From assembly GCA_022340305.1 (NCBI GenBank), contig JAJDOF010000069.1, forward strand, positions 26,277-90,276: DNA of 64,000 bases. The letters run 5' to 3'. The translations under genes were made by a program, and so were the position numbers. Shown here one piece after another: positions 1 through 64,000 of the stretch. Position 1 is the stretch's first letter. Every line of letters starts with the position of its first letter. The notes under the pieces are model-generated. The model made no database searches, was not told where the DNA came from, and saw only the letters and a program-made list of their open reading frames with translations. The DNA is from Gammaproteobacteria bacterium. Its GTDB lineage: Bacteria; Pseudomonadota; Gammaproteobacteria; GCA-001735895.

Positions 1-274
1 GCGCGGTTGCGAGCGCAGTCCGCCAGTTGGAGCGGTACTCATTATTAAGGTGGCGCAAGGTCTGCTCGAGCAGCGCCTCCTTGCTGTGGAAATGAAAAAC
101 AACGTTACCCTGTGAAATTCCAGCGCGCTCGGCGATGCGCGCCAGCGTGGTCTGCGACAAGCCAAGCCTGTCGATGCAATCCATGGTCGCCTCGATTAAC
201 TGGTGCTTGCGAAACTCGCTCTGATGCTTGCGATTGCGGCTCGCGAAATTCTTTGTAGTCACCTGAATGGACAC
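1..274 (-). CDS. TetR/AcrR-family transcriptional regulator, N-terminal HTH part (C-terminus lies beyond the window start)
   Basis: Minus-strand translation V(S)IQVTTKNFASRNRKHQSEFRKHQLIEATMDCIDRLGLSQTTLARIAERAGISQGNVVFHFHSKEALLEQTL shows the TetR helix-turn-helix signature. Possible GTG starts at 274 or 262, with AGGAA upstream. Not in the ORF track because it runs off the edge. Confidence 0.7.
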   Translation of the reverse strand, partial: MSIQVTTKNFASRNRKHQSEFRKHQLIEATMDCIDRLGLSQTTLARIAERAGISQGNVVFHFHSKEALLEQTLRHLNNEYRSNWRTALATA

Positions 275-430
275 GCTATTCCTGTTTCCGTCGGTCGGCG
301 GATACTATTAAATACTGAGCATATAGTCAATAGAAAGCCCTATATCATTGAAATACATTGCAAAAAAGGTAACAATAAATATAATAGCCAGACCTTTTAG
401 AAGTCTATGCCCTTATTCAGGAGAGTCAGC

Positions 431-1837
431 ATGAGCACCTCGGCGGAACTTAAGCAGCGCGATAACCAGTTTATTCACCCCTGGGATGACATCGTCAAAC
501 TAGGCGGTAACCAACGTACTTTATTGGACCGGGGGGAGGGCGTGTATGTTTATGACAGCGAAGGAAACCGTCTGCTCGATGCGCCCGCGGGCATGTGGTG
601 CGTCAATATCGGCCACGGTCGCAAAGAGATGGCGCAGGCTGTGTACGACCAGATCATGGCGTTAACCTATGTTTCGCCGTGGTCGATGACCACCGGGCCG
701 GCAGCACAGTTTGCCGCCGATCTTGCCGAGCTTTCACCGGGCGACCTGAATCATGTGTTCTTCACCACCGGGGGCTCGACCGCGGTTGATTCGGCGCTGC
801 GCTTCGTGCAGTTCTACAACAATATGCGCGGCAAGCGCGCCAAGAAACACATTATTGCGCAAAAGCGCGGTTATCACGGCAGCACCTTTCTGAGCGGTAC
901 GGTTTCGGGGAAAGAGCGTGACAAGAGCAATCTGGATGTTGTTGAAGGCCTGGTGCACCACATCGAAGCACCGGACCTGCTGCAAAAGCCTGCAGGGCAG
1001 TCTGAAGCCGAGTTTCTTGATGCCTGCATCGCCAGCCTTGAAAGCATGATTGCTGAAGTCGGCGCCGATAAATGTGCCGTGTTCGTCGCCGAGCCGATTC
1101 TTGCCTCGGGCGGGGTTATCGTGCCACCCGAGGGTTATCATCAACGATGCCTCGAGGTCTGCCGCAAGCACGACATGTTGTACCTGTCAGACGAAGTGGT
1201 TACCGCTTTCGGACGATTGGGGCATTGCTTTGCTTCCGAGGACGTTTTCGGGATTGTGCCGGACATCATTACCACGGCGAAAGGTCTGACCTCGGGTTAT
1301 ATCCCCATGGGCGCTTTCCTGGTATCAGATCGTCTCATCCAGGAAATCAAGGATCGCGGCGGAGATTCGGCGGTCTTTGCCAATGGCTTTACCTATTCCG
1401 GTCATCCGGTAGCGGCGGCTGCCGGCATCAAGAACCTGGAGATCATGCAGCGTGAAAAACTGTTCGAGCAAGTCCGGGATACCGGACCCTATATGCAGCA
1501 GCAGTTGCAGACCCTGCGCGACATTCCGATCGTCACTGATGTGCGCGGCCTCGGCCTGATGGCCTGTGTCGAGTGCGAGCTGGAAGAGGGCAGCCGCGAT
1601 CTGGATACGGATCTCGCGCTCGGCAGCCGCATCGACCGCCATTGCCAGGCGATGGGGCTGATCGTGCGGCCGCTGATCAACATGTGTGTGATGTCACCGC
1701 CGTTGACGATCACCAGGCAGCAAATCGATGAAATGGTGGCTATTTTGCGCAAGGGCATTTTGCTCGCAATGCAGGATATCGAAAATGAAAAGGCAGGGAC
1801 CAGGAGCGATCATCGCCATCCCTCTCCGGCAGCCTGA
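431..1837 (+). CDS. Class-III (omega-) aminotransferase, PLP-dependent (SpuC / beta-alanine-pyruvate aminotransferase-like)
   Basis: 469-aa ORF. AGGAG sits 6 nt before ATG 431, so the internal start is preferred over 407. Motifs of aminotransferase class III are present: GMWCVNIGHGR..., DEVVTAFGRLG, TTAKGLTSGYIPMG. Confidence 0.85.
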   Translation: MSTSAELKQRDNQFIHPWDDIVKLGGNQRTLLDRGEGVYVYDSEGNRLLDAPAGMWCVNIGHGRKEMAQAVYDQIMALTYVSPWSMTTGPAAQFAADLAELSPGDLNHVFFTTGGSTAVDSALRFVQFYNNMRGKRAKKHIIAQKRGYHGSTFLSGTVSGKERDKSNLDVVEGLVHHIEAPDLLQKPAGQSEAEFLDACIASLESMIAEVGADKCAVFVAEPILASGGVIVPPEGYHQRCLEVCRKHDMLYLSDEVVTAFGRLGHCFASEDVFGIVPDIITTAKGLTSGYIPMGAFLVSDRLIQEIKDRGGDSAVFANGFTYSGHPVAAAAGIKNLEIMQREKLFEQVRDTGPYMQQQLQTLRDIPIVTDVRGLGLMACVECELEEGSRDLDTDLALGSRIDRHCQAMGLIVRPLINMCVMSPPLTITRQQIDEMVAILRKGILLAMQDIENEKAGTRSDHRHPSPAA

Positions 1838-1889
1838 TCCCGCGTTAGCGGGTAATATTTTCTAATCTAATTTAAGCAAGGTAGTAGTA

Positions 1890-3104
1890 ATGAAAGTTGT
1901 ACCAGCAGAAAAAGTGTTTCGTGATCCGGCTGCCCGCCGCGGCTTGCCGGCCTGGACATATAACAATGCGGAATTGACGCAGCTCGAAATGGAAGAGGTG
2001 TTTTTGCGCAACTGGCTGTTCGTCGCGCACGTGTCCGACCTTCCGCGGGCGGGCGATTATAAATGCTTCGACTTCGCCAACGAACGCGCCGTGGTGGTGC
2101 GTGATCAGCAAAAACAGATTCGAGCTTTCCATAACGTCTGCCGTCACCGCGCATCGCGCGTGGTCGCCGATGATAAAGGCCACTGTGGTAATTCGTTTAT
2201 CTGTCCATTCCATGGCTGGTCCTACAATCTGGACGGCTCGCTGAAAAATATTCCCAAGGCCAGTTCGTTTCCGGATATCGATAAATCGCAATTCGGACTC
2301 CAGCCGCTCGATTGCGATGTCTGGCAGGGTATGATCTTCATCCGTTTCGGTGGTGAAGGCCCGTCGATAGCCGAACAGTTTGCCGATGCGGCGGCGGAAA
2401 TCGGCCTGTATCGTATCGAAGAGATGGAGCCACTCGACGATCCATACCAGTATAAATTCAACCTCGACTGGAAGGCGGTGCTCGACATCGACAACGAGGG
2501 TTACCACGTACCCATCGGCCATCCCGAGTTGTTCGACCTGGTTGGCGCAAGCTATACCGACCAGCCGTTGGCGGGAGGGCTGACACGCGCCTGTGGCAGT
2601 TTCAGGGAGCGCAAGCTCAAGCTAGAGCGCAACCGCGATTACGTAGAGGCATTACCCGATAAAAGTTATCTGCCCGAGTCGCACCAGCACCTGTGGATTT
2701 ACTGGGGCATGTTCCCCGGTTTCGTGCTGACGCTGTTTCCCGACCAGATCGAAATTTACCAGATCTATCCGACTGGCTACCAGAAAAGCGTGATGGCTGG
2801 CGTTACCTATGCCCTGCCAGACAAGCGCGCCAGTATGCAACGCGCACGCGCATTGAACCGCGACATCAACATGGACGTCGGTGACGAAGACATCAACCTG
2901 ATTCGCTGGGCGGCCGAGGGCATGCGTTCCAGTGCATTCGACGGAGTGCTGCTGTCAGACCTGGAGCTAGGTGTCGCTGCGTTTCAAAACAGGCTGCGCG
3001 AGTTGCTGCCGGTAGCCAGCCTCGACGAAGTGCCGGAAGAGGGCAGCCTGAAAGATACCAACGAGCGAATGTTGAAGATGGGAAAAGTAACCGCGGTAGG
3101 CTGA
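1890..3104 (+). CDS. Rieske [2Fe-2S] non-haem-iron oxygenase alpha subunit (GbcA/CntA/Stc2-like N-demethylase-type)
   Basis: Rieske motif CRH-x16-CPFH is present (CRHRASRVVADDKGHCGNSFICPFHGWSY). Mononuclear Fe site NEGYHVPIGHPE. 404 aa with a 4-nt gap to the next gene. Confidence 0.85.
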   Translation: MKVVPAEKVFRDPAARRGLPAWTYNNAELTQLEMEEVFLRNWLFVAHVSDLPRAGDYKCFDFANERAVVVRDQQKQIRAFHNVCRHRASRVVADDKGHCGNSFICPFHGWSYNLDGSLKNIPKASSFPDIDKSQFGLQPLDCDVWQGMIFIRFGGEGPSIAEQFADAAAEIGLYRIEEMEPLDDPYQYKFNLDWKAVLDIDNEGYHVPIGHPELFDLVGASYTDQPLAGGLTRACGSFRERKLKLERNRDYVEALPDKSYLPESHQHLWIYWGMFPGFVLTLFPDQIEIYQIYPTGYQKSVMAGVTYALPDKRASMQRARALNRDINMDVGDEDINLIRWAAEGMRSSAFDGVLLSDLELGVAAFQNRLRELLPVASLDEVPEEGSLKDTNERMLKMGKVTAVG

Positions 3105-3107
3105 TTC

Positions 3108-5147
3108 ATGCCGCGAGACTCGCGCTACGATCCGCTGTTCGAGCCCATTCAGCTGGGCCCCGTTACTGCGCCCAACCGTTTTTACCAGGTACCGCATTGC
3201 AGCGGTATGGGCTACCAGCGTCCGCAAATGATGGCGGCAATGCGTGGTGTCAAGGCCGAAGGTGGCTGGGGCGTCGTGTGCACCGAATATTGTTCGATAC
3301 ACGCAAGCTCTGACGACTCTCCCTATCAGAGCGCCAGCCTGCGCGATGCGGACGACATAAGCAACCTGCGCCTGATGACTGACGCGGTACATGCCGAAGG
3401 TGCGCTGGCGGGTGTCGAACTATGGTATGGCGGGTTTACTACCCCGAATCTTTACAGTCGCGAAGTCTCCATGGATGTAGCCAGTCTGGCGAACGAGTCG
3501 ACACAGGGTGTGCCGGTACAAAGCCAGGCGATGACGCTGGACGATATACAGGCATTTCGGCAGATGCATCGCGATGCAGCAAAGCGGGCGCTCGATGCGG
3601 GTTTTGATATCGTTTATGTTTATGGCAATCATGGCTATCTGCTGCACAACTTCCTTAATCCCTATTTCAATCAGCGTGACGATGAATACGGCGGCGTAGC
3701 CGAAAATCGGGTACGACTGCTGCGGGAAGTGATCGAGGACGTTAGCGAAATTGTCTCTGGGCGTGCTGCAGTTGCAGTACGCTATTCGATCCCGCCGCAA
3801 TTCGATATCGATCCCCAGGGATTGATCGAATGTTTTGGATACCTTGCTGAACTGCCCGATCTGTGGGATATCACGGTTAACGATTATCATCTGGAGATGG
3901 GTAGCTCGCGTTTCATCAAGGAAGCGGCAAACCAGGAAGCAATCGCAGGCCTCAGGGCTTTGACCGGCAAACCAATAGTCAGTGTCGGCCGCTTTACCTC
4001 ACCCGATACCATGTTGAGCCAGATCGTCAGTGGCACGCAGGACATGATCGGTGCCGCGCGGCCCTCTATCGCAGATCCATTTCTTCCGCGCAAAATCGAG
4101 CAGGGTCGGCTTGAGGATATCCGCGAATGCATTGGTTGCAACGTTTGCTATGCCCATAATTCACTGGGTGTACCGATTCGCTGCACGCAGAATCCGACCA
4201 TGGGCGAAGAATGGCGACGTGGCTGGCATCCGGAGCGCACTGAGGCACGTCATGCTGATCAGTCGGTGCTGGTGGTGGGTTCCGGACCGGCAGGACTGGA
4301 AGCTGCCTGTGCGCTGGGTCAGCGCGGCTATCGGGTAATCCTGGCCGAGGCCGAGCAGGAACTCGGTGGACGCATCAATCGGGAGTCGCGCCTGCCGGGA
4401 CTGGCCGAATACGCGCGAGTTCGCGACTGGCGCCTGGGGCAATTGCAACGCATGGTCAATGTCGACATCTACCCCGATAACCGGCTCGATGTCGACGCGA
4501 TCGCCGAGCTTGCATGCGAGCACGTCATAATTGCGACCGGGGCCAGCTGGCGCAGCGATGGGGTCGGACGTTGGCGTAATTCGGCCTTCGCTGGTTGTGA
4601 CAGTGACCAGGTGATTGGTGTCGAGCAAATTTTGCGCGGGAAATTACCCGAGGGCAGGGTGGTGATCTATGACGACGATCACTATTATCTCGGCAGTGCA
4701 ATCGCCTTGCTCGCCAGTGCCAGTGGCTGCCAGGTTGCATTGGTGTCGCCTTCAGATTCCCTGGCTGAATGGAGTCATAATACCGAGGAGCATCGTCCCG
4801 TAATGCGGGCATTGATCGAAGCCGGTGTGGAGTTTGTGACTGCCAAAGGGCTGGTTGGTTTCGACCTGGGAAAGGTTCAACTCGAATGCGTTTACAGTGG
4901 TCAGTCGTCGCAACTGGCGGCCGATCAATTGATTCCGATCAGCTCTCGTGTCGCCGATGACGCGTTGTGGATTGCACTCGATCAGCATCGTAGCGAGCTT
5001 CTGCAACACGGGCTTGTGTCGCTTCAGCGTATTGGTGATTGTCGCGCGCCCGGTATTATTGCCGCAGCGGTGTATGCGGGGCATAAGGCCGCGCGTGAGT
5101 TGGGTAGTCGGCAGTCTGAAGTCAAACGTGATCGCGTATTAACATAA
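3108..5147 (+). CDS. Trimethylamine/dimethylamine/histamine-dehydrogenase-family Fe-S flavoprotein (FMN + 4Fe-4S + ADP-binding domain), paralog 1
   Basis: The N-terminus MPRDSRYDPLFEPIQLGPVTAPNRFYQVPHC resembles the TMADH N-terminus, including the Cys used for 6-S-cysteinyl-FMN. A 4Fe-4S motif CIGCNVC...C and a Rossmann motif VVGSGPAGLEAA are present. 679 aa. Confidence 0.85.
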   Translation: MPRDSRYDPLFEPIQLGPVTAPNRFYQVPHCSGMGYQRPQMMAAMRGVKAEGGWGVVCTEYCSIHASSDDSPYQSASLRDADDISNLRLMTDAVHAEGALAGVELWYGGFTTPNLYSREVSMDVASLANESTQGVPVQSQAMTLDDIQAFRQMHRDAAKRALDAGFDIVYVYGNHGYLLHNFLNPYFNQRDDEYGGVAENRVRLLREVIEDVSEIVSGRAAVAVRYSIPPQFDIDPQGLIECFGYLAELPDLWDITVNDYHLEMGSSRFIKEAANQEAIAGLRALTGKPIVSVGRFTSPDTMLSQIVSGTQDMIGAARPSIADPFLPRKIEQGRLEDIRECIGCNVCYAHNSLGVPIRCTQNPTMGEEWRRGWHPERTEARHADQSVLVVGSGPAGLEAACALGQRGYRVILAEAEQELGGRINRESRLPGLAEYARVRDWRLGQLQRMVNVDIYPDNRLDVDAIAELACEHVIIATGASWRSDGVGRWRNSAFAGCDSDQVIGVEQILRGKLPEGRVVIYDDDHYYLGSAIALLASASGCQVALVSPSDSLAEWSHNTEEHRPVMRALIEAGVEFVTAKGLVGFDLGKVQLECVYSGQSSQLAADQLIPISSRVADDALWIALDQHRSELLQHGLVSLQRIGDCRAPGIIAAAVYAGHKAARELGSRQSEVKRDRVLT

Positions 5148-5172
5148 AAAGATTAAGGTATAAGAGTAAGTA

Positions 5173-7227
5173 ATGGCCAGAGATCCAAAGTACGACATCC
5201 TCTTCGAGCCGGTGCAAATCGGCCCGGTCACTGCCCCTAACCGGTTTTTTCAGGTCCCTCACTGCAATTCGCTGGGCCATGGTCGGCCTCGCGCCGAGGC
5301 GGCTAACCGCGCGATCAAGGCCGAGGGAGGCTGGGGTGTCATTTGTACGCAAGAGGTTGAGATTCATCCCAGTTCCGAGGCATCACCCTTTATCGAGGGG
5401 CGTCTCTGGGATGACCGCGACATACCGCAACACCGCCTGATGACCGATGCGGTGCATGAGTATGGTGCGCTTGCGGGCATCGAATTGTGTTACCCCGCGA
5501 TCCACGCAGTCAACTTGTACAGCCGTATCGCACCCATGGCGCCGAGCGCCGGGGTTGCGCACGGCAGTTACCCGACCCATGCGCGCGCGATGAGCAAGCG
5601 AGACATCGCTGACCTGCGTCGTTGGCACGTCGACGCGGCCAGGCGCTCCCGGCAGGCGGGATACGATATCGTCTATCTTTATGCCGGGCACGATATGAGC
5701 CTGTTACAACACTTTTTCAAGAAGCAATATAATCGGCGTAGCGATGAGTACGGCGGTAGCCTTGAAAACAGGGTCAGACTCACAAGGGAGATTATCACCG
5801 ATGTTAAAGAGGCAGTTGGTGATACCTGTGCGATTGCATTTCGCTTTGCGACCGACGAGTTGCTGGGTGCTGACGGGCTGCGATGGGAGAGTGAGGGGAG
5901 GGACATAGTCGGAATGCTCGCCGAGCTTCCGGACCTGTGGGATGTCAACATCAGTGGCTGGGGTAACGATTCTTCGACCGCACGCTTTGAACCCAATGAA
6001 GGCTACCAGGAAGAATACACCGCATTCGTCAAGACCCTGACCAGCAAGCCGGTGGTGGGTGTCGGGCGTTTTACCTCGGCCGATACCATGGTATCTCAAA
6101 TCAAGCGAGGTGTGCTCGACCTGATCGGCGCGGCGCGGCCATCGATAGCTGATCCCTTCCTGCCGCGCAAGATCGATGAAGGCCGTATCGAAGACATACG
6201 CGAATGCATTGGCTGCAACATCTGCGTCGCCCAGGACATGATGGCGGCGCCGATTCGCTGCACGCAAAACCCGACCCAGGGGGAAGAGTGGAAGCAGGGC
6301 TGGCACCCGGAGAAGATTGCAGCGGCGGCCAGCGACGATGCAGTGTTGGTGGTCGGCGCCGGACCTGCCGGGCTTGAGTGCGCGCTGCAACTCGCCAATC
6401 GTGGTTACCAGGTGACCCTTGCCGAGGCGTCGCAGTCCCTCGGTGGGCGAATAAATCGTGAAAGCGAGCTGCCCGGTATGTCGAGCTATACCCGGGTGCG
6501 TGACTATCGTGAATTCCAGCTCAGCCAGAAGGCTAATGTCGATATTTATCTCGAGAATCGATTGACCGCGGAGGATGTGATTGCACTGGAGATTCCACAT
6601 GTACTGGTCGCTACCGGATCGCACTGGCGTAATGACGGCTGTGGTCGCACTCATGCCTTTCCGATCGCCGGTATCGACAGTGTTCGGGCGCTGACTCCGG
6701 ACGATATTTTGGCCGGCGCAGACATCAGCGGACGAGTACTCATCTACGACGACGATCATTATTTCATGGGCAGTACCCTGGCTGAACGCTTACGCGCACA
6801 AGGGCATGAGGTTTGCCTGCTGACCCCGGAGTCGGTGGTTGCAGAATGGACAAAAAACACACTGGAGCAGTCGAAAATCCAGGCGCGCCTACTCGAGCTT
6901 GATGTCGACATCGTGACTTCGCATGCTATATGCGAAGTCCGCCCTGGCGAAGCAACAATCGCAAACGTCTACAGTGACAGGCTGCGGCGTGTGCTTGAAT
7001 TCGATACGCTGCTGATGGTCACCTCACGTGACCCTGACGATAATTTGTTCCAGTCACTTCAGGCTTATCAGGATAGCTTGCAAACACTGCGTGCAATCGG
7101 CGATTGCAATGCCCCCGGCACCGTGGCCGCGGCGGTCTATGACGGGCACTCGGCAGCGCGAGACCTGGAGTCACAACAGGATGTCTACGCACCCCTGTTC
7201 GTACGTGAAATACCAGCGCTGGATTAG
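5173..7227 (+). CDS. Trimethylamine-dehydrogenase-family Fe-S flavoprotein, paralog 2 (tandem duplicate)
   Basis: MARDPKYDILFEPVQIGPVTAPNRFFQVPHC, CIGCNICVAQ...C, VVGAGPAGLECA. 684 aa, roughly 50 % identical to the upstream paralog by eye. Confidence 0.85.
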   Translation: MARDPKYDILFEPVQIGPVTAPNRFFQVPHCNSLGHGRPRAEAANRAIKAEGGWGVICTQEVEIHPSSEASPFIEGRLWDDRDIPQHRLMTDAVHEYGALAGIELCYPAIHAVNLYSRIAPMAPSAGVAHGSYPTHARAMSKRDIADLRRWHVDAARRSRQAGYDIVYLYAGHDMSLLQHFFKKQYNRRSDEYGGSLENRVRLTREIITDVKEAVGDTCAIAFRFATDELLGADGLRWESEGRDIVGMLAELPDLWDVNISGWGNDSSTARFEPNEGYQEEYTAFVKTLTSKPVVGVGRFTSADTMVSQIKRGVLDLIGAARPSIADPFLPRKIDEGRIEDIRECIGCNICVAQDMMAAPIRCTQNPTQGEEWKQGWHPEKIAAAASDDAVLVVGAGPAGLECALQLANRGYQVTLAEASQSLGGRINRESELPGMSSYTRVRDYREFQLSQKANVDIYLENRLTAEDVIALEIPHVLVATGSHWRNDGCGRTHAFPIAGIDSVRALTPDDILAGADISGRVLIYDDDHYFMGSTLAERLRAQGHEVCLLTPESVVAEWTKNTLEQSKIQARLLELDVDIVTSHAICEVRPGEATIANVYSDRLRRVLEFDTLLMVTSRDPDDNLFQSLQAYQDSLQTLRAIGDCNAPGTVAAAVYDGHSAARDLESQQDVYAPLFVREIPALD

Positions 7228-7251
7228 CGTCATCAAGCTCGGGTTGCGGCT

Positions 7252-8172
7252 TCAGGAACCCTTGTTGGCGCCGAGTACATAGAGCATTTCCAGCGCCAGG
7301 GTGGCGCCAGCTAGTGAGGTGATTTCGGCGTGATCATAGGCAGGCGCGACCTCGACCAGGTCCATGCCAACCAGGTTGATGCCCTGTAATCCACGGATGA
7401 TCTTGAGCGCGCGGTCCGATGTCAAACCGCCGATAACGGGGGTGCCCGTGCCGGGAGCATAGCTTGGGTCGAGGCAGTCTATGTCAAAGGTCAGGTAACA
7501 GGGCGTGTCACCAACGCGCTGATGGATGCGCTCGACAATCGCTTCGGCGCTCAGGTCGTTGGCGACGGCGGCGCTGATCACCTCGAACTCGTGCCGGCTC
7601 TCGGTGTATTCGGTGCGTATCCCGATCTGAATGCTCTTGTCCGCGTCGATCAGGCCTTCGCGCGGTGCGTGATAAAACATGCTGCCATGGTTGTAAACGG
7701 CATCTTCCTCGTTATAGGTGTCGGTGTGTGCGTCGAAGTGAATCATCGCCAGTTTGCCGAAATGCGCGTGGTGTGCACGCAGCAATGGCAGTGTAACGAA
7801 GTGGTCGCCACCCAGGCTGAGGGTGGTTTTGCCGGCGGCGAAAAGCCTGGCGTATTGTTCCGCAACGCTTTCAAAAAAGGCCTCGTGGTTGCCGGTGGGG
7901 ACCTCGATATCGCCGTAATCGGCTACACGGATGCGTTCAAACACGTTGAAATCCCAGGGCCAGCGCTTTTCTTCCCAGCGCAGATTGGCGCTGGCGCTGC
8001 GTATGCCATCGGGGCCGCCGCGGGTGCCCGCGCGCCCACTGGTGCCGAGGTCGTAAGGCAGGCCGATGACAAATACGTCGGCGTCGTCGGGGTTGCGGCT
8101 TAATGGTCGGCCCATAAAGCTGAAGCGGTTGGCGTAGATGGAGACACTGTCGATAAAATTGTCGTTAGTCAT
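7252..8172 (-). CDS. Agmatinase/arginase-family ureohydrolase (guanidino-acid or guanidino-amine hydrolase, GbuA/SpeB-like)
   Basis: Mn-binding motifs of the ureohydrolase fold are present: GGDHFVTLPLL, HFDAHTDTY, DIDCLDP. The start was moved to ATG 8172 (MTNDNFIDS...), which overlaps the upstream stop as TAATG. The track's longer start at 8247 overlaps the preceding gene by 76 nt. Confidence 0.8.
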   Translation of the reverse strand: MTNDNFIDSVSIYANRFSFMGRPLSRNPDDADVFVIGLPYDLGTSGRAGTRGGPDGIRSASANLRWEEKRWPWDFNVFERIRVADYGDIEVPTGNHEAFFESVAEQYARLFAAGKTTLSLGGDHFVTLPLLRAHHAHFGKLAMIHFDAHTDTYNEEDAVYNHGSMFYHAPREGLIDADKSIQIGIRTEYTESRHEFEVISAAVANDLSAEAIVERIHQRVGDTPCYLTFDIDCLDPSYAPGTGTPVIGGLTSDRALKIIRGLQGINLVGMDLVEVAPAYDHAEITSLAGATLALEMLYVLGANKGS

Positions 8173-9614
8173 TAAAGATACCAGTCGTATTCGCGCGCGT
8201 TGATGTGATTTTCGAAAGCGGTCGTTTCTGCCGCGCGATGGCGACAATATAACTCGATGAATTCGCGGCCCATGATGTCACTCAGTTCCACGCTGTCGAG
8301 CGTGCGCGCAAGCGCCGTGCGCATGTCCAGTGGCAGGCTTTCGTCACGCCCGACGACGGCCTGATCGGTGGCCTCACCCGGATCAAGCTTGTTCTGGATG
8401 CCGTGCAGCATTCCGGCCAGGGTGACGGCCATCGCCAGGTAAGGATTCGCATCCGCACCGGGAACACGATTTTCCACGCGCCATGCGCCCTCTTTGGCGT
8501 GGGGAATGCGAAACGCCACGGTTCGATTTTCATTTCCCCAGGTCAGGCTTACCGGCGCACAGCTGGTGCCACCCCGGTAGCGCCGGTAGGAATTGATATT
8601 GGGAGCCCAGAATGACATCGCCGCGGGCATGGTCGCAAGCAGGCCACCGATGGCGTGGTACAGCCGCGCATGCCCTTTGCGGGGACCTGCAAAAATATTC
8701 TTGCCCTGGTCGTCGACCACGCTGATGTGCATGTGCAGTCCATTGCCGGCGAATGCGAGCAACGGCTTGGCGATGAAACTGGCGCCCATGCCGTGCTTCT
8801 TGGCGATTTCGACGACGATGCGCTTGAACAGGCAGGTTTCATCTGCGGCTCTAAGCACATCGGCATGGTGATTGAAATTGATCTCGAACTGGCCCGGCCC
8901 GAGTTCCGCTGAAATCGCGCCGGTGTCGATATTTTGCATTTCGCAGGCGTGAATAATGTCGTCGATGACTGTCTCAAAATCACCGATGCGCGCGCTCGAT
9001 AACACCGTTGCGGTATCCTTGCGGCCGGTTTTGGGATTGCGCACGATTTGTAACAGGTCATCCGCATCGCGCTGGGCCGCGAACAGGTAGAACTCGAGCT
9101 CGAAGGCGACCATGGGGCGCCAGTGCCTGGCTGCGTAGGCATCCACTACTTTCTGTAATACATAGCGCGGTTCGAACCAGCTTGGTTGGTCGCCATCACA
9201 GGTTGTCGCGACCACCTGGGCGCGGGCCTCGCGGCCCCAGTCGTTCAGACAAAGGCTGCCGGGTACCAGGTAGAAATGTGCATCCGGATCACCATCGTCG
9301 ATTCCATAGTAAAGGCCATCGAGCGGTTCGCCGAGCGTACTGAGCGTAAACATGCTCGCCGGCATCGCGAGTCCTTCTGCCGCGAAGCTTGCCAGTTTGT
9401 CGATGGGGTAGCGCTTGCCGAAGTAATGCCCACAGATATCCGTGACTAAAACCTCGAATTGCGTGAGATCCGGATAGGCTTTCAGAAACTGGTTGACTTC
9501 GCGTTTGAGACGCTGGCTTTGCTGAGCTTTCATAAACTTCGGGCTACTCTGGTCATCGATAGTTTTGTGATCACGGGCGCAGGCATTTTCGAGGCCGTTG
9601 ACCTGGGTTGTCAA
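8172..9614 (-). CDS. Glutamine-synthetase-family gamma-glutamyl-amine ligase (PuuA/PauA-like)
   Basis: 480-aa GS-like catalytic domain (…FELEFYLF…, …GLHMHISV…, NPYLAMAV). Translationally coupled to the ureohydrolase. Confidence 0.8.
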   Translation of the reverse strand: MTTQVNGLENACARDHKTIDDQSSPKFMKAQQSQRLKREVNQFLKAYPDLTQFEVLVTDICGHYFGKRYPIDKLASFAAEGLAMPASMFTLSTLGEPLDGLYYGIDDGDPDAHFYLVPGSLCLNDWGREARAQVVATTCDGDQPSWFEPRYVLQKVVDAYAARHWRPMVAFELEFYLFAAQRDADDLLQIVRNPKTGRKDTATVLSSARIGDFETVIDDIIHACEMQNIDTGAISAELGPGQFEINFNHHADVLRAADETCLFKRIVVEIAKKHGMGASFIAKPLLAFAGNGLHMHISVVDDQGKNIFAGPRKGHARLYHAIGGLLATMPAAMSFWAPNINSYRRYRGGTSCAPVSLTWGNENRTVAFRIPHAKEGAWRVENRVPGADANPYLAMAVTLAGMLHGIQNKLDPGEATDQAVVGRDESLPLDMRTALARTLDSVELSDIMGREFIELYCRHRAAETTAFENHINAREYDWYL

Positions 9615-9661
9615 TGTTTCTCAAGCAGAAAAAGTGATCACAACACGGGTGAAATCACTGT

Positions 9662-10372
9662 TCAAGCGACGCCTCTGAAATAATTGTCAATGCCCTCGAC
9701 ACTGTTTATCGAGGCGATGCCATCACGAATATCGGCTTCAATGGCACGCCGCAGACCGAACAGGTTACGCTGGCGCAAAGCCTCCAGCGCTTCGACGTGG
9801 CGGTCGACCAGGTAAACTTTTTCCAGTTTGCTAATGGCAATGCGAGAAAACGGCCCGAGCTGCAACCACAGGCTTTCGATCAGGGGTACCGATATCTGGA
9901 AAGGATTCACCTGGTATAAACAGCGATGGAAGGCCTGGTTGTGCAGGCTGATGTGATCCACGTCATCGGCTTCGATGGCCTGATCAATTGCGCCATCGAT
10001 TACCTCCAGAACCTCAATATCTGCTTCTTTTATATAGGGTAATGCACCCTCCGCGGCATGGGTTTCGAGAAGAATTCGCAAGTCGCAGAGTTCTCTGAAC
10101 TTCTCTGGAGTCATCGACGGCACGATCACCCTGCGATTGTTCTTGACCTCGACCGCACCCTCGCAGGCAAGCCGGTGCAGCGCCTCGCGCACTGGCATGG
10201 GACTGACATCGAGAATTTGTGCAAGCCCGCGTATGGTCAGCGCAATGCCCGGCGCGATGCGCCCGCACAACAGGTTGTTGCGCAGCAACTGGTAGACCCA
10301 TTGATGCGTTTTCAGGTCGTCCGACTTTTCGATCATTAGCAGTTTTATGGGTTGTGCGTCGGCAGAGGACAT
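9662..10372 (-). CDS. GntR-family (FadR/FCD subfamily) transcriptional regulator
   Basis: N-terminal winged HTH (IAPGIALTIRGLAQILDVSPMPVREALHRLACEGAV) plus an FCD-type C-terminal domain. Divergent from the amidotransferase gene. Confidence 0.8.
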   Translation of the reverse strand: MSSADAQPIKLLMIEKSDDLKTHQWVYQLLRNNLLCGRIAPGIALTIRGLAQILDVSPMPVREALHRLACEGAVEVKNNRRVIVPSMTPEKFRELCDLRILLETHAAEGALPYIKEADIEVLEVIDGAIDQAIEADDVDHISLHNQAFHRCLYQVNPFQISVPLIESLWLQLGPFSRIAISKLEKVYLVDRHVEALEALRQRNLFGLRRAIEADIRDGIASINSVEGIDNYFRGVA

Positions 10373-10562
10373 AGATTGGTTTTGAGCAGCGGTCAGGCGA
10401 TGATTTAATCACAAATGCGCAATTTTCACCAATGGCAAGGTTGCTAAGGCCGAGGATATGTCTATAAAATATGATCACATTACATGCGATCTGGAAGTCG
10501 GTCGCGATTCCTCAAAACTACGCGGCGATTGTCTCGCAATGCGAGCAGATCAGGGTGTGCAG
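10373..10562. promoter_or_regulatory. Divergent promoter/operator region between the GntR regulator and the amidotransferase gene
   Basis: 190-bp AT-rich spacer with the near-palindromic segment ATGTCTATAAAATATGATCACAT, of the kind GntR-family operators show. Confidence 0.3.
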
Positions 10563-11318
10563 ATGAAAATCGGAATTCTCGAAACCGGATTGGTACGCGA
10601 AGAACTGGCGGATCGACACGATCCCTATCCCGTGATGTTCGAGCGACTGCTGGGACTTGCGGAGCGCAAGCTTGAGTTTGCGACCTTTAGTGTGCTGCGC
10701 GGGGAGATGCCGGAGTCGATAGACGATTGTGACGGATGGTTGATTACCGGATCGCGATACGGTGTCTATGAAAAGCTCGACTGGATGCTGGTGTTACAGG
10801 ACTTTATCCGCGAGCTGGCAGCTGCCGGGCGGCCGTTGATCGGAGTCTGCTTTGGTCACCAGATTATCGCCGAGGCGTTGGGTGGGAAGGTCGTCAAGTC
10901 GGAGCTTGGCTGGAAGGTCGGGGTGCAACGCTATGATCTCGAGCGTCGCTATGACTGGATGGGCGAATCACCATCATCGGTCGCGATGCATGCCTATCAT
11001 CAGGATCAGATCGTGGAATGCCCGCCAGAGGCCGAAGTTTTTTTGAGTTCTGCCGATTGTCCGCTTGCTGGATTGAGTTATGGTGATTCGATTATCAGTG
11101 TGCAGGCGCACCCGGAAATCGAGGAATCCTATGAACGTGATCTGCTGGAATTGTTCGCCGGCCGCTCGCTTCCGCTGGATCTGGCGCAGCAGGGGATTGC
11201 ATCCCTGGATGCCGGCATACCGGTTGATACCCGGCTAGTTGCGAACTGGTTTGTCGAGTTTTTTCTGACTCGCGAAATGACGGCGCAAGCGGCGCCCCTG
11301 GAGCAGTCACAGGCCTGA
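10563..11318 (+). CDS. Class-I glutamine amidotransferase-like hydrolase (PauD/IpuF-type gamma-glutamyl-amide hydrolase candidate)
   Basis: Start MKIGILETG… with catalytic GVCFGHQ (Cys) and a His/Glu triad region. Start placed at ATG 10563 rather than the track's 10458. Confidence 0.7.
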   Translation: MKIGILETGLVREELADRHDPYPVMFERLLGLAERKLEFATFSVLRGEMPESIDDCDGWLITGSRYGVYEKLDWMLVLQDFIRELAAAGRPLIGVCFGHQIIAEALGGKVVKSELGWKVGVQRYDLERRYDWMGESPSSVAMHAYHQDQIVECPPEAEVFLSSADCPLAGLSYGDSIISVQAHPEIEESYERDLLELFAGRSLPLDLAQQGIASLDAGIPVDTRLVANWFVEFFLTREMTAQAAPLEQSQA

Positions 11319-11506
11319 TTCGGGCAGCCGGGATGAAGACACCCGGCCGATCTACTCTGCCCTCGACCTGTACGGGTGGCTGCGCTATCGGCGAGACGTT
11401 TTCCATGAGTGATAGTTGCGTTTTGAAACTATATATCGAACACCGGGTCAATGTATTATACTGTTTTCTTCCACTGACCCGATCCTGATACCTCCGAGCA
11501 CATCTG

Positions 11507-14077
11507 ATGAATATTCTTATCCTTCTGGCTGCCACGCTGGTTTTGTGTTTTGCCGTAGCGCGTCGACAACTTCCGTTATCGCAACTGGCTGCCCTCAGTG
11601 CATTGTTTCTGGCTGTTTATACGCTGGCCGGTGGCTTCAGCCTGTTCTGGGGACTCTTGTGCTGGGCTGCTTTTCTGTTGCCAGTGCTGCTGGGTTTGCC
11701 AACCGTGCGTATGCAGTGGTTATCACGGCCGCTGTTGCGGCGTATTCGCAAGGTGTTACCGCCAATGTCCGAAACCGAGCGCGACGCCATCGAAGCCGGT
11801 AGCGTTTGGTGGGAGGCGGAATTATTTCGCGGCGCTCCGGACTGGCACACCCTGCAGAACTATAAAATACCGGTATTAAGTGAAGCCGAGCGTGCCTTCC
11901 TGGACGGCCCCGTGGAGCAGCTCTGCGCGATGATTGACGACTGGGACATCACCCACCGGCGCATGGACTTGCCACCAGAGATATGGGATTTCCTGAAGCA
12001 GAATCGTTTTTTCGGCATGATCATCCCGCAGCGCTACGGCGGTCTCGAATTCTCGGCGACTGGCCACTCCAGTGTGGTGACAAAAATAGCGTCACGCAGT
12101 ATTTCAGCAGGCGTAACAGTGATGGTACCGAACTCACTGGGTCCGGCCGAGCTGTTGCTGCATTACGGTAGCGAGGCACAAAAAGACTATTACCTGCCGC
12201 GTCTCGCCGATGGGCGTGAGATACCCTGTTTCGCTTTGACCGGGCCTGAGGCCGGCTCCGATGCGGGTGCGATTCCCGATAGCGGCGTGGTTTGCATGGG
12301 GCAGCACGAAGGCAAGCAAGTACTCGGATTACGCCTCAACTGGGACAAGCGTTACATTACCCTGGGACCCGTGGCGACGGTGCTGGGTCTGGCTTTCAAG
12401 GTATTTGATCCTGACGGGTTACTCGGTGGTGAGGAAGAGCTAGGCATTACCTGCGCACTGATCCCGGCCGACACAGCCGGTGTCACCATCGGTAATCGTC
12501 ATTTCCCACTGAATAGTGCGTTTCAAAACGGACCCAATAGCGGTAAGGATGTATTTATTCCAATGGATTACATCATCGGTGGCCAGGCTAACATTGGCAA
12601 TGGCTGGCGTATGCTGGTGGAATCCCTGTCGGTAGGGCGAGGTATTTCGCTGCCCGCGGTCGGTGTCGCGGCGGGTAAGTCCTGTTCACGAAATACCGGC
12701 GCTTATGCCTACCTGCGCAAACAATTCAACACTTCGATCGGCAAGTTTGAAGGTGTCGAGGAAGCCCTGGCGAGTATCGGTGGCATGGCCTATATGATGG
12801 AAGCGGGGCGGATGTTGACATTGAGTGCGCTCGACAGCGGTGAAAAACCTTCCATCATCACCGCCATTCTTAAATGTTATAACACCGAGCATATGCGTCA
12901 GGTGATCAATCACTCGATGGACGTGCATGGCGGACGCGGCATCTGCATGGGCCCGTCAAATTACCTGGCGCGCGCCTACCAGTCTGTTCCTGTGGGTATC
13001 ACCGTGGAAGGCGCAAACATACTGACGCGCAGCATGATTATTTTCGGCCAGGGAGCGATACGCTGTCATCCCTACCTGGTGAGTGAAATGAGTGCTGCGA
13101 CGATGCCGGAATCGGCGGCGGCTGATACCGCGTTTGACCAGGCGCTGCGTGGACATGCGGAATATTTTTTTACCAATTACTGTCGCGCATTTATTTATGG
13201 CATCAGCGCCAGCCACCTGGCGCCCAGCCCATATCCCGGGCGTATAGGCGATTATTACCGACGTCTCGGGCAGATGAGTGCGGCGTTCGCGGTTTGTGCC
13301 GACCTGGTGTTGATGATTCTGGGCGGCTCGTTCAAGCGTAAGGAAAAGCTGTCCGGCCGTTTTGCGGATGCGCTCGCTTACATGTTTTATACGTCTGCAG
13401 CGCTGAAAAAATTCGAAGCCGATGGCGAACCACGCAGTGATTTGCCGTTGGTCGAGTGGACCGCCAAGTACTGTCTTTACCAGGTGCAGATGGCGCTCGA
13501 TGAGATCTTGCGGAACTTCCCGATAAAATGGCTGGGTGTCGTTGTTCGCCATTCCATTTTCCCCCTTGGGCTCAGCCTGCGTCCGCCTAACGATTCGCTG
13601 AGTCACCGGGTTGCGGCCCTATTGATTCGTCCTGGCCCGGCACGCGACCGGTTGACTGCTGGTATCTATATCACCGATGATCCGGATGATATTACCGGTT
13701 GTCTGGAAGATGCCTTGCACAAGGTGATCAAGGCGGAGCCAATCGAGCGGCGTCTACGGCGTAAGAATTTGCAGCAGCATGGGCTGGAGGATTATTCTCA
13801 GTGGATAGCGCGCTTGAAGACTGCCGGGCAGGTATCAGGCGACGAAGCTGATATACTGCTGCGAGCGAGGAAAGCAACAATGAAGGTTGTCCGCGTCGAC
13901 GATTTCACGCCACAGCAACTGTTGAATGAGGCAGCCGCAACCGTCAAGAGCGCTGCCGCCGGGATGCAGCCGGTTAGCAATAAGCAAATTGCGAAGAAGA
14001 CAATTAAAAAGAAATCGGTTAAGAAGAAAGCAGTAAAGAAAAAAGCAGCAACCAAGAAAGCGCAAACACCGGATTAA
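11507..14077 (+). CDS. fadE: Acyl-CoA dehydrogenase FadE (long, membrane-associated) with a C-terminal lysine-rich tail
   Basis: N-terminal TM segment MNILILLAATLVLCF. The ACAD core is collinear with E. coli FadE (about 815 aa). An extra 35-aa tail KKTIKKKSVKKKAVKKKAATKKAQTPD follows. Confidence 0.85.
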   Translation: MNILILLAATLVLCFAVARRQLPLSQLAALSALFLAVYTLAGGFSLFWGLLCWAAFLLPVLLGLPTVRMQWLSRPLLRRIRKVLPPMSETERDAIEAGSVWWEAELFRGAPDWHTLQNYKIPVLSEAERAFLDGPVEQLCAMIDDWDITHRRMDLPPEIWDFLKQNRFFGMIIPQRYGGLEFSATGHSSVVTKIASRSISAGVTVMVPNSLGPAELLLHYGSEAQKDYYLPRLADGREIPCFALTGPEAGSDAGAIPDSGVVCMGQHEGKQVLGLRLNWDKRYITLGPVATVLGLAFKVFDPDGLLGGEEELGITCALIPADTAGVTIGNRHFPLNSAFQNGPNSGKDVFIPMDYIIGGQANIGNGWRMLVESLSVGRGISLPAVGVAAGKSCSRNTGAYAYLRKQFNTSIGKFEGVEEALASIGGMAYMMEAGRMLTLSALDSGEKPSIITAILKCYNTEHMRQVINHSMDVHGGRGICMGPSNYLARAYQSVPVGITVEGANILTRSMIIFGQGAIRCHPYLVSEMSAATMPESAAADTAFDQALRGHAEYFFTNYCRAFIYGISASHLAPSPYPGRIGDYYRRLGQMSAAFAVCADLVLMILGGSFKRKEKLSGRFADALAYMFYTSAALKKFEADGEPRSDLPLVEWTAKYCLYQVQMALDEILRNFPIKWLGVVVRHSIFPLGLSLRPPNDSLSHRVAALLIRPGPARDRLTAGIYITDDPDDITGCLEDALHKVIKAEPIERRLRRKNLQQHGLEDYSQWIARLKTAGQVSGDEADILLRARKATMKVVRVDDFTPQQLLNEAAATVKSAAAGMQPVSNKQIAKKTIKKKSVKKKAVKKKAATKKAQTPD

Positions 14078-14161
14078 CGGGTGAGCAGGTTGTGAGACAA
14101 CAACCGGCCCCAGCTATCAGGGTAGACGAAAAAATCGAATCCCTGCTTTTGGAGGCTTAAT

Positions 14162-15826
14162 GTGAGTATCGAAAAAGTTTGGTTGAAAAGTTATCCCCCC
14201 GGGATCCCGGAGGAAGTGGATCTCGATGCCTATACCTCGGTCACCGATGTATTCGAGCAGGCGATTCGGCGATTTGGTAACAGTCCGTGTTTCGCTAACA
14301 TGGGGACTACCCTGACTTACGACGAGATGGATCGCTATACCGACCAGCTCGCCAGTTACCTGCAAAATCTACCAGGAATGACCAGGGGTGATCGCGTCGC
14401 GGTGATGATGCCTAACGTGTTGCAGAATCCGATCGCGATCTTTGCGATTCTGCGTGCGGGCTTTACCGTGGTCAATACCAATCCGCTGTATACGCCGCGC
14501 GAACTCAGGCATCAGCTCAGTGATTCGGGCGCCAGGGCAATCATCGTGATGGAGAATTTCTGCCACACGCTGTCCGAGGTGATTGCGGATACCCCTGTTC
14601 AATATGTGATTACCACCCAGCTAGGCGACATGTTGAATTTCCCGAAGTCAGTGATCGTTAACCTGGTAGTCAAGTACGTCAAGAAAATGGTGCCAGAATT
14701 TTCGTTGCCGCAGCGCATTACCTTCAAGCAGGCGCTAGCCCAGGGTTCGGGGCAGCACCACCAACCCGTACCGGTAACTCACGATGACATCGCCTTCCTG
14801 CAATATACCGGAGGCACTACCGGAGTTGCCAAGGGAGCGATGTTGACGCACGGCAACATGACCGCAAACATGCAGCAGGCGTCGGCCTGGATCAAGGATG
14901 TCGTCAATGACAATGAGGAGGTTATTATTACCGCCTTGCCGCTCTACCATATCTTTTCACTGACGGCCAACTGCCTGACCTTCATGAAAATTGGGGCTCT
15001 GAATTACCTGATCACCAACCCGCGCGACATGCCCGGTTTCGTTAAGGAATTGCAGGGGTTGCATTTTACCGTACTCACCGGTGTCAATACCCTGTTCAAT
15101 GGCTTGATGAATACCCCCGGCTTTGAGCAGATCGATTTTTCCAACCTGAAGCTCTCGCTGGGAGGTGGTATGGCGGTGCAGAAACCGGTTGCCGAACGCT
15201 GGCAGAAAGTGACGGGATCACCCTTGCTAGAAGCCTATGGATTGACCGAGACATCGCCGGCAGTTTGTATTAACCCGCTGAACCTGAGTGAATTCAACGG
15301 TAGCATCGGATTGCCCGTGCCTTCCACCGAGGTCTCGGTGCAGGATGAAGATGGCCGCTTGTTGCCGCAGGGCGAGGCGGGTGAACTGTGCGTGCGCGGA
15401 CCGCAGGTAATGAAGGGTTACTGGCAGAAACCGGAGGAAACCGCCAGGGTGTTGTCCAGTGACGGCTGGCTCAAGACCGGTGACGTGGCGCAGATGGATG
15501 AACAGGGTTTCTTCCGTATTGTCGATCGCCTCAAGGATATGATTCTGGTGTCCGGGTTCAACGTCTACCCTAACGAAATCGAAACTGTCATCGCCGGCCA
15601 TGAGGGCGTGCTCGAAGTGGGCGTCATCGGTCAACCCGATGACGAAAGCGGTGAAGTCGTCAAGGCTGTTATCGTGCGTAAAGACCCGAATCTCGATGAG
15701 GCCACGATCATTGCGTATTGCCGCGAACGCCTGACCGGATACAAGATTCCCCGGATCGTCGAGTTCAGGGTCGAATTGCCGAAAACCAACGTCGGCAAAA
15801 TCCTGCGCCGCGAATTACGCAAGTGA
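14162..15826 (+). CDS. fadD: Long-chain-fatty-acid--CoA ligase FadD
   Basis: GTG start with GGAGG upstream. AMP-binding motif YTGGTTGVAKGA. FadD-like N-terminus MSIEKVWLKSYP. Confidence 0.85.
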   Translation: MSIEKVWLKSYPPGIPEEVDLDAYTSVTDVFEQAIRRFGNSPCFANMGTTLTYDEMDRYTDQLASYLQNLPGMTRGDRVAVMMPNVLQNPIAIFAILRAGFTVVNTNPLYTPRELRHQLSDSGARAIIVMENFCHTLSEVIADTPVQYVITTQLGDMLNFPKSVIVNLVVKYVKKMVPEFSLPQRITFKQALAQGSGQHHQPVPVTHDDIAFLQYTGGTTGVAKGAMLTHGNMTANMQQASAWIKDVVNDNEEVIITALPLYHIFSLTANCLTFMKIGALNYLITNPRDMPGFVKELQGLHFTVLTGVNTLFNGLMNTPGFEQIDFSNLKLSLGGGMAVQKPVAERWQKVTGSPLLEAYGLTETSPAVCINPLNLSEFNGSIGLPVPSTEVSVQDEDGRLLPQGEAGELCVRGPQVMKGYWQKPEETARVLSSDGWLKTGDVAQMDEQGFFRIVDRLKDMILVSGFNVYPNEIETVIAGHEGVLEVGVIGQPDDESGEVVKAVIVRKDPNLDEATIIAYCRERLTGYKIPRIVEFRVELPKTNVGKILRRELRK

Positions 15827-15923
15827 GGCTGTTTCCTTTGTGGTCGCGGCCTGCCTGGAGTGCCGCGACCCGCTGGTACAATATGTGGGCCAGCGTAACG
15901 GCTAACGCCGATGTCGGCCGAGG

Positions 15924-16238
15924 CTAGTAACCGCTGATTTTTGCGTGCAGCGGCTGGCTGTCCTCAAACTGTTGCATCTGCTCTGCGCTTGCTCCGGTTT
16001 GAAAATCGCGTTTCCAGTCGGCGATACTCATGCCATAGATGTACTGCTGCGCATCGGCATAATCGAAGTCGGGTTGCAGTTTTTTGGCCTCGGCCGAGTA
16101 CCACTTGGATAAACAGTTGCGACAAAATCCGGCGAGGTTCATCAGGTCGATGTTCTGCACATCGCTGCGTTTTTGTAAATGCGCGACCAGCGCGCGAAAT
16201 GCGGCCGCTTCCGCCTCTGTTTGCTGTTCTTTTGTCAT
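15924..16238 (-). CDS. DUF1244-family small protein
   Basis: 104-aa protein with LAGFCRNCLSKWY, characteristic of DUF1244. Confidence 0.55.
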   Translation of the reverse strand: MTKEQQTEAEAAAFRALVAHLQKRSDVQNIDLMNLAGFCRNCLSKWYSAEAKKLQPDFDYADAQQYIYGMSIADWKRDFQTGASAEQMQQFEDSQPLHAKISGY

Positions 16239-16284
16239 GTTTTACCACTCCACTATAATGGGCTGTTTTCAATAAATTATCATC

Positions 16285-18330
16285 ATGCCAGCAATTGATA
16301 TCAAGCACTGGATGCAGGAATTGCTCGGCCAGTTGAGCCACAATCGGCAACGCCAGCTGGTGGCCCTGCAAGGCTCCATGGACTGGTGCGATTCGCAGTT
16401 TAACGCATTAACGCAACTAAACCTGCCTCTACTGGTGATAGCGAACCGGTTGCCGGGCTCCATGGCAGGGCATAGTCCGATTCCATTTAGCAAGGCTGAC
16501 GCCTGTCTCGGTCGCGAGGCCGGGATAGTGGTACTGGATCTGTTCACCGGATTCAATCCGGATGTGTTGTGCATTGCCGCAGGCCTGGTCAAGGCCGGGG
16601 GAGTCCTGGTGCTGTTGGCTCCCGCGGGGGACTGGCAGCGCGACAGCGACCGCTACGCAAGCTGGCAAGATCAATCGCAGTCGCTGCAACCGCGTTTCGC
16701 CGAGTATTTTTTTGCATCATTACAAGCGGATGATGGGATCGGATTGCTGGTGACGCCCGCGAGTGCGCCCATGCCGAAAGCAAGCCTGCCGGTGCTGCAG
16801 CCCACGGAGTTCGAACAGGGTATGACCAGGGCACAAGCCGATTGCCTGCGGCGCATCGAACAATGGTTTGAGCGGGAGCGCCAGGGCCTGGTATTGCTGC
16901 GGGCACAGCGCGGGCGTGGAAAAAGCAGCTGTCTTGGTATGCTGGTCAAGCGGTTGCAGGCGGACTATCGAATTCTGGTTTGCGCCGATTCCCGCAATTC
17001 CGCCGCCGTCCTGTTGCACTGGGTGCCAGAAGCGGAATTTATCGCTCCAGATCGTCTTTTGCAGGAAAATCCAGCGGCTGATCTGCTGGTCATCGACGAA
17101 GCGGCGATGATTCCACTATCGCTGCTGCGCCAGATCTACCGGCTTTACCCGCGTCTGATCATGGCCACCACCACGGGTGGTTACGAGGGTACCGGCCAGG
17201 GTTTCATGCTGCGCTTCGTCGCTGCGCTCGAAGCGCACAGGTTGCTGCAACTCGAACTCGCAGATCCGGTGCGCTGGTGCCGAGGGGACAGGCTTGAGTC
17301 CTGGCTGGACCAGGTGCTGATGCAGAGTGTCGCAACAGAACCTGAAGTGGAGAGTGATAGAGACGCTTCGGCCTGGCAGTGGCAGGTGGTAGAGGATCCG
17401 GGGGCTCTCGATTTTCGCGCCGGCCTGCGCCAGGTCTACCAGCTGCTGAGCGCGGCACACTATCGTACCCACCCTGCAGATTTGCGCATGTTGATGGAAA
17501 ATCCGGATCTGCTGTTGATTATCGCACGCTGTGGCGAGCGTATTGTGGGGGCCGTGTTGCTCAATCGCGAGGGCGGGCTGGAAGCCCATCTCTGTGAACA
17601 GGTTTTTCTCGGCAAGCGGCGACCGAAAGGACACTTGCTGGCGCAAATGTTGACCGCCCAGGCGGGCATCAGCCACTTTGCCGGATACCATGGACTCAGG
17701 GTTTTGCGTATCGCGGTAAGTGCAGGTTTTCGACGGCGCGGTCTGGGGACAGGTCTGCTTGAGCGGTCGCTGGAATTTGCCACTGCGGCCGGACTCGACT
17801 ATCTGGGTGCGAGTTTTGCACTCGATGCGCAAACGACCCATTTCTGGCAACAGGCGGGGTTTTCGCTGGTGCATATCAGTTATGCACAGGGCAAATCGAG
17901 CGGCAATCATTCGCTGGCCATACTGTACGCACTGCAGCCGGCCGTCGCTGCAGACCTGCTGCAGCTGCGGCGACGAATTGAGCAACAATTGCCGATCTGG
18001 ATGACCCAGTTTCTGCAGCACCTCGAAGCCTCACAGGTCGTCGCGCTATTGCAGTTTGTCGGATTTAGCGCCATTTTGAGCGAACTCGAGCAGCGTGAGA
18101 TAGAGGCTTTCGCCTATGGCAACAAAGGTTTCGAACTCTGTTTTGTCAGCCTGCAGAAATTTACCATGCAACGGGTGGCGGAGACGTCTGGCGTGGTCGA
18201 CGATCTGCTGGTTGAAAAAGCGATCCAGAATCGCCCCTGGGAGCGACTCCCGCGCCAGCACAGTGGTGAGGGTCGCAGGCAGTTGCAGCAGCGACTGCGC
18301 GAGTTAGTCGAAGCAATGCTTAAAGCCTGA
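16285..18330 (+). CDS. tmcA: tRNA(Met) cytidine acetyltransferase TmcA
   Basis: 681 aa with Walker A RGRGKSS in a helicase-like domain followed by a GNAT domain, which is typical TmcA architecture. Confidence 0.8.
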   Translation: MPAIDIKHWMQELLGQLSHNRQRQLVALQGSMDWCDSQFNALTQLNLPLLVIANRLPGSMAGHSPIPFSKADACLGREAGIVVLDLFTGFNPDVLCIAAGLVKAGGVLVLLAPAGDWQRDSDRYASWQDQSQSLQPRFAEYFFASLQADDGIGLLVTPASAPMPKASLPVLQPTEFEQGMTRAQADCLRRIEQWFERERQGLVLLRAQRGRGKSSCLGMLVKRLQADYRILVCADSRNSAAVLLHWVPEAEFIAPDRLLQENPAADLLVIDEAAMIPLSLLRQIYRLYPRLIMATTTGGYEGTGQGFMLRFVAALEAHRLLQLELADPVRWCRGDRLESWLDQVLMQSVATEPEVESDRDASAWQWQVVEDPGALDFRAGLRQVYQLLSAAHYRTHPADLRMLMENPDLLLIIARCGERIVGAVLLNREGGLEAHLCEQVFLGKRRPKGHLLAQMLTAQAGISHFAGYHGLRVLRIAVSAGFRRRGLGTGLLERSLEFATAAGLDYLGASFALDAQTTHFWQQAGFSLVHISYAQGKSSGNHSLAILYALQPAVAADLLQLRRRIEQQLPIWMTQFLQHLEASQVVALLQFVGFSAILSELEQREIEAFAYGNKGFELCFVSLQKFTMQRVAETSGVVDDLLVEKAIQNRPWERLPRQHSGEGRRQLQQRLRELVEAMLKA

Positions 18331-18359
18331 TAGTATATCGCCGATCAACGAGGTACAGC

Positions 18360-18899
18360 ATGCCGCAGGAAATTATCGATTTCTGGTTCTCGGACGAAGT
18401 CCGCAAACTCTGGTTCAATTCGACGCCCCAGTTCGATGCGTCGCTGCGCGAGCGCTTTCTTGCGCTGTGGCAGCAGGCAAGCCGCGGTGAGCTGGATCAC
18501 TGGCAGCAAAGCGCCGAGGGTTGCCTCGCGCTGGTGATTATTCTGGACCAGTTTCCGTTGAATATGTTTCGCGGTCAGGCACAGAGTTTTGCTACTGAAG
18601 AGCGGTCGCGTGTTATCGCCCAGGTGGCCATCGATCAAGGTTTCGATCGGGCGCTGGACATCGCACAGCGCGCATTTCTGTATTTGCCGTTTATGCACAG
18701 CGAGACGCTTGCCGACCAGCAGCAAGCACTCGAATTGTTCGCTCAAGCCGGCCTCGAAGACAATCTGCGTTTTGCCCGACACCACCACGACATTATCCAC
18801 AGGTTCGGCCGGTTTCCGCATCGTAACGAAGCCCTCGGCCGTCACAGCAGCGCTGCCGAAATCGAGTACCTGAACTCCAAGCAAGCCTTCACCGGCTGA
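18360..18899 (+). CDS. DUF924-family protein
   Basis: ILDQFPLNMFRG … RFGRFPHRNEALGR motifs. Confidence 0.6.
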   Translation: MPQEIIDFWFSDEVRKLWFNSTPQFDASLRERFLALWQQASRGELDHWQQSAEGCLALVIILDQFPLNMFRGQAQSFATEERSRVIAQVAIDQGFDRALDIAQRAFLYLPFMHSETLADQQQALELFAQAGLEDNLRFARHHHDIIHRFGRFPHRNEALGRHSSAAEIEYLNSKQAFTG

Positions 18900-18908
18900 T
18901 AACGCACA

Positions 18909-20246
18909 GTGCTGCAACAAATCAACCAGTACATCTGGAATTACAACACGAGCGATAACAGCGCACCGCGCTCGCCGTGGCGGAAATTTCTGCAAATTGT
19001 GGTGATGGTCGGGCGTGACTTGATGGCGGGCATGATTACCTTGCACGCGATGAGCCTGGTGTACACCACGCTGCTGTCGATGGTGCCTTTGCTGGCAGTC
19101 AGTATTTCGGTGCTGAAGGGATTCGGCGTGCACGGTCAACTGGAGCCGGCGCTGGTCAACCTGCTGGCTCCGCTCGGCGAGCAAAGCGCCGAGATCAGCG
19201 CTCGCATTATCGGCTTCGTCGAAAACATGCAGATCGGCGTGCTCGGAGCGCTTGGCCTGGCAATGCTGATTTATACCGCGATTTCACTGATACAGAAGAT
19301 CGAAGCGGCGTTCAATCATACCTGGCGCCTGCAGTCGAGTCGCAGCCTGATGCAGCGCTTCAGCGATTATCTCAGTGTCATCATGGTGGGCCCGGTGCTG
19401 GTCTTTTCCGCGGTCGGCATCACCGCGTCACTGGGCAATCATCACCTGGTCGAGATGCTGCACAACCTGCCGTTCATGAGCGATCTGCTGTACCTGTTTA
19501 GCAAGGTGTTACCCTTTCTGCTGGTGATTGCCGCATTCACCTTTATTTACATGCTGGTGCCGAATACCCGGGTGCGAATTCGTTCCGCACTTTACGGTGC
19601 AGTCATCGCCGGCGTGCTATGGCAGACCTCGGGCATATTGTTTACTTCTTTCATCGGTGGCTCGGGCAAGTATACGGCGATTTACTCCGGATTTGCAGTT
19701 CTGCTGGTTTTCATGATCTGGCTGTACCTGAGTTGGGTTATCCTGCTGATCGGGGCGAGCATTTCGTTCTATCACCAGAATCCCGACCAGCTTAAATGGA
19801 AACGCAGTAATTCGCATTTGAGCGCGCGCCTGCGCGATCAACTGGCGCTCCAGGTGATGGTAAATATTGCGCGTGCGTTTGATCGTCAATCCGAACTGGT
19901 GCCGAATCTGAAGAATCTCGCTGCCTACCAGCAAGTGCCGGCGCCGGTGCTGGCGCGCATGCTGGAGGCGTTGCAACAAGATGGCCTGGTGACACAGTCA
20001 GCGGAGAATCCGCCCAGCTACCTGCCGGGTACCGCGTTGCAGCGCATCCGCCTGGTCGATATTCTACGCAGCGCGCGTAATGCCGAGGACGACGGTCAAA
20101 GTGAGAACCTGCGCAGCGATGCCGGGGTATCGCGATTTTTACAGTCACTCGAGCAGCAGCTCGAAGCGCAGCTCGGCGACGAAACTATCGCCGGGTTTCT
20201 GCAAACCATAGAGGAAGATCAGGTGCATGAAGATAGTCTCGTTTAA
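18909..20246 (+). CDS. YihY/BrkB-family inner-membrane protein with a C-terminal cytoplasmic extension
   Basis: GTG start. The TM-rich core resembles E. coli YihY (…LVYTTLLSMVPLLAV…). About 150 aa of soluble C-terminal domain follows. Confidence 0.75.
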   Translation: MLQQINQYIWNYNTSDNSAPRSPWRKFLQIVVMVGRDLMAGMITLHAMSLVYTTLLSMVPLLAVSISVLKGFGVHGQLEPALVNLLAPLGEQSAEISARIIGFVENMQIGVLGALGLAMLIYTAISLIQKIEAAFNHTWRLQSSRSLMQRFSDYLSVIMVGPVLVFSAVGITASLGNHHLVEMLHNLPFMSDLLYLFSKVLPFLLVIAAFTFIYMLVPNTRVRIRSALYGAVIAGVLWQTSGILFTSFIGGSGKYTAIYSGFAVLLVFMIWLYLSWVILLIGASISFYHQNPDQLKWKRSNSHLSARLRDQLALQVMVNIARAFDRQSELVPNLKNLAAYQQVPAPVLARMLEALQQDGLVTQSAENPPSYLPGTALQRIRLVDILRSARNAEDDGQSENLRSDAGVSRFLQSLEQQLEAQLGDETIAGFLQTIEEDQVHEDSLV

Positions 20247-21051
20247 CGTCAATAGCCTGCGCCAGCGGTTGCATCAGTTGCAGTCGGTGATCGATAAACA
20301 TGCACCGGAATTTATCGGCCTGCAGGAAACCAAGGTGCAGGATCACGAGTTCCCACGTGATGCGATCGAGGCGATGGGCTACCAGGTGGTCTTTGCGGGG
20401 CAAAAGACACACTACGGTGTGGCGCTGTTATCGCGTACACCCTGCTGCGATCCTCTATACGGATTTCCGAATGATGATGAGGACGCACAGAAACGTTTTA
20501 TCGGTGGCAGCTTCGCTGTGGACGGAGAAAAACTGGTGGTCTTCAATGGTTATTTTCCGCAGGGCGAAAGTCGTGACCATGCCGTCAAGTTTCCGGCGAA
20601 ACAGCGATTTTATGCCGATTTGATCCGTTTTCTCAGTACTTTCGACATGCGCAGTGCGAAGCTAGTGGTGATGGGGGACTACAATATTGCGCCCGAGGAT
20701 CGCGACATCGGGATAGGCGAGGATAACGCTAAACGATGGTTGAAAACCGGGAAGACCAGCTTTCTGCCCGAAGAACGCGAATGGTTTCAGCAACTATCTG
20801 CCCTCGGTCTATATGATGGATTTCGCCTCTGTCATGCCGATGCAGATAGCTGTTTCAGCTGGTTTGATTATCGCAGCCGTGGTTTCGAGGCGGAACCGAA
20901 GAGAGGATTGCGCATCGATCACCTGCTGGTTTCGGAACTCCTCAGGCCAGCAGTGGTCGATGCGGGAGTAGATTACGATATCCGGGGTATGGAAAAACCG
21001 TCCGATCATGCGCCGGTGTGGATAGAACTCGATCTGGGTCGCAACGCCTGA
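20227..21051 (+). CDS. xthA: Exodeoxyribonuclease III
   Basis: MKIVSFNVNSLRQR…GLQETK… DHAPVW. EEP-family nuclease of 274 aa. Confidence 0.9.
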   Translation: MKIVSFNVNSLRQRLHQLQSVIDKHAPEFIGLQETKVQDHEFPRDAIEAMGYQVVFAGQKTHYGVALLSRTPCCDPLYGFPNDDEDAQKRFIGGSFAVDGEKLVVFNGYFPQGESRDHAVKFPAKQRFYADLIRFLSTFDMRSAKLVVMGDYNIAPEDRDIGIGEDNAKRWLKTGKTSFLPEEREWFQQLSALGLYDGFRLCHADADSCFSWFDYRSRGFEAEPKRGLRIDHLLVSELLRPAVVDAGVDYDIRGMEKPSDHAPVWIELDLGRNA

Positions 21052-21084
21052 CGGCGTGCTCCTGGTGAAACTGAGGAAATAATT

Positions 21085-21708
21085 ATGTTTGGCAGACCCA
21101 GCGAAATCCCATCCCCGCAGCAGGCTTTACCGGGGCGTAGTGAAAGCATGCAGTTCGATCCGGTGAACAGGGTACTTGGAACCTCGATGGTTGCGCCGTT
21201 TCCGGATGACTGCGAACAGGTGGTGTTTGGCCTCGGTTGTTTCTGGGGGGCAGAACGCAAGTTCTGGAACCTGGCCGGGGTTCATACCACTGCGGTAGGC
21301 TACGCGGCCGGGCATACGCGAAATCCTTCCTACCAGGAGGTCTGTAGTGGAATGACGGGTCACAATGAAGTGGTACTGGTTGTATTTCGTCCCGCCGAGC
21401 TTGGCTTTGACGCCCTGCTTTCGATATTTTGGGAATCCCATAACCCGACCCAGGGCATGCGCCAGGGTAACGACCAGGGTACCCAGTACCGTTCCGGAAT
21501 TTACTATAGTGACGACAGTCAACGCGAGGTTGCGCAGGCTAGCTGCGAACAGTATCAGCTTAAACTGACGGCGGCAGGATATGCACAGATAACTACAGAG
21601 ATATTACCGGCGGGACCGTTCTATTATGCCGAGGAATACCACCAGCAATACCTCGATAAAAATCCGGCGGGTTATTGCGGACTCGGGGGTACTGGTGTGA
21701 ACTGTTAG
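21085..21708 (+). CDS. msrA: Peptide-methionine (S)-S-oxide reductase MsrA
   Basis: GLGCFWGAE active-site motif. The N-terminus ALPGRSE… aligns with E. coli MsrA ALPGRNT…. Confidence 0.9.
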
Positions 21709-21803
21709 GCGTTTTCTTAAAATTATCGCTTAAGGATGTAATTATTATACTAGTATAAAGCCTTGAAGGACTGTTGGAATAAGGGCTAACCGGGTTTGTT
21801 GCG

Positions 21804-22268
21804 ATGATGATTACAGGACTTTTCCCTACTCAACGGGCTGGGAGCCTGGCGGTATTTGCTACTCTGGCGGTGCTGCAATCTGCGCTATTTGCCGCCGAAA
21901 AAACATCCTCCCAGGAACTTGCTGCCACGCCAGCGATGGCGATCACAATTGATTCGGAAAACTTGATCGAACTCTACCGGTCGGTTCCTGGATTGCGCAT
22001 TATCGATTCACGACTGCGCGAGGATCATGTGCTTGGTTATATAGAAAAATCGTACAGTCTGCCGACCGGTGAAACCAACTGCGAATCTCTGTCAAGCCTC
22101 GCCAGCGATAAAGATCAGGCACTGGTGTTCTACTGTAACGGGAATGGTATCGATGTCAGCACCAGGGCGGTACAAATTGCGTCGAGCTGCGGCTACAGGC
22201 GCTTGTTCTGGCTGAGTGGTGGCTTCATCGAGTGGCAGGATAAAGATTATCCTTTCGTGATCGAATAG
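21804..22268 (+). CDS. Secreted rhodanese-like domain protein
   Basis: Signal-peptide-like N-terminus. Rhodanese fold with an FYCNGNG Cys loop. Confidence 0.6.
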   Translation: MMITGLFPTQRAGSLAVFATLAVLQSALFAAEKTSSQELAATPAMAITIDSENLIELYRSVPGLRIIDSRLREDHVLGYIEKSYSLPTGETNCESLSSLASDKDQALVFYCNGNGIDVSTRAVQIASSCGYRRLFWLSGGFIEWQDKDYPFVIE

Positions 22269-22271
22269 CCC

Positions 22272-25001
22272 GTGCTGTCGCGCCTTTACAGCTTCAAGAT
22301 CATCATCGGCGCTGCGCTGCTGTGGCTGGGTATGCTGGCCTACGGACTCGCAATCTACAGCACCCAGGTCTATCGTGATCACGCCATCCAGGTTCAGCTC
22401 GAAACCTTGCAGGTCCAGCTTGAACAGGAAAGCAATGAAGCCATTCAGGAGCTCTATGACAGGGTGAAGCTGTTTGCGCTGAGGCTACAGACGGAGACCC
22501 CTTTCGCGCAGGCTCTCGCCAGTCGCGACCAGGCCGCGATGGAAGCCTGGCTTGCGAAGAGCTATACGCGCTACCAGATGTCGCGAGAGCTTTTCAAGCT
22601 GGAGGCGATCGTCGTACGCGATTTGGCAGGTGATATATTTGCACAAAGCTCGGCCGATGGTATCAACAGCTATGCTGGCTGCGCCGTAGTGCTGGATTCC
22701 CTGGGTGGAACGCTGATTCGATTGCTAAAGCCGAGATATGCCCTGTGCACCTTTGATAATCGTCTGTTTGCCGAAGTACTGGTCCCGGTGGGGACCCTCG
22801 AACCTCGGGCTTATCTGCATATTATCGCTGATGCTGGTGACGGGATCAGGCGTATTGAGTCAAAAATCGGCATGCCGGTTCGGGTGGCGCACGGCTCAGG
22901 CGAAATCCTCTATCGATCAGAGCATTGGGGTGATGCCGATAATGAGTCTTATTTGTATCCGAGCTTCAAGCTCTACGGTGACGATGCCTTCATCGGTGCT
23001 ATCGTCTCCGCCGCCTTCGACCAACGACCACTCATTGAGCGGCTGCAGCGGACCAAAACCGGATTCCTGATGATCACCACCCTGGCGACGATTATCGCTC
23101 TGGTGCTGGTATTGTCCATGTTGCATCGCGCCCTTCAGCCGATGAATAAACTACGCAATTCGGTGGGCGCACTTCTGACCGGGAAATATGCTCCGATCAG
23201 TGAAGATAAACTCCCCAGTGAATTGCGCGACCTGGTGATAGCCTACAACCAGATGGTCGAAGGCCTGGAAATCGAGACCATCAGTCGACACAACATCGAG
23301 GAGCGTTTGCGCGCGGAAAAGGATTTCATTTCGACCACGCTGGATTCGATCAGCAACCCGGTTATCGTCATCGATTCAATGGACCGCATCAAGCTCGTCA
23401 ACCCGGGAGGCGAAATATTGTTTGGCGACAAGCAGGAAGCGCTACTCGGCTCCTCCATTCATGAATTTTTAATTCTCTACTCGAATCGCCAGGCTACGCG
23501 CATCGTCGATATCAAGCAGCTTCTCACGCACAAACTGTCGATGTCCTCGATGTATTTTTATGATGCCAATCATAAGCTTATCGAACTCGAATTTTCGGCT
23601 TCGCCGATGATCGATGTAGTGGCCGAGGACATCGGCTTTGTCATTATCCTGAAAGATGTGTCCGAAGATCGCAAGCTGCGTCGCAAACTGAGCTACGAGG
23701 GTAGTCACGATCAACTCACCGGATTCCTGAATCGTGCCGCGTTTGAGCAGAAGTTCGACAATCTGGTGACTGAGGATAATGGAGCGCTGCCGCAGCACGT
23801 GTTGGCCTACCTTGATATCGATCAGTTTCGCACTGTTAACGAAACCTGTGGCAGCGCTGCCGGCGATCTGCTGCTGAAGCAGATCAGTTCGATCATCAAG
23901 AAACAGATGCGCCAGGCGGACGTGTTATCGCGCCTGAGCGGTGACGAGTTTGGCTTCATCATGCCTTTCTTCGAGATGGACCGAGCCCTGCAGACCATAC
24001 AGAAAATTATCATCGAGATTCAGCATTCGACTTTTGTGTGGAATGCCCAGGAATATCGAGTGACTGTCAGCATCGGTGTGATGGCCTTCGGGCGCATGAG
24101 TGATGAATATGCCGACCACTATTCCAAGGTGACTACGGCCTGTTTCCTGGCCAAGCAAAATGGTGGTAATCAATACCACTATATTGATGAGAACGACGAA
24201 AAAGTCCTGGCCCAGCAAGTGTCCATGGAGTGGGTGTCCGGTATTATGGAAGGTTTTACCAATGATCGATTTTGCCTCTACGTACAACCCATCGTAGGTA
24301 TCGACCATGCCGACAAGCATGACCATTACGAAGTGCTGATCCGCTATCGCGATCAAGATGGTAACATCATCGCGCCTGGTCAATTTCTACCCTCCGCTGA
24401 GCGCTACAACCTGATCGAGCGAATCGACTGCTGGGTCGTCAGCACGATCATTGAATGGTTTCAGAAAAATCCCACGATGGACCAGAAGGTCATGTTCTCG
24501 ATCAATCTTTCGGGGCGCAGCATCAGTTCGCAAACCTTCCATAGCTTTTTGCGCGAGACGCTCATCGCCAGCAATGTCGACATGCGCGCGCTGTGTTTTG
24601 AAATTACTGAAACCGCGGTTGTCGATAATGTCGAACGTTCGGTCGAGTTCATCAATTCGATCAAGCAACTGGGCGTGCGCTTTTCGCTCGATGATTTTGG
24701 CACCGGACTCTCTTCATTCAGTTATCTCAAGCAGTTTCCGGTCGATTATCTGAAGATCGATGGCGAGTTTGTGCGCGACATTACCAAAGACGACAAGAGC
24801 TTTGTCTTCGTGCGCTCGATGACTGAAGTCGGGCATTGCCTGGACATGGAGGTGATCGCCGAGTTCGTCGAATCAGATACCATGTTCGACAAGTTGCGCG
24901 AGGCCAACGTGGATTTCGCACAGGGTTATACGGTTGGCAGACCGGTACCGATCGATACGCTGCTTGAGGTTGACCGGGCAAAACACAAGCAGACTGGCTA
25001 G
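22272..25001 (+). CDS. Membrane sensor diguanylate cyclase/phosphodiesterase (periplasmic sensor-HAMP-PAS-GGDEF-EAL)
   Basis: Two TM helices flank a periplasmic domain of about 250 aa. A PAS domain is followed by GGDEF as RLSGDEFG, an SGDEF variant with no RxxD I-site. An EAL domain follows (EVLIRY…, DDFGTG). Confidence 0.85.
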   Translation: MLSRLYSFKIIIGAALLWLGMLAYGLAIYSTQVYRDHAIQVQLETLQVQLEQESNEAIQELYDRVKLFALRLQTETPFAQALASRDQAAMEAWLAKSYTRYQMSRELFKLEAIVVRDLAGDIFAQSSADGINSYAGCAVVLDSLGGTLIRLLKPRYALCTFDNRLFAEVLVPVGTLEPRAYLHIIADAGDGIRRIESKIGMPVRVAHGSGEILYRSEHWGDADNESYLYPSFKLYGDDAFIGAIVSAAFDQRPLIERLQRTKTGFLMITTLATIIALVLVLSMLHRALQPMNKLRNSVGALLTGKYAPISEDKLPSELRDLVIAYNQMVEGLEIETISRHNIEERLRAEKDFISTTLDSISNPVIVIDSMDRIKLVNPGGEILFGDKQEALLGSSIHEFLILYSNRQATRIVDIKQLLTHKLSMSSMYFYDANHKLIELEFSASPMIDVVAEDIGFVIILKDVSEDRKLRRKLSYEGSHDQLTGFLNRAAFEQKFDNLVTEDNGALPQHVLAYLDIDQFRTVNETCGSAAGDLLLKQISSIIKKQMRQADVLSRLSGDEFGFIMPFFEMDRALQTIQKIIIEIQHSTFVWNAQEYRVTVSIGVMAFGRMSDEYADHYSKVTTACFLAKQNGGNQYHYIDENDEKVLAQQVSMEWVSGIMEGFTNDRFCLYVQPIVGIDHADKHDHYEVLIRYRDQDGNIIAPGQFLPSAERYNLIERIDCWVVSTIIEWFQKNPTMDQKVMFSINLSGRSISSQTFHSFLRETLIASNVDMRALCFEITETAVVDNVERSVEFINSIKQLGVRFSLDDFGTGLSSFSYLKQFPVDYLKIDGEFVRDITKDDKSFVFVRSMTEVGHCLDMEVIAEFVESDTMFDKLREANVDFAQGYTVGRPVPIDTLLEVDRAKHKQTG

Positions 25002-26002
25002 CTGTGCTCGCTCAGGCCTCGCTTCAATTCCCGGAAGCTGGGCACTTCGGCCTCTTCGATTAGGCTCTCACGACTCTGAGCCGTTTTCGATTCGGTGACC
25101 TTGCGTATGGTCTCCTGATCGAGGTAGGGCGCCATCATGTGCAGGAATTCGAACTGATAGGCTGACAGGTGTCGTGAATGGCGAAAGCCAATCTTGATGA
25201 CGCTGTTTGGAAACAGGTGGCTGGCATCGATATAACTGAGATCGGTATCCTCGTCCCGGCAGGCCATCTCGGCGATTATGCCGACGCCCATACCGAGGCG
25301 AACATAGGTTTTAATCACATCGGAATCGGTCGCGGTAAAAGCGACCTTCGGCTGCAGGTGGGCCTGCAGGAAAGCCTTGTCGAGTTGTGAGCGACCCGTC
25401 AATCCCAGCATGTAGGTCAGGATGGGGTACTCGGTCAGCAGCGGCAAGGTCACTTCCCCGGCGCGGGTCAGTTCGTGGTCATTCGGCACCACGATAAAGC
25501 GATTCCAGTGGTAGGCTGGAATGGTCACCAGTTCGCCGCGTTCGTCGATAACTTCCGAGGCGATCACAAAATCGACCTGGTTGTTGGCGGCCAACTTGCA
25601 CATCGACTTGGGATTTCCCTGGTGCACACGTAATTCGATATGTGGATAGCGCTGTGAAAAACGTTGCAGGATCGACGGTAGAATGAACTGTGCCTGGGTA
25701 TGTGTCGTGGCGATAGTCAGGCTGCCACGATGGTGATTGCTGAAATCGCGCGCCGCCTGTTTGATGTTTTTGACGTTATTGAGCAAATCGGTTACATGCT
25801 CGAGGATGGCATTTCCAGCCGGCGATATCGCGGTCAGTTTTTTACCCGAGCGTTCGAAAATCTGGATGTCGAGCTCGTCTTCCAGTAACTTTATCTGGTG
25901 ACTGATTCCCGGTTGCGAGGTATAGAGCTCTTCAGCCGCCGCAGAAACGTTCAGGTTATTGCGCACGACCGCATCGAGAAAGCGTAGTTGTTGAAGTTTC
26001 AC
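24998..26002 (-). CDS. cysB: LysR-family regulator, CysB/Cbl-like
   Basis: MKLQQLRFLDAVVRNNLNVSAAAEELYTSQPGISHQIKLLEDELDIQIFERSGKKL is near-identical in pattern to the CysB N-terminus. 334 aa. Confidence 0.8.
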   Translation of the reverse strand: MKLQQLRFLDAVVRNNLNVSAAAEELYTSQPGISHQIKLLEDELDIQIFERSGKKLTAISPAGNAILEHVTDLLNNVKNIKQAARDFSNHHRGSLTIATTHTQAQFILPSILQRFSQRYPHIELRVHQGNPKSMCKLAANNQVDFVIASEVIDERGELVTIPAYHWNRFIVVPNDHELTRAGEVTLPLLTEYPILTYMLGLTGRSQLDKAFLQAHLQPKVAFTATDSDVIKTYVRLGMGVGIIAEMACRDEDTDLSYIDASHLFPNSVIKIGFRHSRHLSAYQFEFLHMMAPYLDQETIRKVTESKTAQSRESLIEEAEVPSFRELKRGLSEHS

Positions 26003-26090
26003 TGGTCCGGTTGCTACCGAAGGTAAGCCGAGAGTTTACAATGAAAACATCGTATGGCAACCAGTTTCAATCCAGTTAAACACAGATGGG

Positions 26091-26804
26091 TTATGACTTG
26101 GGTTTGAATTCAATCGATTTTACCCGCGGCGACAGATTGATCTCGTCGATGACGATATCGGGGCTCGATTGCAGTACCTGAAACACCAACTCGGCAATAT
26201 CGTCGGTGGAGATCGCGTTTTCGGGCGCGGCGCCCGGGGCGAATGTCTGCCCGTCGAAAAACGGGCTACGCACCATGCCCGGGTTTACCAGGCTGACCTG
26301 AATGCCATCGCTGGCACAATCCTCGCGCAGCGCAAGACAGAAGCCGCGCAGGCCAAACTTGGCAGCACAGTAGAGGGCACCCTTCCTGCCCGCCTGTAAT
26401 GCGGATTCGGAACCAATGACAACGATGCGGCCCTGTCTGTGACGGCGCATATGCGGCAACAGGCTACGGCAGATCACCATGGCGCAGAGCAGATTGACGC
26501 GAATAGCCGCCTCGATTTGCGCCACCGAAAATTGTTCTATCGAGCCGAAGTTTCCCTGCCCAGCGGCGTGGATAAAGCAGTCGAATCGCGTTTGTTTGAG
26601 GATGCTGCCGAGGCGCTTCTCAAGTTCGCCGAGATCATCCAGATCGATGATCTGCGCGTGGAAATTATCGTGTTGCAAGGCGTCGACCTGGCCACGTCGG
26701 CTGATGCCGGTAACCGCATAGCCCTGCTCCAGCAAGCGACGTGAAATGGCCAGCCCGATGCCGGAACTGGCACCGGTCACCAGGGCATGCCTGCATTCAT
26801 CCAT
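26091..26804 (-). CDS. Short-chain dehydrogenase/reductase (SDR)
   Basis: TGASSGIGLA Rossmann motif, 237 aa. Last gene of a four-gene overlapping operon. Confidence 0.8.
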   Translation of the reverse strand: MDECRHALVTGASSGIGLAISRRLLEQGYAVTGISRRGQVDALQHDNFHAQIIDLDDLGELEKRLGSILKQTRFDCFIHAAGQGNFGSIEQFSVAQIEAAIRVNLLCAMVICRSLLPHMRRHRQGRIVVIGSESALQAGRKGALYCAAKFGLRGFCLALREDCASDGIQVSLVNPGMVRSPFFDGQTFAPGAAPENAISTDDIAELVFQVLQSSPDIVIDEINLSPRVKSIEFKPKS

Positions 26805-27797
26805 GCCAGTTACAGGGGTGATAGCAATGCCTGGGGACGTGTTGCAACACCGCGGTTTCGCAGAATTCGATCATTTCGCGCTCACGTTCGACTGGATAGC
26901 TGACGATACCATTATCCAGCTCCATGGGTTGCGCAAACAGGGGTTCGTCCGGATATAGTCGCGAAACCTTGCGAAAATGATCACGCGTCAGGCGAAAGCT
27001 ACCCAGGCTGACCGAGTGCATGGCTGTGGCATCGAGCTCGGCAAAAATCTGTTCCAGCAACGCCTTGAACTCTACCTGGTAATTCACGTGATAAACGATC
27101 GGGTCGAGGCGCAGTCCGACCTTCCAGCCAGCCTCCATGAGTCGGCGCATGGCGTCGATGCGTTTGGCTATCGACGGCACGCCGTTTTCCAGTTGGGCAT
27201 GGCTCACAGGATCGCTGAAACTGAAAGCAGTGACCACTCGATCCTGTGGTTTCAGTTTCAACATGCCGCGCACCTGGGTACTCTTGGTGCGCAATTCCAT
27301 CCAGGCATTATCGATGCTGGCCACCAGGGGGATGAAAAACTCGGTAAACCGGGTCATCGGATCGTTGGCGAGACTGTCGCAATCGTAGCCCGAGTAAAAC
27401 CATACCGGTTGTTGCGGATGACTGGCGGCAACCCGCCGCATCTCGTCACCGAAATCCTCGAAATTGACAAACAGCAGTTGGTGGGCCGACTGGTACATGC
27501 CCTGCAGAAAACAGTAGCGGCAATCGTACAGGCAATTGAGCATGTGTGAGAAATAGTAGTTGTGATCTCCACCGAGGCCATAACCCTCTGGGGCCGCCAG
27601 CATATGGCCCTTATTCTTGTGCGCGATAATGATCGCGGGATTCTTTTTCTGCAGGCGAAAATTTTGTGATCGCGGGTTGAACACTTCGCCGTAGTGCTCG
27701 ATTTCAATCACCGGTAACTTGTTCAATCTTTGCAGTAACTGCCGCGTACGCGGATGTTGGCGTATCGACGATTCGACATAGACCCGGCTTGTCATGG
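26797..27797 (-). CDS. Radical-SAM enzyme of the spore-photoproduct-lyase (SPL) / 'DNA repair photolyase' family
   Basis: CLYDCRYC matches the CxxxCxxC radical-SAM motif. Start moved to ATG 27797 (MTSRVYVES…). The track's 27924 start would overlap the upstream gene by 132 nt. Confidence 0.65.
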
Positions 27798-28604
27798 TCG
27801 AAGTCCTTCGCTGTCCCGGTAGCTCAGTTGCTCCAGGTGTTTGATTATTGCGCGTGGCGAATGCTCTTCGAATTGTTGCATCAGGGTTACGGCGTCGAAA
27901 TCGCGATTCATCAGGTAACGCCACAATACTCGCAGTCGGTTTTGCTGGGTTTGACTGAAATGCGCCATGGACGTCAGTTGTTGCCAGTATTCGAGCCCTG
28001 GTGAGCGCGCCGCGACTTCGTCGTTCAAAGCCATCAGGGAGCTTGCCTGACGTTCGATACTGTCGATGTGCTGGTGTACCAGGTCACTGACGCGTTGCCG
28101 GTCCCTGCCGATTTTTTCGCGCTGGTTGTCGCTTACAATTTTCAGCGACTTGACTAGCTCGGCACTGCTGAAGCGCAGGGTGGCGTACATGAAACCACTG
28201 GCTTCCATATCGAACAGGTATTCCTCGCTGTAGTCATCGCTGGGAAGGCTTAGTGTCATGCAGGCGCTGCCATCCAGTTCAACTGCGCTTGCCGGTGCCG
28301 GGTAGTAGCGATGCCCATCGTCGGCATCGATCACCTGGTGAAGTGAAAATATGCTGCCGATATCATGCTGCGCTGCGCCTGCTATACCCAGGTTGATCCA
28401 GGCGATCGATGCCTCGTCGCCGTAGCGTGCCGCTATCCAGGCACAGGCTGCGCTACTGGCGATCTTGCCGGTACCGCTGATGATACAGGCCATACCGTTG
28501 CCACGATAATGGTCGAAGGCGGTGTCATCATGTGATTTCTTGAGGCGATAAAAGTCGATAATCGGCTTGGCTTCGCAGTGCAGGGCGGATACCCAGATCA
28601 GCAT
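27792..28604 (-). CDS. PNP/UDP/MTA-nucleosidase-family (phosphorylase family 1) protein with a C-terminal extension of about 110 aa
   Basis: The N-terminal about 160 aa align with MTA/SAH nucleosidase Pfs (ISGTGKIASSAACAWIAARYG…INLGIAGAA). 270 aa. Confidence 0.6.
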   Translation of the reverse strand: MLIWVSALHCEAKPIIDFYRLKKSHDDTAFDHYRGNGMACIISGTGKIASSAACAWIAARYGDEASIAWINLGIAGAAQHDIGSIFSLHQVIDADDGHRYYPAPASAVELDGSACMTLSLPSDDYSEEYLFDMEASGFMYATLRFSSAELVKSLKIVSDNQREKIGRDRQRVSDLVHQHIDSIERQASSLMALNDEVAARSPGLEYWQQLTSMAHFSQTQQNRLRVLWRYLMNRDFDAVTLMQQFEEHSPRAIIKHLEQLSYRDSEGLRP

Positions 28605-29443
28605 GTGACCCGCCTGCTGTTATCCTGCCAGCGCCGGTACAGGGGTTCGAATTCGGCGATGAGCGAGTGATTCTGATGTTTGCGCGCACCCTTGATGAGT
28701 ATTTCGAGTTTACCCAGCAAGGTGCTGCGGGCGGCTGCAAAATGGTCTGCCTGCAGCGTCGTGGTGTCGAGCAGGCGATGCAAAGCACGTACGCGGAAAC
28801 GGTCCATCGCCGGGTATTGCCGAGACAACTGGTCCGCGTGTCCACCATACTTGGTGATCAGGGGGCGATCGATGTAATGCACGGGAAAGCGATGGCACAG
28901 GCGCAGCCACAGATCGTAGTCTTCGCAGGCGGGCAGGCTCTCGTCAAACAGGCCGAGACCCTGCAGGGCTGATTTCCTTATTACCGTGGCCGATGGTGAG
29001 ATCGCGCATAGCGGCAGGCATTGCACAAATATCCAGCCGCCGCTCTTACGATGTTTTTGCATCGGGTTGACCCGCACCCCGCGCCGGACCCAGATTTCGT
29101 CAGAGTGATAGAGGATGTATTCGGGATGCTCTGCAGCCGCTTCACGCACCGCCTGAATTTTGTCCGGCAGCCAGCAATCGTCTGAGTCAAGCAATGCGAT
29201 CCATTCGTGTTGAGCGGCCTCGATACCTTTATTGCGCGCGGCGCTGACCCCGCCATTGGGCTGATGAATCACCGAGACTTGAGGAAACTGGCGAGCCACC
29301 ATCGCGGCGCTGTCATCGGTGGAACCATCATCGACCAGGATGACTTCATCGACCGCCGAGCCCTGGGCGAACACTGACTGCAGCGCTCGCTGCAGGGTGT
29401 GCGCGCGATTGTAAGTCGGAATGACGACAGATATGCGCATCAT
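28598..29443 (-). CDS. Family-2 glycosyltransferase
   Basis: MMRISVVIPTYNRAHTLQRALQSVFAQ… DDGSTDDS… DSDD. GT-A fold with a DxD motif. Confidence 0.8.
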   Translation of the reverse strand: MMRISVVIPTYNRAHTLQRALQSVFAQGSAVDEVILVDDGSTDDSAAMVARQFPQVSVIHQPNGGVSAARNKGIEAAQHEWIALLDSDDCWLPDKIQAVREAAAEHPEYILYHSDEIWVRRGVRVNPMQKHRKSGGWIFVQCLPLCAISPSATVIRKSALQGLGLFDESLPACEDYDLWLRLCHRFPVHYIDRPLITKYGGHADQLSRQYPAMDRFRVRALHRLLDTTTLQADHFAAARSTLLGKLEILIKGARKHQNHSLIAEFEPLYRRWQDNSRRVTC

Positions 29444-29474
29444 AAACGGCCCTGGCGGCCCCGGGATTTATGCA

Positions 29475-29495
29475 ATATGCGGCTAGCCCGCATAT
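29475..29495. promoter_or_regulatory. Perfect 8-bp inverted repeat ATATGCGG-N5-CCGCATAT, 32-50 nt upstream of the GT2 operon start
   Basis: Seen directly in the sequence. No U-tract follows on either strand, so it is not an intrinsic terminator. The position fits an operator. Confidence 0.3.
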
Positions 29496-29663
29496 CTCAC
29501 CGAATTCCTGCTGTCGACGCCGCAAAGCGCGCCGTGACGGGCTGTACTCCCGACGGCCGGCTTGACGCAGTGTCGACTGCGCCCGGCGCCGCCCTCTGGT
29601 CCGTGCAACCCGCCACAGCGTCTTTACGACGCCCTCGCAACGTAGATCGGTGAGACATGAGGG

Positions 29664-29996
29664 CTAGGAAGTTGAATTGACACTGCCATGCCCGGGGAAA
29701 ACGGTGACGCTGGCGCCGTCGCTGTCCAGAATCCGATTTTTGCCACTGCTCTCGACCTCGTCGATACGTATCACTGCAAAATGGGGGATATAGGTGTGCT
29801 TGACGTTACCAAATTCGGTTTTCAGCTTTTCTTCGGCCGGATCGATCAGTAATTTGGAGTGTTCACCAAAGATGATCTCACCGATCTCGATAAAGCCCGA
29901 CATCTGCGACTGGCCAACCTGATGTGCATAGAGTTCGTATATCTTGTTGTTATTGTGGAACTGAATGCGAAAGGTAGATTTCGGGGCTTTGGCCAC
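29664..29996 (-). CDS. Conserved hypothetical protein (DUF1820-like)
   Basis: 110-aa ORF MAKAPKSTFRIQFHNNNKIYELYAHQV…, sharing its start/stop junction with the glutaredoxin gene. Confidence 0.5.
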   Translation of the reverse strand: MAKAPKSTFRIQFHNNNKIYELYAHQVGQSQMSGFIEIGEIIFGEHSKLLIDPAEEKLKTEFGNVKHTYIPHFAVIRIDEVESSGKNRILDSDGASVTVFPGHGSVNSTS

Positions 29997-30256
29997 TAGC
30001 TTGACTCCATCAATTCGTCGAGTTCGCCATCCATGTGCAGTTCGGTCAGTTCGCGAAAGCCGCCAATAACCTTGCCGTCGATAATGATCTGTGGAACCGT
30101 GCGTGCACCATTGGTCGCTGCGACGAATTGTTTCCTCGCCTCGTCATCGGTATCGATGAGGATTTCCTCAAACGGGATGTCCCATTGATTCAACTTGGCC
30201 TTCGCCATATTGCAGAATCCACAGTGGGCCGTGCTGTAAATGGTAACTCGTGACAT
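29996..30256 (-). CDS. grxC: Glutaredoxin 3
   Basis: MSRVTIYSTAHCGFCNMAK with the CGFC active site, 86 aa. Confidence 0.9.
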   Translation of the reverse strand: MSRVTIYSTAHCGFCNMAKAKLNQWDIPFEEILIDTDDEARKQFVAATNGARTVPQIIIDGKVIGGFRELTELHMDGELDELMESS

Positions 30257-30393
30257 CTATTTCGGTCCTTCGTGGGTATGCAAGCAGGGAGAGCAATTCT
30301 ACTACAGTTTGCTGACCCTGCAATTATAGCCCAATAATATTGTACATCGACATCAACCCCGGTTTCAGGCAGGCAGACACATCGGCGTCTGCT

Positions 30394-30717
30394 TCAGGCT
30401 GCGTCTGTGGTCTCCTGCACCAGTACCCAGGGTTTGATCGCCACGGCCCACAGCAGGCTATCGTCGGCGACCCATTGCCGGGCCTGATCATCGGACACCG
30501 CTGCAAGCTGCAGGCTTTCTGTCCATTCGCTCACGCGCTGCACATCGTCCTGTTGCAGTGCACAGGCGACTTCGACCAGGTCGAGGGCGCCTGCTACCCA
30601 GATGACTTTGCCGGAGGCAAAAAAGCGTTGTAATTCCAGCCATGGGATTTTAGCGGTTTCACCGACGATTTTAGCGCGTTCGAGTTCGCGCTCCTGTTGC
30701 AGCAACTTTTCTATCAT
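30394..30717 (-). CDS. Conserved hypothetical protein, translationally coupled to oxyR
   Basis: 107-aa ORF overlapping the oxyR stop by 4 nt (ATGA). No recognisable motif. Confidence 0.45.
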   Translation of the reverse strand: MIEKLLQQERELERAKIVGETAKIPWLELQRFFASGKVIWVAGALDLVEVACALQQDDVQRVSEWTESLQLAAVSDDQARQWVADDSLLWAVAIKPWVLVQETTDAA

Positions 30718-31643
30718 GCGACTGAGCGAATGATCTCGACGCCTTTGAGTGGGCTGGATTGAATGGTATTGCGAATCGTCGCGATAGCTTCCTGCCGCGG
30801 ATAGTGCTTGCGCCAGGCGATGGCCACGGTGCGGCAGGGTGCTGGCGACGTAAATGGCCGGGTCTCGATGAGCGACTCGTGGTGCTGGTTGTGCAACATG
30901 CTGGTGTGTGGCAATACTGTTATGCCGGTACCCGCGGCTACCATGTGGCGGATTGTTTCCAGTGAACCGCCCTCCAGCGTGCGGGTTAGCTCGCTATCAC
31001 CCGACATACAATTGGGACAAGCCTCGATAACCTGGTCGCGAAAACAATGCCCGGAGCCAAGCAGCATTAAATCCTGTGATGCGAGGTCTTCCGGCCTGAT
31101 CTGTTTGCGATCCTTCCACTCGTGATTGCGCGGCAGGGCGACGATAAACGGTTCCTGGTAAAGTGCTGCAGTTTCGATGCCGGCTTCGTCGAACGGGTAG
31201 GAAATAACGATGGCATCGAGCGTACCCTGCTTGAGGGACTGGAACAGGTTGGCGGTAAAGTTTTCCTCGATGATCAGTTTCAGATCGGGTGCGGTTTCAC
31301 GTAGTTTCGGGATCAGGCTGGGTAACAGGTAGGGGCCGATGGTATAAATGACACCGAGCTTGAACTGACCCGCCAGCGGGTCCTTGCCCTGCTGCGCGAT
31401 CTCGCCCAGAATCTGTGCCTGTCGCAGTACGATTTTCGCCTGGTCGATGACTTGCTGACCGATTTCGGTAATTCGAATTTCGTTTTTCGAACTGCGTTCG
31501 AACAGGCGAATGCCCAGTTCTTCTTCGAGTTTCTTTATCGCAATACTTAGGGTAGGCTGGCTCACAAAACAGGCCTGAGCTGCCTTGCCGAAATGGTTTT
31601 TTTGCGATACCGCGACGATATAGCGCAACTCGGTCAGCGTCAT
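30714..31643 (-). CDS. oxyR: LysR-family hydrogen-peroxide-sensing regulator OxyR
   Basis: HTH FVSQPTLSIAIKKLEEELG. The redox cysteine pair is in the canonical spacing: GSGHCFRDQVIEAC, corresponding to C199/C208. Confidence 0.85.
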   Translation of the reverse strand: MTLTELRYIVAVSQKNHFGKAAQACFVSQPTLSIAIKKLEEELGIRLFERSSKNEIRITEIGQQVIDQAKIVLRQAQILGEIAQQGKDPLAGQFKLGVIYTIGPYLLPSLIPKLRETAPDLKLIIEENFTANLFQSLKQGTLDAIVISYPFDEAGIETAALYQEPFIVALPRNHEWKDRKQIRPEDLASQDLMLLGSGHCFRDQVIEACPNCMSGDSELTRTLEGGSLETIRHMVAAGTGITVLPHTSMLHNQHHESLIETRPFTSPAPCRTVAIAWRKHYPRQEAIATIRNTIQSSPLKGVEIIRSVA

Positions 31644-31718
31644 GATAGTTAAAATTTATTAATTTCGAGAAATTAGAGTCTGCATAATAATCTACTACTT
31701 TGCAATCCATAACCGCTT

Positions 31719-32177
31719 ATGAAAAAGATCCTGCTTAAATTCCTGACTATAACTGTCGAAGAAACCGGACCCGAAGATATGGAGCACGCGTTGCGTGTCG
31801 CCACCGCGGTGTTACTGGTGGAAATTGCGCGCGCCGATTTCGTGGTTGAGCCGGTCGAACGGCAACGCTTGCGCGAATTACTGGAACATCAGTTTCAGCT
31901 ATCCGCCAGTGAGCTCGATGCAGTGCTTGAGGAAGCCGAGGCCGATGCTGACAAACTGGTTTCGATCCAGCACATTACGCGCCTGATGAATGATCACTAT
32001 GACCACGCGATGAAACGGCGAGTGATCGAAATGATGTGGCGGTTAGTCTATGCCGATGGCGAGAAAAGTCATTACGAAGAGCATTTGATTCGCCAGGTGG
32101 CCGATCTGCTCTACCTGTCGCAAAGCGAATTCATTCAGGCCAGGCATCTCGCTGAAGCGGATAGCGGCCAGTTCTAG
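31719..32177 (+). CDS. TerB-like (tellurite-resistance TerB / DjlA N-domain family) protein
   Basis: 152-aa all-helical protein. The pattern …RVIEMMWRLVYADGEKSHYEEHLIRQVADLL fits the TerB fold. Confidence 0.5.
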   Translation: MKKILLKFLTITVEETGPEDMEHALRVATAVLLVEIARADFVVEPVERQRLRELLEHQFQLSASELDAVLEEAEADADKLVSIQHITRLMNDHYDHAMKRRVIEMMWRLVYADGEKSHYEEHLIRQVADLLYLSQSEFIQARHLAEADSGQF

Positions 32178-32779
32178 AAGCTGCCGAGGTAGATAATTGG
32201 CGGCACGATCAGCATCTTTGCCACCACCAGCAGCAGACTGGCGAACAGCGGTGTCAGATCGATTCCACCTAACGGCGGGATAAATTTCCGGATCGGCTTA
32301 AGCACCAGGTCGGCGATGCGGTTGACCAGGCCGATGACCGGGTTGTAATGACCTGGGCTGACCCAGCTGATGATGACCTGGATGATGATTGCGATCAGGA
32401 ACACAGTCAGTACCAGTGCTATCAGGTCAGCGATACTGATCACCAACAGCCCGGCTAAACTTACGCTACCGATCGGCGCCATCATACCACCGATGTGGGC
32501 CACGGGTACCGACAGCAAACGCATTACTATGAACTTGGCGTAAATCAGTAGCAGGCACAACACCACCGATGCCGTATCCTGGCCGCCGATGCTCGGTATG
32601 AAGCGGCGCAGCAGGTGCAGCGGGGGAGTTGTCAGGCGTACGATAAACTGCGATACCGGGTTGTAAAAATCGGCGCGCAGCATCTGCAACAGGAAGCGCA
32701 GCAGCACCAGCAGAATATATAAATCGAACAGGGTGTTAATGATCAGCATCAGCGGTGAAATCAGGTAACCGGAGCCCAT
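32174..32779 (-). CDS. yggT: YggT-family membrane protein
   Basis: Two YGGT-type repeats. Synteny yggT-proC-yggS. Confidence 0.75.
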   Translation of the reverse strand: MGSGYLISPLMLIINTLFDLYILLVLLRFLLQMLRADFYNPVSQFIVRLTTPPLHLLRRFIPSIGGQDTASVVLCLLLIYAKFIVMRLLSVPVAHIGGMMAPIGSVSLAGLLVISIADLIALVLTVFLIAIIIQVIISWVSPGHYNPVIGLVNRIADLVLKPIRKFIPPLGGIDLTPLFASLLLVVAKMLIVPPIIYLGSF

Positions 32780-32790
32780 ATTGCCTGCCT

Positions 32791-33609
32791 CTATTCCTGG
32801 GTTAGTTCGTGTGCGAGTTCAAGCGAACGTCGCTGTGCAGCTGCGGTCGCATTGCGCACCAGCTGGTCGAGCCGGTCGTGTTGAAACGACAGGATCGCCT
32901 GTTCGGTCGTGCCTTTTTTTGAAGTCACCTGGTTGCGCAACTCGACCACATCCCGATCCTGCGCCATGGTCGCCGCTCCGAGTGCGGTTTGCCGGGCGAG
33001 ACGCGCAGCGGTTTCGGGTGGCAGCCCCAGTTCGACACCGGCCGCCTCGAGTAGCTCGATAAAGTAGAAAAAATAGGCCGGACCACTACCGGAAATTGCG
33101 GTGACCGCATCCAGATCCGACTCCTGCTCGACCCAGATGCTGATGCCAACCGCTTGCATGATTTGCTCGGCAAGCTTACGTTGACTGGCGCTGACTCCGG
33201 CGTTGGCGGCGAGCCCGCTGGCGCCAAGTTGCAACAAAGCGGGGGTATTCGGCATGCATCGCACGATCGCTCGTTGACCGCCGAGCCAGCGCTCGATTGC
33301 GTCCGCCGGCACGCCTGCGGCGATGCTGACAAACAGCTGCTCGGGGTTGCATGGCAGGCTCGACAGGGCGCTACAGACTTCGCGCATCAGCTGCGGCTTT
33401 ACCGCCAGCATCACGACATCGGCCGCTTGCGAACTGGCGAGGTTGTCGCTCGAAGTATTGATACCGAAACGCTGTTGCAACTGATCCAGTTGCCCGGCAT
33501 TTATATCGCAGGCAGTGATTGCCGCCGCCTCGTATTCGTTTGCCAGCAGGCCGCCGATCAGGCTCGACGCCATGTTACCCGCTCCGATAAAACAAATGCT
33601 GTGACTCAA
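32791..33609 (-). CDS. proC: Pyrroline-5-carboxylate reductase
   Basis: ICFIGAGNMASSLIGGL Rossmann motif, 272 aa. Confidence 0.9.
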   Translation of the reverse strand: MSHSICFIGAGNMASSLIGGLLANEYEAAAITACDINAGQLDQLQQRFGINTSSDNLASSQAADVVMLAVKPQLMREVCSALSSLPCNPEQLFVSIAAGVPADAIERWLGGQRAIVRCMPNTPALLQLGASGLAANAGVSASQRKLAEQIMQAVGISIWVEQESDLDAVTAISGSGPAYFFYFIELLEAAGVELGLPPETAARLARQTALGAATMAQDRDVVELRNQVTSKKGTTEQAILSFQHDRLDQLVRNATAAAQRRSLELAHELTQE

Positions 33610-34289
33610 AGACGTTCTCCAAAGATTGCTGTGCCGATTCTGACCAGGGTTGAGCCTTGTGAAATTGCCGCTTCCATATCCTGGGTCATGCCCATCGACA
33701 AGGTATCACAGTCCAGTCCCTGTTGCCGCAGCGACGTCAATGCCTCGGCGAGGCGTGCAAAGGCCCGGCATTGCCCGCTGTAGTCGGCGCGCGGTGCTGG
33801 AATCGCCATCAGGCCGCGCAACCGAATGCCGGGCAGTGCCACGATTGCCGCGGCCAGGTCATTGAGCTCGCTGAGGTCAATCCCCGCTTTACTGGCTTCA
33901 TGATCGATATTGACCTGGATGCAGATATTTAGCGGCGGCAGTGTCGCCGGACGCTGTTCACTCAGGCGTTTGGCAATCTTCAGCCTATCGACGCAATGCA
34001 CCCAGTCGAATGCCTCGGCAATGCTGCGCGTTTTATTCGATTGAATCGCCCCGATAAAATGCCAGTTGATATCCAGATCCTGCAATTCCTGCATTTTCTC
34101 CAGCGCTTCCTGCAGGTAGTTTTCGCCGAAATCACGCTGCCCGCAGGCGAAGGCTACACGGATGTCGCTGGCCGGCTTCTTCTTGCTGACCGCGAGCAGT
34201 AGAATTGAATCCGCGCTGCGCTCGCAGGCGCTTGCCGCGCTGGCGATCTGGGCGCGAATGTCCCTGAGATTTATTTCGATGTTATTCAT
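33606..34289 (-). CDS. yggS: YggS-family PLP-binding homeostasis protein
   Basis: …LLAVSKKKP… with Lys for PLP. 227 aa, alanine-racemase-N fold. Confidence 0.85.
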   Translation of the reverse strand: MNNIEINLRDIRAQIASAASACERSADSILLLAVSKKKPASDIRVAFACGQRDFGENYLQEALEKMQELQDLDINWHFIGAIQSNKTRSIAEAFDWVHCVDRLKIAKRLSEQRPATLPPLNICIQVNIDHEASKAGIDLSELNDLAAAIVALPGIRLRGLMAIPAPRADYSGQCRAFARLAEALTSLRQQGLDCDTLSMGMTQDMEAAISQGSTLVRIGTAIFGERL

Positions 34290-34431
34290 AGGTTTTTTCA
34301 GATGTTTTGCTATAGTTTATCTGTAATTACAAGGCTACAGCGAGCGTTCCAATTATATTCCGTTTGCTAGCGGGCTAAAACAAAACCCGTCATGAAATCA
34401 AATCTACCCGTAAACCGATAAGGGAAACTCC

Positions 34432-35466
34432 ATGGACATAGCTCAACTCCTGGCATTTGGCGTCAAACAGGGCGCCTCTGATTTACATTTGTCTGCTGGC
34501 TTGCCGCCCATGATTCGCGTCGACGGCGATATTCGCCGTATCAATGTGCCAGAAATGGAGCACAAACAGGTACACGACATGATTTATGACATCATGAGTG
34601 ACAAGCAGCGCAAAGATTACGAGGAGTTCATGGAGACCGACTTTTCATTCGAAATTCCTGGCCTGGCGCGCTTTCGCGTCAACGCATTTAACCACAATCG
34701 TGGCGCGGGCGGGGTTTTCCGCACAATTCCATCGAAGATACTGAGTCTGGAGGATTTGGGTGCACCCAAGATTTTTCAGGATATTTCCGAGTATCCGCGC
34801 GGCATAGTGCTGGTGACCGGCCCTACCGGCTCCGGCAAGTCGACCACGTTGGCGGCGATGGTGGACTACAAGAACGACACCGAGTATGGCCATATCCTGA
34901 CCGTCGAGGATCCAATCGAATTTGTGCACGAAAGCAAGAAGTGCCTGGTCAACCAGCGCGAAGTGCATCGCGATACCCTGGGATTTAATGAAGCACTGCG
35001 CTCGGCGCTGCGGGAAGACCCCGATACCATCCTGGTTGGTGAAATGCGAGACCTGGAAACCATTCGCCTCGCCTTGTCGGCCGCAGAAACCGGACACCTG
35101 GTGTTCGGTACCTTGCACACCAGTTCGGCGGCCAAGACCATCGACCGAATCGTCGATGTGTTTCCTGCCGCAGAAAAATCAATGGTGCGCTCCATGCTGT
35201 CGGAATCGCTGAAAGCGGTTATTTCACAGACCCTGATGAAGAAAATCGGTGGCGGGCGCGTTGCCGCGCACGAGATCATGATTGGTACGCCCGCCATCCG
35301 CAACCTGATTCGTGAAGACAAGATTGCGCAGATGTACTCCGCGATCCAGACTGGTCAGAATGTCGGCATGCAGACTCTGGACCAGAACCTGAAAACCTTA
35401 CTGGGCCAGGGGATTGTTTCCAAGGATGAGGCCATGCGCAAGGCCGCTAGTCCGGATTCATTGTAA
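34432..35466 (+). CDS. pilT: Type IV pilus retraction ATPase PilT
   Basis: MDIAQLLAFGVKQGASDLHLSAG… GPTGSGKST Walker A and AIRNLIRE motif. Confidence 0.9.
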   Translation: MDIAQLLAFGVKQGASDLHLSAGLPPMIRVDGDIRRINVPEMEHKQVHDMIYDIMSDKQRKDYEEFMETDFSFEIPGLARFRVNAFNHNRGAGGVFRTIPSKILSLEDLGAPKIFQDISEYPRGIVLVTGPTGSGKSTTLAAMVDYKNDTEYGHILTVEDPIEFVHESKKCLVNQREVHRDTLGFNEALRSALREDPDTILVGEMRDLETIRLALSAAETGHLVFGTLHTSSAAKTIDRIVDVFPAAEKSMVRSMLSESLKAVISQTLMKKIGGGRVAAHEIMIGTPAIRNLIREDKIAQMYSAIQTGQNVGMQTLDQNLKTLLGQGIVSKDEAMRKAASPDSL

Positions 35467-35493
35467 TCAGGCGCGGTACCAGGGGGACACTAA

Positions 35494-36663
35494 ATGGATC
35501 GTAACAAGGCAATCAGTTTCATGCACGACTTGCTCAGAATGATGGTGAGCAAGGACGGATCGGATTTGTTCATTACCACCGGGTCACCCCCGGCGATGAA
35601 AATCGATGGCAAGGTCACCACTGTATCCAGGCAAAATCTGTCGCCCAATCATACTCAGATGTTGGCGCGTTCGATTATGAACGACAAGCAGGTTTCCGAG
35701 TTCGAGGAAAAGCAGGAGTGTAATTTTTCCATCGCTCTTCCGGGAGTAGCCCGATTTCGTGTCAATGCATTCGTCCAGCGCGGTAGCTCCGGCATGGTAT
35801 TGCGTATTATCAATTCGGATATTCCAAGTTTCGAGGAATTGAATCTGCCGCCGATTTTGCAGGACATCGCGATGACCAAGCGAGGGCTGGTGATATTTGT
35901 CGGTGGTACCGGTTCCGGTAAATCGACATCGCTGGCATCGATGGTGGATTACCGCAACCGAAACTCTCACGGTCACATTATCACTATCGAAGACCCGGTC
36001 GAATTCGTGCACGATCACCGTAATTGTCTGGTGACCCAACGCGAGGTCGGCGTCGATACCGAATCCTATGAAATCGCGTTGAAGAATACTCTGCGCCAGG
36101 CGCCGGATGTTATTTTGATCGGCGAGATTCGAGACCGTGAGACCATGGAGCATGCGATTGCCTTTGCCGAAACCGGCCATCTGTGTTTGTCGACTCTGCA
36201 CGCCAACAGTACCAACCAGGCTCTCGACCGGATCATCAACTTCTTTCCGGACGAACGGCGTATGCAATTGTTGATGGACTTGTCATTGAACCTCAAAGGG
36301 CTGGTATCGCAGCGCCTGATTCCCAAGATTGACGGGGCTGGGCGTATCCCTGCCATCGAAGTCATGCTGAACACACCGTTGATGGCCGATCTTATTTTCA
36401 AAGGTGACGTACATGAAATGAAGACGCTAATTTCAAAATCGAATGAGGCCGGCATGCAAACCTTTGACCAGGCCCTGTTCGAGCTATACGAAACGGAGCA
36501 GATTACCTTCGAAGATGCATTGCGTAACGCCGACTCGGTCAACGATATACGCCTGCGCATCAAGCTGGAAAGCGAGACTGCGCGTAAGTCGGGTGTCGTC
36601 GAAGATCATCGTGATTTTGAACTCGAAGAGTCGACAGATGAGCAAGCCGGCGGGATGATTTAA
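35494..36663 (+). CDS. pilU: Type IV pilus ATPase PilU
   Basis: PilT-family ATPase with GGTGSGKST, 389 aa with an acidic C-terminal tail, immediately after pilT. Confidence 0.85.
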   Translation: MDRNKAISFMHDLLRMMVSKDGSDLFITTGSPPAMKIDGKVTTVSRQNLSPNHTQMLARSIMNDKQVSEFEEKQECNFSIALPGVARFRVNAFVQRGSSGMVLRIINSDIPSFEELNLPPILQDIAMTKRGLVIFVGGTGSGKSTSLASMVDYRNRNSHGHIITIEDPVEFVHDHRNCLVTQREVGVDTESYEIALKNTLRQAPDVILIGEIRDRETMEHAIAFAETGHLCLSTLHANSTNQALDRIINFFPDERRMQLLMDLSLNLKGLVSQRLIPKIDGAGRIPAIEVMLNTPLMADLIFKGDVHEMKTLISKSNEAGMQTFDQALFELYETEQITFEDALRNADSVNDIRLRIKLESETARKSGVVEDHRDFELEESTDEQAGGMI

Positions 36664-36679
36664 TGTACGGGATAAACAT

Positions 36680-37843
36680 ATGAGTCGCGAACCCACTACG
36701 GCGCTGCTCGAACCCTATCTCAGGGTAATGGTCGAAAAGCAGGCTTCTGACCTGTATTTTGTCACGGGTGCGCCGCCCAATATGAAAACCCAGGGGAATA
36801 CCGCGGCGATCGCCAAGAAAGCCTTTCTCGGAGGGCAGGTACAAAAGCTTGCCTATAGTTTGCTGAACGACGAACAGGTACGTGATTTTGAAATCAATCG
36901 GGAGTTAAACCTCGGTTTCACGCTCAACGATGTCGGCCGTTTCCGCGTTAACATATTCGTTCAGCGCTCCGAAGTTTCCATGGTCATCCGCTACATCAAG
37001 TGGGAAATACCGACACTCGACGATCTGGGATTACCCCAGATACTCAAGGATATCGTCATGAACCAGAACGGCCTGGTGCTGGTGGTGGGTTCTACCGGCT
37101 CGGGTAAATCGACGACCCTGGCATCGATGCTGAATCACCGAAACGCCCAGGTCGGTGGGCACATTTTGACCATTGAGGATCCCATCGAGTTCGTGTTTCG
37201 GCACAATAAATCGGTAATTTCCCAGCGTGAAGTCGGTATCGACACACTGAGTTACGAAAATGCGTTGCGCGAGGCCCTGCGCGAGGCGCCGGAAGTGATC
37301 ATGATCGGTGAGTCGCGCGACCGCGAAACCATGAAGTCCGCGATAGACTTCGCCGATACCGGCCATCTTTGTCTAACAACACTGCACGCGGTCAATTCAA
37401 ACCAGGCGATGGATCGCATCATGAACATGTTTCCGTCCGATATGCGCAAACAATTGTTGATGGATATGTCGCTCAACCTGAGGGCGGTCATCTCGCAGCG
37501 CCTGGTGCCGGGTATGGGTGGCAAGCTTGCCTGTGCAGTCGAGATCATGATGAATACACCCTATATCTCCGAGTTGCTGCGTGATGGTAACTTTAATGAA
37601 ATCAAGGAGATCATGGAAAAGGGTGATACTACCGGCATGCAGACCTTCGATCAGTCGCTGTTCAATCTCTACAAGTCCGATGCGATAACCATCAAGAATG
37701 CGCTCGCTTACGCCGATTCGAGTACCAACCTCGAATGGAAGATCAACTTCGGAGGTGAGGCGCGGGCACAGGATACGCGCCACAACCTCAACGCGCAGGG
37801 TGCGCTTGAAGAATTGAGCCTGCCATCGGAAGAAGACGAGTAG
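36680..37843 (+). CDS. Third PilT/PilU-family ATPase paralog
   Basis: GSTGSGKST Walker A and the PilT-family core. The N- and C-termini are distinct from the two upstream copies. Confidence 0.8.
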   Translation: MSREPTTALLEPYLRVMVEKQASDLYFVTGAPPNMKTQGNTAAIAKKAFLGGQVQKLAYSLLNDEQVRDFEINRELNLGFTLNDVGRFRVNIFVQRSEVSMVIRYIKWEIPTLDDLGLPQILKDIVMNQNGLVLVVGSTGSGKSTTLASMLNHRNAQVGGHILTIEDPIEFVFRHNKSVISQREVGIDTLSYENALREALREAPEVIMIGESRDRETMKSAIDFADTGHLCLTTLHAVNSNQAMDRIMNMFPSDMRKQLLMDMSLNLRAVISQRLVPGMGGKLACAVEIMMNTPYISELLRDGNFNEIKEIMEKGDTTGMQTFDQSLFNLYKSDAITIKNALAYADSSTNLEWKINFGGEARAQDTRHNLNAQGALEELSLPSEEDE

Positions 37844-37936
37844 TTAGCCTGAGTTTCCATGCCGTTTCCGCTCCTCGCTTTGTCGAGGACGCAGCAGCTC
37901 TGCCTTACCGGGATTGTCCCGGGAAAGTCAGCTGTT

Positions 37937-39214
37937 TCAGGCCTGATAGATAACCTTGCCGTCGATCAGCGTGTGCGTAACGCTACCGTGGAAATCCCAG
38001 CCACCAAACGGACTGTTCTTGCCCTTCGAAATAAACCTGTCCGGATCGCAAATCCACTGACTGTCGGGGTCGACGATGATCAGGTCTGCAACCTCGCCGA
38101 CACCGATCTTGCCGCCCGGTAAGCCGAAAATGTCAGCCGGATTGAGTGTCAGACGGGCAATCAGGTCACCCAGTGGCAAAACCTCTTCGTCGACCAGTCG
38201 CAATGCCAGCGCCAGCAGGGTATCCAGGCCGCTGATGCCGGCTTCCGCGGACGGAAAGGGTTTCAGTTTGGCGTCTACCTCGTGTGGCTGGTGGTCGGAA
38301 CACAGGCAGTCGATGGTGCCATCGGCGAGGCCAGCGCGTAACGCGTCGCGATCGTACTGGCTGCGCAGCGGCGGAATGGTGAGCGCATTGCTATTAAAAT
38401 CGCCGATATCATGGTCGGTCAGAAATAGCTGATGGATGGCGCAATCGGCGGTGATGGGTAAACCTTTGGCCTTGGCGCGACGTATCATCTCTACCGAGCG
38501 CGCACAGGATAACTGTCCGAAGTGGGTGCGCGCACCGGTTTGTTCTACCAGTTCGATATCCTTGGCCAACGCCGCGGTTTCCGCGATTTCGGGAATCGAG
38601 GGCAGCCCAAGCCGGGTCGCGACAGCGCCTTCGTGAACGCAGCCGTTACCCATCAGGTCATGGTCCAGCGGATGAATAATCACCAGCGACTGCTGCCCTG
38701 CGGCATAGTCCATGGCGCGGCGCTGGACCAGATTGCCGGCAAGCGCATGCAGGGCATTGCTGAAAGCGATGCAACCATTGGCGCGCAGGCTGCCCATGTT
38801 GCTGAGCTGTTCTCCAGCGAGGCCGCGCGTCAACGCGCCGATAGGATAAATCCGCGCATGGTGGCCGAACACCTCATTACGGTGATGAATCAGTTCGACA
38901 GTCGCGGAGTTGTCAATCGGTGGCTGGGTGTCGGGGGGCATGCAAAGGCTGGTGATGCCGTTTTTGACCGCTGCTTCGGTTTCGCTTTCGATGTTTGCTT
39001 TTTCCGGTTGCCCCGGGTCGCGCAAGCGCGCCTGGATATCAATCAGCCCGGGCAGGATGAGCTGGTTGCCGGCATCAATCACCTGTTCGGCGCGGAATCC
39101 GTTGGGGGCCGCTCCGAGGCCGACGATCTTGCCATTTTGCAGGTAGATATCGACCAGGCGAGGATCCGCCCCAGTCGCCTCGACAACCCTGCCGTTACGG
39201 ATATGCAGGCTCAT
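37937..39214 (-). CDS. pyrC': Dihydroorotase-like protein (non-catalytic PyrC' subunit of the ATCase complex, Pseudomonas type)
   Basis: 425-aa amidohydrolase fold placed immediately after pyrB, as in Pseudomonas. Confidence 0.75.
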
Positions 39215-40194
39215 CCCTCACCCCCGGACTGACGGGCGGACGGACCTACTATCATGGACATCACCGCCATGCGCACCGAGATGCCAAAACTGACCTGTTG
39301 CAGGATGACCGACTGTTTGCCATCCATTACGCTGGATTCGATTTCAACACCCCGGTTGGCAGGCCCCGGGTGCATTACGATGGCATCCGGCCGGGCGCGT
39401 TGCAGGCGTTCCTGCGAAAGGCCGTACTGGCGGAAATATTCTTTTTCGCTGGGTAACAGCGCACCGCGCATGCGCTCTTTTTGCAGGCGCAGCATGATGA
39501 CCACGTCGACGTCGGCAAGCCCCTGTTCGAGGTTATCGTAAACCTTGACCCCGAGCGACTCGACCGCGAAAGGCAATAATGTGCGCGGTGCGATCACCCG
39601 TACTTCGGCGGTATGCAGCAGGTTGAGCGCATGAATTTGGGAACGCGCGACGCGCGAATGCAGGATGTCGCCGACGATGGCGACGCGTAAACCAGTGAAA
39701 TCCTTTTTGTAATGCCGAATGGTGTACATGTCGAGCATCGCCTGGGTAGGATGTTCGTGTTGGCCATCGCCGGCGTTGAGCACCGATACGCCCGGGCGTA
39801 CGTGCTGTGCAAAGAAGTGCGCGCTGCCACTGTCCTGGTGGCGGATCACGAACATGTCGATCTGCATCGCCTCGAGGTTTTGCAGAGTATCGAGCAGCGA
39901 CTCGCCTTTGACGGTAGCCGAGGTATCGACGTTCAGACTCAGAATGTCGGCCGACAGTCGCTGCTCTGCGAGTTCAAAGGTCGAGCGCGTGCGTGTACTC
40001 GCCTCGAAAAACAAATTGGCGACGGTTTTGCCGCGCAGAATCGGGACCTTCTTGACGGTGCGGTCGGTAACCGAGGTGAACGACTCGGCGGTATCGAGGA
40101 TCTCGGTCAGGATCGTTTGATCGAGGCCTTCGATGCTGAGAAAGTGCCGCAACCTGCCATTTTCGTCGAGTTGAATATTACGAGTCGACATCAC
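39211..40194 (-). CDS. pyrB: Aspartate carbamoyltransferase catalytic subunit
   Basis: STRTR carbamoyl-phosphate-binding motif ([10 protein letters not shown]) and an HPTQ motif. Confidence 0.9.
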
Positions 40195-40693
40195 GATCCA
40201 GAGTTTTTATGACCAGTTGCAGTGGCTCGGGCCCTTCCAGCTTGATGTGACTGTTACTGTCCAACGAAAGGCTCGCGCCGACGAAATCGGCCTGTACCGG
40301 TATTTCACGTTGGCCGCGATCGATCAGGATGGCGAGTAGAATTTTTTGCGGACGACCATAGTCGAATATCACATTCATCGCGGCGCGCACGGTTCTGCCC
40401 GATTGCAAAACGTCGTCGATCAGGATGATAGTGCTGCCATCGATGTCGGTTGGCAGGGATGAGGGCTTTACGACCGGATGCAGTCCCTTGCGGGTGAAAT
40501 CGTCACGGTAGAAGGAGATGTCGAGACGCCCCAGTTCGGCTGCGGGCGCCAGGCGCCGGCGAATTTGCTCGGCGATCCAGACGCCGCCGGTTTCGATGCC
40601 GACGATGACAGGTTGCGATTCGGGATTTGAAAAATAGGGGGTCAGTGCCTGGGTGAGCTTTTCGATCAGTGATTCAACTGAGGGTAGGGACAC
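40178..40693 (-). CDS. pyrR: Bifunctional pyrimidine operon regulator / uracil phosphoribosyltransferase PyrR
   Basis: PRTase motif [16 protein letters not shown], 171 aa. Confidence 0.85.
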
Positions 40694-40852
40694 ACAAACT
40701 CCGCTTGTCTGATTGCGGACGCTTTATAGCATAAAAACGTTTTGAATACAGTAGTTCGGCATGCTGGACGAGCTACAGGAAACCGCATGGCGCAACACCA
40801 GGGCACTATACGACGAGAGGTGAATGTCCGATAAGATCGATGCGGATGGTGA

Positions 40853-41266
40853 TTACTCGGCTACTTCGTTCTGTAACCAGGATTCGGTGATTATGGCAGC
40901 GGACAGGCTGTCGATTTCTGTCTTGCTCTTGTGCTGTTCGGCGTCGAATGCAATCTGGTAGGCTTCGCGCGTCGTCAGGCGTTCGTCGACCATACAGGTG
41001 GTTATGCCAAAGCGCCCTTCCAGCTGGCGTCCAAAGCGCTTCGCGCGAGCGGTCATCTCGTCGTCATCACCATTCATGCTGAGCGGCAGGCCGACGACTA
41101 ACTGCTGCGGCCGCCAATCCTCGAGCAGGCGCGCAATGGCTTTCCAGTCGCTGTTTCTAAGTGCTGGCAGGGGCGTGGCCTCGCGGGTCAGCGTTTGCCC
41201 CACGGCAACGCCGATCCAGTATGAGCCAAAATCGAAACCAATAACCGTGGTTATCTGGTCAGGCAT
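40853..41266 (-). CDS. ruvX: Putative pre-16S rRNA nuclease / Holliday-junction-resolvase-like YqgF (RuvX)
   Basis: VIGFDFGSYWIGVAVG… RNase H-like fold, 137 aa. Confidence 0.85.
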   Translation of the reverse strand: MPDQITTVIGFDFGSYWIGVAVGQTLTREATPLPALRNSDWKAIARLLEDWRPQQLVVGLPLSMNGDDDEMTARAKRFGRQLEGRFGITTCMVDERLTTREAYQIAFDAEQHKSKTEIDSLSAAIITESWLQNEVAE

Positions 41267-41825
41267 TCCCGCTCACGGGTGAGAGCATGTTGATGTCGAA
41301 TCCCAGGGTGTCGAAGGCAACCTGCCACTTGTCTTCAGGCTTTTGATGAAACAGCAGGTCGGCGTCACAGTCCGCCGTGAGCCATGAATTCTGCTGCAAT
41401 TCGGCTTCAAGCTGGCCGGAGGCCCAACCTGAAAAACCCAGAATAACCAGAAAATCCTGCGGCCCCTGACCCCGGGCGAGGGCCTGTAGGATATCCAGCG
41501 AGCTGGTCAGGTGTATACCGGTGGAAACCTCGATACTGCTCTGCCATGGCCCTGCGTGAGAATGCAACACGAAGCCCTGTTCCAACTGTACCGGCCCACC
41601 GACATAAACCGGCTGATTCTTGATGGCCTCGTCTTCGCAGTGGATATCCAGCTGGCGAAATACGTCATCGAGAACCTGTGAAGTTTCATGGTTGACGACC
41701 AATCCCATACTGCCTTTTTCACTGTGTTCGCACATGTAAACCAGGCTGGAGGCAAAAATCGGGTCCTTGATTGCAGGAGTTGCGATCAGGCATCTATCAA
41801 CGAGGCTGGCAGTTTGCTGTTCCAT
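41259..41825 (-). CDS. algH: YqgE/AlgH-family protein
   Basis: 188 aa. Pseudomonas synteny algH-yqgF. Confidence 0.8.
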   Translation of the reverse strand: MEQQTASLVDRCLIATPAIKDPIFASSLVYMCEHSEKGSMGLVVNHETSQVLDDVFRQLDIHCEDEAIKNQPVYVGGPVQLEQGFVLHSHAGPWQSSIEVSTGIHLTSSLDILQALARGQGPQDFLVILGFSGWASGQLEAELQQNSWLTADCDADLLFHQKPEDKWQVAFDTLGFDINMLSPVSGNA

Positions 41826-41834
41826 GACAGGCGT

Positions 41835-42740
41835 TTAGCTTACTCCGCTTTTGGTTTGAAATCGATTGCTTTTGAAATCCCAGGTTCGAATGATGACGAT
41901 CTGGTCGGCGCGATCCCTGAGCTCGTCAGAAAACGCAGGGAACGGCTGCGCCATGCGCAGGATCTGTTTGGCTGCTTCGTCGAGTATCGGCTTACCCGAA
42001 GAGCTGGTAATCTGCATGTCAAGCACCTCACCGTCGGCATTGATGCGCACGCTCATGCGCAAGCGCCCGCTCAGGTTTTTGAGTCTGGCTTCCCGCGGAT
42101 AGTTCAAATTACCGGTGTGTTCGATTTTCTGCACCCAGGATGCCAGGTAACTGGCCTCGACCGCCTTGCGGGTGCTTGCGGTTAACGTCACGATTCGAGG
42201 CCGTTTGGCAAAATTAACCGCCATTTCCCGGATTTCGGCCTGCAGCCGTGCAATCTTGCTGGCGCGCTGTTCGGCCTCGCTAGCGGGTTTGCTGTCCGAT
42301 TCCTGCGCATGGCTCTGGCGGGATTTCTGGATCTCGCTGTCTGACTCCTGCTGTGTCAGAAAGTAAAGTTTGCTGAGCGTCAGTTGCTGCTTGCGCAATT
42401 CGATACGGTCCTGGTCGGAGAGCCCTTTCTGGTCGATCGGCGTGGGCGTGGATACCGGTGCGCTGGGCCGCGCCTTTTCATCGGCGTTGCCGCCACCGGC
42501 CTGGTCGACCTGGGCCAGGTAATCCGGATTTTCCACGGTCTCGAAGCTCTTAGAGTTGGCAATAATGATCTCGAGGCTCGGCAGGGGCTCCGCGTTTTTG
42601 CTGTCGCTTTGCGTAAAACCGACACCGAGTACGACTATGGCATGCAGGGTTAGCGCCAGGAACAACGTGAACCCGAGTCGATCACTGGCAGAGATACGCG
42701 GACCTATTGCCGCGGGGGGGATGGATTGGGCTTGAGCCAT
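41835..42740 (-). CDS. tonB: TonB-family energy transducer (TonB3-like)
   Basis: N-terminal TM anchor followed by a Pro/charged linker and a C-terminal TonB domain. The position matches Pseudomonas tonB3 next to the pil-chp cluster. Confidence 0.7.
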   Translation of the reverse strand: MAQAQSIPPAAIGPRISASDRLGFTLFLALTLHAIVVLGVGFTQSDSKNAEPLPSLEIIIANSKSFETVENPDYLAQVDQAGGGNADEKARPSAPVSTPTPIDQKGLSDQDRIELRKQQLTLSKLYFLTQQESDSEIQKSRQSHAQESDSKPASEAEQRASKIARLQAEIREMAVNFAKRPRIVTLTASTRKAVEASYLASWVQKIEHTGNLNYPREARLKNLSGRLRMSVRINADGEVLDMQITSSSGKPILDEAAKQILRMAQPFPAFSDELRDRADQIVIIRTWDFKSNRFQTKSGVS

Positions 42741-42775
42741 ATTGGAAATCTATTTTGCCTATTCATGCGCCTGCA

Positions 42776-43795
42776 TCAATCGATAATTATAACCGGCCAA
42801 TGGGTGAGGATATCGATTTTCTGTGCGAATGACCGGCTGATCTGAATCTCCCGTGTTTCACTGATGATCAGATAATCCTTGATCTCGAGAGATTGTGACA
42901 GTTCTCGCGGGTGACTTGTGCCATCGATCATCAGCGCGGTTGCGGCGACGTCGGCGCGTACCGGATCATTGCCCAGCACGGTAGCGGAGCTTTGACCGCG
43001 AGCAGGTTTGCCGCTGCGTGGATCGATGATGTGATGTTGCAGGTCGTTTCCCAGGTAGTAATTACGGGCGTAGTTGCCCGAAGTGAACAGGCTGTGTTTG
43101 CCTTCGAGTTCGACGCTCGCAACGACACCCGGCGCGAATGGGTTTTGTATGCCGATGCGCCATGGGTGCCCGAAGCGGCTGCCGGCGATCACCAGATCGC
43201 CACCGGCATTGACGACGTAATCTCGAATACCATTGGCATCAAGAAACTCGCCGATCAATCCGATTGCATAGCCCTTGGCGATACCGCCAAGATCGATTTG
43301 CAGATTCGGGTCATCGCTCCTGGCGATGTTGCCGTCGATACTTAGATCGTGCATATCGGGTATGTCGAGCTGGATTGCAGCCACCGCCTGCGCATCGACC
43401 CTGCCGTCATGGAAGCCGTAGGCGGCGATCAGCTTGCCCATGGCCGGATTGAACAGTCCGCCCGAGGCATCGTAGTATTGCCGGGAGAGTTCGAGCAGGC
43501 GCGCCAGGCTTGGTGGAATTTCGGCGGTCGAATGCTGTTGCAGTTGTCGATTGAAACGACTGAGGTCGCTGTCTTCCCAGGCGTGCCATTGATTACGTTG
43601 GCGTCGCAGGCGCTGTTCTATTTGCTGCAACAGGCTTTCGGCCTGGACCAGATCGGCACTGATTATGGTTATTTCGATAATGGTGCCGAACTCGAGCAAG
43701 TGCTGTTGCACCAGGTGCTGACGCCGTTCGCATCCAGCGAGCAGCGTGACGATGGCACACAGCCCGATCAGGCAGTAAGTCGTCGCTCGATGCAC
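42776..43795 (-). CDS. apbE: FAD:protein FMN transferase ApbE (lipoprotein)
   Basis: Lipobox LLAGC and DLGGIAKGYA motif. Confidence 0.75.
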   Translation of the reverse strand: MHRATTYCLIGLCAIVTLLAGCERRQHLVQQHLLEFGTIIEITIISADLVQAESLLQQIEQRLRRQRNQWHAWEDSDLSRFNRQLQQHSTAEIPPSLARLLELSRQYYDASGGLFNPAMGKLIAAYGFHDGRVDAQAVAAIQLDIPDMHDLSIDGNIARSDDPNLQIDLGGIAKGYAIGLIGEFLDANGIRDYVVNAGGDLVIAGSRFGHPWRIGIQNPFAPGVVASVELEGKHSLFTSGNYARNYYLGNDLQHHIIDPRSGKPARGQSSATVLGNDPVRADVAATALMIDGTSHPRELSQSLEIKDYLIISETREIQISRSFAQKIDILTHWPVIIID

Positions 43796-44724
43796 TCAAA
43801 CAGGTCTGCGCTGATGTTGATGCCAAATCCGCTATCCAGCTCACGAATACAGGTCGGGCTGGTCACGTTGATCTCGGTGATAAAGTCGCCGATTACGTCG
43901 ATGCCGACGAACAGCAGACCGCGGGCGCTCAATTCTGGGCCAACCTGGTCGCATAACCATTGATCACGTGCACTTAGGGGCTGGCTGCGCGTGCTGGCTC
44001 CGGCAGCGATGTTACCCCGGTTCTCACCAGGCGCAGGCAGGCGGGCGAGCGCATAAGGAATGGCGACCCCGTCGATTAGCAATATGCGTTTGTCGCCGTC
44101 GCTGATTTCCGGAATATAACGTTGCACCATGGTCTGTGAGCTGGCGTCCCGGGAAACCGCCTCAATGATGGCATTGGTATTGGCATCGCCTGACTGTACG
44201 CGAAAAATCGAGCGACCACCCATACCATCCAGCGGCTTGATAATGGTGTCCCGGTGCTTGTCGATGAATTCTTTCAACAAGACTGGATTCCGACTGACCA
44301 GCGTGTCGACACAGCACTGCGGGAACACGCGCGTGAAGAGTTTTTCGTTGCAATCGCGCAGACTGGCAGGCTTGTTGACGATCAGCACTCCATTCTCCTC
44401 GGCCTGCTCAAGCATGTAGGTGCAGTAAATATACTCCAGGTCAAACGGCGGATCCTTGCGCATCAGGATGACGTCAAGGTCGTCGAGCCGGCATCGGCCT
44501 GCCTCACCGTATTCAAACCAGTGCTGGTTATCATCAAACAGGCTGAGCATTTTGAATTGACCCATGGCGATACCGTTATCGAGGTAAATATCGTCGAGCA
44601 GGAAATAAAATATCTGCCAGCCACGGGTCTGGGCTTCGAGCATCATTGCCAGGCTTGAATCCTTGTAGGGCGTGATAGATTCGATCGGATCCATTACGAT
44701 TCCGAGTTTGCGCGCTTGAGTCAT
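43768..44724 (-). CDS. gshB: Glutathione synthetase
   Basis: MTQARKLGIVMDPIESITPYKDSS aligns with the E. coli GshB N-terminus. ATP-grasp fold. Confidence 0.9.
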   Translation of the reverse strand: MTQARKLGIVMDPIESITPYKDSSLAMMLEAQTRGWQIFYFLLDDIYLDNGIAMGQFKMLSLFDDNQHWFEYGEAGRCRLDDLDVILMRKDPPFDLEYIYCTYMLEQAEENGVLIVNKPASLRDCNEKLFTRVFPQCCVDTLVSRNPVLLKEFIDKHRDTIIKPLDGMGGRSIFRVQSGDANTNAIIEAVSRDASSQTMVQRYIPEISDGDKRILLIDGVAIPYALARLPAPGENRGNIAAGASTRSQPLSARDQWLCDQVGPELSARGLLFVGIDVIGDFITEINVTSPTCIRELDSGFGINISADLFECIERRLTA

Positions 44725-45022
44725 GGCGGGGATTTCTGGTAGGTCTTGTCGATTAAAATTCGATTTTACTGGAATCGTCGGATATGCACATCAAAATCTC
44801 GTGGAACTACAACGCATTGTGATATTAGGCTTGTTAAATAGCCATTATTGAACTACATTTTTTAGGTTGGGTAGCATTTCAGAAAAAAACTAGCGGCCTG
44901 CTTTTCCGCGTTAGAATTCACATCATGTAGTTTTATTAAATTACTGGTTTTAAATGAGAAATCACCTATAATCATAGGCTTATCGCTAGAGGAATTTCCA
45001 TGCCTAATCTTATGGGGGATAC

Positions 45023-45436
45023 GTGAATACTGAGTCTCAGGCAGCGCAAGGGGTGGAACCGACGATCAACCTGAACGTCAAGGTGATGGTCATTGATGAC
45101 AGCAAGACGATTCGACGCAGTGCGGAAACCCTGCTGAAAAAAGCAGGTTGCGAAGTCGTTACGGCGATAGACGGTTTCGAGGCGCTGGCAAAAATTACCG
45201 AACACAAGCCGGATATTATCTTTGTCGACATCATGATGCCGCGTCTCGATGGTTACCAGACCTGTGCGCTGATCAAGAATAACCAGGCCTTCAAAGGCAC
45301 GCCGGTCATCATGCTTTCGAGCAAGGACAGTATTTTCGATCGCGCCCGTGGGCGCATCGTTGGCTCGGAGAAATATCTGACCAAGCCATTTTCAAAAGAA
45401 GATCTAATCAATGCGATTACCGCACATGTCGGCTAA
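45023..45436 (+). CDS. pilG: Twitching-motility response regulator PilG (CheY-like)
   Basis: KVMVIDDSKTIRR…DIIFVDIMMPRLDGYQTCALIKNN matches PilG nearly residue for residue. GTG start. Confidence 0.9.
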   Translation: MNTESQAAQGVEPTINLNVKVMVIDDSKTIRRSAETLLKKAGCEVVTAIDGFEALAKITEHKPDIIFVDIMMPRLDGYQTCALIKNNQAFKGTPVIMLSSKDSIFDRARGRIVGSEKYLTKPFSKEDLINAITAHVG

Positions 45437-45472
45437 TCAGCGACAAGCATCTGGGCAAGAGAGGAGATTCTG

Positions 45473-45856
45473 ATGACGCATATTCTGATTATTGACGATT
45501 CACCTACCGAGGTACACGTTTTCAGAAATATGCTGATGAATCACGATATCGAGGTTTCGGTCGCTATCAATGGCGAGGAAGGCATCGAGAAGGCGATCGC
45601 GATAAAACCCGATTGCATCTTGATGGACGTAGTCATGCCCGGCAAGAATGGATTTCAGGCAACCCGCGACCTCAGCCGAAACCCGGCGACCTCGGCTATT
45701 CCGGTGATCATTATTACTACCAAGGATCAGGAAACGGACAAGATATGGGGAATGCGCCAGGGCGCGAGGGACTACATCGTCAAGCCTGCTGTTGAACGTG
45801 ATTTGATCGAGCGCATCAACAAAGTGCTCGGTGTTGGCCGCGATTACGAGGCATAG
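45473..45856 (+). CDS. pilH: Response regulator PilH (CheY-like)
   Basis: MTHILIIDDSPTEVH… single REC domain of 127 aa after pilG. Confidence 0.85.
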   Translation: MTHILIIDDSPTEVHVFRNMLMNHDIEVSVAINGEEGIEKAIAIKPDCILMDVVMPGKNGFQATRDLSRNPATSAIPVIIITTKDQETDKIWGMRQGARDYIVKPAVERDLIERINKVLGVGRDYEA

Positions 45857-45869
45857 CGCGGATCCTGCA

Positions 45870-46403
45870 ATGTCGATCGCTTCACCTTATGAAATACTGA
45901 AGCAGCTGGATGCGCGCTGGCGCAATAACTCTTCTGGTTTGCCCGTGGCGAACGCTGACAATGAGGATTGGCTCGGCATTGGATTTGCGATCAACGGCCT
46001 GCCCTTACTGGCAAAAATGGAAGACGTTACCGAGATTTTGCCGGTGCCGGCAACGATTCGGGTACCGGGGGTCAAGCCCTGGGTGTTGGGTCTGGCCAAT
46101 ATTCGCGGAAGCCTGATGCCCGTTCTCGACATGAACGGTTTTCTCTACGGCAAGCCTACCAGTATCCGTAAGGAGAGCAGAATATTGATTATTAATCGAC
46201 AGGCCCTGGTCGCCTGTCTGTTGGTCGATGAGGTGTTCGGTTTGCGGCGATTTAAACCCGAAGAGCATCGCCAGGAAGTCACTCCAGACACCGGTACGCT
46301 GGGTGATTACCTGTCGGGGCTATTTGTCGATCAAGTTCGTAGCTGGAATGTTTTCAGCGTTGAAAAATTGATCCGTACCGAGCAGTTTATGCGGGTTGTC
46401 TAA
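45870..46403 (+). CDS. pilI: CheW-like coupling protein PilI
   Basis: The CheW domain aligns with PilI (…LPGVKPWVLGLANIRGSLMPVLDM…). Start placed at ATG 45870 rather than the track's 45831, which lies inside pilH. Confidence 0.8.
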   Translation: MSIASPYEILKQLDARWRNNSSGLPVANADNEDWLGIGFAINGLPLLAKMEDVTEILPVPATIRVPGVKPWVLGLANIRGSLMPVLDMNGFLYGKPTSIRKESRILIINRQALVACLLVDEVFGLRRFKPEEHRQEVTPDTGTLGDYLSGLFVDQVRSWNVFSVEKLIRTEQFMRVV

Positions 46404-46437
46404 AAATGGTTAGCAAATTATCGAGGAAGCGGTAGCC

Positions 46438-48585
46438 GTGTTAGGTAAAATCAAAAGCCTGGTTTCGGGCGGCAAGGGCAGTAGTCCGGTTCCGTCTGGC
46501 AAGGGCGGAGGTTCGATCGACAGGAAGGCTGTAATGGTTGGAATCTTGTTGATATTGTCGGTAATGGTGATGCTGCTGATGTTCAGTCTGGAGAGCTCGA
46601 AAACCCGCAGGAACAAGGTTTATAGTTCGATTGCTTTTCAGCAACAGGTTATATCTCAGCAAATTGCAGTGAGCGCACTCGAGGCGGCCGCTGGTAGAGA
46701 AAAGGCGTTCGAACGCCTCGCCACCGATCAGCAGCGCTTCTTAGGCACGCTTTCCATATATGACAATGGTGATGGCGATGCCAATCTACCACCGTTACCG
46801 CTGGATTTTTCAGCTGAATTCGCCAGTCTGAAGGCTGCATGGAGTAATTATGACCGGCATATCTCTTCGGTGGTGGCGGCCAAAAACTCGATTGCGACCG
46901 TCAATGAATACGTCACACAGATCAACGAATCACTGCCGGAATTGCGATCGCTTGCCGACCAGGTGGTTAGCGACCTGGTAAGGTCGCAAGCAGCGCGTGA
47001 AAGCATTGCGGTCGCCGCCCGCCAGGTAGTCCTGGTGCGAAGTATCGAGCACAGCCTCAACCAGATCCTGAACGATAGTGCGGTAGTGATGGCTGCCGCT
47101 GATCGTTTTGCCGCCGATGCGCAGCAGCTTGAGAAACAGCTTTACGCGATGCTGGATGGTGATTCGACATTGGGAATTACCAAGATAAGCAATGCGCAGG
47201 CGGTTGCCAACCTGGTGCAATTCGCCGACCTCTATTCAGTGGTGCGTAAAAACGTGCGTGAAATTCTGGATAACTCGGCACAGATATTCAAGGTTCATGA
47301 AGCGGCGTTGAAAATTGAGGAAATCAGCCCGCAGCTGTTAGCCACGTCGGTGGCGTTGATCGAATCGATTCGACTCAATGATGATGCGAGCCGGGTCTAT
47401 ATCCGGGTGGGTTTTGCCTTCGGCGGGCTTGCCGTGTTGTTGCTGATCGGATTGATCGTGATTATTGCGCGCGAGTCGAAGGCCGGCCTGGTTGAATCGC
47501 AAGCGCAGAATGAGCGTAACCAACGCGCCATTTTGCGGCTTCTTGATGAAATGACCAATCTGGCTGACGGTGACCTGTCGACCCATACCACGGTCACCGA
47601 AGATATCACCGGCGCGATTGCCGATTCGGTAAACTATTCGATCGATGCGTTGCGTGATCTGGTCAGTACTATTAACAATACTGCAAACCAGGTACGGAGC
47701 GCGGTGCGCAAGACCCAGAATATGACCGGCGAACTGGCCGAGGCCAGTGACGCGCAGGCGAGCAAAATCATTGCCGCCAGTAGCACGATTACCGCAATAT
47801 CAAAGTCCATGTCGGAGGTTTCAGATCGCGCCTCGGATTCGGCTGAAGTGGCGCGCAAATCTGTCAGCATTGCACACAAGGGAAGTGAGACGGTACGCCA
47901 GACTATCGATGGTATGGAAACCATACGCGAGCAGATACAGGAGACCTCCAAGCGTATTAAACGCCTCGGCGAATCTTCCCAGGAGATTGGTGACATCGTC
48001 AATCTGATTACTGAAATTTCTGACCAGACGAATATCCTGGCGCTTAATGCCGCCATCCAGGCGTCGATGGCGGGCGAGGCAGGTCGTGGTTTCGCGGTGG
48101 TTGCCGATGAAGTGCAGCGTCTCGCCGAACGGACCGGTGATGCGACCAAGCAGATAGAGGCCCTGGTGAAAACCATCCAGGCCGACACCAACGAAGCCAC
48201 GGTATCAATGGAGCAAAGCACCGCTAACGTGGTCAAGGGCGCCAAGCTGACCGAAAACGCGGGTGGCGCGCTTGATCGGATCGAACAGGTCTCGATGAAC
48301 CTGGCGCAACGCATTCTCGAAATATCCGATTCGACGCGTGATCAGGCGCGGGAGAGCGTCAAGATTACCGAAATTATGGATGTTATTCAGGAAATCACTG
48401 TCAAGACTTCAGAAGGATCGACCAGGGCCTCTGAATCGATCGGTGAATTGTCGGCCATGGTCAAGGTTATGCAGACTTCGGTCGCAGGCTTCAAGCTGCC
48501 GGGCGTCGTGGGTGCCCAGGATACCCTGATACGGCCGGTGGATGATCGCTCCGAAGTCAGTCGGGTCGCCGTGGCCGGGAAATAG
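46438..48585 (+). CDS. pilJ: Methyl-accepting chemotaxis protein PilJ
   Basis: N-terminal TM helix, a periplasmic domain, a second TM helix, HAMP, and an MCP signalling domain with the highly conserved ALNAAIQAS region. Confidence 0.9.
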
Positions 48586-48593
48586 GCAGTCGA

Positions 48594-51500
48594 TGAACGC
48601 TCAGGAAATCTCGATCAGACACAGTGCGCTTGGATGGGTTAAAAAATCCATCGATGACAACCTGTCTGAGATAAAGTCTGATCTCAGTCGCTATGTAGAA
48701 AGTAATGAGCAGAGCCTGCTGGAAGGTGTCAAGCAGCGTCTCATCGTAATCCGTGGCGTGCTGGTCATGATCGAGCAGTATGGCGCGGCCATGCTCACCG
48801 AAGAAATGGCCGCGCTGGTTGATTTCATCGTTGCCGAAAAAGAGTCAAAAAATGATCAGGCGCTCGAGGTTTTATTGCGTGCGGTGTTGCAGTTGCCCGA
48901 CTATCTCGAGCACATCCAGTCGGGCCACCGCGATATCCCGATCGCGATACTGCCCCTGCTAAACGACGTTCGCGCTGTAAGAAACCAGGACCTGTTCTCT
49001 GAAAAGCTGCTGTTCCTGCCTGATTTGTCGATGCACGAGGACGCGGCAGAGATCGAAGCGATCGATGACGCGAGCAATCAGGCGTCACGTTTGCTCGTCA
49101 AAAAGCTGCGCCCGGTATATCAGTTGGCACTGGTCAATGTTATCCGTGAGCGGTCGGTCGAAGAAAGCCTGAAGCGGCTGGAAAAAATATGTGAAGCGCT
49201 TGAAGAGCGATCAGTATCAGAACAGATTGCGCGTATTTGGTGGATTGTAGGTGCATTGATCGAGTCGGTTGCACGGCAACACCTTGAGCTCGGTGTTTCG
49301 ATAAAAAATCTGCTCGGCAAGGTGGACGCACTTTTTCGCGTGATCCTGATCATCGGTGAACGCGGCCTGTTGAAACGTCAACCGATAGAATTAATCAAGA
49401 ATTTTCTCTATTACGTTGCCCAGCCTGAGTGTGATGGGCCCAAGGCCCAGGCGATAAAAACCGCATACCGTCTGGAACAGTTTCTGCCGTCAGAATCGGC
49501 GCGAAGTGAAGTACTTAATAATATTGCCGGCCCCAACCAGGCGTTGTTGAAAACCGTTGCCGAGACAATGAAGGCTGAAATCGAGACGATCAAGTCGACG
49601 CTCGAAATATATGTCAACGGCGATCTTTCGAAGGTCGAAGCGCTCAAGGACCTGCCACAGGAAATGCATATCATTTCCGACACCCTGGCGATGATCGGGC
49701 TGGGCGCACAGCGGCAATTGATCGAGTCGCAAATCAAGGTGGTCAAAAATATTCTGGCGGTTGGCAAAGCAGTCGACGAGGAACAGTTACTGTCGATGGC
49801 CGCCGAGTTATTGCAGATCGAGCAGGCACTCGACCAGATGTCGAAACGCCAGTCGAACCGGGCCGAGCAATCGCGCACAGAATCCGACGTGTCACGCGAC
49901 TATGAGCTGGATAGCGTCCTGGCGGCGGTAGTGGCCGCGGCGCTCGACGACATTCAGAAAACCAAGACCGCAATTCTGGAATTCGTCAAGGATCCGGAGC
50001 GCAGTGACAACATCGATCTCTGTATAACCCTGATGCTGGAATCACGCGGTGCCATGCAACTGCTTGAGCAACATCGTGCCGTCACAGTGGTGGACGGATT
50101 GCTGAAGTACCTCAGGGGTTTTGAGGTCAGCAGCTTTATGCAAAGCGCACGTCTGGACGCATTATCGCAGGTCGTGGTTAGTCTCGAATACTTCCTGGAG
50201 GCACTGGGAGAACATCGTAGCGATGCCAACAGTATCCTCGATGTGGCCGATCAGCAATTGCAGCAATTACCAGTCGCCCTGGGTAGTGATAGCGACGTCG
50301 GGCCGGATAATCAAACCTCAGTGTCACTGCAGGAACCTGCCGACGGCAACACCGAAGTAACCGGGGCCGCGCCGGCACAGGGGCTCGTCGCGGAAATTGT
50401 CGAGTCAGCACAGGCCCAGGAGATCGATGACAGTTTCCAGGACACCCAGGTTTTGGCACCGGATGTTGCTCGCGAGAGGCTGGAGAAACCGTGGGTCAGA
50501 ATGTCGACAGAGCCTGTTGCTGAAACGGACGAAGCCACACAGGTTATGAAGCCGGCCGCAGAGGAGTCGCGTGAGGCCAGCGCCAATGCGGTTAGCGACG
50601 CAGAGCAGATGGATGCCACGGTAGTTATGTCGGCCGAAGGGCCCGGCGCTGAAGGGCATGCTATTGCCTCGGCGAGCGCCCGCGCTAAAGCAGGTGCTGA
50701 AGTCACGGCTAATCACGATGCTGCACAAACAGTGGCTTCATCGCGATCCGTGACTGTTGAGGTCGAGCCGGTTAACGATACGGTCGAAGTCCTGAAGTCG
50801 GGTAGTGATCCGGAAATTCTCGAGATTTACCTGGAGGAAGCGGAGGAGGAAGCGTCGAATATCGTACGCCTGCAAAAGGACTGGATGCTACACCCCGAAG
50901 ATGAAAATGCATTGAAAAACATTCGCCGTGCCTTTCATACGATCAAGGGTAGCGGTCGCCTGGTCGGTGCGCTCAAAATTGGTGAGTTTGCCTGGGACTA
51001 CGAACAGTTGTTGAACTGCATAATCGATAAGACGGTGCCACCGGAAAGGCCGGTGATCAATGCCGTCGGGAAAGCCGGGAAGGCACTGACCGAGCTGGTG
51101 CATGAGCTTAAGACCTTCGAGGAGCCCGGTTCCGATATTCCGTACCTGCGCGGCCTGGCGCGGGCGTTGGCAAAATTCAATACAGAAGAGTTGCTGATCG
51201 ACCATACGCAAACCATGTCGATGATTGAATCCCCTTACGATCGCATCACCGATACTGGAGAAGACAAGGACGAAACTGGCGATGACGATTTCGGTGTGAC
51301 GACGCAGCTGATCGAAACTGGCAATGAAGCGGTTGAGTCCCGGGACTGGACTGATGCGGACGCGTCGGACAACCGGTCACCCTCGGCAATTCGAGCGGAG
51401 GTGCAAGCAGCGCCAGCGGCTGACTTCGATAACCGGTACGACGATACCGTGCTGACCCCCGCGCCGCCAGTGACCGCTGATATCAACAGGTACGACGATA

Positions 51501-54500
51501 CCGTGCTGACCCCTGCACCACCGGTTCCGTCGATGGATGACCGGCGCCGGGTAGAGGCTGAAGTCAGGGCAAAGATTGCCGCGGTGGCAAGAGCCAGGGC
51601 TGAGGTAAGTTATCAAAGGGCACCGGACTATACGCAGGCTAGCGAGGCGCCACAGGATGATGACGTCGACTCCAGCCCGCCGACGGTACTTGCCGAGCGC
51701 GAGTCGGAGCGTCCGGCGGCGATTGAAATCGAGTCCATGGGTGATGATTTTTTGGGAGAGGACCTGATCGATAACAGCGAGGCCGCGGTAATGGAGGCGT
51801 CGTTTATGCAGACGCCAGTGGCTTCGATGGCGTCCGCCGAAACCACTGATCTCCCCGATATCGAGTTCGAGGAATTAACGCTGCCCGGGGATGATCGGAA
51901 CGAAGCCAACGAACCGGGGCGGGAATCTTACGAGATCGAGGTGCCGACCATCGGCGCGGAATCAGGTGCCGAGGAAATCGAGATGCAGGCACTCGAGGAA
52001 GAGCCCGAGGCCGAGGAAATCGAGATGCAGGCACTCGAGGAAGAGCCCGAGGCCGAGGAAATCGAGATGCAGGCACTCGAGGAAGAACCCGAGGCCGAGG
52101 AAATCGAGATGCAGGCACTCGAGGAAGAACCCGAGGCCGAAGCAATCGAGATGCAGGCACTCGAGGATGAATCCGGGGTCGAAGCAATCGAGATGCAGGC
52201 ACTCGAGGATGAATCCGGGGCCGAGGAAATCGAGATTCGGGCACTCGAGGAAGAATACGAGGCTGAAACAAGCGAGATGCAGACGCCCGCGGAGGAATTC
52301 GAGGCGGAAGAGATAGAATTCGAAGCACTTGATGACTCGATTGCCTGGGATGAAGTTGATACTTCGTCTGCAAAAGCCAGTTCCGGTGAATCAACCGATT
52401 CCGGGATCCCGGCAGACAGGGGGGACCCCCCCGACCCTTTCGTGCTTGCGACAACGAGTCCAACGCCTGGCGTCGCGGCAGAGGACAGCGAGACAGAAGC
52501 CCAAGGGCCGCTCGAACCAACCGGCCTGTCATTCGATCCGGAACTACTGACGATATACCAGCAAGAGGTCGAACAGCACCTCGACACAGTAAGTTCCGCC
52601 CTTGATAGTGCCGAAAAGATTGGTGAACTGATCCCGGGCGAGGAAATATATCGCGCCCTGCACACAATCCACGGAGCCTCGCGTACTGCAGATATCACCA
52701 CCATAGGCGAGCTCGCCGCCTTGCTGGAAAAACCCCTGAAAATGGCGATAGCCCAAAAGATGGCCCTGGACCATGAAATCGTTGCGCTTTATCGCGAAGG
52801 GCAACGCGCACTGCACGCGATGACGGCAGAGCTGGTATCGACCCGTCAGATGCCGGATATTCCCACCGACCTGGAAATAAGCCTGCAGGCGCTGGCAGCG
52901 GATTTCGAAGAGCACACGGTAGACCTGACCAAAGAGGGGTCGGGGCATGCGGGCGATTTCGTCGACACCTTGACGATGATGAATGACAGCGCCGAAGGCG
53001 GACAGGACCTGGAATTGTTAGCCATCTTCATCGACGAGGCGAATGAATTACTGGAGATGAGCGACGATACGCTGCACCAGTGGTCGCAACAACAGGCCGA
53101 CGATCCGGGCGCCCAGGACTATAACTCGGTAATGGAATTGCAGCGCTACCTGCATACCCTCAAGGGTGGTGCCCGCATGGCCGAGCTGAAGGAAATCAGC
53201 GACTTATCGCATGAAATGGAATCCCTTTTCATTGCGGTGATCGATGGTCGGGTCGAGAAATCCGGTAATCTCATCGAGATGTTGAAGGATTCTTTCGATT
53301 TGTTGCATCGCCAGGTAAACGAGGCGCAGCAGGGCGATGCCCTGAGCAGTTCCAGCGAAATGGTCGAGGCCCTTAAATGGATGCGCCAGGGCGAAGGCGA
53401 CCAGGATCATGAAGACTTTGTTAACGAATCGGCAGACTTTGACCCGGACCGTGAAGACATCGATATCGTCAGCGAGAACCTGCCCGGCGATCCGCTGTCG
53501 ACGGTGGACCGATCCGCCCAGGATGTCGTTAAGGTGCGCGCGGATTTGCTCGATAATCTGGTTAGTTCGGCGGGCGAAGTCAGTATTTATCGAGCTCGCA
53601 TGGAGCAGCAGGTGGCTGGCCTCGGTTCGCACCTCGGCGAGCTTGGGCAAACCATAACGCGCCTCAAGGCGCAGCTGCGCAGTCTCGAAGCAGAAACCGA
53701 TGCACAGATACATTTCAGTCACCGTACCGAGAGCACCAGGCCCGAAGAATTCGATCCTCTGGAAATGGATCGCTACACCTTGATACAGGAATTATCGCGT
53801 TCGCTTAGCGAATCGGTGAACGATTTGTCCAGTTTGCAAAATATTCTGGGAGAGCAGGTCAAGGATTCAGAAACGTTGTTGCTGCAGCAATCCAGGGTCA
53901 GTACGGATTTGCAGGATGGCTTGATCAAGAGCCGCATGGTCAAGTTTTCCGGGTTGCTGTCGCGGCTGCGCAGGCTGGTTCGCCAGAGTAGCCAGGAACT
54001 GGGTAAAAAAGCCGAGCTATCGGTGACCGGTGAGCAAAACGAGGTCGACAACAAGGTGCTCGACCGCATGGTCGCGCCGCTTGAGCACATCATCCGTAAT
54101 GCGATTTCGCACGGTATAGAAACGCCGGTCGAACGCGTCAAGAAGGGCAAGCCTGAATCAGGCCATATTGCCATTGATATCACTCGCGATGGTTCCGATG
54201 TGGTCATCAAGGTCAGCGATGATGGCGCCGGTGTCGATATCGAAAAAGTACGCAGTCGTGCAATTCAGCTGGGCCTGCTGGAAAAGGGCCGTGTGTCGAG
54301 CGAGTCCGACCTGGTGCAATACATCCTCGAGCCCGGATTCAGCACCGCGGAGCACGTGACCCAGCTTTCCGGCCGAGGGGTCGGAATGGATGTGGTCGAT
54401 GTCGAGGTCAAGCAACTCGGCGGTACCCTGCAAATTGAAACGACACCACAGGGAACCACTTTCATTGCGCGCCTGCCGTTTACGCTGTCGATCAACCAGG

Positions 54501-55330
54501 CGATACTGGCGCGTTGCGGCGATGAAATCTATGCGATCCCCCTGCCCAACATCGAGGGTATTACGCGTATCGAAGCGCAGCAAATGCACGACTACTACCG
54601 CGAGGATGCGCCCCAGCTTGAGTATGCGGGGCAGAATTTCGAGTTGCACAGCCTGGCCAGGCTGGTCGGCACCGAGCCCCAGTTCCGAGCCGGGGTTGAA
54701 AACGAAAAGCAGCCCGTCATCCTCAGCCGGGCCGGTGACCTGCGCGTCGCCTTGCATGTTGATGAGATCATCGGTAATCGTGAAATCGTGGTCAAGACGC
54801 TCGGCAAACAACTAAGCCAGGTCAAGAGTCTTGCCGGAGCGAGTATTCTTGCCGATGGCAGCGTGGTACTGATCCTCGATATCGGCGGGCTGATCCGTCA
54901 TAATGTCGGCAGTAGCGTGAAAATCGTTTATAAAGACCCGGGCGAAGCGGTAAGCAAGCTGCGCGAAAAGGTAATGGTGGTCGATGATTCGATTACCATG
55001 CGCCGGGTGGCTACCAAGTTGCTGGAGCGCCATAACTACGAAGTTATTACTGCCAAGGATGGAGTCGACGCGTTGGCGCAACTGCAGGACCTGCGCCCGG
55101 ACGTCATGCTACTGGACGTGGAAATGCCTCGTATGGACGGCTTTGAACTGGCCTCACACCTGCAAAACGAGGCATCATTGTCGAGCATACCGATCATCAT
55201 GATCACTTCGCGTACCGGTGAAAAACACCGCGACCGTGCCCTGGAAATCGGCATTACCAATTACATGGGCAAGCCCTACCAGGAAGAAGAACTGATTCGT
55301 AACATTCAGTCCGCGCTGGATGCTCGCTAG
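48594..55330 (+). CDS. chpA: Multi-Hpt chemosensory histidine kinase / response regulator ChpA
   Basis: About 2245 aa. It carries multiple Hpt-like modules, an acidic repeat linker, a CheA-type HATPase, a CheW-like domain and a C-terminal REC (VMVVDDSITMRR…LLDVEMPRMDG). The ATG at 48594 is preferred over the in-frame start at 48542, which overlaps pilJ. Confidence 0.85.
51968..52262. repeat. Intragenic 42-bp tandem repeat array inside chpA (about 7 copies, 4 perfect), encoding (A)EEIEMQALEEEPE
   Basis: GCCGAGGAAATCGAGATGCAGGCACTCGAGGAAGAGCCCGAG is repeated head-to-tail from 51968. Later copies degenerate (…GATGAATCCGGGGTC…). Confidence 0.9.
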
Positions 55331-55342
55331 CGAGGTGTGGAG

Positions 55343-55828
55343 ATGAACGACAAAGCCACATCGGTACGCTGTATGCTGTTGCCACTTACCTCGCTGAAGC
55401 TGCTGGTGCCGAACTCGGCGGTCGCTGAAATTATCGGCTACTCGACGCCACGGCCGCTGGCCGATTGCAGCGACTGGTTTCCGGGGGTCGTGTTGTGGCG
55501 TGGCGTGTATGTGCCGGTAATTGCGGTCGAGCAAATGTGCGGTGTCGCAACTGCGGCTGTGGGGCCGCGAGCGCGTATCGCGGTAATCTATAACCCTGAA
55601 AAGGATGCCGAGTTCCCCTATCTCGGTGTACACATGCAGGATATCCCACGGGCCTACCTGGCCGATTCCGATAGCATCGAATCGGGGAGCAGCGAGGGTC
55701 TCGGCGAATACCTGCTGACGCGTGTCGATGATGAACAGCTCGCCCGCGTTATTCCTGATTTCGACAAGATCATTGCCGCGCTCAAGCTCGAATACAACCC
55801 GCAACGCCTCGATGAACTTAAAACCTGA
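55343..55828 (+). CDS. chpC: CheW-like protein ChpC
   Basis: CheW fold (LLPLTSLKLLVPNSAVAEII…). Follows chpA directly, with no chpB in between. Confidence 0.75.
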   Translation: MNDKATSVRCMLLPLTSLKLLVPNSAVAEIIGYSTPRPLADCSDWFPGVVLWRGVYVPVIAVEQMCGVATAAVGPRARIAVIYNPEKDAEFPYLGVHMQDIPRAYLADSDSIESGSSEGLGEYLLTRVDDEQLARVIPDFDKIIAALKLEYNPQRLDELKT

Positions 55829-56235
55829 AGCCATCCTGATCAGCTTTGGTCCCGCTTTCCGGGATTGAAGGGAAACATGCTCCGAAAAACTAATGTATTT
55901 GTCCCTTTATCGCTAATACTACTGCTTCTCCAAAGCTGCCGCTCAGACGGGCTTCCCGGGCTTCTCGAAGCGGCAGATTCCGGCCATTGCTATAGAATTT
56001 GATTCCTGAGAAGACGGTGAAAAAAACCGTAACAAAAGTCACTGTTTTTTGCGTGGCACATAAGCCAAAATTCGTGCGTGTAACAGAAGCAATCTGTCAG
56101 GGGCATAAGTGTTCGCAGACTCATTGATCACTGCCTTTTTTCTGGCATACAGATGGAATAGACGCGCAACTTTCTATGGCATCTACCCGAATCCAGGCAG
56201 TCAAATCCTCATCGAATTATTAGCGGAGTTTATTC

Positions 56236-56613
56236 ATGCAAGCAAAAACCATCGTGGCGCAGTTCATCGCTGATATCCAGGCCCAGCGTACCGATGAGGC
56301 AAAGACCTTGCTGGTTACTGAAGGGTTTGAATATGTAGGGCCGAATATGCGTTTTCTTAGTCCGGACGACATGCTGACCTACCATTTCGGCATGCTTGCC
56401 ATCCAGAAAGATCTGATCCTCCGCCAGCTCAGTGCCGATGGGGAGCACGTATTTGCGATCCTGGATTACCGGACCAATTTTGAACCGATCGGGGATGTAC
56501 GGCTTGCTGTCTGGTTTCGTGTTCGAGGCGACAAAATCCAGACAATTGAAACCTTCTATAATGCGGCAGTGGTTGAAAACATGCTGGGGGGCAACCTTCC
56601 TTCAGTCGGCTGA
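56236..56613 (+). CDS. Hypothetical NTF2/SnoaL-like small protein
   Basis: 125-aa ORF with good coding look. No diagnostic motif. Confidence 0.45.
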   Translation: MQAKTIVAQFIADIQAQRTDEAKTLLVTEGFEYVGPNMRFLSPDDMLTYHFGMLAIQKDLILRQLSADGEHVFAILDYRTNFEPIGDVRLAVWFRVRGDKIQTIETFYNAAVVENMLGGNLPSVG

Positions 56614-57061
56614 AACATTGGGGAAATAACGGTTATTAGTCCGGTTCGGGCAAGAAGTCGAAGTTGTCAGGCTTAAATTTGAAGGTAGGCATTCTCGTCA
56701 GCTGTCGTTCGATTCACGAACCAGAACTTTTGCAATCGTACCAGGGCGGTCTTTCGAATTACCTGATCGTGTGTCGAGAATTGGCACTTTTCAGCCTCTG
56801 AAAAGTCAATTTTGAACGACTGTTTTCTCTGCAGGAGACACTCAAAAGCACAGTCCGGGATTCTGCCAACGGCGCACGCCGGACGCCGATGAGATTGCAG
56901 TGCGGGGCAATACCAGAAGATTGCCTCCCAACCGTTTTTTAATAGCGTCTACCCTGCAGAAAAAAGGCTTCGGAATCAACTTCGCCGACAGCAGGGTTCG
57001 CCCCACAACAGCGGCTGGACAGAGGTTTTAGGCGGCACCGAGATCACCTGATGTTGCAGGC

Positions 57062-57820
57062 CTAAAAGTGGAAATATCCATTGATAAAAGCACCGTTGTA
57101 TTCCAGATCGGAGTCGAAATCATTAACGTCATCTAAATTAAGCGAAAAGATTTTATATCCGCCCTCGATACCAAGCCCGATGCCTGATTCGTAACCCACT
57201 TTAATGGTTGTGTCTGCCGCGCTACTATCGTTAACACTCAGGCCGCTGAAATCTGCCCCCACGTAGAATCCGCTAAAGGGTAAATCAATCCTGGCAGACA
57301 GATAAAGCAATGGAATAGTCTCATCTATCGTGATGCTGCTGGTGGTAGTATTGGTACTGCCAACCGTCGACACTTCTCCGTCAAAAAGTTTCAGGTCGAG
57401 GCCAATATCGAGGTTTAGCCAATTATCCATTACTTCGTAATACAAATAGATGTCATCATGTGATAAATCGAAGCTGGAGCGGACGGTTTCGCCGGCGCTA
57501 TAGGTCTGTCCATTAAAGGTAATACTGCTGGTGAGTGTGCTTCTGCCACTACTATCGAGGTTGAAACCCTGGTACCTGAAATTCGGTAATACCGGTATCG
57601 GATGCTCCAGGCTTAATACCAACGACGACGAAGACGGATCGTCGATACCGAGATCATCAGACAGGTTGATCTGAAGATCTCCAGTGCTATTAAAGTTCCC
57701 GGACAGGTTCGGCGCCCAATAGGCTGCTCCAATACTGAATCCGACAACATCAGCGTGGCTCGAGGTCGAAAATAGTAGTGCCGATGCGAAAATTGCTGGA
57801 ATGCTCAAGAATGATTTCAT
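57062..57820 (-). CDS. Outer-membrane beta-barrel protein
   Basis: Signal peptide MKSFLSIPAIFASALLFSTSSHA, alternating amphipathic strands, and a C-terminal aromatic residue …NGYFHF. Confidence 0.7.
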   Translation of the reverse strand: MKSFLSIPAIFASALLFSTSSHADVVGFSIGAAYWAPNLSGNFNSTGDLQINLSDDLGIDDPSSSSLVLSLEHPIPVLPNFRYQGFNLDSSGRSTLTSSITFNGQTYSAGETVRSSFDLSHDDIYLYYEVMDNWLNLDIGLDLKLFDGEVSTVGSTNTTTSSITIDETIPLLYLSARIDLPFSGFYVGADFSGLSVNDSSAADTTIKVGYESGIGLGIEGGYKIFSLNLDDVNDFDSDLEYNGAFINGYFHF

Positions 57821-58010
57821 TTGAATTCTTACCAGGTGGTTAATTTAGTTACTATAGCCAAGTATAGTTTAAGAACACCGGTTTAATATTTTTCGGGACA
57901 ATACCACCGAACAAAAGCCGGTTTCAGCGAGCGCACTGGGACAGCTTTACCGGTAAATATGTTTTCAACTCCGCCCCGATTTTTATTTTTATTAATGCGA
58001 AGGAACGTTG

Positions 58011-58029
58011 CTGGCCGACGATTGCCTCC
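58011..58029 (+). repeat. 19-bp direct repeat copy A (CTGGCCGACGATTGCCTCC)
   Basis: 18/19 identical to 59477-59495. A third partial copy GATTGCCTCCC lies at 56919-56929. Confidence 0.8.
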
Positions 58030-58359
58030 TGGCTCAGCCAGATGAGGGTCTCCTTGGGGCGCAACTCGGTCCCTGGCGCAGAGGATTTGAGCGTCGGCTT
58101 TCTCGTTAGCGGTCACTGATAACTGAGTAGTGGGAGGCAGCGAACGGCAGATACTGTTGAAAAACTCGATAATTTGAATGGAGAATATCTCCGGTGAAAA
58201 CCAAAATACCCCGAACTTCTAGAGTCCGCTGTGGGCACAACTCGGAAGCCTAATTCTCCCCGGTGAGAGTCTGTTTTCTCTAAAGCAGACCCTGAAAACT
58301 GCTGGTTGAGATTCTGTGATCGGCACCAGAGCAGACCCTCGGATAATGACGAAGGCGTA

Positions 58360-58857
58360 TTAGTAGGGATGGTCACGAATGTTTAATCTAAATAGAACCC
58401 GAGACAAGATAAGTTCGCCAAAAAAGAAGAGAAAGACGACTGTCATGGCCGTAGGTATATCGAGCTCGAGTGCTTCCCAGAAAAATAATAATGGTAGTAT
58501 CGACTCCGGAAGCTGATCCAGTCCGAGAGCCCTGCTGCCAGGCGGTAAATTCAGCCGTCGCTTGATAAAACTGGAAGCGAGATCACCGCTTAACGATAAA
58601 ATCGAAAATAAGGCGCCGGTTTGTATCGAGTAGCCAATGAATGCAGCACCGATTGAAGTTACCAGGACTGAGGAAATTATTCCGCGAATAGTTTTAGATT
58701 TTCCAAAAAAGGCTCTCCCATCGATAAAACTGTTACCACCATCCAGGGGGTAGGCCAATTTAGCACCAAGCAATTTTTTGACAATAACTGGAGTGCCGTT
58801 GGCTAATAGTAGTAGAAACAAAATCTTGGCAATCAACACGGCACTTGGGAGCAACAT
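58360..58857 (-). CDS. CarS/DUF46-like integral membrane protein (CDP-alcohol (archaeol) synthase-like cytidylyltransferase family)
   Basis: PLDGGNSFIDGRAFFGKSKTIRG and SGDLASSFIKRRL match the two conserved CarS motifs. About 5 TM helices, 165 aa. Confidence 0.55.
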   Translation of the reverse strand: MLLPSAVLIAKILFLLLLANGTPVIVKKLLGAKLAYPLDGGNSFIDGRAFFGKSKTIRGIISSVLVTSIGAAFIGYSIQTGALFSILSLSGDLASSFIKRRLNLPPGSRALGLDQLPESILPLLFFWEALELDIPTAMTVVFLFFFGELILSRVLFRLNIRDHPY

Positions 58858-59476
58858 AACTGGTTTAGATCATTTTGCTTGCATGCAGTTGAATATCAAG
58901 CCGTTTCTCTACCGGTCAATACTAACCGATAACTGTCTGGCGAGATTATTAGCAGCTTGAACAAAATCCCTACTCTCCAGTCAGCCGAAAGCAGACCTTC
59001 AAATATAGGATTTCAGCGCCAGCGAGCGGCCACTTTCAGTACTGGCGGGCCGGGAAACAAACCGCGCACGCATCGATCTGATCGACTTTGCATGGCAGTA
59101 CGATGTCTCGGAAGCCGTCGCCGGCCAATCGGTAATCGCCTGCGGCATGAGCGGCCAGCCAAGCGAAAAAGAGTTCAGACACTGCCTGTGGTCGTTGGGA
59201 TTACGCAATCACGACAGCACCGAAAAACTGGCTTTGCAGCGATTACGAAATGAACTTATGGCCCGTGACGGGATTAAATAGAAATACGGGGCCGTATACT
59301 ATTCCCCGATCCGGAACATCATGTTCTGCAAGTCCAGGGACCGTATACCCGTTTCCCGAAAACCGATTTGCTCCCCCAGATTTTTGTTACCCGTATATCG
59401 CGGGAAATAACAAACGCTGGGGGGTTCGAGTTGGGTCCTTTTCTTTCGCATACTGGATAATCGTGAGTATTCGAAA

Positions 59477-59495
59477 CTGGCCGATGATTGCCTCC
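59477..59495 (+). repeat. 19-bp direct repeat copy B (CTGGCCGATGATTGCCTCC)
   Basis: See copy A. Both are followed by GCTSAGC…CC…GAGGGT. Confidence 0.8.
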
Positions 59496-59530
59496 CACTT
59501 TCATGCGCTGAGCAGCCGACCGAGGGTGTG

Positions 59531-60268
59531 TCAGTTCATGTCACCGATGAGGGACTGGGCAATCGCGAGCGCACTTATGGCGGCGGTCTCGGTGCGCAGC
59601 ACCCGGGGGCCCAGCGTAACCGCTACAAAATCCCGGGTTCTGGCCAGCTCGATCTCTGCTGGGCAGAGCCCGCCCTCGGGGCCGAGCAGGATGCTGAGCG
59701 AGATGAGGGGTGGCGGTTGCTGCAACACGGCGGTCAGCGAGTCGCCTTTGAAGTCGAGCAGCAATTTACAGTCGCTGGATGGTGCCGCAATGGCCTGGTC
59801 GAGGTCGCGCGTATAGCTGATTGCGGGAATGATTGCACGACCGCTTTGTTCGCAGGCACTGATCGCGACGCCGCGCCAGTGTTGCATTTTCTTTTCCAGC
59901 TGCGCCGCTTTCAACGGTGTCTGGCTGCGTTCGGCGTTGAACAAAACGATGCGGCTGACACCAAGCTCGGTGGTCTTCTGAATCATCCAGTCCATGTGGT
60001 CGGCGCGGCCCAGTCCCTGGATGAGTTCGACAGTGAGACTGGACTCGGTCTGCAGCACTGTCGCGGATTCGATTGTGGCGCCCAGTTGCTTGCCGTCTGC
60101 GGTGAGCAGCGCGTGAAAATCTACGGCCTGGCGGCCATCGAACAGCACTAAAGCTGCGCCTGGTTTCAGGCGCAGCACGTGCTTCAGGTAGTGGGTTTGA
60201 GCCAGGGCCAGCGCAATTTCTGCACCGACCTCGAGCTCGTCGTCGACATGAACGCGGGTTATGCGCAT
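59531..60268 (-). CDS. rsmE: 16S rRNA (uracil1498-N3)-methyltransferase RsmE
   Basis: 245 aa. PUA-like N-domain and SPOUT C-domain (…LLGPEGG…). Confidence 0.85.
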   Translation of the reverse strand: MRITRVHVDDELEVGAEIALALAQTHYLKHVLRLKPGAALVLFDGRQAVDFHALLTADGKQLGATIESATVLQTESSLTVELIQGLGRADHMDWMIQKTTELGVSRIVLFNAERSQTPLKAAQLEKKMQHWRGVAISACEQSGRAIIPAISYTRDLDQAIAAPSSDCKLLLDFKGDSLTAVLQQPPPLISLSILLGPEGGLCPAEIELARTRDFVAVTLGPRVLRTETAAISALAIAQSLIGDMN

Positions 60269-60283
60269 GCCGATGTTCGCGCG

Positions 60284-61702
60284 CTAGTAGCGATAAGCCT
60301 CGGGCTTGTATGGGCCTTCGACCTTGACACCGATGTAGTCGGCCTGCTCCTGGCTGAGTTTGGTCAGCTTGGCGCCGATTTTCTCCAGGTGCAATCTGGC
60401 TACTTCTTCGTCGAGATGCTTCGGTAGCACGTAAACCTCGTTCTGATACTTGCCCGGGTTACAGAAAATTTCCATCTGTGCCAGCACCTGGTTGGTGAAC
60501 GAGTTTGACATGACAAAGCTCGGATGTCCTGTTCCGCAGCCAAGATTTACCAGTCGTCCCTCGGCGAGCAGGATGATGCGTCGGCCGTCTGGAAAGATGA
60601 TGTGATCGACCTGCGGCTTGATGTTTTCCCACTCGAAAGCCTTCATCTCGGCAACCTGGATTTCGTTGTCGAAGTGGCCGATGTTGCAGACGATAGACTG
60701 GTTCTTCATTTGCTCCATGTGATCCTTGCGGATAACGTTGAAGTTGCCGGTGGTGGTGACGAAGATGTCAGCCTGGCTGCAGACATCGTCCATGGTAACG
60801 ACGCGAAAACCTTCCATCGCCGCCTGCAAGGCACAGATGGGATCGATTTCGGTGACCATTACCGTGGCGCCGAGACCTTTCAGCGATTGCGCACAGCCTT
60901 TGCCGACATCGCCGTAACCGAGTACCACGGCAACCTTGCCGGCAATCATGACGTCGGTGGCGCGTTTGATGCCGTCGACCAGCGATTCGCGGCAGCCATA
61001 GAGGTTGTCGAACTTGGACTTGGTGACCGAGTCGTTGACGTTGAACGCGGGGAAGGGCAGTTCGCCTTTGGCCTGCATCTGCACCAGGCGATGCACGCCG
61101 GTGGTGGTTTCTTCGGTCACGCCCTTGATGTTCTTCTGGATCGTGGAGTAGAAGTTGGGTGATTCGGCAAGTTTGGCCCTGATCGCGGCGAACGCGATGG
61201 TTTCTTCCTCGGTACCCGGATTATCGAGCACTGAAATATCGGTTTCAGCCTTGGTTCCCAGGTTGACAAGCATGGTGGCATCACCACCATCATCGAGAAT
61301 CATGTTGGGGGTGCCACCGTCGTGCCATTCCATGATGCGGTGGGTGTATTGCCAGTAATCCTCGAGCGATTCGCCCTTGATGGCGAATACCGGCACACCA
61401 GAATCGGCGATCGCTGCCGCGGCGTGATCCTGGGTGGAAAAGATGTTGCACGATGCCCAGCGTACTTCGGCCCCGAGTGCGACCAGGGTTTCGATCAACA
61501 CGGCGGTTTGAATGGTCATGTGCAGGGAACCGGCGATACGGGCGCCTTTCAGTGGTTGCTCGGCGGCATATTTGCCGCGCAGCGAGACCAGTCCGGGCAT
61601 TTCGGTTTCGGCGATAGCAATCTCTTTACGGCCCCAGGAAGCGAGGTCGAGATCGGCTACGATAAAGTCTTGTTTTACAACGTCTGCGGCGTTAGCACTC
61701 AT
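60284..61702 (-). CDS. ahcY: Adenosylhomocysteinase
   Basis: 472 aa. NAD-binding [10 protein letters not shown] and a conserved SAHH N-terminus. Confidence 0.95.
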
Positions 61703-61721
61703 AAATATTCTCCAAACTATT

Positions 61722-61790
61722 TATGAGCGCCGTTCGATAAATCAGTTGGGCGAGCCTGGCAGTAAAGCTGTCGCAGCGCTCCTCGCACAA
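61722..61790 (-). ncRNA. SAH (S-adenosylhomocysteine) riboswitch in the ahcY 5' leader
   Basis: The minus-strand RNA UGCGAGGAGCGCUGCGACAGCUUUACUGCCAGGCUCGCCCAACUGAUUUAUCGAACGGCGCUCAUAAA contains the conserved SAH-riboswitch blocks GAGGAGCGCUGC…CAGGCUCG…AACGGCGCUCA. It sits 20 nt before the ahcY ATG. Confidence 0.7.
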
Positions 61791-61814
61791 AAGCCCCGCA
61801 GTGGGGAACCGGGT

Positions 61815-61878
61815 ATTCTATTCAAAAATGCCCGGCTGTCAAACCGCAGGGGCACCCGTGATGGTTACCCGGTGCCCG
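61815..61878 (-). terminator. Probable metK terminator region (GC-rich hairpin GGGCACCCG…CGGGTGCCC plus U5 tract)
   Basis: The hairpin at 61850-61878 sits immediately after the metK stop. A U-tract follows at 61824-61828 on the minus-strand RNA. The geometry is not textbook. Confidence 0.35.
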
Positions 61879-61879
61879 G

Positions 61880-63046
61880 TTAGAGGCCGGCGGCGTCTTT
61901 GAGGGCTGCTGCCTTGTCGGTGCGCTCCCAGCTCAGATCCAGATCATCGCGGCCGAAATGGCCGTAAGCCGCGGTCGGCTGGTAGATGGGGCGCAACAGG
62001 TCGAGCATGGCGATCAAACCCTTGGGGCGCAGGTCAAAGTGCTCGCGAATCAGGGCGATGATGCGCTCGTCGTCGATATTGCCGGTACCGAAGGTGTCGA
62101 CGCTGATGGAAGTCGGCTCGGCCACACCGATGGCATAGGAGACCTGTACTTCGCAGCGACCGGCGATGCCGGCGGCGACGATGTTCTTGGCCACGTAGCG
62201 CGCTGCATAAGCCGCCGAGCGGTCAACCTTCGATGGGTCTTTACCGGAGAAAGCGCCGCCACCGTGTCGGGCCATACCGCCGTAAGTGTCGACAATGATC
62301 TTGCGGCCGGTTAAACCCGCATCACCGACCGGGCCACCGATGACGAAACGCCCGGTGGGGTTGACGTGAATGTTTTCATTCTTGCATTGCACCAGCCAAT
62401 CGGACGGTAACACCGGCTTCAGGATGGTTTCGATCACGGCTTCGCGCAGCGCTTTCAGGCCTATCGATTCCTTGTGTTGGGTCGACAGCACAACCGCTTC
62501 GATACCAACGGGCTGGTGGTTTTCGTATCGCAGGGTGACCTGGCTCTTGGCGTCGGGCAACAGCCAGTCGAGTTCACCGGACTTCATCAATTCGAATTGC
62601 TTGCGCACCAGCCGATGCGCATAGGTTATGGGCGCTGGCATCAATACATCGGTTTCGTTACAGGCATAACCAAACATCAGGCCCTGGTCGCCTGCGCCCT
62701 GTTCCTTGTCATCGCTTTCGTCGACGCCCATGGCGATATCGCCGGACTGCTTGCCGAGACCGGTGAGTACGGCACAGGTTGCGCCATCGAAGCCGCATTC
62801 CGGGTTGTCGTAGCCGATGTCGTTTACGGTTTTACGCACCAGCGCCTCGAAATCGACCTCGGCATTGGTGGTGATCTCGCCGGCAAGCAATACCATGCCG
62901 GTCTTGACCAGTGTTTCGCAGGCGACGCGGGAGCGGTGATCCTGGGTCAGCAGGGCATCCAGTACCGCATCGGAGATCTGGTCGGCCATTTTGTCCGGAT
63001 GACCGCCAGATACCGATTCCGATGTGAAGATATATGAGCCTTGCAT
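61880..63046 (-). CDS. metK: S-adenosylmethionine synthetase
   Basis: [21 protein letters not shown] and [16 protein letters not shown] motifs. Confidence 0.95.
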
Positions 63047-63329
63047 AATTAGAGTCCCCTGATGGCCGACAAAGAGGGCATTATATGTAAGACATTTAAA
63101 AATAACAGCCCTTGATCACCACGGCTTGCGATCGTGTGAATCGGCGCAGGCGTTTTATAAGTTGCTGTCAATTTGCATTTACGAGAGAATATCGCGCCTT
63201 GTCGACAGTGCGCATCGAATGGTGGGCTGCAATTATCGGTTCTGGATGTCTGGTATAACCACCGCATTTAGGAATAAAACATTTATTATCAATGGCTTAT
63301 GTTGAATAAACCAGCAATGGGGACGATCA

Positions 63330-64000
63330 ATGGCATCACGTAAAAACCTGGCAAATGCAATTCGCGCGCTGGCCATGGATGCGGTTCAGAAGGCCAATTC
63401 GGGGCATCCGGGTGCGCCGATGGGAATGGCCGATATCGCCGAGGTTCTGTACAACGACTTCATGCGGCATAACCCGGCCAATCCCGAGTGGAGCAATCGC
63501 GACCGCTTCGTGATGTCCAACGGCCACGGTTCGATGCTGCCCTACTCGGTGCTGCACTTGAGTGGCTACGAGCTCACCATCGAGGATCTGAAAAACTTTC
63601 GCCAATTGTATTCCAAGACGCCCGGTCATCCGGAACACGGTTATGCGCCGGGTATCGAAACCACCACGGGGCCGCTGGGCCAGGGTATTAGCAATGCCGT
63701 TGGCATGGCCATCGCCGAGCGGGTTCTGGCTGCCAAATTCAACCAGGGCGATTTCAATGTCGTCGATCACTTCACCTATGTTTTTCTCGGTGATGGCTGT
63801 TTGATGGAAGGTATCTCGCACGAGGCCTGCTCGCTCGCCGGTACGTTGGAGCTGGGCAAGCTGATTGCCTTCTGGGATAACAATGGCATCTCTATCGATG
63901 GCAAGGTGGATGGCTGGTTTCGTGACGATACGCCCAAGCGTTTCGAGGCCTATGGCTGGCATGTCATGGAAGTCGACGGCCACGACCCCGATGAAATTAA
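63330..64000 (+). CDS. tkt: Transketolase, N-terminal part (continues beyond the window end)
   Basis: [40 protein letters not shown]… includes the TPP-binding region. It is not in the ORF track because no stop falls in the window. The track's 63336-63983 minus ORF is its antisense shadow. Confidence 0.9.

Follow-up and report, generated by a model that had tools for sequence, protein, structure and literature searches.

The first 11 kb of the analysed window, a 64,000-nt stretch of DNA from an uncultured marine gammaproteobacterium, raises the question of whether three sets of amine-catabolic genes that stand side by side serve one pathway. The original prediction had treated gamma-glutamylation, ureohydrolase and Rieske plus TMADH-like modules as a single unit. 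Analysis of ORFs and domain profiles confirmed every predicted gene at the coordinates given below; the three enzyme modules are real. This region constitutes the right-hand half of a polyamine/agmatine-utilisation island of ~19.5 kb, of which eight further genes lie upstream of window position 1 (contigs L001-L006, encoding identical proteins). In our preferred reading, to which we give about an even chance, positions 1-11318 are part of a 16-gene polyamine nitrogen-scavenging island composed of two separately regulated units. The following features were identified:

1..274, minus strand: N-terminal part of a TetR-family regulator (BetI-like, TetR_C_6), whose gene extends past the window edge
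314..331, plus strand: candidate TetR operator ACTGAGCATATAGTCAAT, in the spacer that separates the TetR start from the AT1 promoter
358..385, plus strand: sigma-70-like promoter TTGCAA-16-TATAAT of the AT1-Rieske-dehydrogenase operon (10/12 consensus match)
431..1837, plus strand: AT1, class-III omega-aminotransferase of the PRK07036 orthogroup (Pfam Aminotran_3, 1.3e-82)
1890..3104, plus strand: Rieske non-heme-iron oxygenase alpha subunit (Pfam Rieske and Ring_hydroxyl_A)
3108..5147, plus strand: HADH_A, TMADH/histamine-dehydrogenase-family FMN/Fe-S/ADP flavoprotein of 679 aa with a TMADH-like aromatic pocket
5173..7227, plus strand: HADH_B, flavoprotein of the same family, 684 aa, with an acidic pocket
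7252..8172, minus strand: SpeB-type agmatinase (ureohydrolase; Pfam Arginase, 1e-89)
8172..9533 (ORF to 9614), minus strand: GS1, glutamine-synthetase-like gamma-glutamyl-amine ligase (Pfam Gln-synt_C, 2e-90)
9566..9575, no strand: operator-like palindrome TGTGATCACg, proximal GS1 copy (position conserved in loci L014, L015, L022, L023 and L028)
9633..9642, no strand: operator-like palindrome aGTGATCACA, distal GS1 copy, located between GS1 and the end of the GntR gene
9662..10372, minus strand: GntR-family regulator with an FCD ligand domain (FadR subfamily; Pfam GntR, 3.7e-15; FCD, 2.5e-12)
10470..10479, no strand: operator-like palindrome TaTGATCACA, upstream of the GATase start
10539..11318 (ORF from 10458), plus strand: GGP1-like gamma-glutamyl hydrolase of class-I GATase fold (Pfam GATase, 1.4e-16)

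The ~8 kb of the island outside the window, directly upstream of position 1, carry a PotF-type ABC transporter (potFGHI-like), a second GS-like ligase (GS2, only 36% identical to GS1), the SpuC-like PRK07480 aminotransferase AT2 and a DAO-family FAD oxidase of the PauB/PuuB type. It had been noted that no PauB-type oxidase is present; since the gene is located just upstream of position 1, its apparent absence is an artefact of the window edge. The island ends on the right at 11318, where it is bordered by fadE, followed by fadD and tmcA, and ycgL/amtB/glnK border the opposite side. The gene order originally given (GATase, then regulators) requires correction: the ureohydrolase gene is preceded by GS1 and this by GntR (ureohydrolase <- GS <- GntR), and the GATase gene is divergent from GntR. 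In agreement with the original prediction, no publication or curated family assigns the block to a pathway, and for the aminotransferase-Rieske-dehydrogenase cassette no published characterisation was found.

The ureohydrolase scored 272.8 bits against TIGR01230 (cutoff 174.3) and 433 bits against PRK02190, contains the metal motifs GGDH, HFDAHTD and DIDCLDP, and has E. coli agmatinase (SpeB, 7LOL) as its best solved structure (374 bits, versus 213 bits to guanidinobutyrase). As these are the scores of an ordinary SpeB agmatinase, the special methylated guanidino substrate previously proposed is not needed. The suggested translational coupling to the GS-like gene was borne out by the overlap of the GS1 stop with the agmatinase start (TAATG). 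GS1 is 37-41% identical to PuuA and Burkholderia homologs, and its start at 9533 is favoured over the TTG at 9614, because both operator copies are then situated upstream. The GATase had been assigned to the Pau/Puu-type hydrolases, but a PuuD-type identity was rejected, the match to Peptidase_C26 reaching only 3e-4 compared with 1.4e-16 for GATase. Its best solved structure is plant gamma-glutamyl peptidase 1 (GGP1, 9k7i), it carries the nucleophile motif GVC131FGH together with HPE, and the 259-aa start was called in both L001 and L002.

The binding protein of the upstream transporter, which scored 297 bits against 3ttl, a solved polyamine transport protein, and 285-287 bits against PotF, retains the PotF ligand residues W37, Y40, S85, S87, W244, D247, D278 and Y314; three more are conservatively substituted (D39E, E185D and F276W). 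This pattern points to a polyamine ligand. Both PotF acidic clusters for primary amines are retained; this speaks against our reading of the second unit, since a quaternary amine suits such a site less well than plain putrescine, agmatine or spermidine.

The regulatory regions of the island contain two different operator footprints. The palindrome TGTGATCACA precedes the transporter, each of the two GS-like genes and the GATase gene. GTGATCAC occurs in 4 copies in the 21-kb L001, against 0.35 expected, and none of 100 shuffles gave 4. The site at 10470..10479 is among only three with at most one mismatch in the 64-kb window, and L015, L023, L028 and L030 each have an exact copy at the corresponding position. 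Throughout loci L001-L038 (duplicate contigs L002-L006 left out), 51 of the 56 copies lie in or next to the regulatory DNA of the SBP, GS2, GS1 and GATase/DAO genes, a count that includes three copies within the long GS1 ORF, upstream of the start favoured above, and one just past the DAO gene. In the Candidatus Njordibacter loci, where no GntR gene adjoins the cassette, these regulatory regions contain zero copies. It is probable that TGTGATCACA marks a GntR regulon for the conversion of agmatine to putrescine and its gamma-glutamylation.

The second footprint, A.TGAGT...T.GTCAA, is kept in the TetR-AT1 spacer across 25 orthologous intergenic regions, and the Njordibacter loci have it as the perfect palindrome ACTGAG-N6-CTCAGT; ACTGAGCATATAGTCAAT is its sole exact copy in the window. 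Both hexamers of the adjacent promoter are conserved in the same alignment. The regulator, whose complete gene is present in L001 (7729-8385), scored ~121 bits against the NCBIfam BetI models (cutoffs: PRK00767, 118; TIGR03384, 201). The spacer element would mark a TetR regulon comprising AT1, the Rieske gene, HADH_A and HADH_B. The pairing of the palindrome with GntR, and of the spacer element with TetR, is suggested by co-occurrence and family precedent.

Within this cassette, AT1 scored 674 bits against NF005447 (cutoff 618) and has 3i5t as its best solved structure, followed by putrescine/polyamine:pyruvate transaminases; its start at 431 is preceded by an AGGAGA site and agrees with metagenome gene calls. 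The Rieske protein contains the motifs C84-x-H86...C105-x2-H108 and E203-x2-H206-x4-H211. At the bridging position it has Glu, like Stc2 and 3n0q (HcaE has Asp), in line with the Stc2-like kind predicted, and it groups with Glu-bridged oxygenases of aliphatic quaternary amines, not with arene dioxygenases. It scored only 140 bits against the GbcA equivalog model (cutoff 670), and its AlphaFold model has a pLDDT of 33. A beta subunit gene is not present, and a reductase gene was found neither in the island nor in four annotated alphaproteobacterial clusters.

HADH_A starts 3 nt past the Rieske stop, and this spacer is retained in relatives regardless of which paralog occupies second place. Both flavoproteins keep Cys31 and the four 4Fe-4S cysteines. 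HADH_A (693 bits to histamine dehydrogenase 3k30, 518 bits to TMADH) has the pocket Y61, S75, Y177, Y260 and E263, conserved in its orthogroup (n=16 sequences), and HADH_B (760 bits to 3k30) has E61, E75, H111, W263, D266 and D355, a pattern conserved in 17 orthologs that preserves Glu79/Trp267/Asp358 of histamine dehydrogenase and gains one extra Glu. The two orthogroups are thus distinguished by their conserved pockets; the TMADH-like character originally assigned to both paralogs holds for the pocket of HADH_A, that of HADH_B being acidic. Agmatine, putrescine and 1,3-diaminopropane are also substrates of histamine dehydrogenases (PMC10180351). Many relatives lack HADH_A, so dealkylation in three fixed steps is not general.

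Comparison of neighbourhoods across genomes revealed the same gene order in about 25 loci of gammaproteobacteria, among them that of the Olavius Gamma3 symbiont, with Rieske identity ranging from 89% down to 58%; this recurrent arrangement exceeds chance. The conservation does not extend to the block as a whole in all lineages, since the cassette occurs without the ureohydrolase, GS and GATase genes in Njordibacter and alphaproteobacteria. The alphaproteobacterial clusters combine a Rieske protein of this orthogroup (38-44% identical) with an adjoining aminotransferase (PRK07036-type in Shinella, the sole one tested) and a Pot-type transporter. TetR regulators are present in three of the four clusters (BetI-like in Shinella). 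These clusters add a GcvT/Tdm-like aminomethyltransferase (folate-type demethylase), a pair of CrtI-like FAD oxidoreductases and, in some cases, a TMADH-like gene, a content that implies removal of N-methyl groups.

The island resembles several known systems in part. With Puu of E. coli and Pau-Spu of Pseudomonas aeruginosa, fed by SpeB, it shares GS-like ligases (37-41% identical to PuuA), the DAO-family oxidase, the SpuC-like aminotransferase, a PotF/SpuE-like binding protein, the agmatinase and a GATase-fold glutamyl-amide hydrolase. It differs in the type of this hydrolase (PF00117, versus Peptidase_C26 for PuuD/PauD), the presence of two GS-like paralogs, control by a GntR/FCD regulator instead of PuuR, the absence of a PuuC/PauC aldehyde dehydrogenase gene, and the score of its GS-like proteins against the NCBIfam gamma-glutamylputrescine synthetase model (174 bits; cutoff 650). 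Like Stc2/Stc3/Stc4 (stachydrine) and GbcAB/DgcAB (glycine betaine), it has an alpha-only, Glu-bridged Rieske protein, subsequent Fe-S flavoproteins with the 6-S-Cys-FMN cysteine and a 4Fe-4S motif, and a BetI-like regulator. Unlike them, it lacks a Stc3/GbcB-type reductase gene, includes an omega-aminotransferase in the operon and has a polyamine-type instead of a betaine-type transporter; one flavoprotein has a histamine-dehydrogenase-type acidic pocket, and past residue ~220 the Rieske catalytic domain has diverged so far from Stc2, GbcA and CntA that they no longer align. Aniline dioxygenase-type systems, too, unite at one locus a Rieske oxygenase with a GS-like ligase and a protein of class-I GATase fold; in the island the Rieske gene belongs to another regulon than the GS-like and GATase genes, occurs also without them, and is accompanied by neither beta subunit nor reductase. 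A Rieske-type putrescine 2-hydroxylase, reportedly biosynthetic in Bordetella and Ralstonia, is a precedent for action on an aliphatic diamine; the Ralstonia megaplasmid gave no match at E<=1e-30.

The single linear pathway of the original prediction, in which the Rieske and TMADH-like enzymes demethylate a methylated agmatine or homoagmatine, the ureohydrolase frees urea and the GS-like and GATase proteins process the diamine, appears distinctly unlikely. In its favour, the three modules are adjacent and co-conserved in one gammaproteobacterial clade. The TMADH-like residues of HADH_A also speak for it, as does a guanidino-modifying gene of the DDAH/ADI superfamily that adjoins the first operator palindrome in L013, L015, L030 and L035. 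It conflicts with the two distinct operator footprints, the separability of the cassette and a ureohydrolase that exceeds the agmatinase equivalog cutoff and is nearest to E. coli SpeB; moreover, the upstream PauB-type oxidase removes the reason for recruiting the TMADH paralogs. That the adjacency has no functional meaning, unrelated amine genes having piled up at one chromosomal site, is extremely improbable, even though the ureohydrolase/GS/GATase module is missing beside the cassette in some lineages and HADH_A is variably present: gene order persists at 58% Rieske identity, a shared operator links the genes flanking the cassette on both sides, and the 3-nt Rieske-dehydrogenase spacer is constant.

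Two further possibilities concern the cassette itself. It may perform serial demethylation of an omega-trimethylammonio compound (beta-alanine betaine, gamma-butyrobetaine or an analogue), with the methyl groups removed in turn by the Rieske protein, HADH_A and HADH_B, AT1 transaminating the freed omega-amino acid, and the polyamine neighbours reflecting only a shared nitrogen-scavenging context. The proximity of the Rieske protein to Stc2, GbcA and CntA with its bridging Glu, the BetI-like regulator, the fit of the four enzymes to Stc2/Stc4 and GbcA/DgcA logic, the Tdm/GcvT-like folate domain protein of the alphaproteobacterial clusters and the Gly and Trp at PotF D39 and E185 in some of their binding proteins are consistent with this proposal. 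We nevertheless consider it unlikely, as the gammaproteobacterial binding protein retains both acidic clusters, the three acidic residues of HADH_B would repel a carboxylate, betaine transporters of the ProX/OpuAC and BCCT types are absent, and the transporter promoter shares its operator with Pau-type genes. Degradation of histamine or another biogenic monoamine, with HADH_A, HADH_B and AT1 forming the aldehyde and an "aromatic ring-hydroxylating" Rieske enzyme attacking the ring, is very improbable. Histamine dehydrogenases (Nocardioides simplex, Rhizobium sp. 4-9) are the best solved homologs of both paralogs, with 49-52% full-length identity and all cofactor residues retained, and HADH_B keeps Glu79, Trp267, Asp270 and Asp358. 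However, HADH_B differs from them in Gln65 (Glu), Tyr181 (Met or Leu) and Asn115 (His), HADH_A differs at most binding-site residues (Tyr61, Ser75, Tyr260, Glu263), and the Rieske protein falls with the oxygenases of aliphatic quaternary amines and has no beta subunit. The flanking genes and binding protein are polyamine-type, not histidine/imidazole-type; no enzyme of imidazole-acetate catabolism was recognised among the 16 island genes, and no aldehyde dehydrogenase gene was found in the island.

From what was observed (the genes identified, their cofactor motifs, the synteny and the operator footprints) we infer the following substrates and steps for a two-unit polyamine island. Since neither a Rieske reductase nor an aldehyde dehydrogenase is encoded in it, the pathway as drawn is incomplete. 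In the first unit, agmatine- or putrescine-type polyamines would be taken up by the PotF-like transporter, and agmatine split by SpeB into putrescine and urea. The amine would be gamma-glutamylated by GS1 and GS2 at the expense of ATP, its free end oxidised by the PauB/PuuB-type FAD oxidase, and the glutamyl group cleaved off by the GGP1-like GATase, the whole amounting to a Puu/Pau-type route with an agmatinase feeder. The second unit would deal with polyamine-like amines refractory to the gamma-glutamyl route, i.e. those in which a nitrogen is secondary, tertiary or quaternary through N-methylation or N-aminoalkylation. The Stc2/GbcA/CntA-like Rieske oxygenase would hydroxylate the N-adjacent carbon, so that the C-N bond breaks, and HADH_A, with its TMADH-like aromatic pocket, may remove a further N-alkyl group. 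The tri-acidic, histamine-dehydrogenase-like pocket of HADH_B would suit oxidation of the primary amine of a dicationic product (of the putrescine, agmatine or 1,3-diaminopropane type), AT1 transaminating the opposite amino end. Our best inference is that the putatively TetR-controlled cassette serves the oxidative N-dealkylation and deamination of N-substituted polyamines.

ORF listing combined with Pfam and NCBIfam scans revealed that all the genes named in the original prediction are present, in the arrangement listed below (AT1, aminotransferase; HADH_A and HADH_B, two flavoproteins of the TMADH/histamine dehydrogenase family; GS1, ligase).

1-274, minus strand, 5' part of the TetR gene
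431-1837, plus strand, AT1, class-III aminotransferase (operon with the Rieske and flavoprotein genes)
1890-3104, plus strand, Rieske oxygenase alpha subunit
3108-5147, plus strand, HADH_A, FMN/Fe-S flavoprotein of 679 aa
5173-7227, plus strand, HADH_B, FMN/Fe-S flavoprotein of 684 aa
8172-7252, minus strand, ureohydrolase of the arginase family
9533-8172, minus strand, GS1, GS-like ligase
10372-9662, minus strand, GntR/FCD regulator (operon with GS1 and the ureohydrolase)
10539-11318, class-I GATase, divergent from the GntR operon

The predicted TAATG overlap, joining the GS1 stop to the ureohydrolase start, was also found. A short GC-rich hairpin (1839-1852) followed by a T-rich stretch separates AT1 from the Rieske gene; it is possibly an attenuator giving AT1 a higher expression than the oxygenase and dehydrogenase genes.

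Since position 11318 is followed by fadE, an acyl-CoA ligase gene, tmcA and other core genes, it was taken as the right end of the island. To the left of position 1 there are eight further genes, as seen in metagenome contigs encoding identical proteins (L001-L006) and in a 93%-identical relative (L092): the rest of the TetR gene, a potFGHI-type ABC transporter, a second GS-like ligase (GS2), a SpuC-like aminotransferase (AT2; PRK07480) and a 436-aa DAO-family FAD oxidase. The complete island comprises 16 genes (approximately 19.5 kb). Its left border is directly adjoined by ycgL, amtB (ammonium transporter) and glnK (P-II protein; L092 14161-16114), which fits a nitrogen-scavenging role. The DAO gene directly follows AT2 and matches PuuB/PauB at the family level. 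The proposal that no PauB-type oxidase is present, and that the TMADH paralogs take over this step, was therefore an artefact of the window edge. No ferredoxin/FNR-type reductase or aldehyde dehydrogenase is encoded among the 16 genes (amtB/glnK to fadE), and neither a Rieske reductase nor an ETF nor an aldehyde dehydrogenase was found elsewhere in the window among the scanned ORFs of at least 180 aa (the scan covered the window outside 48542-55330, 59250-59816 and 63336-63983). The window also carries three tandem T2SSE-family ATPase genes (PilT/PilU-like; 34432-37843) adjoining proC, yggS and yggT, as well as genes for CheW and an MCP in a row with an ORF of 2262 aa (45831-55330), which together look like a Chp/Pil-type chemosensory cluster.

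Reading of the intergenic regions revealed a palindrome, T-GTGATCAC-A. Visual inspection and alignment across loci identified the operators; a search of the same regions for inverted repeats (seed 6) gave no result. The 8-mer GTGATCAC occurs four times in the 21-kb contig L001 (0.35 copies expected), a number reached in none of 100 shuffles. In the window, 10-mer sites with at most one mismatch are found only at 9566, 9633 and 10470, all before GS1 or the GATase gene. The motif TGTGATCACA is conserved upstream of the genes for the PotF-like binding protein of the transporter (SBP), GS2, GS1 and the GATase in about 20 loci, and 51 of 56 palindrome copies lie in or beside four types of regulatory region (L001-L038, with the duplicate contigs L002-L006 left out). 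The copies preceding the SBP gene are placed about 140-335 nt upstream (mostly 170-220 nt) and those before GS2 about 90-100 nt upstream in most loci, while the others occur singly or in pairs upstream of GS1 and also between GntR and the GATase gene. Three of the 51 copies fall inside a long GS1 ORF, yet upstream of its preferred start, and one is located just past the DAO gene. No copy was detected in these regulatory regions of the Candidatus Njordibacter loci, which have no GntR gene adjoining the cassette. A third exact copy of GTGATCAC in the window (22375-22382) lies inside a PAS-GGDEF-EAL gene (22272-25001) and is probably fortuitous, given an expectation of about one copy in 64 kb.

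A GT-N4-AC palindrome is the form expected for FadR-type GntR regulators, and a candidate operator of this palindromic GT-Nx-AC type lies before the SBP, GS2, GS1 and GATase genes and near gntR. The GntR regulon probably includes the transporter, GS1-SpeB, GS2-AT2-DAO and GATase genes (hereafter unit 1). The spacer between TetR and AT1 lacks GTGATCAC and carries its own conserved element, ACTGAG-N6-GTCAAT (314-331), adjoined by a conserved promoter (TTGCAA-16-TATAAT); in Njordibacter this element is a perfect palindrome. No second copy beyond chance (at most two mismatches) was found before the transporter or GS genes. We infer that TetR controls AT1 and the genes of the Rieske protein, HADH_A and HADH_B (the cassette). 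The GTGATCAC-type sites and the separate TetR-AT1 element were therefore read as marking two regulons, a prediction that the candidate operators allow to be tested directly.

By every sequence test, the ureohydrolase is an ordinary SpeB-type agmatinase: it scores 272.8 bits with TIGR01230 (cutoff 174.3), carries the Mn-ligand motifs GGDH, HFDAHTD and DIDCLDP, and matches E. coli SpeB with 374 bits vs 213 for GbuA and 196 for GpuA. On these last scores, assignment as a guanidinobutyrase or guanidinopropionase was rejected. GS1 shares 37-41% identity with PuuA and PuuA homologs, and 36% with GS2; with NF045547 the two ligases score 174 and 173 bits, respectively (cutoff 650). The GATase fits PF00117 (1.4e-16) far better than PF07722 (Peptidase_C26; only E=3e-4), among solved structures it is closest to GGP1, a gamma-glutamyl peptidase of plants, and the catalytic Cys131 motif is present; assignment to PuuD/PauD, of the Peptidase_C26 type, was rejected on the weak PF07722 match and the closeness to GGP1. 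The SBP scores 285-297 bits with PotF and with polyamine transport proteins of the Pseudomonas type whose structures are solved (3ttl and its relatives); the residues by which PotF holds its ligand are retained in the SBP, both acidic clusters among them. Unit 1 is probably a gamma-glutamylation route of the Puu/Pau type fed by an agmatinase, i.e. a known kind of pathway, in which the DAO-family protein would be the counterpart of the FAD oxidase PuuB/PauB. Its make-up is unusual in having two ligases, GntR control, a GGP1-like hydrolase in place of PuuD/PauD, and no aldehyde dehydrogenase gene between amtB/glnK and fadE, whereas Puu/Pau clusters include PuuC/PauC.

The Rieske protein of the cassette carries the cluster motif C84/H86/C105/H108 and the iron motif E203-G-Y-H206-x4-H211. 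Its bridging residue is a Glu located three residues before the first His, which aligns with the NRECYH...H motif of the stachydrine demethylase Stc2 (3vca) and of 3n0q, both of which also have a bridging Glu; the aromatic dioxygenase HcaE, in contrast, has an Asp. Beyond residue ~220 the catalytic domain could not be aligned with any solved or curated member, and an AlphaFold2 model built from a 10-sequence alignment reached a mean pLDDT of 33. With the NCBIfam GbcA model (NF058607; cutoff 670) the match reaches 140 bits and is confined to residues 16-217. In the alpha3 Rieske monooxygenases of the Stc2/GbcA/CntA type, which act on quaternary amines, a dedicated FNR/ferredoxin-type reductase gene (Stc3, GbcB, CntB) adjoins the oxygenase gene; among the 16 island genes there is none.

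Both flavoproteins are, judging by their sequences, genuine enzymes of the TMADH/histamine dehydrogenase family (6-S-cysteinyl-FMN, 4Fe-4S, ADP). HADH_A and HADH_B score 693 and 760 bits with the histamine dehydrogenase of N. simplex (3k30), and 518 and 573 bits with TMADH (1djn). The three-domain architecture is full length, the similarity to 3k30/1djn spanning residues ~3-680. The cysteine forming 6-S-cysteinyl-FMN (TMADH Cys30, HADH Cys35) is Cys31 in both proteins and is shared by every ortholog (16 of A type, 17 of B type); it is absent from a third, distant copy in L075 (27-29% identical). The 4Fe-4S ligands (C-x2-C-x2-C-x11-12-C; C341, C344, C347 and C359 in HADH_A, C345, C348, C351 and C363 in HADH_B) align with TMADH C345, C348, C351 and C364.

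The two paralogs (50% identical) form two orthogroups, each with its own conserved substrate pocket: Tyr61, Ser or His75, Tyr177, Tyr260 and Glu263 in HADH_A, which keeps TMADH Tyr60, Ser74 and Tyr174, and Glu61, Glu75, His111, Trp263, Asp266 and Asp355 in HADH_B, which keeps histamine dehydrogenase Glu79, Trp267 and Asp358 plus one extra glutamate. Known histamine dehydrogenases act on agmatine, putrescine and 1,3-diaminopropane as well (PMC10180351). Neither paralog is a trimethylamine dehydrogenase proper, as the aromatic bowl accommodating the trimethylammonium group (Tyr60/Trp264/Trp355) is incomplete in both (Tyr61 and Tyr260, with no Trp at 355, in HADH_A; Glu61, Trp263 and Asp355 in HADH_B). 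Nor does either correspond to histamine dehydrogenase proper: the proposed histamine site (Gln65, Ile74, Phe77, Glu79, Asn115, Tyr181, Trp267, Asp358; PMC10180351) is matched at four of eight positions in HADH_B (E61, A70, F73, E75, H111, M175, W263, D355) and at one in HADH_A (Y61, D70, Y73, S75, T111, Y177, Y260, N351).

A scan of one genome per species detected the Rieske protein in 80 loci, and tblastn synteny mapping revealed that the gene order is shared by about 25 loci of gammaproteobacteria (Rieske identity 58-89%), including the Gamma3 symbiont of the gutless worm Olavius algarvensis. HADH_A is missing in L007, L009, L011-L014, L016, L029 and L035, where the Rieske gene precedes HADH_B; the junction is tight whichever paralog follows, with the same 3-nt spacer in those HADH_A-less loci whose coordinates were checked (L011-L013). 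Megablast of the block against plasmids returned only a 72-bp Ralstonia match, inside HADH_A. In four relatives outside the window lineage (L013 2471-3436, L015 2436-3380, L030 846-1790, L035 2030-2962), a gene of ~306 aa of the DDAH/arginine deiminase (guanidino-modifying) superfamily is transcribed divergently from GS2, and the two genes flank the GTGATCAC palindrome. This suggests that the regulon of some relatives may additionally act on guanidino compounds, methylated or otherwise. In L030, a gene between the DDAH-like gene and the transporter (2334-3524) encodes a protein of 396 aa that carries a PqqD domain at its C terminus.

In the cultured Arctic Candidatus Njordibacter, the cluster is reduced to genes for the transporter, TetR, AT1, the Rieske protein and dehydrogenases, together with DAO and a cupin gene; no ureohydrolase, GS-like, GntR or GATase gene adjoins the cassette there. 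One such minimal cluster (L031 1045-3512) carries beside the transporter a ChrR-type cupin gene and a third, B-like dehydrogenase gene, with pocket residues E, E, E, W, D. A cupin is also encoded in the Fuscovulum cluster (L090 19183-20034), where it is annotated 'DMSP lyase family'.

More distant Rieske orthologs (38-44% identity) are found in the alphaproteobacteria Shinella, Rhizobium sp. SL42, Parasedimentitalea and Fuscovulum. All four clusters have an adjoining aminotransferase gene and a Pot-type ABC transporter, and three include a TetR gene; in Shinella, the only cluster scanned protein by protein, the aminotransferase belongs, like AT1, to the PRK07036 orthogroup and TetR is BetI-like. 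Some of their binding proteins have Gly in place of PotF D39 and Trp in place of E185. Two CrtI-like FAD oxidoreductase genes and a gene for an aminomethyltransferase, best matched by the folate domain of TMAO demethylase, replace or accompany the TMADH-like gene, a combination suggesting that these bacteria remove N-methyl groups.

The enzyme families of the three amine-catabolic modules originally proposed were confirmed. Their union in a single linear pathway was not borne out: there are two operator types, and Njordibacter has the cassette without the ureohydrolase, GS and GATase genes. Our best inference is that the cassette handles N-substituted polyamine-like amines, as suggested by the families and pockets of the enzymes, the polyamine type of the transporter, the folate-demethylase context in alphaproteobacteria and the position inside a polyamine island. 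The Rieske protein and HADH_A would carry out oxidative N-dealkylation, HADH_B and AT1 would oxidize or transaminate the primary amino ends of dicationic products, and the resulting compounds would enter the putrescine pool handled by unit 1. Under this model the ligands of the SBP and of GntR would be di- or polyamines, and that of TetR an N-substituted amine.

Plain polyamines, betaine-type compounds and histamine are possible rival substrates of the cassette. A further reading, to which we give little credence, is that the cassette is a self-contained redox module cleaving N-alkylated polyamines (N-methylated or long-chain ones, e.g. from diatom detritus or a host), in which the TMADH-family dehydrogenases directly reduce the Rieske protein without an NAD(P)H reductase. 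The 4Fe-4S cluster would release single electrons, so that the oxygenation of one amine would be paid for by oxidizing a different one. The lack of a reductase gene, both in the island and in the four annotated alphaproteobacterial clusters, is consistent with such a module, as is the dehydrogenase gene placed 3 nt after the Rieske gene, whichever paralog it encodes.

Polyamines rank among the major sources of labile nitrogen in the sea. The recognized bacterial routes of their degradation are gamma-glutamylation, transamination and spermidine dehydrogenase, and to our knowledge neither a Rieske oxygenase nor dehydrogenases of the TMADH family take part in any of these. A literature search found no published description of an AT1-Rieske-HADH cluster, and the view that the genes match no described route holds for the cassette, which is explained neither by a curated family nor by the literature found. 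The uncharacterized part of the island is thus this widely conserved cassette, which is common in the environment: more than 100 distinct 90%-identity clusters with at least 70% identity to the Rieske protein are present in marine and sediment metagenomes. The public names of the window proteins are generic. Identifying the substrate of the cassette would reveal a further route of catabolism, for N-substituted polyamines or an allied class of amines, and would assign a function to proteins annotated only as 'aromatic ring-hydroxylating dioxygenase' or 'FAD-dependent oxidoreductase'.

Follow-up and report, generated by a model that had tools for sequence, protein, structure and literature searches.

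Three adjoining genes of an uncultured marine gammaproteobacterium, located inside a polyamine-uptake/breakdown locus in the 64-kb stretch of DNA analysed here (the window), encode a Rieske oxygenase and two TMADH-family paralogs, A and B. With moderate confidence, we read them as three separate C-N-oxidising enzymes acting in series or in parallel, with the reductase of the oxygenase unlinked, and not as an oxygenase followed by its missing electron donor. From the observed gene content, sequence family, pocket differences and conservation patterns, we infer likely substrates, step order, electron partners and operon structure. The initial annotation of this DNA is partly supported, its observation being confirmed and its interpretation mostly unsupported.

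Gene order and the Rieske oxygenase

The Rieske non-heme-iron oxygenase alpha subunit, group-V-like, of the amine-oxidising type (1890-3104, + strand; 404 aa), is followed on the same strand by A, a predicted A-type TMADH/HADH-family FMN/[4Fe-4S] amine dehydrogenase of accessory standing (3108-5147; 679 aa), and by B, a predicted B-type histamine-dehydrogenase-like FMN/[4Fe-4S] amine dehydrogenase (5173-7227; 684 aa). This order and the ORF coordinates agree exactly with the initial annotation. The spacing of 25 nt given there between A and B is correct; the other, given as 4 nt, is a coordinate difference and the gap itself is 3 nt (3105-3107). A class-III (omega-) aminotransferase gene (431-1837, +; Pfam Aminotran_3, E 1e-82) lies directly 5' of the Rieske gene here and in nearly all close relatives. 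Its listed ORF runs from 407, and the gene call in the homologous locus L081 corresponds to a start at 431; the protein scores 674 bits against NCBIfam PRK07036 (cutoff 618). The four genes share one orientation, with spacing of 52, 3 and 25 nt, and probably constitute a single operon of which the aminotransferase gene would be the first. Divergent from it, the 5' part of a BetI-type TetR regulator gene together with the shared intergenic region occupies 1-406 (- strand) and runs off the window start. Translation of this segment gives the TetR helix-turn-helix, containing TLARIAERAGISQGNVVFHF, and the full gene in L081 (218 aa) as well as the L016 ortholog match TetR_N and TetR_C_6. A promoter-like site is present at 358-385 (+), the number of such sites being near chance.

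The Rieske protein matches Pfam Rieske and Ring_hydroxyl_A and carries the cluster ligands C84-x-H86 and C105-x2-H108. The codons of its invariant active-site motif DIDNEGYHVPIGH (2484-2522, +) specify a bridging Glu, two Fe-ligand His and an Asp at the substrate-cation position; D199-I-D-N-E203-G-Y-H206-x4-H211 is unchanged across 70 Rieske homologs. H206 and H211 are invariant, as is D334, the candidate carboxylate of the 2-His-1-carboxylate site. Glu203 corresponds in the alignment to the bridging Glu of Stc2 ('...NNRECYH...'), where HcaE has Asp. In group V enzymes this glutamate (E205 of CntA) replaces the Asp of classical ring-hydroxylating oxygenases (PMC7948474). At the E-2 position, two residues ahead of the bridging Glu, the Rieske protein has neither the Tyr/Phe of group Va nor the Asn of Vb. 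Asp201, also invariant in the 70 homologs, aligns there with the Asn of Stc2 and Tyr203 of CntA, and thus occupies the position of the cation-pi Tyr of carnitine oxygenase and of the Asn of betaine demethylase.

No gene for a beta subunit is present, and the group V proteins CntA (carnitine), GbcA/BmoA (glycine betaine) and Stc2 (stachydrine) are likewise alpha-only, with Rieske and Ring_hydroxyl_A domains and E-x2-H-x4-H including the bridging Glu. The likeness to CntA, GbcA and Stc2 is limited to approximately residues 15-220, with the Asp at the E-2 position as a further difference. PDB matches including Stc2 and CntA cover only about residues 13-230 (E ~1e-26 to 1e-28), and the best NCBIfam model, GbcA, gives 140 bits, its cutoff being 670. 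The AF2 model of the Rieske protein was of too low quality for pocket inspection. The protein would act as an alpha-only amine monooxygenase, hydroxylating with O2 the carbon beside a nitrogen and so causing oxidative N-dealkylation. On a cationic polyamine-type substrate, which may be N-methylated, the outcome may be N-demethylation or C-N cleavage.

Cofactor residues and substrate pockets of A and B

Both paralogs match Pfam Oxidored_FMN and Pyr_redox_2 (and OYE-like_second_a-b), and their best PDB match is histamine dehydrogenase (HADH) 3k30, with E 3e-207 for A and 2.5e-227 for B. Further matches were 6de6, HisD 6l6j and TMADH 1djn, aligned end to end at E 1e-154 to 1e-227 (A with 1djn, 2e-154; B with 6de6, 1e-225). 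Over their full length, A and B are 41-53 % identical to HADH (Nocardioides simplex, 3K30; Rhizobium sp., 6DE6), TMADH (1DJN) and HisD/6-hydroxypseudooxynicotine dehydrogenase (6L6J). Their mutual identity of 50.3 % bears out the earlier estimate of about 50 %.

VPHC occurs in both, its Cys31 aligning with Cys30 of TMADH and Cys35 of HADH, and this FMN-linking Cys is present in all 21 A-clade sequences and in 26 of the 27 of the B clade. The Fe-S motif CxxCxxC...C, CIGCNVCYAHNSLGVPIRC in A (341-359) and CIGCNICVAQDMMAAPIRC in B (345-363), is invariant in both clades, and each paralog has one GxGxxG (GSGPAG at 391 in A, GAGPAG at 395 in B). The Cys for cysteinyl-FMN, the CxxCxxC...C motif and the ADP-binding fold named in the initial annotation are therefore all present at the sequence level, and covalent flavinylation, Fe-S cluster content and ADP binding are predicted for both proteins. 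Tyr169, His172, Asp267 and Arg222 (TMADH numbering) are all found in B, while A has Glu in place of Asp267, a conservative change that is invariant in its clade. A and B thus have in common with HADH, TMADH and HisD the FMN-linking Cys, a Tyr-His-Asp/Glu triad, Arg222, four Fe-S Cys, a single ADP-type GxGxxG and a vestigial NADPH domain.

The last feature bears on the earlier proposal that one paralog is an NAD(P)H-dependent Rieske reductase (the 'Stc4-type' idea). In its favour, both paralogs have a single dinucleotide-binding fold besides their flavin and Fe-S motifs, and no alternative reductase is nearby. In the alignment, however, the second-Rossmann GxGxxG and a segment of ~26 residues of the NADPH domain of E. 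coli FadH are absent from A and B: FadH 'IIGCGGIGFD' stands opposite 'VVI---YDDDHYYL' in A and 'VLI---YDDDHYFM' in B, the same being seen in TMADH and HADH. The NAD(P)H domain of both is hence vestigial as in TMADH/HADH, unlike that of FadH and 2-enoate reductases, and without the FadH-type NADPH GxGxxG a function as NADH reductase is unlikely. Moreover, both keep the amine-dehydrogenase pocket and catalytic residues (Cys30, Tyr169, His172, Arg222, Asp/Glu267 and the four Cys), and A is dispensable in relatives. The proposal is consequently highly improbable.

The substrate pockets of the two paralogs differ, and the differences are conserved within the clades (21 A-clade and 27 B-clade sequences), with eight pocket positions systematically different. 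The A pocket comprises Tyr60/65, Asp74, Tyr77, Tyr181, Tyr264/267, Glu267/270 and Asn at 355/358 (TMADH/HADH numbering). That of B is acidic, with Glu65, Glu79, His115, Trp267, Asp270 and Asp358 (HADH numbering). The aromatic bowl of TMADH (Tyr60/Trp264/Trp355) is incomplete in both, A having Tyr, Tyr and Asn and so retaining only Tyr60, and B having Glu, Trp and Asp. The residues proposed for the histamine site of HADH are Gln65, Ile74, Phe77, Glu79, Asn115, Tyr181, Trp267 and Asp358 (PMC10180351). At these eight positions B has E, A, F, E, H, M, W and D, four of them identical, including Glu79, Trp267 and Asp358, with Glu replacing Gln65 and His replacing Asn115. A has Y, D, Y, S, T, Y, Y and N (one of eight identical), and its Tyr264 and Glu267 occur in none of the solved HADH, TMADH and HisD enzymes. 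Judged by these residues, B is HADH-like, probably with a different amine specificity, whereas A is not HADH-like at the histamine-site positions. Such clade-conserved differences fit functional divergence and not simple redundancy.

In both paralogs, electrons would pass from the substrate through 6-S-Cys-FMN and the [4Fe-4S] cluster to an external acceptor such as ETF, as expected of TMADH/histamine-dehydrogenase-type amine dehydrogenases. In line with the reading as separate enzymes, Rieske homologs are found beside other amine-oxidising flavoenzymes: on plasmids of Shinella and Parasedimentitalea, the companions of the Rieske gene are an A-type TMADH-like gene, FAD oxidoreductases and a GcvT-like aminomethyltransferase. 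GcvT-like and aldehyde dehydrogenase genes are both missing from the window cluster, which counts against that reading. Being more TMADH-like and recurring in clusters with the GcvT-like aminomethyltransferase, A is a candidate N-methyl- or secondary/tertiary-amine dehydrogenase. The very acidic HADH-like pocket makes B a candidate diamine or agmatine-type primary-amine dehydrogenase; HADH accepts histamine, agmatine and putrescine (PMC10180351).

Distribution of the paralogs and electron supply to the oxygenase

A and B belong to deep clades, each with alpha- and gammaproteobacterial members, and B is 52-53 % identical to the characterised histamine dehydrogenases of N. simplex and Rhizobium. 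Since both clades span the two classes and B is as near to HADH as to A, the split is ancient and no local recent duplication. Of the tandem duplication with divergence suggested earlier, the functional divergence accordingly fits, and a recent local event does not. Redundant isoenzymes arising from a recent tandem duplication could account for two adjacent, co-oriented genes of similar length, but this origin is scarcely credible in view of the A/B identity of only half the residues, the closer relation of B to HADH, the breadth of both clades and the eight divergent pocket positions.

A heteromeric A/B dehydrogenase, also proposed earlier, is quite unlikely. TMADH and HADH are dimers, and A-type and B-type genes are adjacent not only here but, in reverse order, at the distant loci L049 and L052. 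Many close relatives, however, have B only, full-length, non-chimeric and 3 nt 3' of the Rieske gene; B is kept wherever the contig of the relative extends far enough, with one possible exception (L010). Some alphaproteobacterial relatives (L039, L047 and P. marina) carry the A-type only, and L075 the B-type only. The loss of A from many close relatives that keep B argues against an obligate heteromer, and the existence of A-only and B-only loci means that each type must function alone, though a facultative heterodimer could form where both occur.

The lack of a cognate reductase or ferredoxin, pointed out in the initial annotation, was confirmed over a much wider region. No FNR-type reductase or ferredoxin was found in the window by Pfam searches covering nearly all ORFs of 100 aa or more, nor by a six-frame motif scan for plant-type Fer2, FNR and small Rieske ferredoxins. 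A reductase just outside the window had been considered a possible refutation. None was seen in the ~8 kb to its left as represented in L081, which has an identical Rieske protein and whose left extension encodes TetR, a PotF-type ABC transporter, a GS-like protein, an aminotransferase and a DAO oxidoreductase. No linked reductase or ferredoxin was found near ~80 homologous loci or on the two plasmids of cultured organisms. To our knowledge, every characterised group V system (CntAB, GbcAB, BmoAB, HpbBC) has an adjacent reductase. CntB, GbcB, BmoB and HpbC are such adjacent FNR-type reductases, whereas the Rieske gene here is without one. The absence of an adjacent reductase throughout this Rieske family counts against the reading as three separate enzymes, in which the Rieske centre would receive its electrons from a reductase encoded at another site in the genome.

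Alternatively, the electrons could be supplied by the amine substrate: B, or A where only the A-type is present, would oxidise an amine, and its [4Fe-4S] cluster would directly reduce the Rieske cluster within a functional complex, with no NAD(P)H reductase. The absence of a reductase near the ~80 loci and on the plasmids would be explained, and a TMADH-like gene lies immediately 3' of the Rieske gene, often at 3 nt, in the gammaproteobacterial clade and in L039, L040, L047 and L075. That this neighbour is either A-type or B-type fits a generic and not a substrate-specific link. A physical partnership would likewise give rise to the 3-nt Rieske-TMADH adjacency that Gammaproteobacteria share with some Alphaproteobacteria, and in this respect the pattern speaks against three separate enzymes. 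On the other hand, no TMADH-like gene within 10 kb and no neighbouring reductase accompanies ~30 more distant Rieske homologs that carry the identical active-site motif, so lacking a linked reductase characterises the Rieske family and gives no indication in favour of the TMADH-like genes. L054 and L055 have as neighbour another kind of flavin amine oxidase, not TMADH-like, an Amino_oxidase protein being encoded right after the Rieske gene in L054. The [4Fe-4S] cluster of TMADH has a potential of ~+100 mV and oxygenase Rieske clusters ~-150 mV, which would make the transfer strongly uphill. We know of no precedent for a TMADH-type cluster feeding a Rieske cluster. Direct supply is therefore unlikely. 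Slightly less likely still is its extension, in which the dehydrogenase draws two electrons from an amine, possibly the product of the oxygenase, and delivers them by way of its [4Fe-4S] cluster to the Rieske centre, so that successive N-dealkylations of a polyamine, perhaps an N-methylated one, are redox-coupled without NAD(P)H.

Polyamine context and related pathways

Convergent with B is the gene for an agmatinase, a SpeB-like ureohydrolase (7252-8172, -; Pfam Arginase). Its best PDB match is E. coli agmatinase (SpeB) 7lol at E 4e-111, with guanidinobutyrase 3nio far behind (E 6e-62), and it exceeds the cutoffs of the NCBIfam agmatinase models. Next to it is the gene for a glutamine-synthetase-like ligase (8172-9614, -; Pfam Gln-synt_C, E 2e-90), a candidate gamma-glutamyl-polyamine synthetase, which is conserved in relatives and falls below the cutoffs of the type III GS and gamma-glutamylputrescine synthetase NCBIfam models. 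Genes for a GntR/FCD-family regulator (9662-10372, -; Pfam GntR and FCD) and a class-I glutamine amidotransferase-like hydrolase (10458-11318, +; Pfam GATase), a PuuD/PauD-like candidate below the cutoff of NCBIfam PRK05665, are likewise kept in relatives. The substrate-binding protein of the clustered ABC transporter has its best matches in SpuE 3ttl (E 2e-87) and PotF (E ~1e-84). Aminotransferases, a DAO gene and the BetI-type TetR complete the cluster. The PotF/SpuE-type transporter, agmatinase, GS-like, GATase and aminotransferase genes and the BetI-type TetR together point to catabolism of a polyamine-type amine, possibly N-methylated; primary amines formed would be passed to the aminotransferase, the agmatinase and the gamma-glutamylation enzymes.

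With the Puu/Pau/Spu polyamine routes of E. coli and Pseudomonas, the locus shares GS-like ligases, a GATase-like hydrolase, a DAO-type oxidoreductase, omega-aminotransferases, agmatinase and the PotF/SpuE-like transporter. We know of no Rieske oxygenase and no TMADH-family dehydrogenase in those pathways. A Rieske oxygenase of Bordetella and Ralstonia reportedly acts on a polyamine as putrescine 2-hydroxylase; it is said to show activity in E. coli without any co-expressed partner, relying on non-cognate redox proteins, and to have a biosynthetic role, not a catabolic one as proposed here. The solved HADH, TMADH and HisD enzymes serve methylamine, histamine or nicotine pathways, whereas the genes of A and B lie in a polyamine locus beside a Rieske oxygenase.

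Two-stage betaine demethylation offers a parallel in logic; StcD and DgcA belong to the TMADH family. For proline betaine, a flavin demethylase has been demonstrated to act after a Rieske step (PMC3950512), and the order of a first Rieske dealkylation and then a flavin demethylase holds for Stc2 and StcD in Sinorhizobium, HpbB1C1 and HpbA in Paracoccus (PMC3950512) and GbcAB and DgcAB in Pseudomonas. There as in the window, transporter and regulator genes belong to the cluster. The betaine systems, however, have carboxylate betaine substrates, ProU/BCCT-type uptake and a dedicated reductase, whereas the window locus has PotF/SpuE-type uptake, polyamine-enzyme neighbours, two different TMADH-family enzymes and no linked reductase. 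The Rieske/TMADH-like gene module is widespread yet uncharacterised, and the locus may represent a previously unknown pathway by which N-methylated polyamines, such as long-chain ones of the diatom type, are degraded in marine sediments.

The Rieske gene trio and its polyamine context

The Rieske oxygenase gene (1890-3104, plus strand) encodes a protein of 404 aa with Pfam Rieske and Ring_hydroxyl_A domains. It is followed on the same strand by paralog A (3108-5147, plus strand, 679 aa) and paralog B (5173-7227, plus strand, 684 aa), each with Pfam Oxidored_FMN and Pyr_redox_2 domains. The gaps between the window ORFs are 3 nt (Rieske-A) and 25 nt (A-B). Among solved structures, both paralogs aligned end to end with histamine dehydrogenase (HADH; 3k30 and 6de6), HisD (6l6j) and trimethylamine dehydrogenase (TMADH; 1djn), the match to 3k30 having an E value of 3e-207 for A and 2.5e-227 for B. 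In A and B, a VPHC motif places Cys31 in line with Cys30 of TMADH, and a CxxCxxC-x11-C motif and one GxGxxG are found in each. The ORFs, families and motifs described in the initial annotation were thus confirmed by Pfam and by matches to the sequences of structures. Operon structure was assigned from spacing and orientation alone; the counts of promoter and terminator sites were about those of shuffled sequence. The 52 nt separating the aminotransferase and Rieske genes contain a GC-rich hairpin (CCCGCGTTAGCGGG) at 1839-1852, with a T-rich tail behind it. This might serve as a partial terminator or attenuator, but terminator-like sites are no commoner than in shuffled sequence.

The window starts inside a divergently transcribed TetR gene, and a metagenomic contig with an identical Rieske protein (L081) continues for ~8 kb further left. 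The genes there encode a BetI-type TetR, a PotF-type binding protein, an ABC ATPase, two permeases, a GS-like ligase, a second class-III aminotransferase and a DAO-type oxidoreductase. The binding protein best matches Pseudomonas SpuE (E 2e-87) and E. coli PotF (E ~1e-84). Convergent with B lies a ureohydrolase gene (7252-8172), for which the best match was E. coli agmatinase SpeB (E 4e-111), that to guanidinobutyrase being far poorer (E 6e-62). GS-like ligases, a class-I GATase-like hydrolase, the DAO oxidoreductase and two omega-aminotransferases complete the neighbourhood, with BetI-type TetR and GntR regulators. From its gene content, the locus is predicted to be one of polyamine (putrescine/spermidine/agmatine type) uptake and catabolism.

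As listed, the agmatinase ORF spans 7252-8247 from a TTG start and overlaps the end of the GS-like gene. In the L081 gene call it starts at 8172, and the GS-like stop and agmatinase start codons have one base in common, pointing to translational coupling of the two minus-strand genes. A DDAH/amidinotransferase-like gene (Pfam DDAH_eukar/ADI) is present beyond the ABC transporter at L016 2442-3362, with homologs (cluster 14, seven loci); the window genome has none in the equivalent place (L081). This gene and the ureohydrolase had prompted us to consider a guanidino-compound pathway (guanidinobutyrase, worm phosphagens). It was rejected, since the ureohydrolase is clearly SpeB-like and the window genome lacks the DDAH-like gene.

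Beyond ~16 kb the window holds unrelated housekeeping genes (tmcA-like, msrA, pilT/pilU, pyrBC, gshB, a Chp chemosensory cluster, ahcY, metK, tkt). The Chp/Pil-type cluster (45023-55330) encodes two CheY-like receivers, CheW, an MCP and a ChpA-like hybrid kinase of 2262 aa with Hpt, HATPase_c, CheW and receiver domains; three PilT/PilU-like T2SSE ATPases are encoded further upstream (34432-37843). A minus-strand run at 26091-29443 combines an SDR, a spore-photoproduct-lyase-like protein (SPL family), a 270-aa ORF with no Pfam match and a family-2 glycosyltransferase, which is unusual for a gammaproteobacterium. The region ~55300-58900 is low in G+C (0.47 in the 56-58 kb bin, ~0.55 elsewhere) and may be a small acquired island. 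ORFs 55175-55834, 56236-56613 and 57062-57820 gave no Pfam match, and a 165-aa ORF of this region has a CDP-archaeol-synthase-like (CarS-like) domain.

Divergence and distribution of the two paralogs

Very few members of the TMADH family have been characterised. A neighbour-joining (NJ) tree was built from 46 TMADH-like proteins of the loci and the four solved enzymes. The A-type and B-type proteins form two deep clades, each with gamma- and alphaproteobacterial members, and the HADHs and HisD group with the B clade. A and B are 50.3 % identical to one another; B shares 52-53 % and A 45-49 % identity with the two HADHs, and either shares 41-42 % with TMADH. Cys30/35, Tyr169/176, His172/179, Arg222 and the four cluster Cys are retained in both clades. 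At the pocket sites listed in PMC10180351 (HADH numbering), the clades differ systematically: in A and B respectively, position 65 is Tyr/Phe or Glu, 74 Asp/Glu or hydrophobic, 77 mostly Tyr or variable, 79 variable or Glu, 115 variable or His, 181 Tyr or Met/Leu, 267 Tyr or Trp, 270 Glu or Asp, and 358 Asp/Asn or Asp. The proposed sub-functionalisation is therefore supported in that the substrate residues are not identical, whereas a local tandem duplication is not, the split being old by both the NJ clades and the identities. A and B are probably independent enzymes, where a heteromer had also been proposed.

B resembles HADH at Glu79, Trp267 and Asp358 and has an extra acidic residue at 65. 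A keeps the TMADH-like Tyr60 in 'TEYCSI' but not the rest of the TMADH aromatic bowl. The HADH of N. simplex accepts histamine, agmatine and putrescine (PMC10180351). Taken with the HADH-like pocket, this substrate range makes a diamine or agmatine-type compound a reasonable candidate substrate for B.

A homolog scan with one genome per species gave 80 loci. Among 8000 candidates scored, 2381 homologs were obtained at E <= 1e-20, and the genome scan gave 479 stretches; the module is widespread. Among complete or nearly complete genomes, it is found in CP070646.1, Olavius Gamma 3 (scaffold DS021199.1), Shinella zoogloeoides XJ20, Parasedimentitalea marina W43 and Rhodovibrionaceae A322. The close relatives (59-82 % identity) comprise uncultured Gammaproteobacteria of marine sediments, the Gamma 3 symbiont of Olavius algarvensis and a MAG with a closed chromosome. 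They keep the order ABC transporter, TetR, aminotransferase, Rieske, [A], B, agmatinase, GS-like, GntR, GATase. B was found wherever the contig reaches, with one possible exception having only short ORFs in the B region (L010). A is missing from many relatives (eleven loci), and these B-only genomes intermix with A+B genomes on the Rieske tree, which suggests several independent losses of A. In one B-only relative (L007) the lone B-type gene begins 3 nt past the Rieske stop codon. The single gene of B-only relatives was also considered as an A/B recombinant from unequal crossing-over, which was rejected as the gene is B-like over its whole length.

Four typical gammaproteobacterial clusters (64-80 % identity, same order) occur in MAGs named Haliangium, Acidimicrobiia, Polaribacter and Urechidicola, for which contamination during binning is a likelier explanation than transfer. 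In another locus (L076) the aminotransferase, Rieske and A genes are each split into two or three consecutive fragments. These look like frameshift errors of a long-read MAG assembly and not real pseudogenes.

Distant Rieske homologs (42-51 % identity) are mostly alphaproteobacterial. An A-type gene lies directly 3' of the Rieske gene in three of their loci (L039, L040, L047) and a B-type gene in one (L075); two others (L049, L052) have both types elsewhere in the locus, in reversed order. A flavin amine oxidase is the next gene in two loci (L054, L055). For ~30 distant homologs no TMADH-like gene was found within 10 kb. A PotF-type ABC transporter adjoins many of the distant homologs.

Two cultured carriers have the cluster on plasmids, Shinella zoogloeoides p1 (L086 11956-25167) and Parasedimentitalea marina pW43C (L087 11965-25149), with Rieske orthologs of 41-42 % identity. 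Both clusters encode a PotF-type ABC transporter, an aminotransferase, FAD oxidoreductases, a GcvT-like aminomethyltransferase and a TMADH-like protein, the last typed in P. marina only, where it is A-type. The Shinella cluster also has an annotated TetR regulator, and its visible FAD oxidoreductases number two. P. marina has in addition a second, divergent Rieske paralog (29 % identity, without the DxDxE..H motif) amid ABC transporter genes. GcvT-like proteins are typically found in N-demethylating systems of the kind in which tetrahydrofolate takes up the C1 unit, and the presence of the gene hints that N-methyl groups are removed in these clusters. Both strains are possible experimental models.

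The Rieske active site and its electron supply

In the Rieske protein, C84/H86 and C105/H108 are the cluster ligands. Across 70 homologs, down to 42 % identity, the motif D199-I-D-N-E203-G-Y-H206-V-P-I-G-H211 does not vary, save for a handful of conservative or single-residue substitutions outside the ligands, among them the Asn before Glu203. By HMMER alignment Glu203 corresponds to the bridging Glu of Stc2 (3vca); HcaE has Asp there. A bridging Glu characterises the quaternary-amine oxygenases of group V (CntA, GbcA/BmoA and Stc2), and two residues before it stands the cation-pi Tyr203 in CntA (Va) or Asn in the Vb demethylases (PMC7948474). In contrast, the protein studied here has an invariant Asp at this position, which may pair with a protonated amine. 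The protein could not be placed in any characterised family (GbcA model, 140 bits against a cutoff of 670), PDB similarity is confined to the N-terminal ~220 residues, and no beta-subunit gene is present. An AlphaFold2 model of the protein, made from a shallow 32-sequence alignment at 70-89 % identity, had a mean pLDDT of 40.8 and pTM of 0.30. It was set aside as too poor for fold search or pocket analysis.

No reductase or ferredoxin was found in the 64-kb window by Pfam on essentially all ORFs of at least 100 aa, and a six-frame scan of the window yielded no plant-type ferredoxin, FNR or small Rieske-ferredoxin motif. The ~8 kb to the left, as carried by L081, has no reductase among its genes, and the right-hand flank is inside the window. 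The absence of a linked reductase thus holds over this stretch. Likewise, no reductase or ferredoxin recurs among the clustered neighbour ORFs of the 80 loci. Their recurrent unassigned clusters gave only Pfam families such as EAL/GGDEF, CobN, CobW, DAO, Aldedh, SBP, GT, cupin, TPP and MR_MLE, and motif scans of the loci gave only sporadic, implausible matches. The Shinella zoogloeoides p1 and Parasedimentitalea marina pW43C clusters have no ferredoxin/FNR motif. Unlinked redox partners are common among Rieske oxygenases, and the missing reductase with tandem paralogs, as first framed, is largely ordinary. With a linked reductase missing across the family, the question arises of where these oxygenases obtain their electrons.

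It had been suggested that one of the paralogs replaces the missing reductase. A and B were aligned with E. coli FadH (locus L085), an NADPH-using member of the superfamily. Exactly like TMADH and HADH, in which the corresponding domain is vestigial, both lack the second-Rossmann GxGxxG (FadH 'IIGCGGIGFD') and the adjacent inserted segment. The lack of this NADPH-site segment, with a single GxGxxG left in each and the amine-dehydrogenase residues intact, argues against an NAD(P)H-dependent reductase, and the NADH-dependent form of the proposal is unlikely. Electrons might instead be supplied by the substrate, the [4Fe-4S] cluster of the TMADH-like enzyme passing them straight to the Rieske centre. 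Such a transfer gains appeal from the close, conserved placement of the Rieske and TMADH-like genes and from the want of a reductase throughout the family, but many Rieske homologs with an identical active-site motif have no TMADH-like neighbour and some loci have a different flavin amine oxidase in its place. The potentials (TMADH cluster ~ +100 mV, oxygenase Rieske clusters ~ -150 mV) would also make it uphill. We regard direct transfer as a minority possibility, and reduction by an unlinked reductase is retained in the scheme below.

A putative amine-oxidation module

The aminotransferase, Rieske protein, A and B would act as amine-processing catalysts, consecutively or in parallel. Substrate would be imported by the PotF-type system. 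The Rieske monooxygenase, its centre reduced by an unlinked reductase, may carry out O2-dependent oxidative N-dealkylation (demethylation or C-N cleavage). The A-type enzyme would oxidise a secondary, tertiary or N-methyl amine and the B-type enzyme a primary amine (diamine or agmatine type), both reducing ETF or another acceptor. The resulting primary amines would pass to the aminotransferases, agmatinase and gamma-glutamylation enzymes. We lean modestly towards this mechanism as a whole, with three amine-oxidising steps and an unlinked reductase, in which we infer substrate identity and step order.

A Rieske step followed by a demethylase is also the logic of glycine betaine (GbcAB then DgcAB) and stachydrine (Stc2 then StcD) breakdown. 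For proline betaine, a Rieske step and then a TMADH-family/flavin demethylase have been established (PMC3950512). The locus goes beyond the textbook routes of gamma-glutamylation and transamination in having, in addition, an O2-dependent Rieske step and one or two dehydrogenases of the TMADH/HADH type. In the literature searched, no matching description was found of an Asp-type group-V-like Rieske protein with HADH/TMADH-type dehydrogenase(s) in a polyamine locus. Each enzyme is a new member or variant of a known family.

In marine sediments and animal-microbe symbioses, polyamines and methylated amines serve as major N and C currencies. The module is found also in the Gamma 3 symbiont of Olavius algarvensis, and on hundreds of contigs from metagenomes. 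Once identified, the substrates would establish amine-oxidising Rieske oxygenases with Asp at the cation-binding position as a new clade, and would define two new specificity classes in the TMADH family. The main value of the locus lies in an uncharacterised, environmentally common catabolic module and in how a Rieske family with no reductase of its own gets reduced.

Follow-up and report, generated by a model that had tools for sequence, protein, structure and literature searches.

ORF analysis of the window, as we call the whole 64,000-nucleotide stretch of gammaproteobacterial DNA analysed here, located four co-directional open reading frames on the minus strand at 26091-29443, in the order GT2-NUC-rSAM-SDR (Table 1). 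The families named in the first-pass annotation, a family-2 glycosyltransferase, a nucleosidase-like protein, a radical-SAM enzyme of the spore photoproduct lyase (SPL) family and a short-chain reductase, were confirmed by Pfam, fold and motifs. Its view of the genes as one translationally coupled unit was also correct: the four genes are a real operon, and the two nearest relatives, L170 and L171, have overlaps identical to those in the window. It had counted four junctions overlapping by 6-8 nt, whereas we found three. GT2/NUC (7 nt, 28604/28598) and rSAM/SDR (8 nt, 26804/26797) fall in that range, but NUC/rSAM is 4 nt (ATGA, 27795/27792), taking the ATG at 27795 as the rSAM start. Comparison with homologues supports this ATG, which overlaps the NUC stop, because nearly all of the 120 homologues listed (of 5028) are 332 aa long and the gene called in L170 agrees. 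The longest frame, which starts at GTG 27924, is 43 codons too long.

Table 1. Genes and other features of the operon and its upstream region.
Feature	Position	Strand	Basis or remark
GT2, family-2 glycosyltransferase, 281 aa	28598..29443	-	PF00535; first of the four genes
NUC, MTAN-like nucleosidase, 270 aa	27792..28604	-	MTAN/futalosine-hydrolase fold and MTAN motifs
rSAM, radical-SAM enzyme with SPL fold, 332 aa	26797..27795	-	PF20903 and Foldseek
SDR, classical short-chain dehydrogenase/reductase, 237 aa	26091..26804	-	PF00106 and motifs
Palindrome ATATGCGG-N5-CCGCATAT	29475..29495		Inverted-repeat analysis
MITE-like insertion, 185 bp, 21-nt terminal inverted repeats	29483..29667		Inverted repeat
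DUF1820	29996-29664	-	Pfam; directly upstream of the operon
Glutaredoxin	30256-29996	-	Pfam; directly upstream of the operon

The perfect inverted repeat reported upstream of the operon is present, with 0.02 matches expected by chance in the window, but its suggested role as an operator did not hold. One arm is the tip of an inserted element and the other is the ancestral flank, and we rejected the palindrome as a conserved operator because it was formed at this lineage-specific junction and is confined to the window and the two relatives nearest to it. In L170 and L171 it is perfect and 22 bp long; it was not found in L172 or in the other relatives checked, L001-L021. The 185-bp insertion folds as a single long hairpin (-132 kcal/mol, z = -8.5), the window holds exactly two copies of its ends, and the DUF1820 gene takes its TAG stop codon from the insertion. 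In L172, whose NUC is 87% identical to that of the window, the site is empty. Relatives without the insertion have a gap of only ~25-45 nt between DUF1820 and GT2, and in relatives the glutaredoxin-DUF1820 pair is probably co-transcribed with the four genes. The pair lies downstream of SDR in L023, L034 and L035, as does glutaredoxin alone in L036 and L041. The sole promoter-like site upstream of the four genes on the minus strand is at 30368-30339.

Properties of the four proteins

All four proteins look soluble. GT2, predicted soluble in its own right, matched PF00535 at 119 bits (threshold 23.3) and carries a DxD motif, D86-S-D88, followed by D89. It reached no specific equivalog among the NCBIfam models; named GT2 equivalogs matched it only in part and far under cutoff (25.1 bits against 379 for HpnB, TIGR03469), and its closest matches among solved structures were GT-A enzymes of a generic kind. 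SDR matched PF00106 at 130 bits and has the motifs TGASSGIG (10-17), GSES (131-134) and YCAAK (145-149). The sequence ISRRG after strand 2 suggests that it is likely an NADPH user.

The rSAM protein matched the SPL family PF20903 at 1e-15. Its cluster motif, CLYDCRYC at residues 88-95, has the spacing C88-x3-C92-x2-C95, and the three cysteines are invariant. The AF2 model (pLDDT 88) aligned by Foldseek with the SPL structure 4fhc over its full length, with a TM score of 0.86 over ~340 columns at 17% identity, and keeps an SPL-like beta-hairpin at 292-299. The protein thus resembles SplB (TIGR04070; PDB 4FHC/4FHD) in overall fold, in the CX3CX2C motif and in the conserved Tyr that separates the second and third cysteines of the cluster. 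It differs in the scores against the curated models, 73.8 bits for TIGR04070 (equivalog cutoff 400) and 53.9 for the sister model TIGR03886 (cutoff 437.55), and in the residues of the H-relay. In a profile alignment to 4fhc, the H-donor Cys140 corresponds to Tyr137 and Tyr98 to Phe96 (SPL residues in G. thermodenitrificans numbering), and Cys139, which lies near the H-donor position, is replaced in the Firmicutes fusion members shown (VSYDTD). The modelled structure has the full SPL fold, but the protein is separated from SPL by both the curated scores and the H-relay residues.

Pfam, proposed earlier as a check on each protein, recognized GT2, rSAM and SDR and gave no match for the NUC of the window, PF01048 being missed; some NUC homologues do reach that family. 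The top 50 Foldseek matches of the AF2 model (pLDDT 76) were MTAN, futalosine hydrolase, PNP and AMP nucleosidase, with a best E of 4.6e-10. Weak NCBIfam matches to futalosine hydrolase and nucleosidase were all under cutoff, with 27.4 bits against 124.7 for the futalosine hydrolase MqnB (TIGR03664), limited to the N-terminal 116 residues, and 24.7 against 129 for PRK05634. The core (~residues 1-165) is a shortened PNP/MTAN, ~35 residues shorter than MTAN between the GxAG and DMEAS motifs. Its motif residues are E11, D132-M-E134 and S158-D159. A family profile aligned DMEAS with VEMEAT and KvvSD with RAISD of E. coli MTAN (E174, D197), while E11 is the counterpart of MTAN Glu12 by motif position only; E11, E134 and D159 are invariant across 28 relatives. 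Residues 169-266 form a conserved, helical C-terminal extension. The ~110 aa first ascribed to it hold when counted from the catalytic Asp159, but only ~75 aa of these lie beyond the end of MTAN. NUC shares with MTAN and MqnB the MTAN fold, the motifs of the catalytic Asp and of the Glu that binds ribose, and a radical-SAM partner, and differs from them in falling under every family cutoff, in its shorter core and in the extra helical region. With no Pfam match, a shorter core and futalosine hydrolase as its best weak match, NUC is far diverged from MTAN, and this would fit a substrate other than plain 5'-deoxyadenosine (5'-dAdo).

Linkage, fusion and distribution of the module

The NUC-rSAM-SDR core, at times fused, recurs in hundreds of bacteria, including marine sulfur oxidisers, methanotrophs, bacteria of marine sediments and human-gut Lachnospiraceae. 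Two motifs of the family were matched in at least 586 species-level genomes, and scores below 1e-30 were obtained for 460 clusters formed at 50% identity. All close relatives share the order GT2-NUC-rSAM-SDR, as do 25 of the 65 fully readable genome loci. Whether the four genes co-occur had been raised as a test; they do so throughout the close relatives (L001-L022) and in roughly a dozen Gammaproteobacteria that are less closely related, but GT2 lies outside the core. SDR is immediately downstream of rSAM in 69/73 loci of Gammaproteobacteria and 72/79 loci of Firmicutes, and the two are fused in L172 and in P0299. In L077 an aldo-keto reductase (AKR) takes the place of SDR. The swap for this non-homologous protein, from a typical aldose/aldehyde reductase family, fits a role in sugar-carbonyl reduction. 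Most Methylococcales loci have only rSAM-SDR within 10 kb, and cultured Methylomonas species carry this pair.

NUC accompanies rSAM in 34 of 77 gammaproteobacterial loci as compared with 80 of 82 Firmicutes loci, where the two are adjacent or fused. The Firmicutes form is mostly a single protein of ~640-690 aa in which the extra helical region of NUC (~75-100 aa) is the linker. Such fusions occur in many 50%-identity clusters and make up at least 93 Lachnospiraceae-type sequence clusters, and the catalytic residues are retained, so the proposed nucleosidase-rSAM partnership is stronger than was claimed. Lachnospiraceae normally already possess a housekeeping Pfs. Because the MTAN catalytic motifs are kept in 92 of 93 fusions (92-93 of 93 by residue), N-glycoside hydrolysis is, judging from these sequences, under selection even there. 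GT2 and NUC occur together in 32 of 72 evaluable gammaproteobacterial loci, and all 32 gammaproteobacterial loci with GT2 also have NUC. GT2 was present in none of the 66 Firmicutes loci and is missing from most Methylococcales loci. The unit that travels is rSAM with the nearly universal SDR, plus NUC; GT2 is an add-on, a clade-specific accessory limited to some Gammaproteobacteria. Among other neighbors, a sodium:solute symporter gene directly follows rSAM in L025, L056 and L071 (family checked for L025), and in L025 and L071 a DSP-type phosphatase gene separates GT2 from NUC.

These contexts bear on the names given to the family in RefSeq and JGI, "DNA photolyase", "spore photoproduct lyase" and "deoxyribodipyrimidine photo-lyase". 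A photoproduct-type lyase that works by itself on DNA or RNA, with unrelated or loosely related neighbors, would agree with those names, with the full-length SPL fold and its hairpin, and with an endonuclease III gene close by in five Methylococcales loci. We regard it as highly improbable. Besides the low curated scores and the replaced H-relay residues, the translational coupling and the fusions that join rSAM to nucleosidase and reductase partners in two phyla are unexpected for a DNA lyase and unlike SplB; the family is found in non-sporulating aerobes, among them Gammaproteobacteria, and the rSAM pI of 7.3 is not notably basic. The coupled NUC-rSAM-SDR is very probably a metabolic module rather than a DNA photoproduct lyase, and the core of the locus looks like a small-molecule pathway not described before. 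No published description of such a system was found in the literature, in line with the first-pass annotation, which had matched the combination to no described pathway.

Possible chemistry of the module

The closest likeness is to the hopanoid Hpn system, where radical-SAM, PNP/MTAN-fold nucleosidase, NAD(P)H reductase and GT2 classes are likewise gathered in one locus. In hopanoid clusters HpnH is the adenosylhopane synthase, HpnG the nucleosidase and HpnI a GT2, the reduction of ribosylhopane being a step assigned to no named enzyme, and HpnA (SDR-like) and HpnB (GT2) belong to the same clusters. The locus is nevertheless not a hopanoid one, as had been judged before: no operon protein matched HpnG or HpnH at E <= 0.01 in NCBIfam, no cyclase was seen among the annotated flanking genes adjoining the four, and rSAM has the SPL fold whereas HpnH is of the class-B/B12-domain type. 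The module is also found in Lachnospiraceae, which are not hopanoid producers. What the Hpn system offers is a full mechanistic template, in which adenosylation is followed by loss of adenine, reduction of the ribose and glycosylation. MqnE/MqnB are a second example of an adenosylating radical-SAM enzyme with a nucleosidase. HpnH and HpnG are a gene-clustered radical-SAM and PNP-family pair that works via C-adenosylation (PMC13459092).

By analogy, we tentatively favor, at less than even confidence, an HpnH/HpnG-like sequence of 5'-deoxyadenosyl transfer, adenine removal, carbonyl reduction and glycosylation. In this sequence rSAM would cleave SAM and put the 5'-deoxyadenosyl radical on an sp2 carbon of the substrate, giving a 5'-C-adenosylated intermediate as with HpnH and MqnE. 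NUC would hydrolyse the N-glycosidic bond of the intermediate and free adenine, as do HpnG and MqnB/MTAN. SDR, or the AKR in L077, would then reduce the freed ribosyl C1 aldehyde to a polyol chain, which GT2 would glycosylate. The parallel route runs from adenosylhopane through ribosylhopane and bacteriohopanetetrol to GlcNAc-BHT. In favor of the adenosylation sequence are the linkage, the overlaps and both kinds of fusion, the retained catalytic motifs of a NUC diverged from MTAN, the replacement of SDR by AKR, the two precedents, and the fact that every one of the four genes gets a role. Against it, we know of no SPL-family enzyme that adenosylates, the only characterised chemistry of that family being H-abstraction to our knowledge. 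Rather more guardedly, it is possible that the SPL fold hosts a new C-adenosylating radical-SAM family that, with a reductase and its own, often fused nucleosidase for freeing adenine, adds a C5 ribose-derived polyol to a metabolite, the product being glycosylated in this clade.

Other points against adenosylation come from the neighborhoods. The rSAM-SDR pair of Methylococcales would leave SDR without a substrate, although one is possible if HpnG or an MTAN/MTAP nucleosidase acts in trans. GT2 is missing from Firmicutes, and no neighborhood examined offered a candidate acceptor substrate. In addition, the organism of the window uses the SAH hydrolase route (metK, SAH riboswitch, ahcY) and may be without Pfs; therefore it might need a dedicated 5'-dAdo nucleosidase.

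By-product clearance is part of the main alternative, close to the reading of the first-pass annotation, in which rSAM would act by H-abstraction and turn a small substrate, through cleavage or dehydration, into a carbonyl or enone, SDR reduces this product, NUC docked or fused to rSAM clears the inhibitory 5'-deoxyadenosine formed as SAM is used stoichiometrically, and GT2 modifies the product in some Gammaproteobacteria. The parallel is AprD4/AprD3, a radical-SAM diol dehydratase and an SDR-type reductase in apramycin C3' deoxygenation, where an NADPH reductase likewise acts on a radical-made carbonyl. AprD4, however, does not have the SPL fold, and the apramycin system works without a nucleosidase and is part of a secondary-metabolite cluster of an actinomycete, not of an operon conserved on the chromosome. 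We consider this alternative plausible but somewhat unlikely. It would explain why rSAM-SDR is the most universal pair, at times alone or fused, and why NUC is dispensable or sited elsewhere in many genomes; the conserved fold, H-abstraction as the family chemistry, the retention of precisely those residues with which MTAN acts on adenine nucleosides and the use of AhcY rather than Pfs all agree with it. It accounts less well for intact catalytic residues in fusions of Lachnospiraceae that normally have Pfs, or for a strongly diverged NUC with a conserved extra domain, unneeded for plain 5'-dAdo hydrolysis. The constant company of NUC with GT2 would be odd for a housekeeping helper, although adjacent genes could be gained or lost jointly. 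We know of no other radical-SAM family that has a scavenger of its own, either as a dedicated partner or as a fused domain.

In our estimate it is improbable that the module salvages or breaks down a modified adenine nucleoside. Here NUC would act first, freeing the base or the sugar of a nucleoside that was taken up or came from turnover, rSAM would cleave the substituent and SDR would reduce the fragment. QueK and QueL, reportedly a queuosine hydrolase and a radical-SAM queuine lyase, act in a similar order and would be the precedent, but membership of QueL in the SPL family is conjecture and no queuosine-salvage NCBIfam model matched the operon proteins. The symporter and the phosphatase hint at precursor uptake and dephosphorylation but are found in just 2-3 closely related loci. 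A nucleoside- or dinucleotide-sized substrate would fit the modelled fold and hairpin, whereas a biosynthetic GT2 is out of place in a salvage route.

The gene context and the fusions argue against the photolyase and SPL names carried by thousands of family entries. The module may point to a metabolite or glycoconjugate not yet known, and the NUC-rSAM fusions found in nature offer a convenient single chain for biochemical work. Under both proposals the SPL fold would gain new enzymology, as an adenosylating radical-SAM enzyme or as the first one with a built-in 5'-deoxyadenosine scavenger. If the adenosylation proposal is true, the module would add a third, independent adenosylation pathway to those of hopanoids and futalosine, with a product never described, at work in human-gut Lachnospiraceae, methanotrophs and relatives of marine sulfur-oxidising symbionts.

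Gene layout and the region upstream

Four co-directional open reading frames occupy 26091-29443 on the minus strand and encode a family-2 glycosyltransferase (GT2), an MTAN-like nucleosidase (NUC), a radical-SAM enzyme (rSAM) and a short-chain dehydrogenase/reductase (SDR). The longest mechanical ORF of rSAM begins at GTG 27924. Because almost every one of the 120 best homologues has 332 aa and the gene call in the nearest relatives begins at the equivalent of ATG 27795, the gene was taken as the shorter frame listed in the table. The first-pass annotation had described overlaps of 6-8 nt at four junctions, which was near but inexact, since three junctions were counted with overlaps of 7 nt, 4 nt (ATGA) and 8 nt. 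These overlaps, together with gene fusions in two phyla, show that the four proteins are tightly coupled. Hydropathy analysis revealed no obvious membrane segment in any of the four proteins. Horizontal transfer, judged by composition, was rejected, as the GC content of the operon (54-58%) resembles that of the surrounding genes.

Coordinates of the four genes and of associated features (window positions unless a locus is named)
Feature	Position	Strand	Description
GT2	29443-28598	minus	281 aa; PF00535, 119 bits; DxD motif at 86-88
NUC	28604-27792	minus	270 aa; MTAN-type nucleosidase
rSAM	27795-26797	minus	Pfam SPL family PF20903, 1e-15; CLYDCRYC at residues 88-95
SDR	26804-26091	minus	237 aa; classical SDR; TGASSGIG and YCAAK
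MITE-like element	29483-29667		185 bp extra in the window; 21-nt terminal inverted repeats
Glutaredoxin and DUF1820 pair	29664-30256		precedes the operon in the clade of the window
metK, SAH riboswitch, ahcY	60284-63046		riboswitch 61718-61790, minus, 54 bits, above gathering score
L025 accessory genes (phosphatase, symporter)	L025 8701-9183 and 11004-12443		

A palindrome, ATATGCGG-N5-CCGCATAT, lies at 29475-29495 and is not expected by chance. It had been proposed as the operator of the operon, a role that does not fit its distribution, as it is restricted to the window and the two closest relatives and was created by an insertion. In most relatives only about 25-45 nt lie between the end of DUF1820 and GT2, and the palindrome is absent. 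The inserted MITE-like element folds as a single long hairpin (-132 kcal/mol, z = -8.5) and sits exactly at the DUF1820 stop codon, giving a new TAG stop; no second copy was found in the window. The insertion is present in the related loci L170 and L171, where NUC is 96% identical, and alignment with the window identifies a third locus, L172, as an empty site. Since the tip of the inserted element makes up one palindrome arm and pre-existing flank, found as CTCCATAT in L172, makes up the other, the palindrome is the junction of the insertion and no conserved operator.

No riboswitch or leader was found upstream of the operon, Rfam at the gathering threshold returning only the SAH riboswitch 32 kb away. 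The sole promoter-like match on the operon strand upstream of the four genes precedes the glutaredoxin gene, and in the relatives grx-DUF1820-GT2-NUC-rSAM-SDR appears to be one transcription unit. The grx-DUF1820 pair lies directly downstream of SDR at three other loci (L023, L034 and L035), as does glutaredoxin alone at two (L036 and L041). This link may be functional, for example in supplying a thiol reductant for rSAM, or may be plain synteny. At the other end of the operon, a CysB-like LysR regulator gene (24998-26002, on the SDR strand, with a promoter-like site at 26060-26033) lies 88 nt downstream of SDR, a synteny that holds in roughly half of the close relatives; the gene for a 909-aa GGDEF-EAL protein (22272-25001) converges on it.

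The radical-SAM enzyme and the nucleosidase

The structural model of rSAM (pLDDT 88) superposes over its whole length on spore photoproduct lyase (SPL), with a TM score of 0.86 at 17% identity; the second-best fold, PFL-activating enzyme, is far weaker (E 1e-5). The protein has the SPL fold, yet it is no canonical SPL, scoring 73.8 bits for TIGR04070, where the cutoff is 400, and 53.9 for TIGR03886, where it is 437. In the profile alignment to 4FHC, a Tyr stands opposite the H-donor Cys140 and a Phe takes the place of Tyr98. The Cys139 of rSAM, near the H-donor position, is not retained in Firmicutes fusion members. True nucleic-acid repair is a very improbable role. Members of the family are named "DNA photolyase", "SPL family radical SAM protein" and even "deoxyribodipyrimidine photo-lyase" in RefSeq/JGI. 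For the 90%-identity cluster of L028, a locus of Methylomonas spp., the RefSeq and UniRef names conflict, comprising all three of these and 'hypothetical protein', and the photolyase names on this cluster are probably annotation errors.

NUC had no match in Pfam, and its NCBIfam matches were weak and sub-threshold (futalosine hydrolase, 27.4 bits with a cutoff of 124.7; "nucleosidase", 24.7 with a cutoff of 129). An AlphaFold model built from 28 homologues reached moderate confidence (pLDDT 76), and its best PDB matches were MTA/SAH nucleosidases and futalosine hydrolase, with E values down to 5e-10. For the motif comparison we used a sequence which we take to be that of E. coli MTAN. With hhalign, the NUC alignment matched it over only 44 columns at 35% probability, and the profile had to be widened to take in the Firmicutes domains. 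The resulting family profile pairs D-M-E-A-S of NUC with VEMEAT (Glu174), K-x-x-S-D with RAISD (Asp197), SGTGK with SGIGK and NLGIAG with NTGSAG. Residues E11, D132-M-E134 and S158-D159 are invariant in 28 relatives, and E11, D132, E134 and D159 are retained in 92-93 of 93 NUC-rSAM fusions, which shows selection on the catalytic residues. From the GxAG motif to the DMEAS motif, the core is some 35 residues shorter than in MTAN. The catalytic Asp is followed by helices 169-266, which contain a conserved FSQTQxxRLRVLWRYL motif; across the homologues and in the model, what had been noted as an unassigned extension is thus a conserved extra domain. The original reading of NUC as PNP/MTA-nucleosidase-like agrees with both the structural matches and the motif alignment, and NUC belongs with the MTAN-type nucleosidases, to which it adds the conserved domain. 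Salvage of a modified nucleoside with NUC acting first, for which QueK/QueL would be the analogue, is unlikely.

Linkage and fusion of the genes

Gene linkage in Gammaproteobacteria was scanned in one genome per GTDB species, which gave at least 586 loci with two family motifs, the best 80 of which were examined. By tblastn, and counting only loci with enough flank, SDR lies directly 3' of rSAM at 69 of 73 loci and NUC directly 5' of it at 34 of 77; these and the other fractions given from the scans are not unbiased, as the best 80 of each scan favor close relatives. GT2 was found at 32 of 72 loci and was accompanied by NUC in every case (32/32); the complete set was present at 25 of 65. The order GT2-NUC-rSAM-SDR is preserved in all close relatives (L001-L022, uncultured Gammaproteobacteria, among them the Olavius algarvensis Gamma-3 symbiont) and at about a dozen more distant loci. 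In Methylococcales (Methylomonas, Methylobacter, Methyloprofundus and others) only rSAM-SDR occurs within 10 kb, the sole exception being L070, with a full-length NUC 2 kb off. At L077 the SDR is swapped for an aldo-keto reductase (AKR; L077 5996-6973), which shows that the reductase step is kept even through non-homologous replacement. A sodium:solute symporter follows rSAM at L025, L056 and L071, where a different SDR is divergently transcribed, and a DSP-type phosphatase lies between GT2 and NUC at L025 and L071.

A HMMER search over 1.8 billion cluster representatives found 2344 relatives, 460 of them below 1e-30. Many matches are 600-690 aa long, with the rSAM domain C-terminal and a NUC domain with the same motifs as the N-terminal half; a query with one such fusion retrieved more than 90 others, mainly from Lachnospiraceae. 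The protein P0299 is an rSAM-SDR fusion. At L172 (4810-6444), where NUC is 87% identical to that of the window, rSAM and SDR share one ORF of 544 aa in which neither Pfam domain is disrupted. This may be a natural fusion, or an assembly error of one base may have joined the two frames at their 8-nt overlap. Among 89 Firmicutes loci, NUC is fused or adjacent at 80 of 82, SDR is next at 72 of 79 and GT2 is present at none of 66. The four genes travel together in the close relatives; over the whole sample, NUC, rSAM and SDR are the conserved functional unit and GT2 is a clade-specific addition. All-against-all clustering of neighbour ORFs from the 80 and 89 loci found no further recurrent enzyme and gave synteny alone (proC, yggT, cysB-like LysR, grx and DUF1820, and in one gut lineage a CobW-like GTPase). 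On two Lachnospiraceae contigs (L086 and L087) a SIR2-family gene comes after the NUC-rSAM fusion and SDR, joined at L087 by a CinA-domain gene, both families relating to NAD metabolism; a tRNA/rRNA U5-methyltransferase gene is divergently transcribed.

A possible reaction sequence

No description of the GT2-NUC-rSAM-SDR set was found in full-text searches of the literature, in line with the first impression that it is not any described pathway. The locus falls outside SPL, MTAN, MqnB and the Hpn system in membership tests, and its predicted action is a hybrid of them. HMM scores and the class of the rSAM led us to reject membership of the hopanoid system; the first-pass annotation, too, had set the operon apart from HpnG/H/I.

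We infer that NUC acts on an adenosyl-bearing product of the rSAM reaction. Tentatively, we favor an adenosylation sequence in which the 5'-deoxyadenosyl radical of rSAM would add to a substrate, NUC would remove adenine, SDR or AKR would reduce the ribose C1, and GT2 would glycosylate the product. Adenosylation is favored because known gene-clustered pairs of an rSAM and a PNP-family enzyme, HpnH/HpnG and MqnE/MqnB, are adenosylation systems, the latter also resembling this scheme; because plain 5'-deoxyadenosine hydrolysis would not require an enzyme as diverged and elaborated as NUC; and because Lachnospiraceae retain the NUC-rSAM fusion though they normally possess Pfs. Step for step, the sequence corresponds to HpnH/HpnG/(unassigned reduction)/HpnI of hopanoid biosynthesis, where the clustered HpnH/HpnG pair carries out adenosylation (PMC13459092).

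Hydrogen abstraction is an alternative of nearly the same probability, in which rSAM would be a lyase or dehydratase working with a ketoreductase and NUC would only clear 5'-deoxyadenosine. It is the known chemistry of SPL, and rSAM-SDR is a nearly universal pair that Methylococcales carry on its own. AprD4/AprD3 offers a template for it. The metK, SAH riboswitch and ahcY genes indicate that the window organism recycles SAH via SAH hydrolase, so that Pfs/MTAN may be absent, which also speaks for a clearing role of NUC. The module itself, a radical-SAM enzyme with a dedicated nucleosidase, is widespread and mis-annotated in databases.
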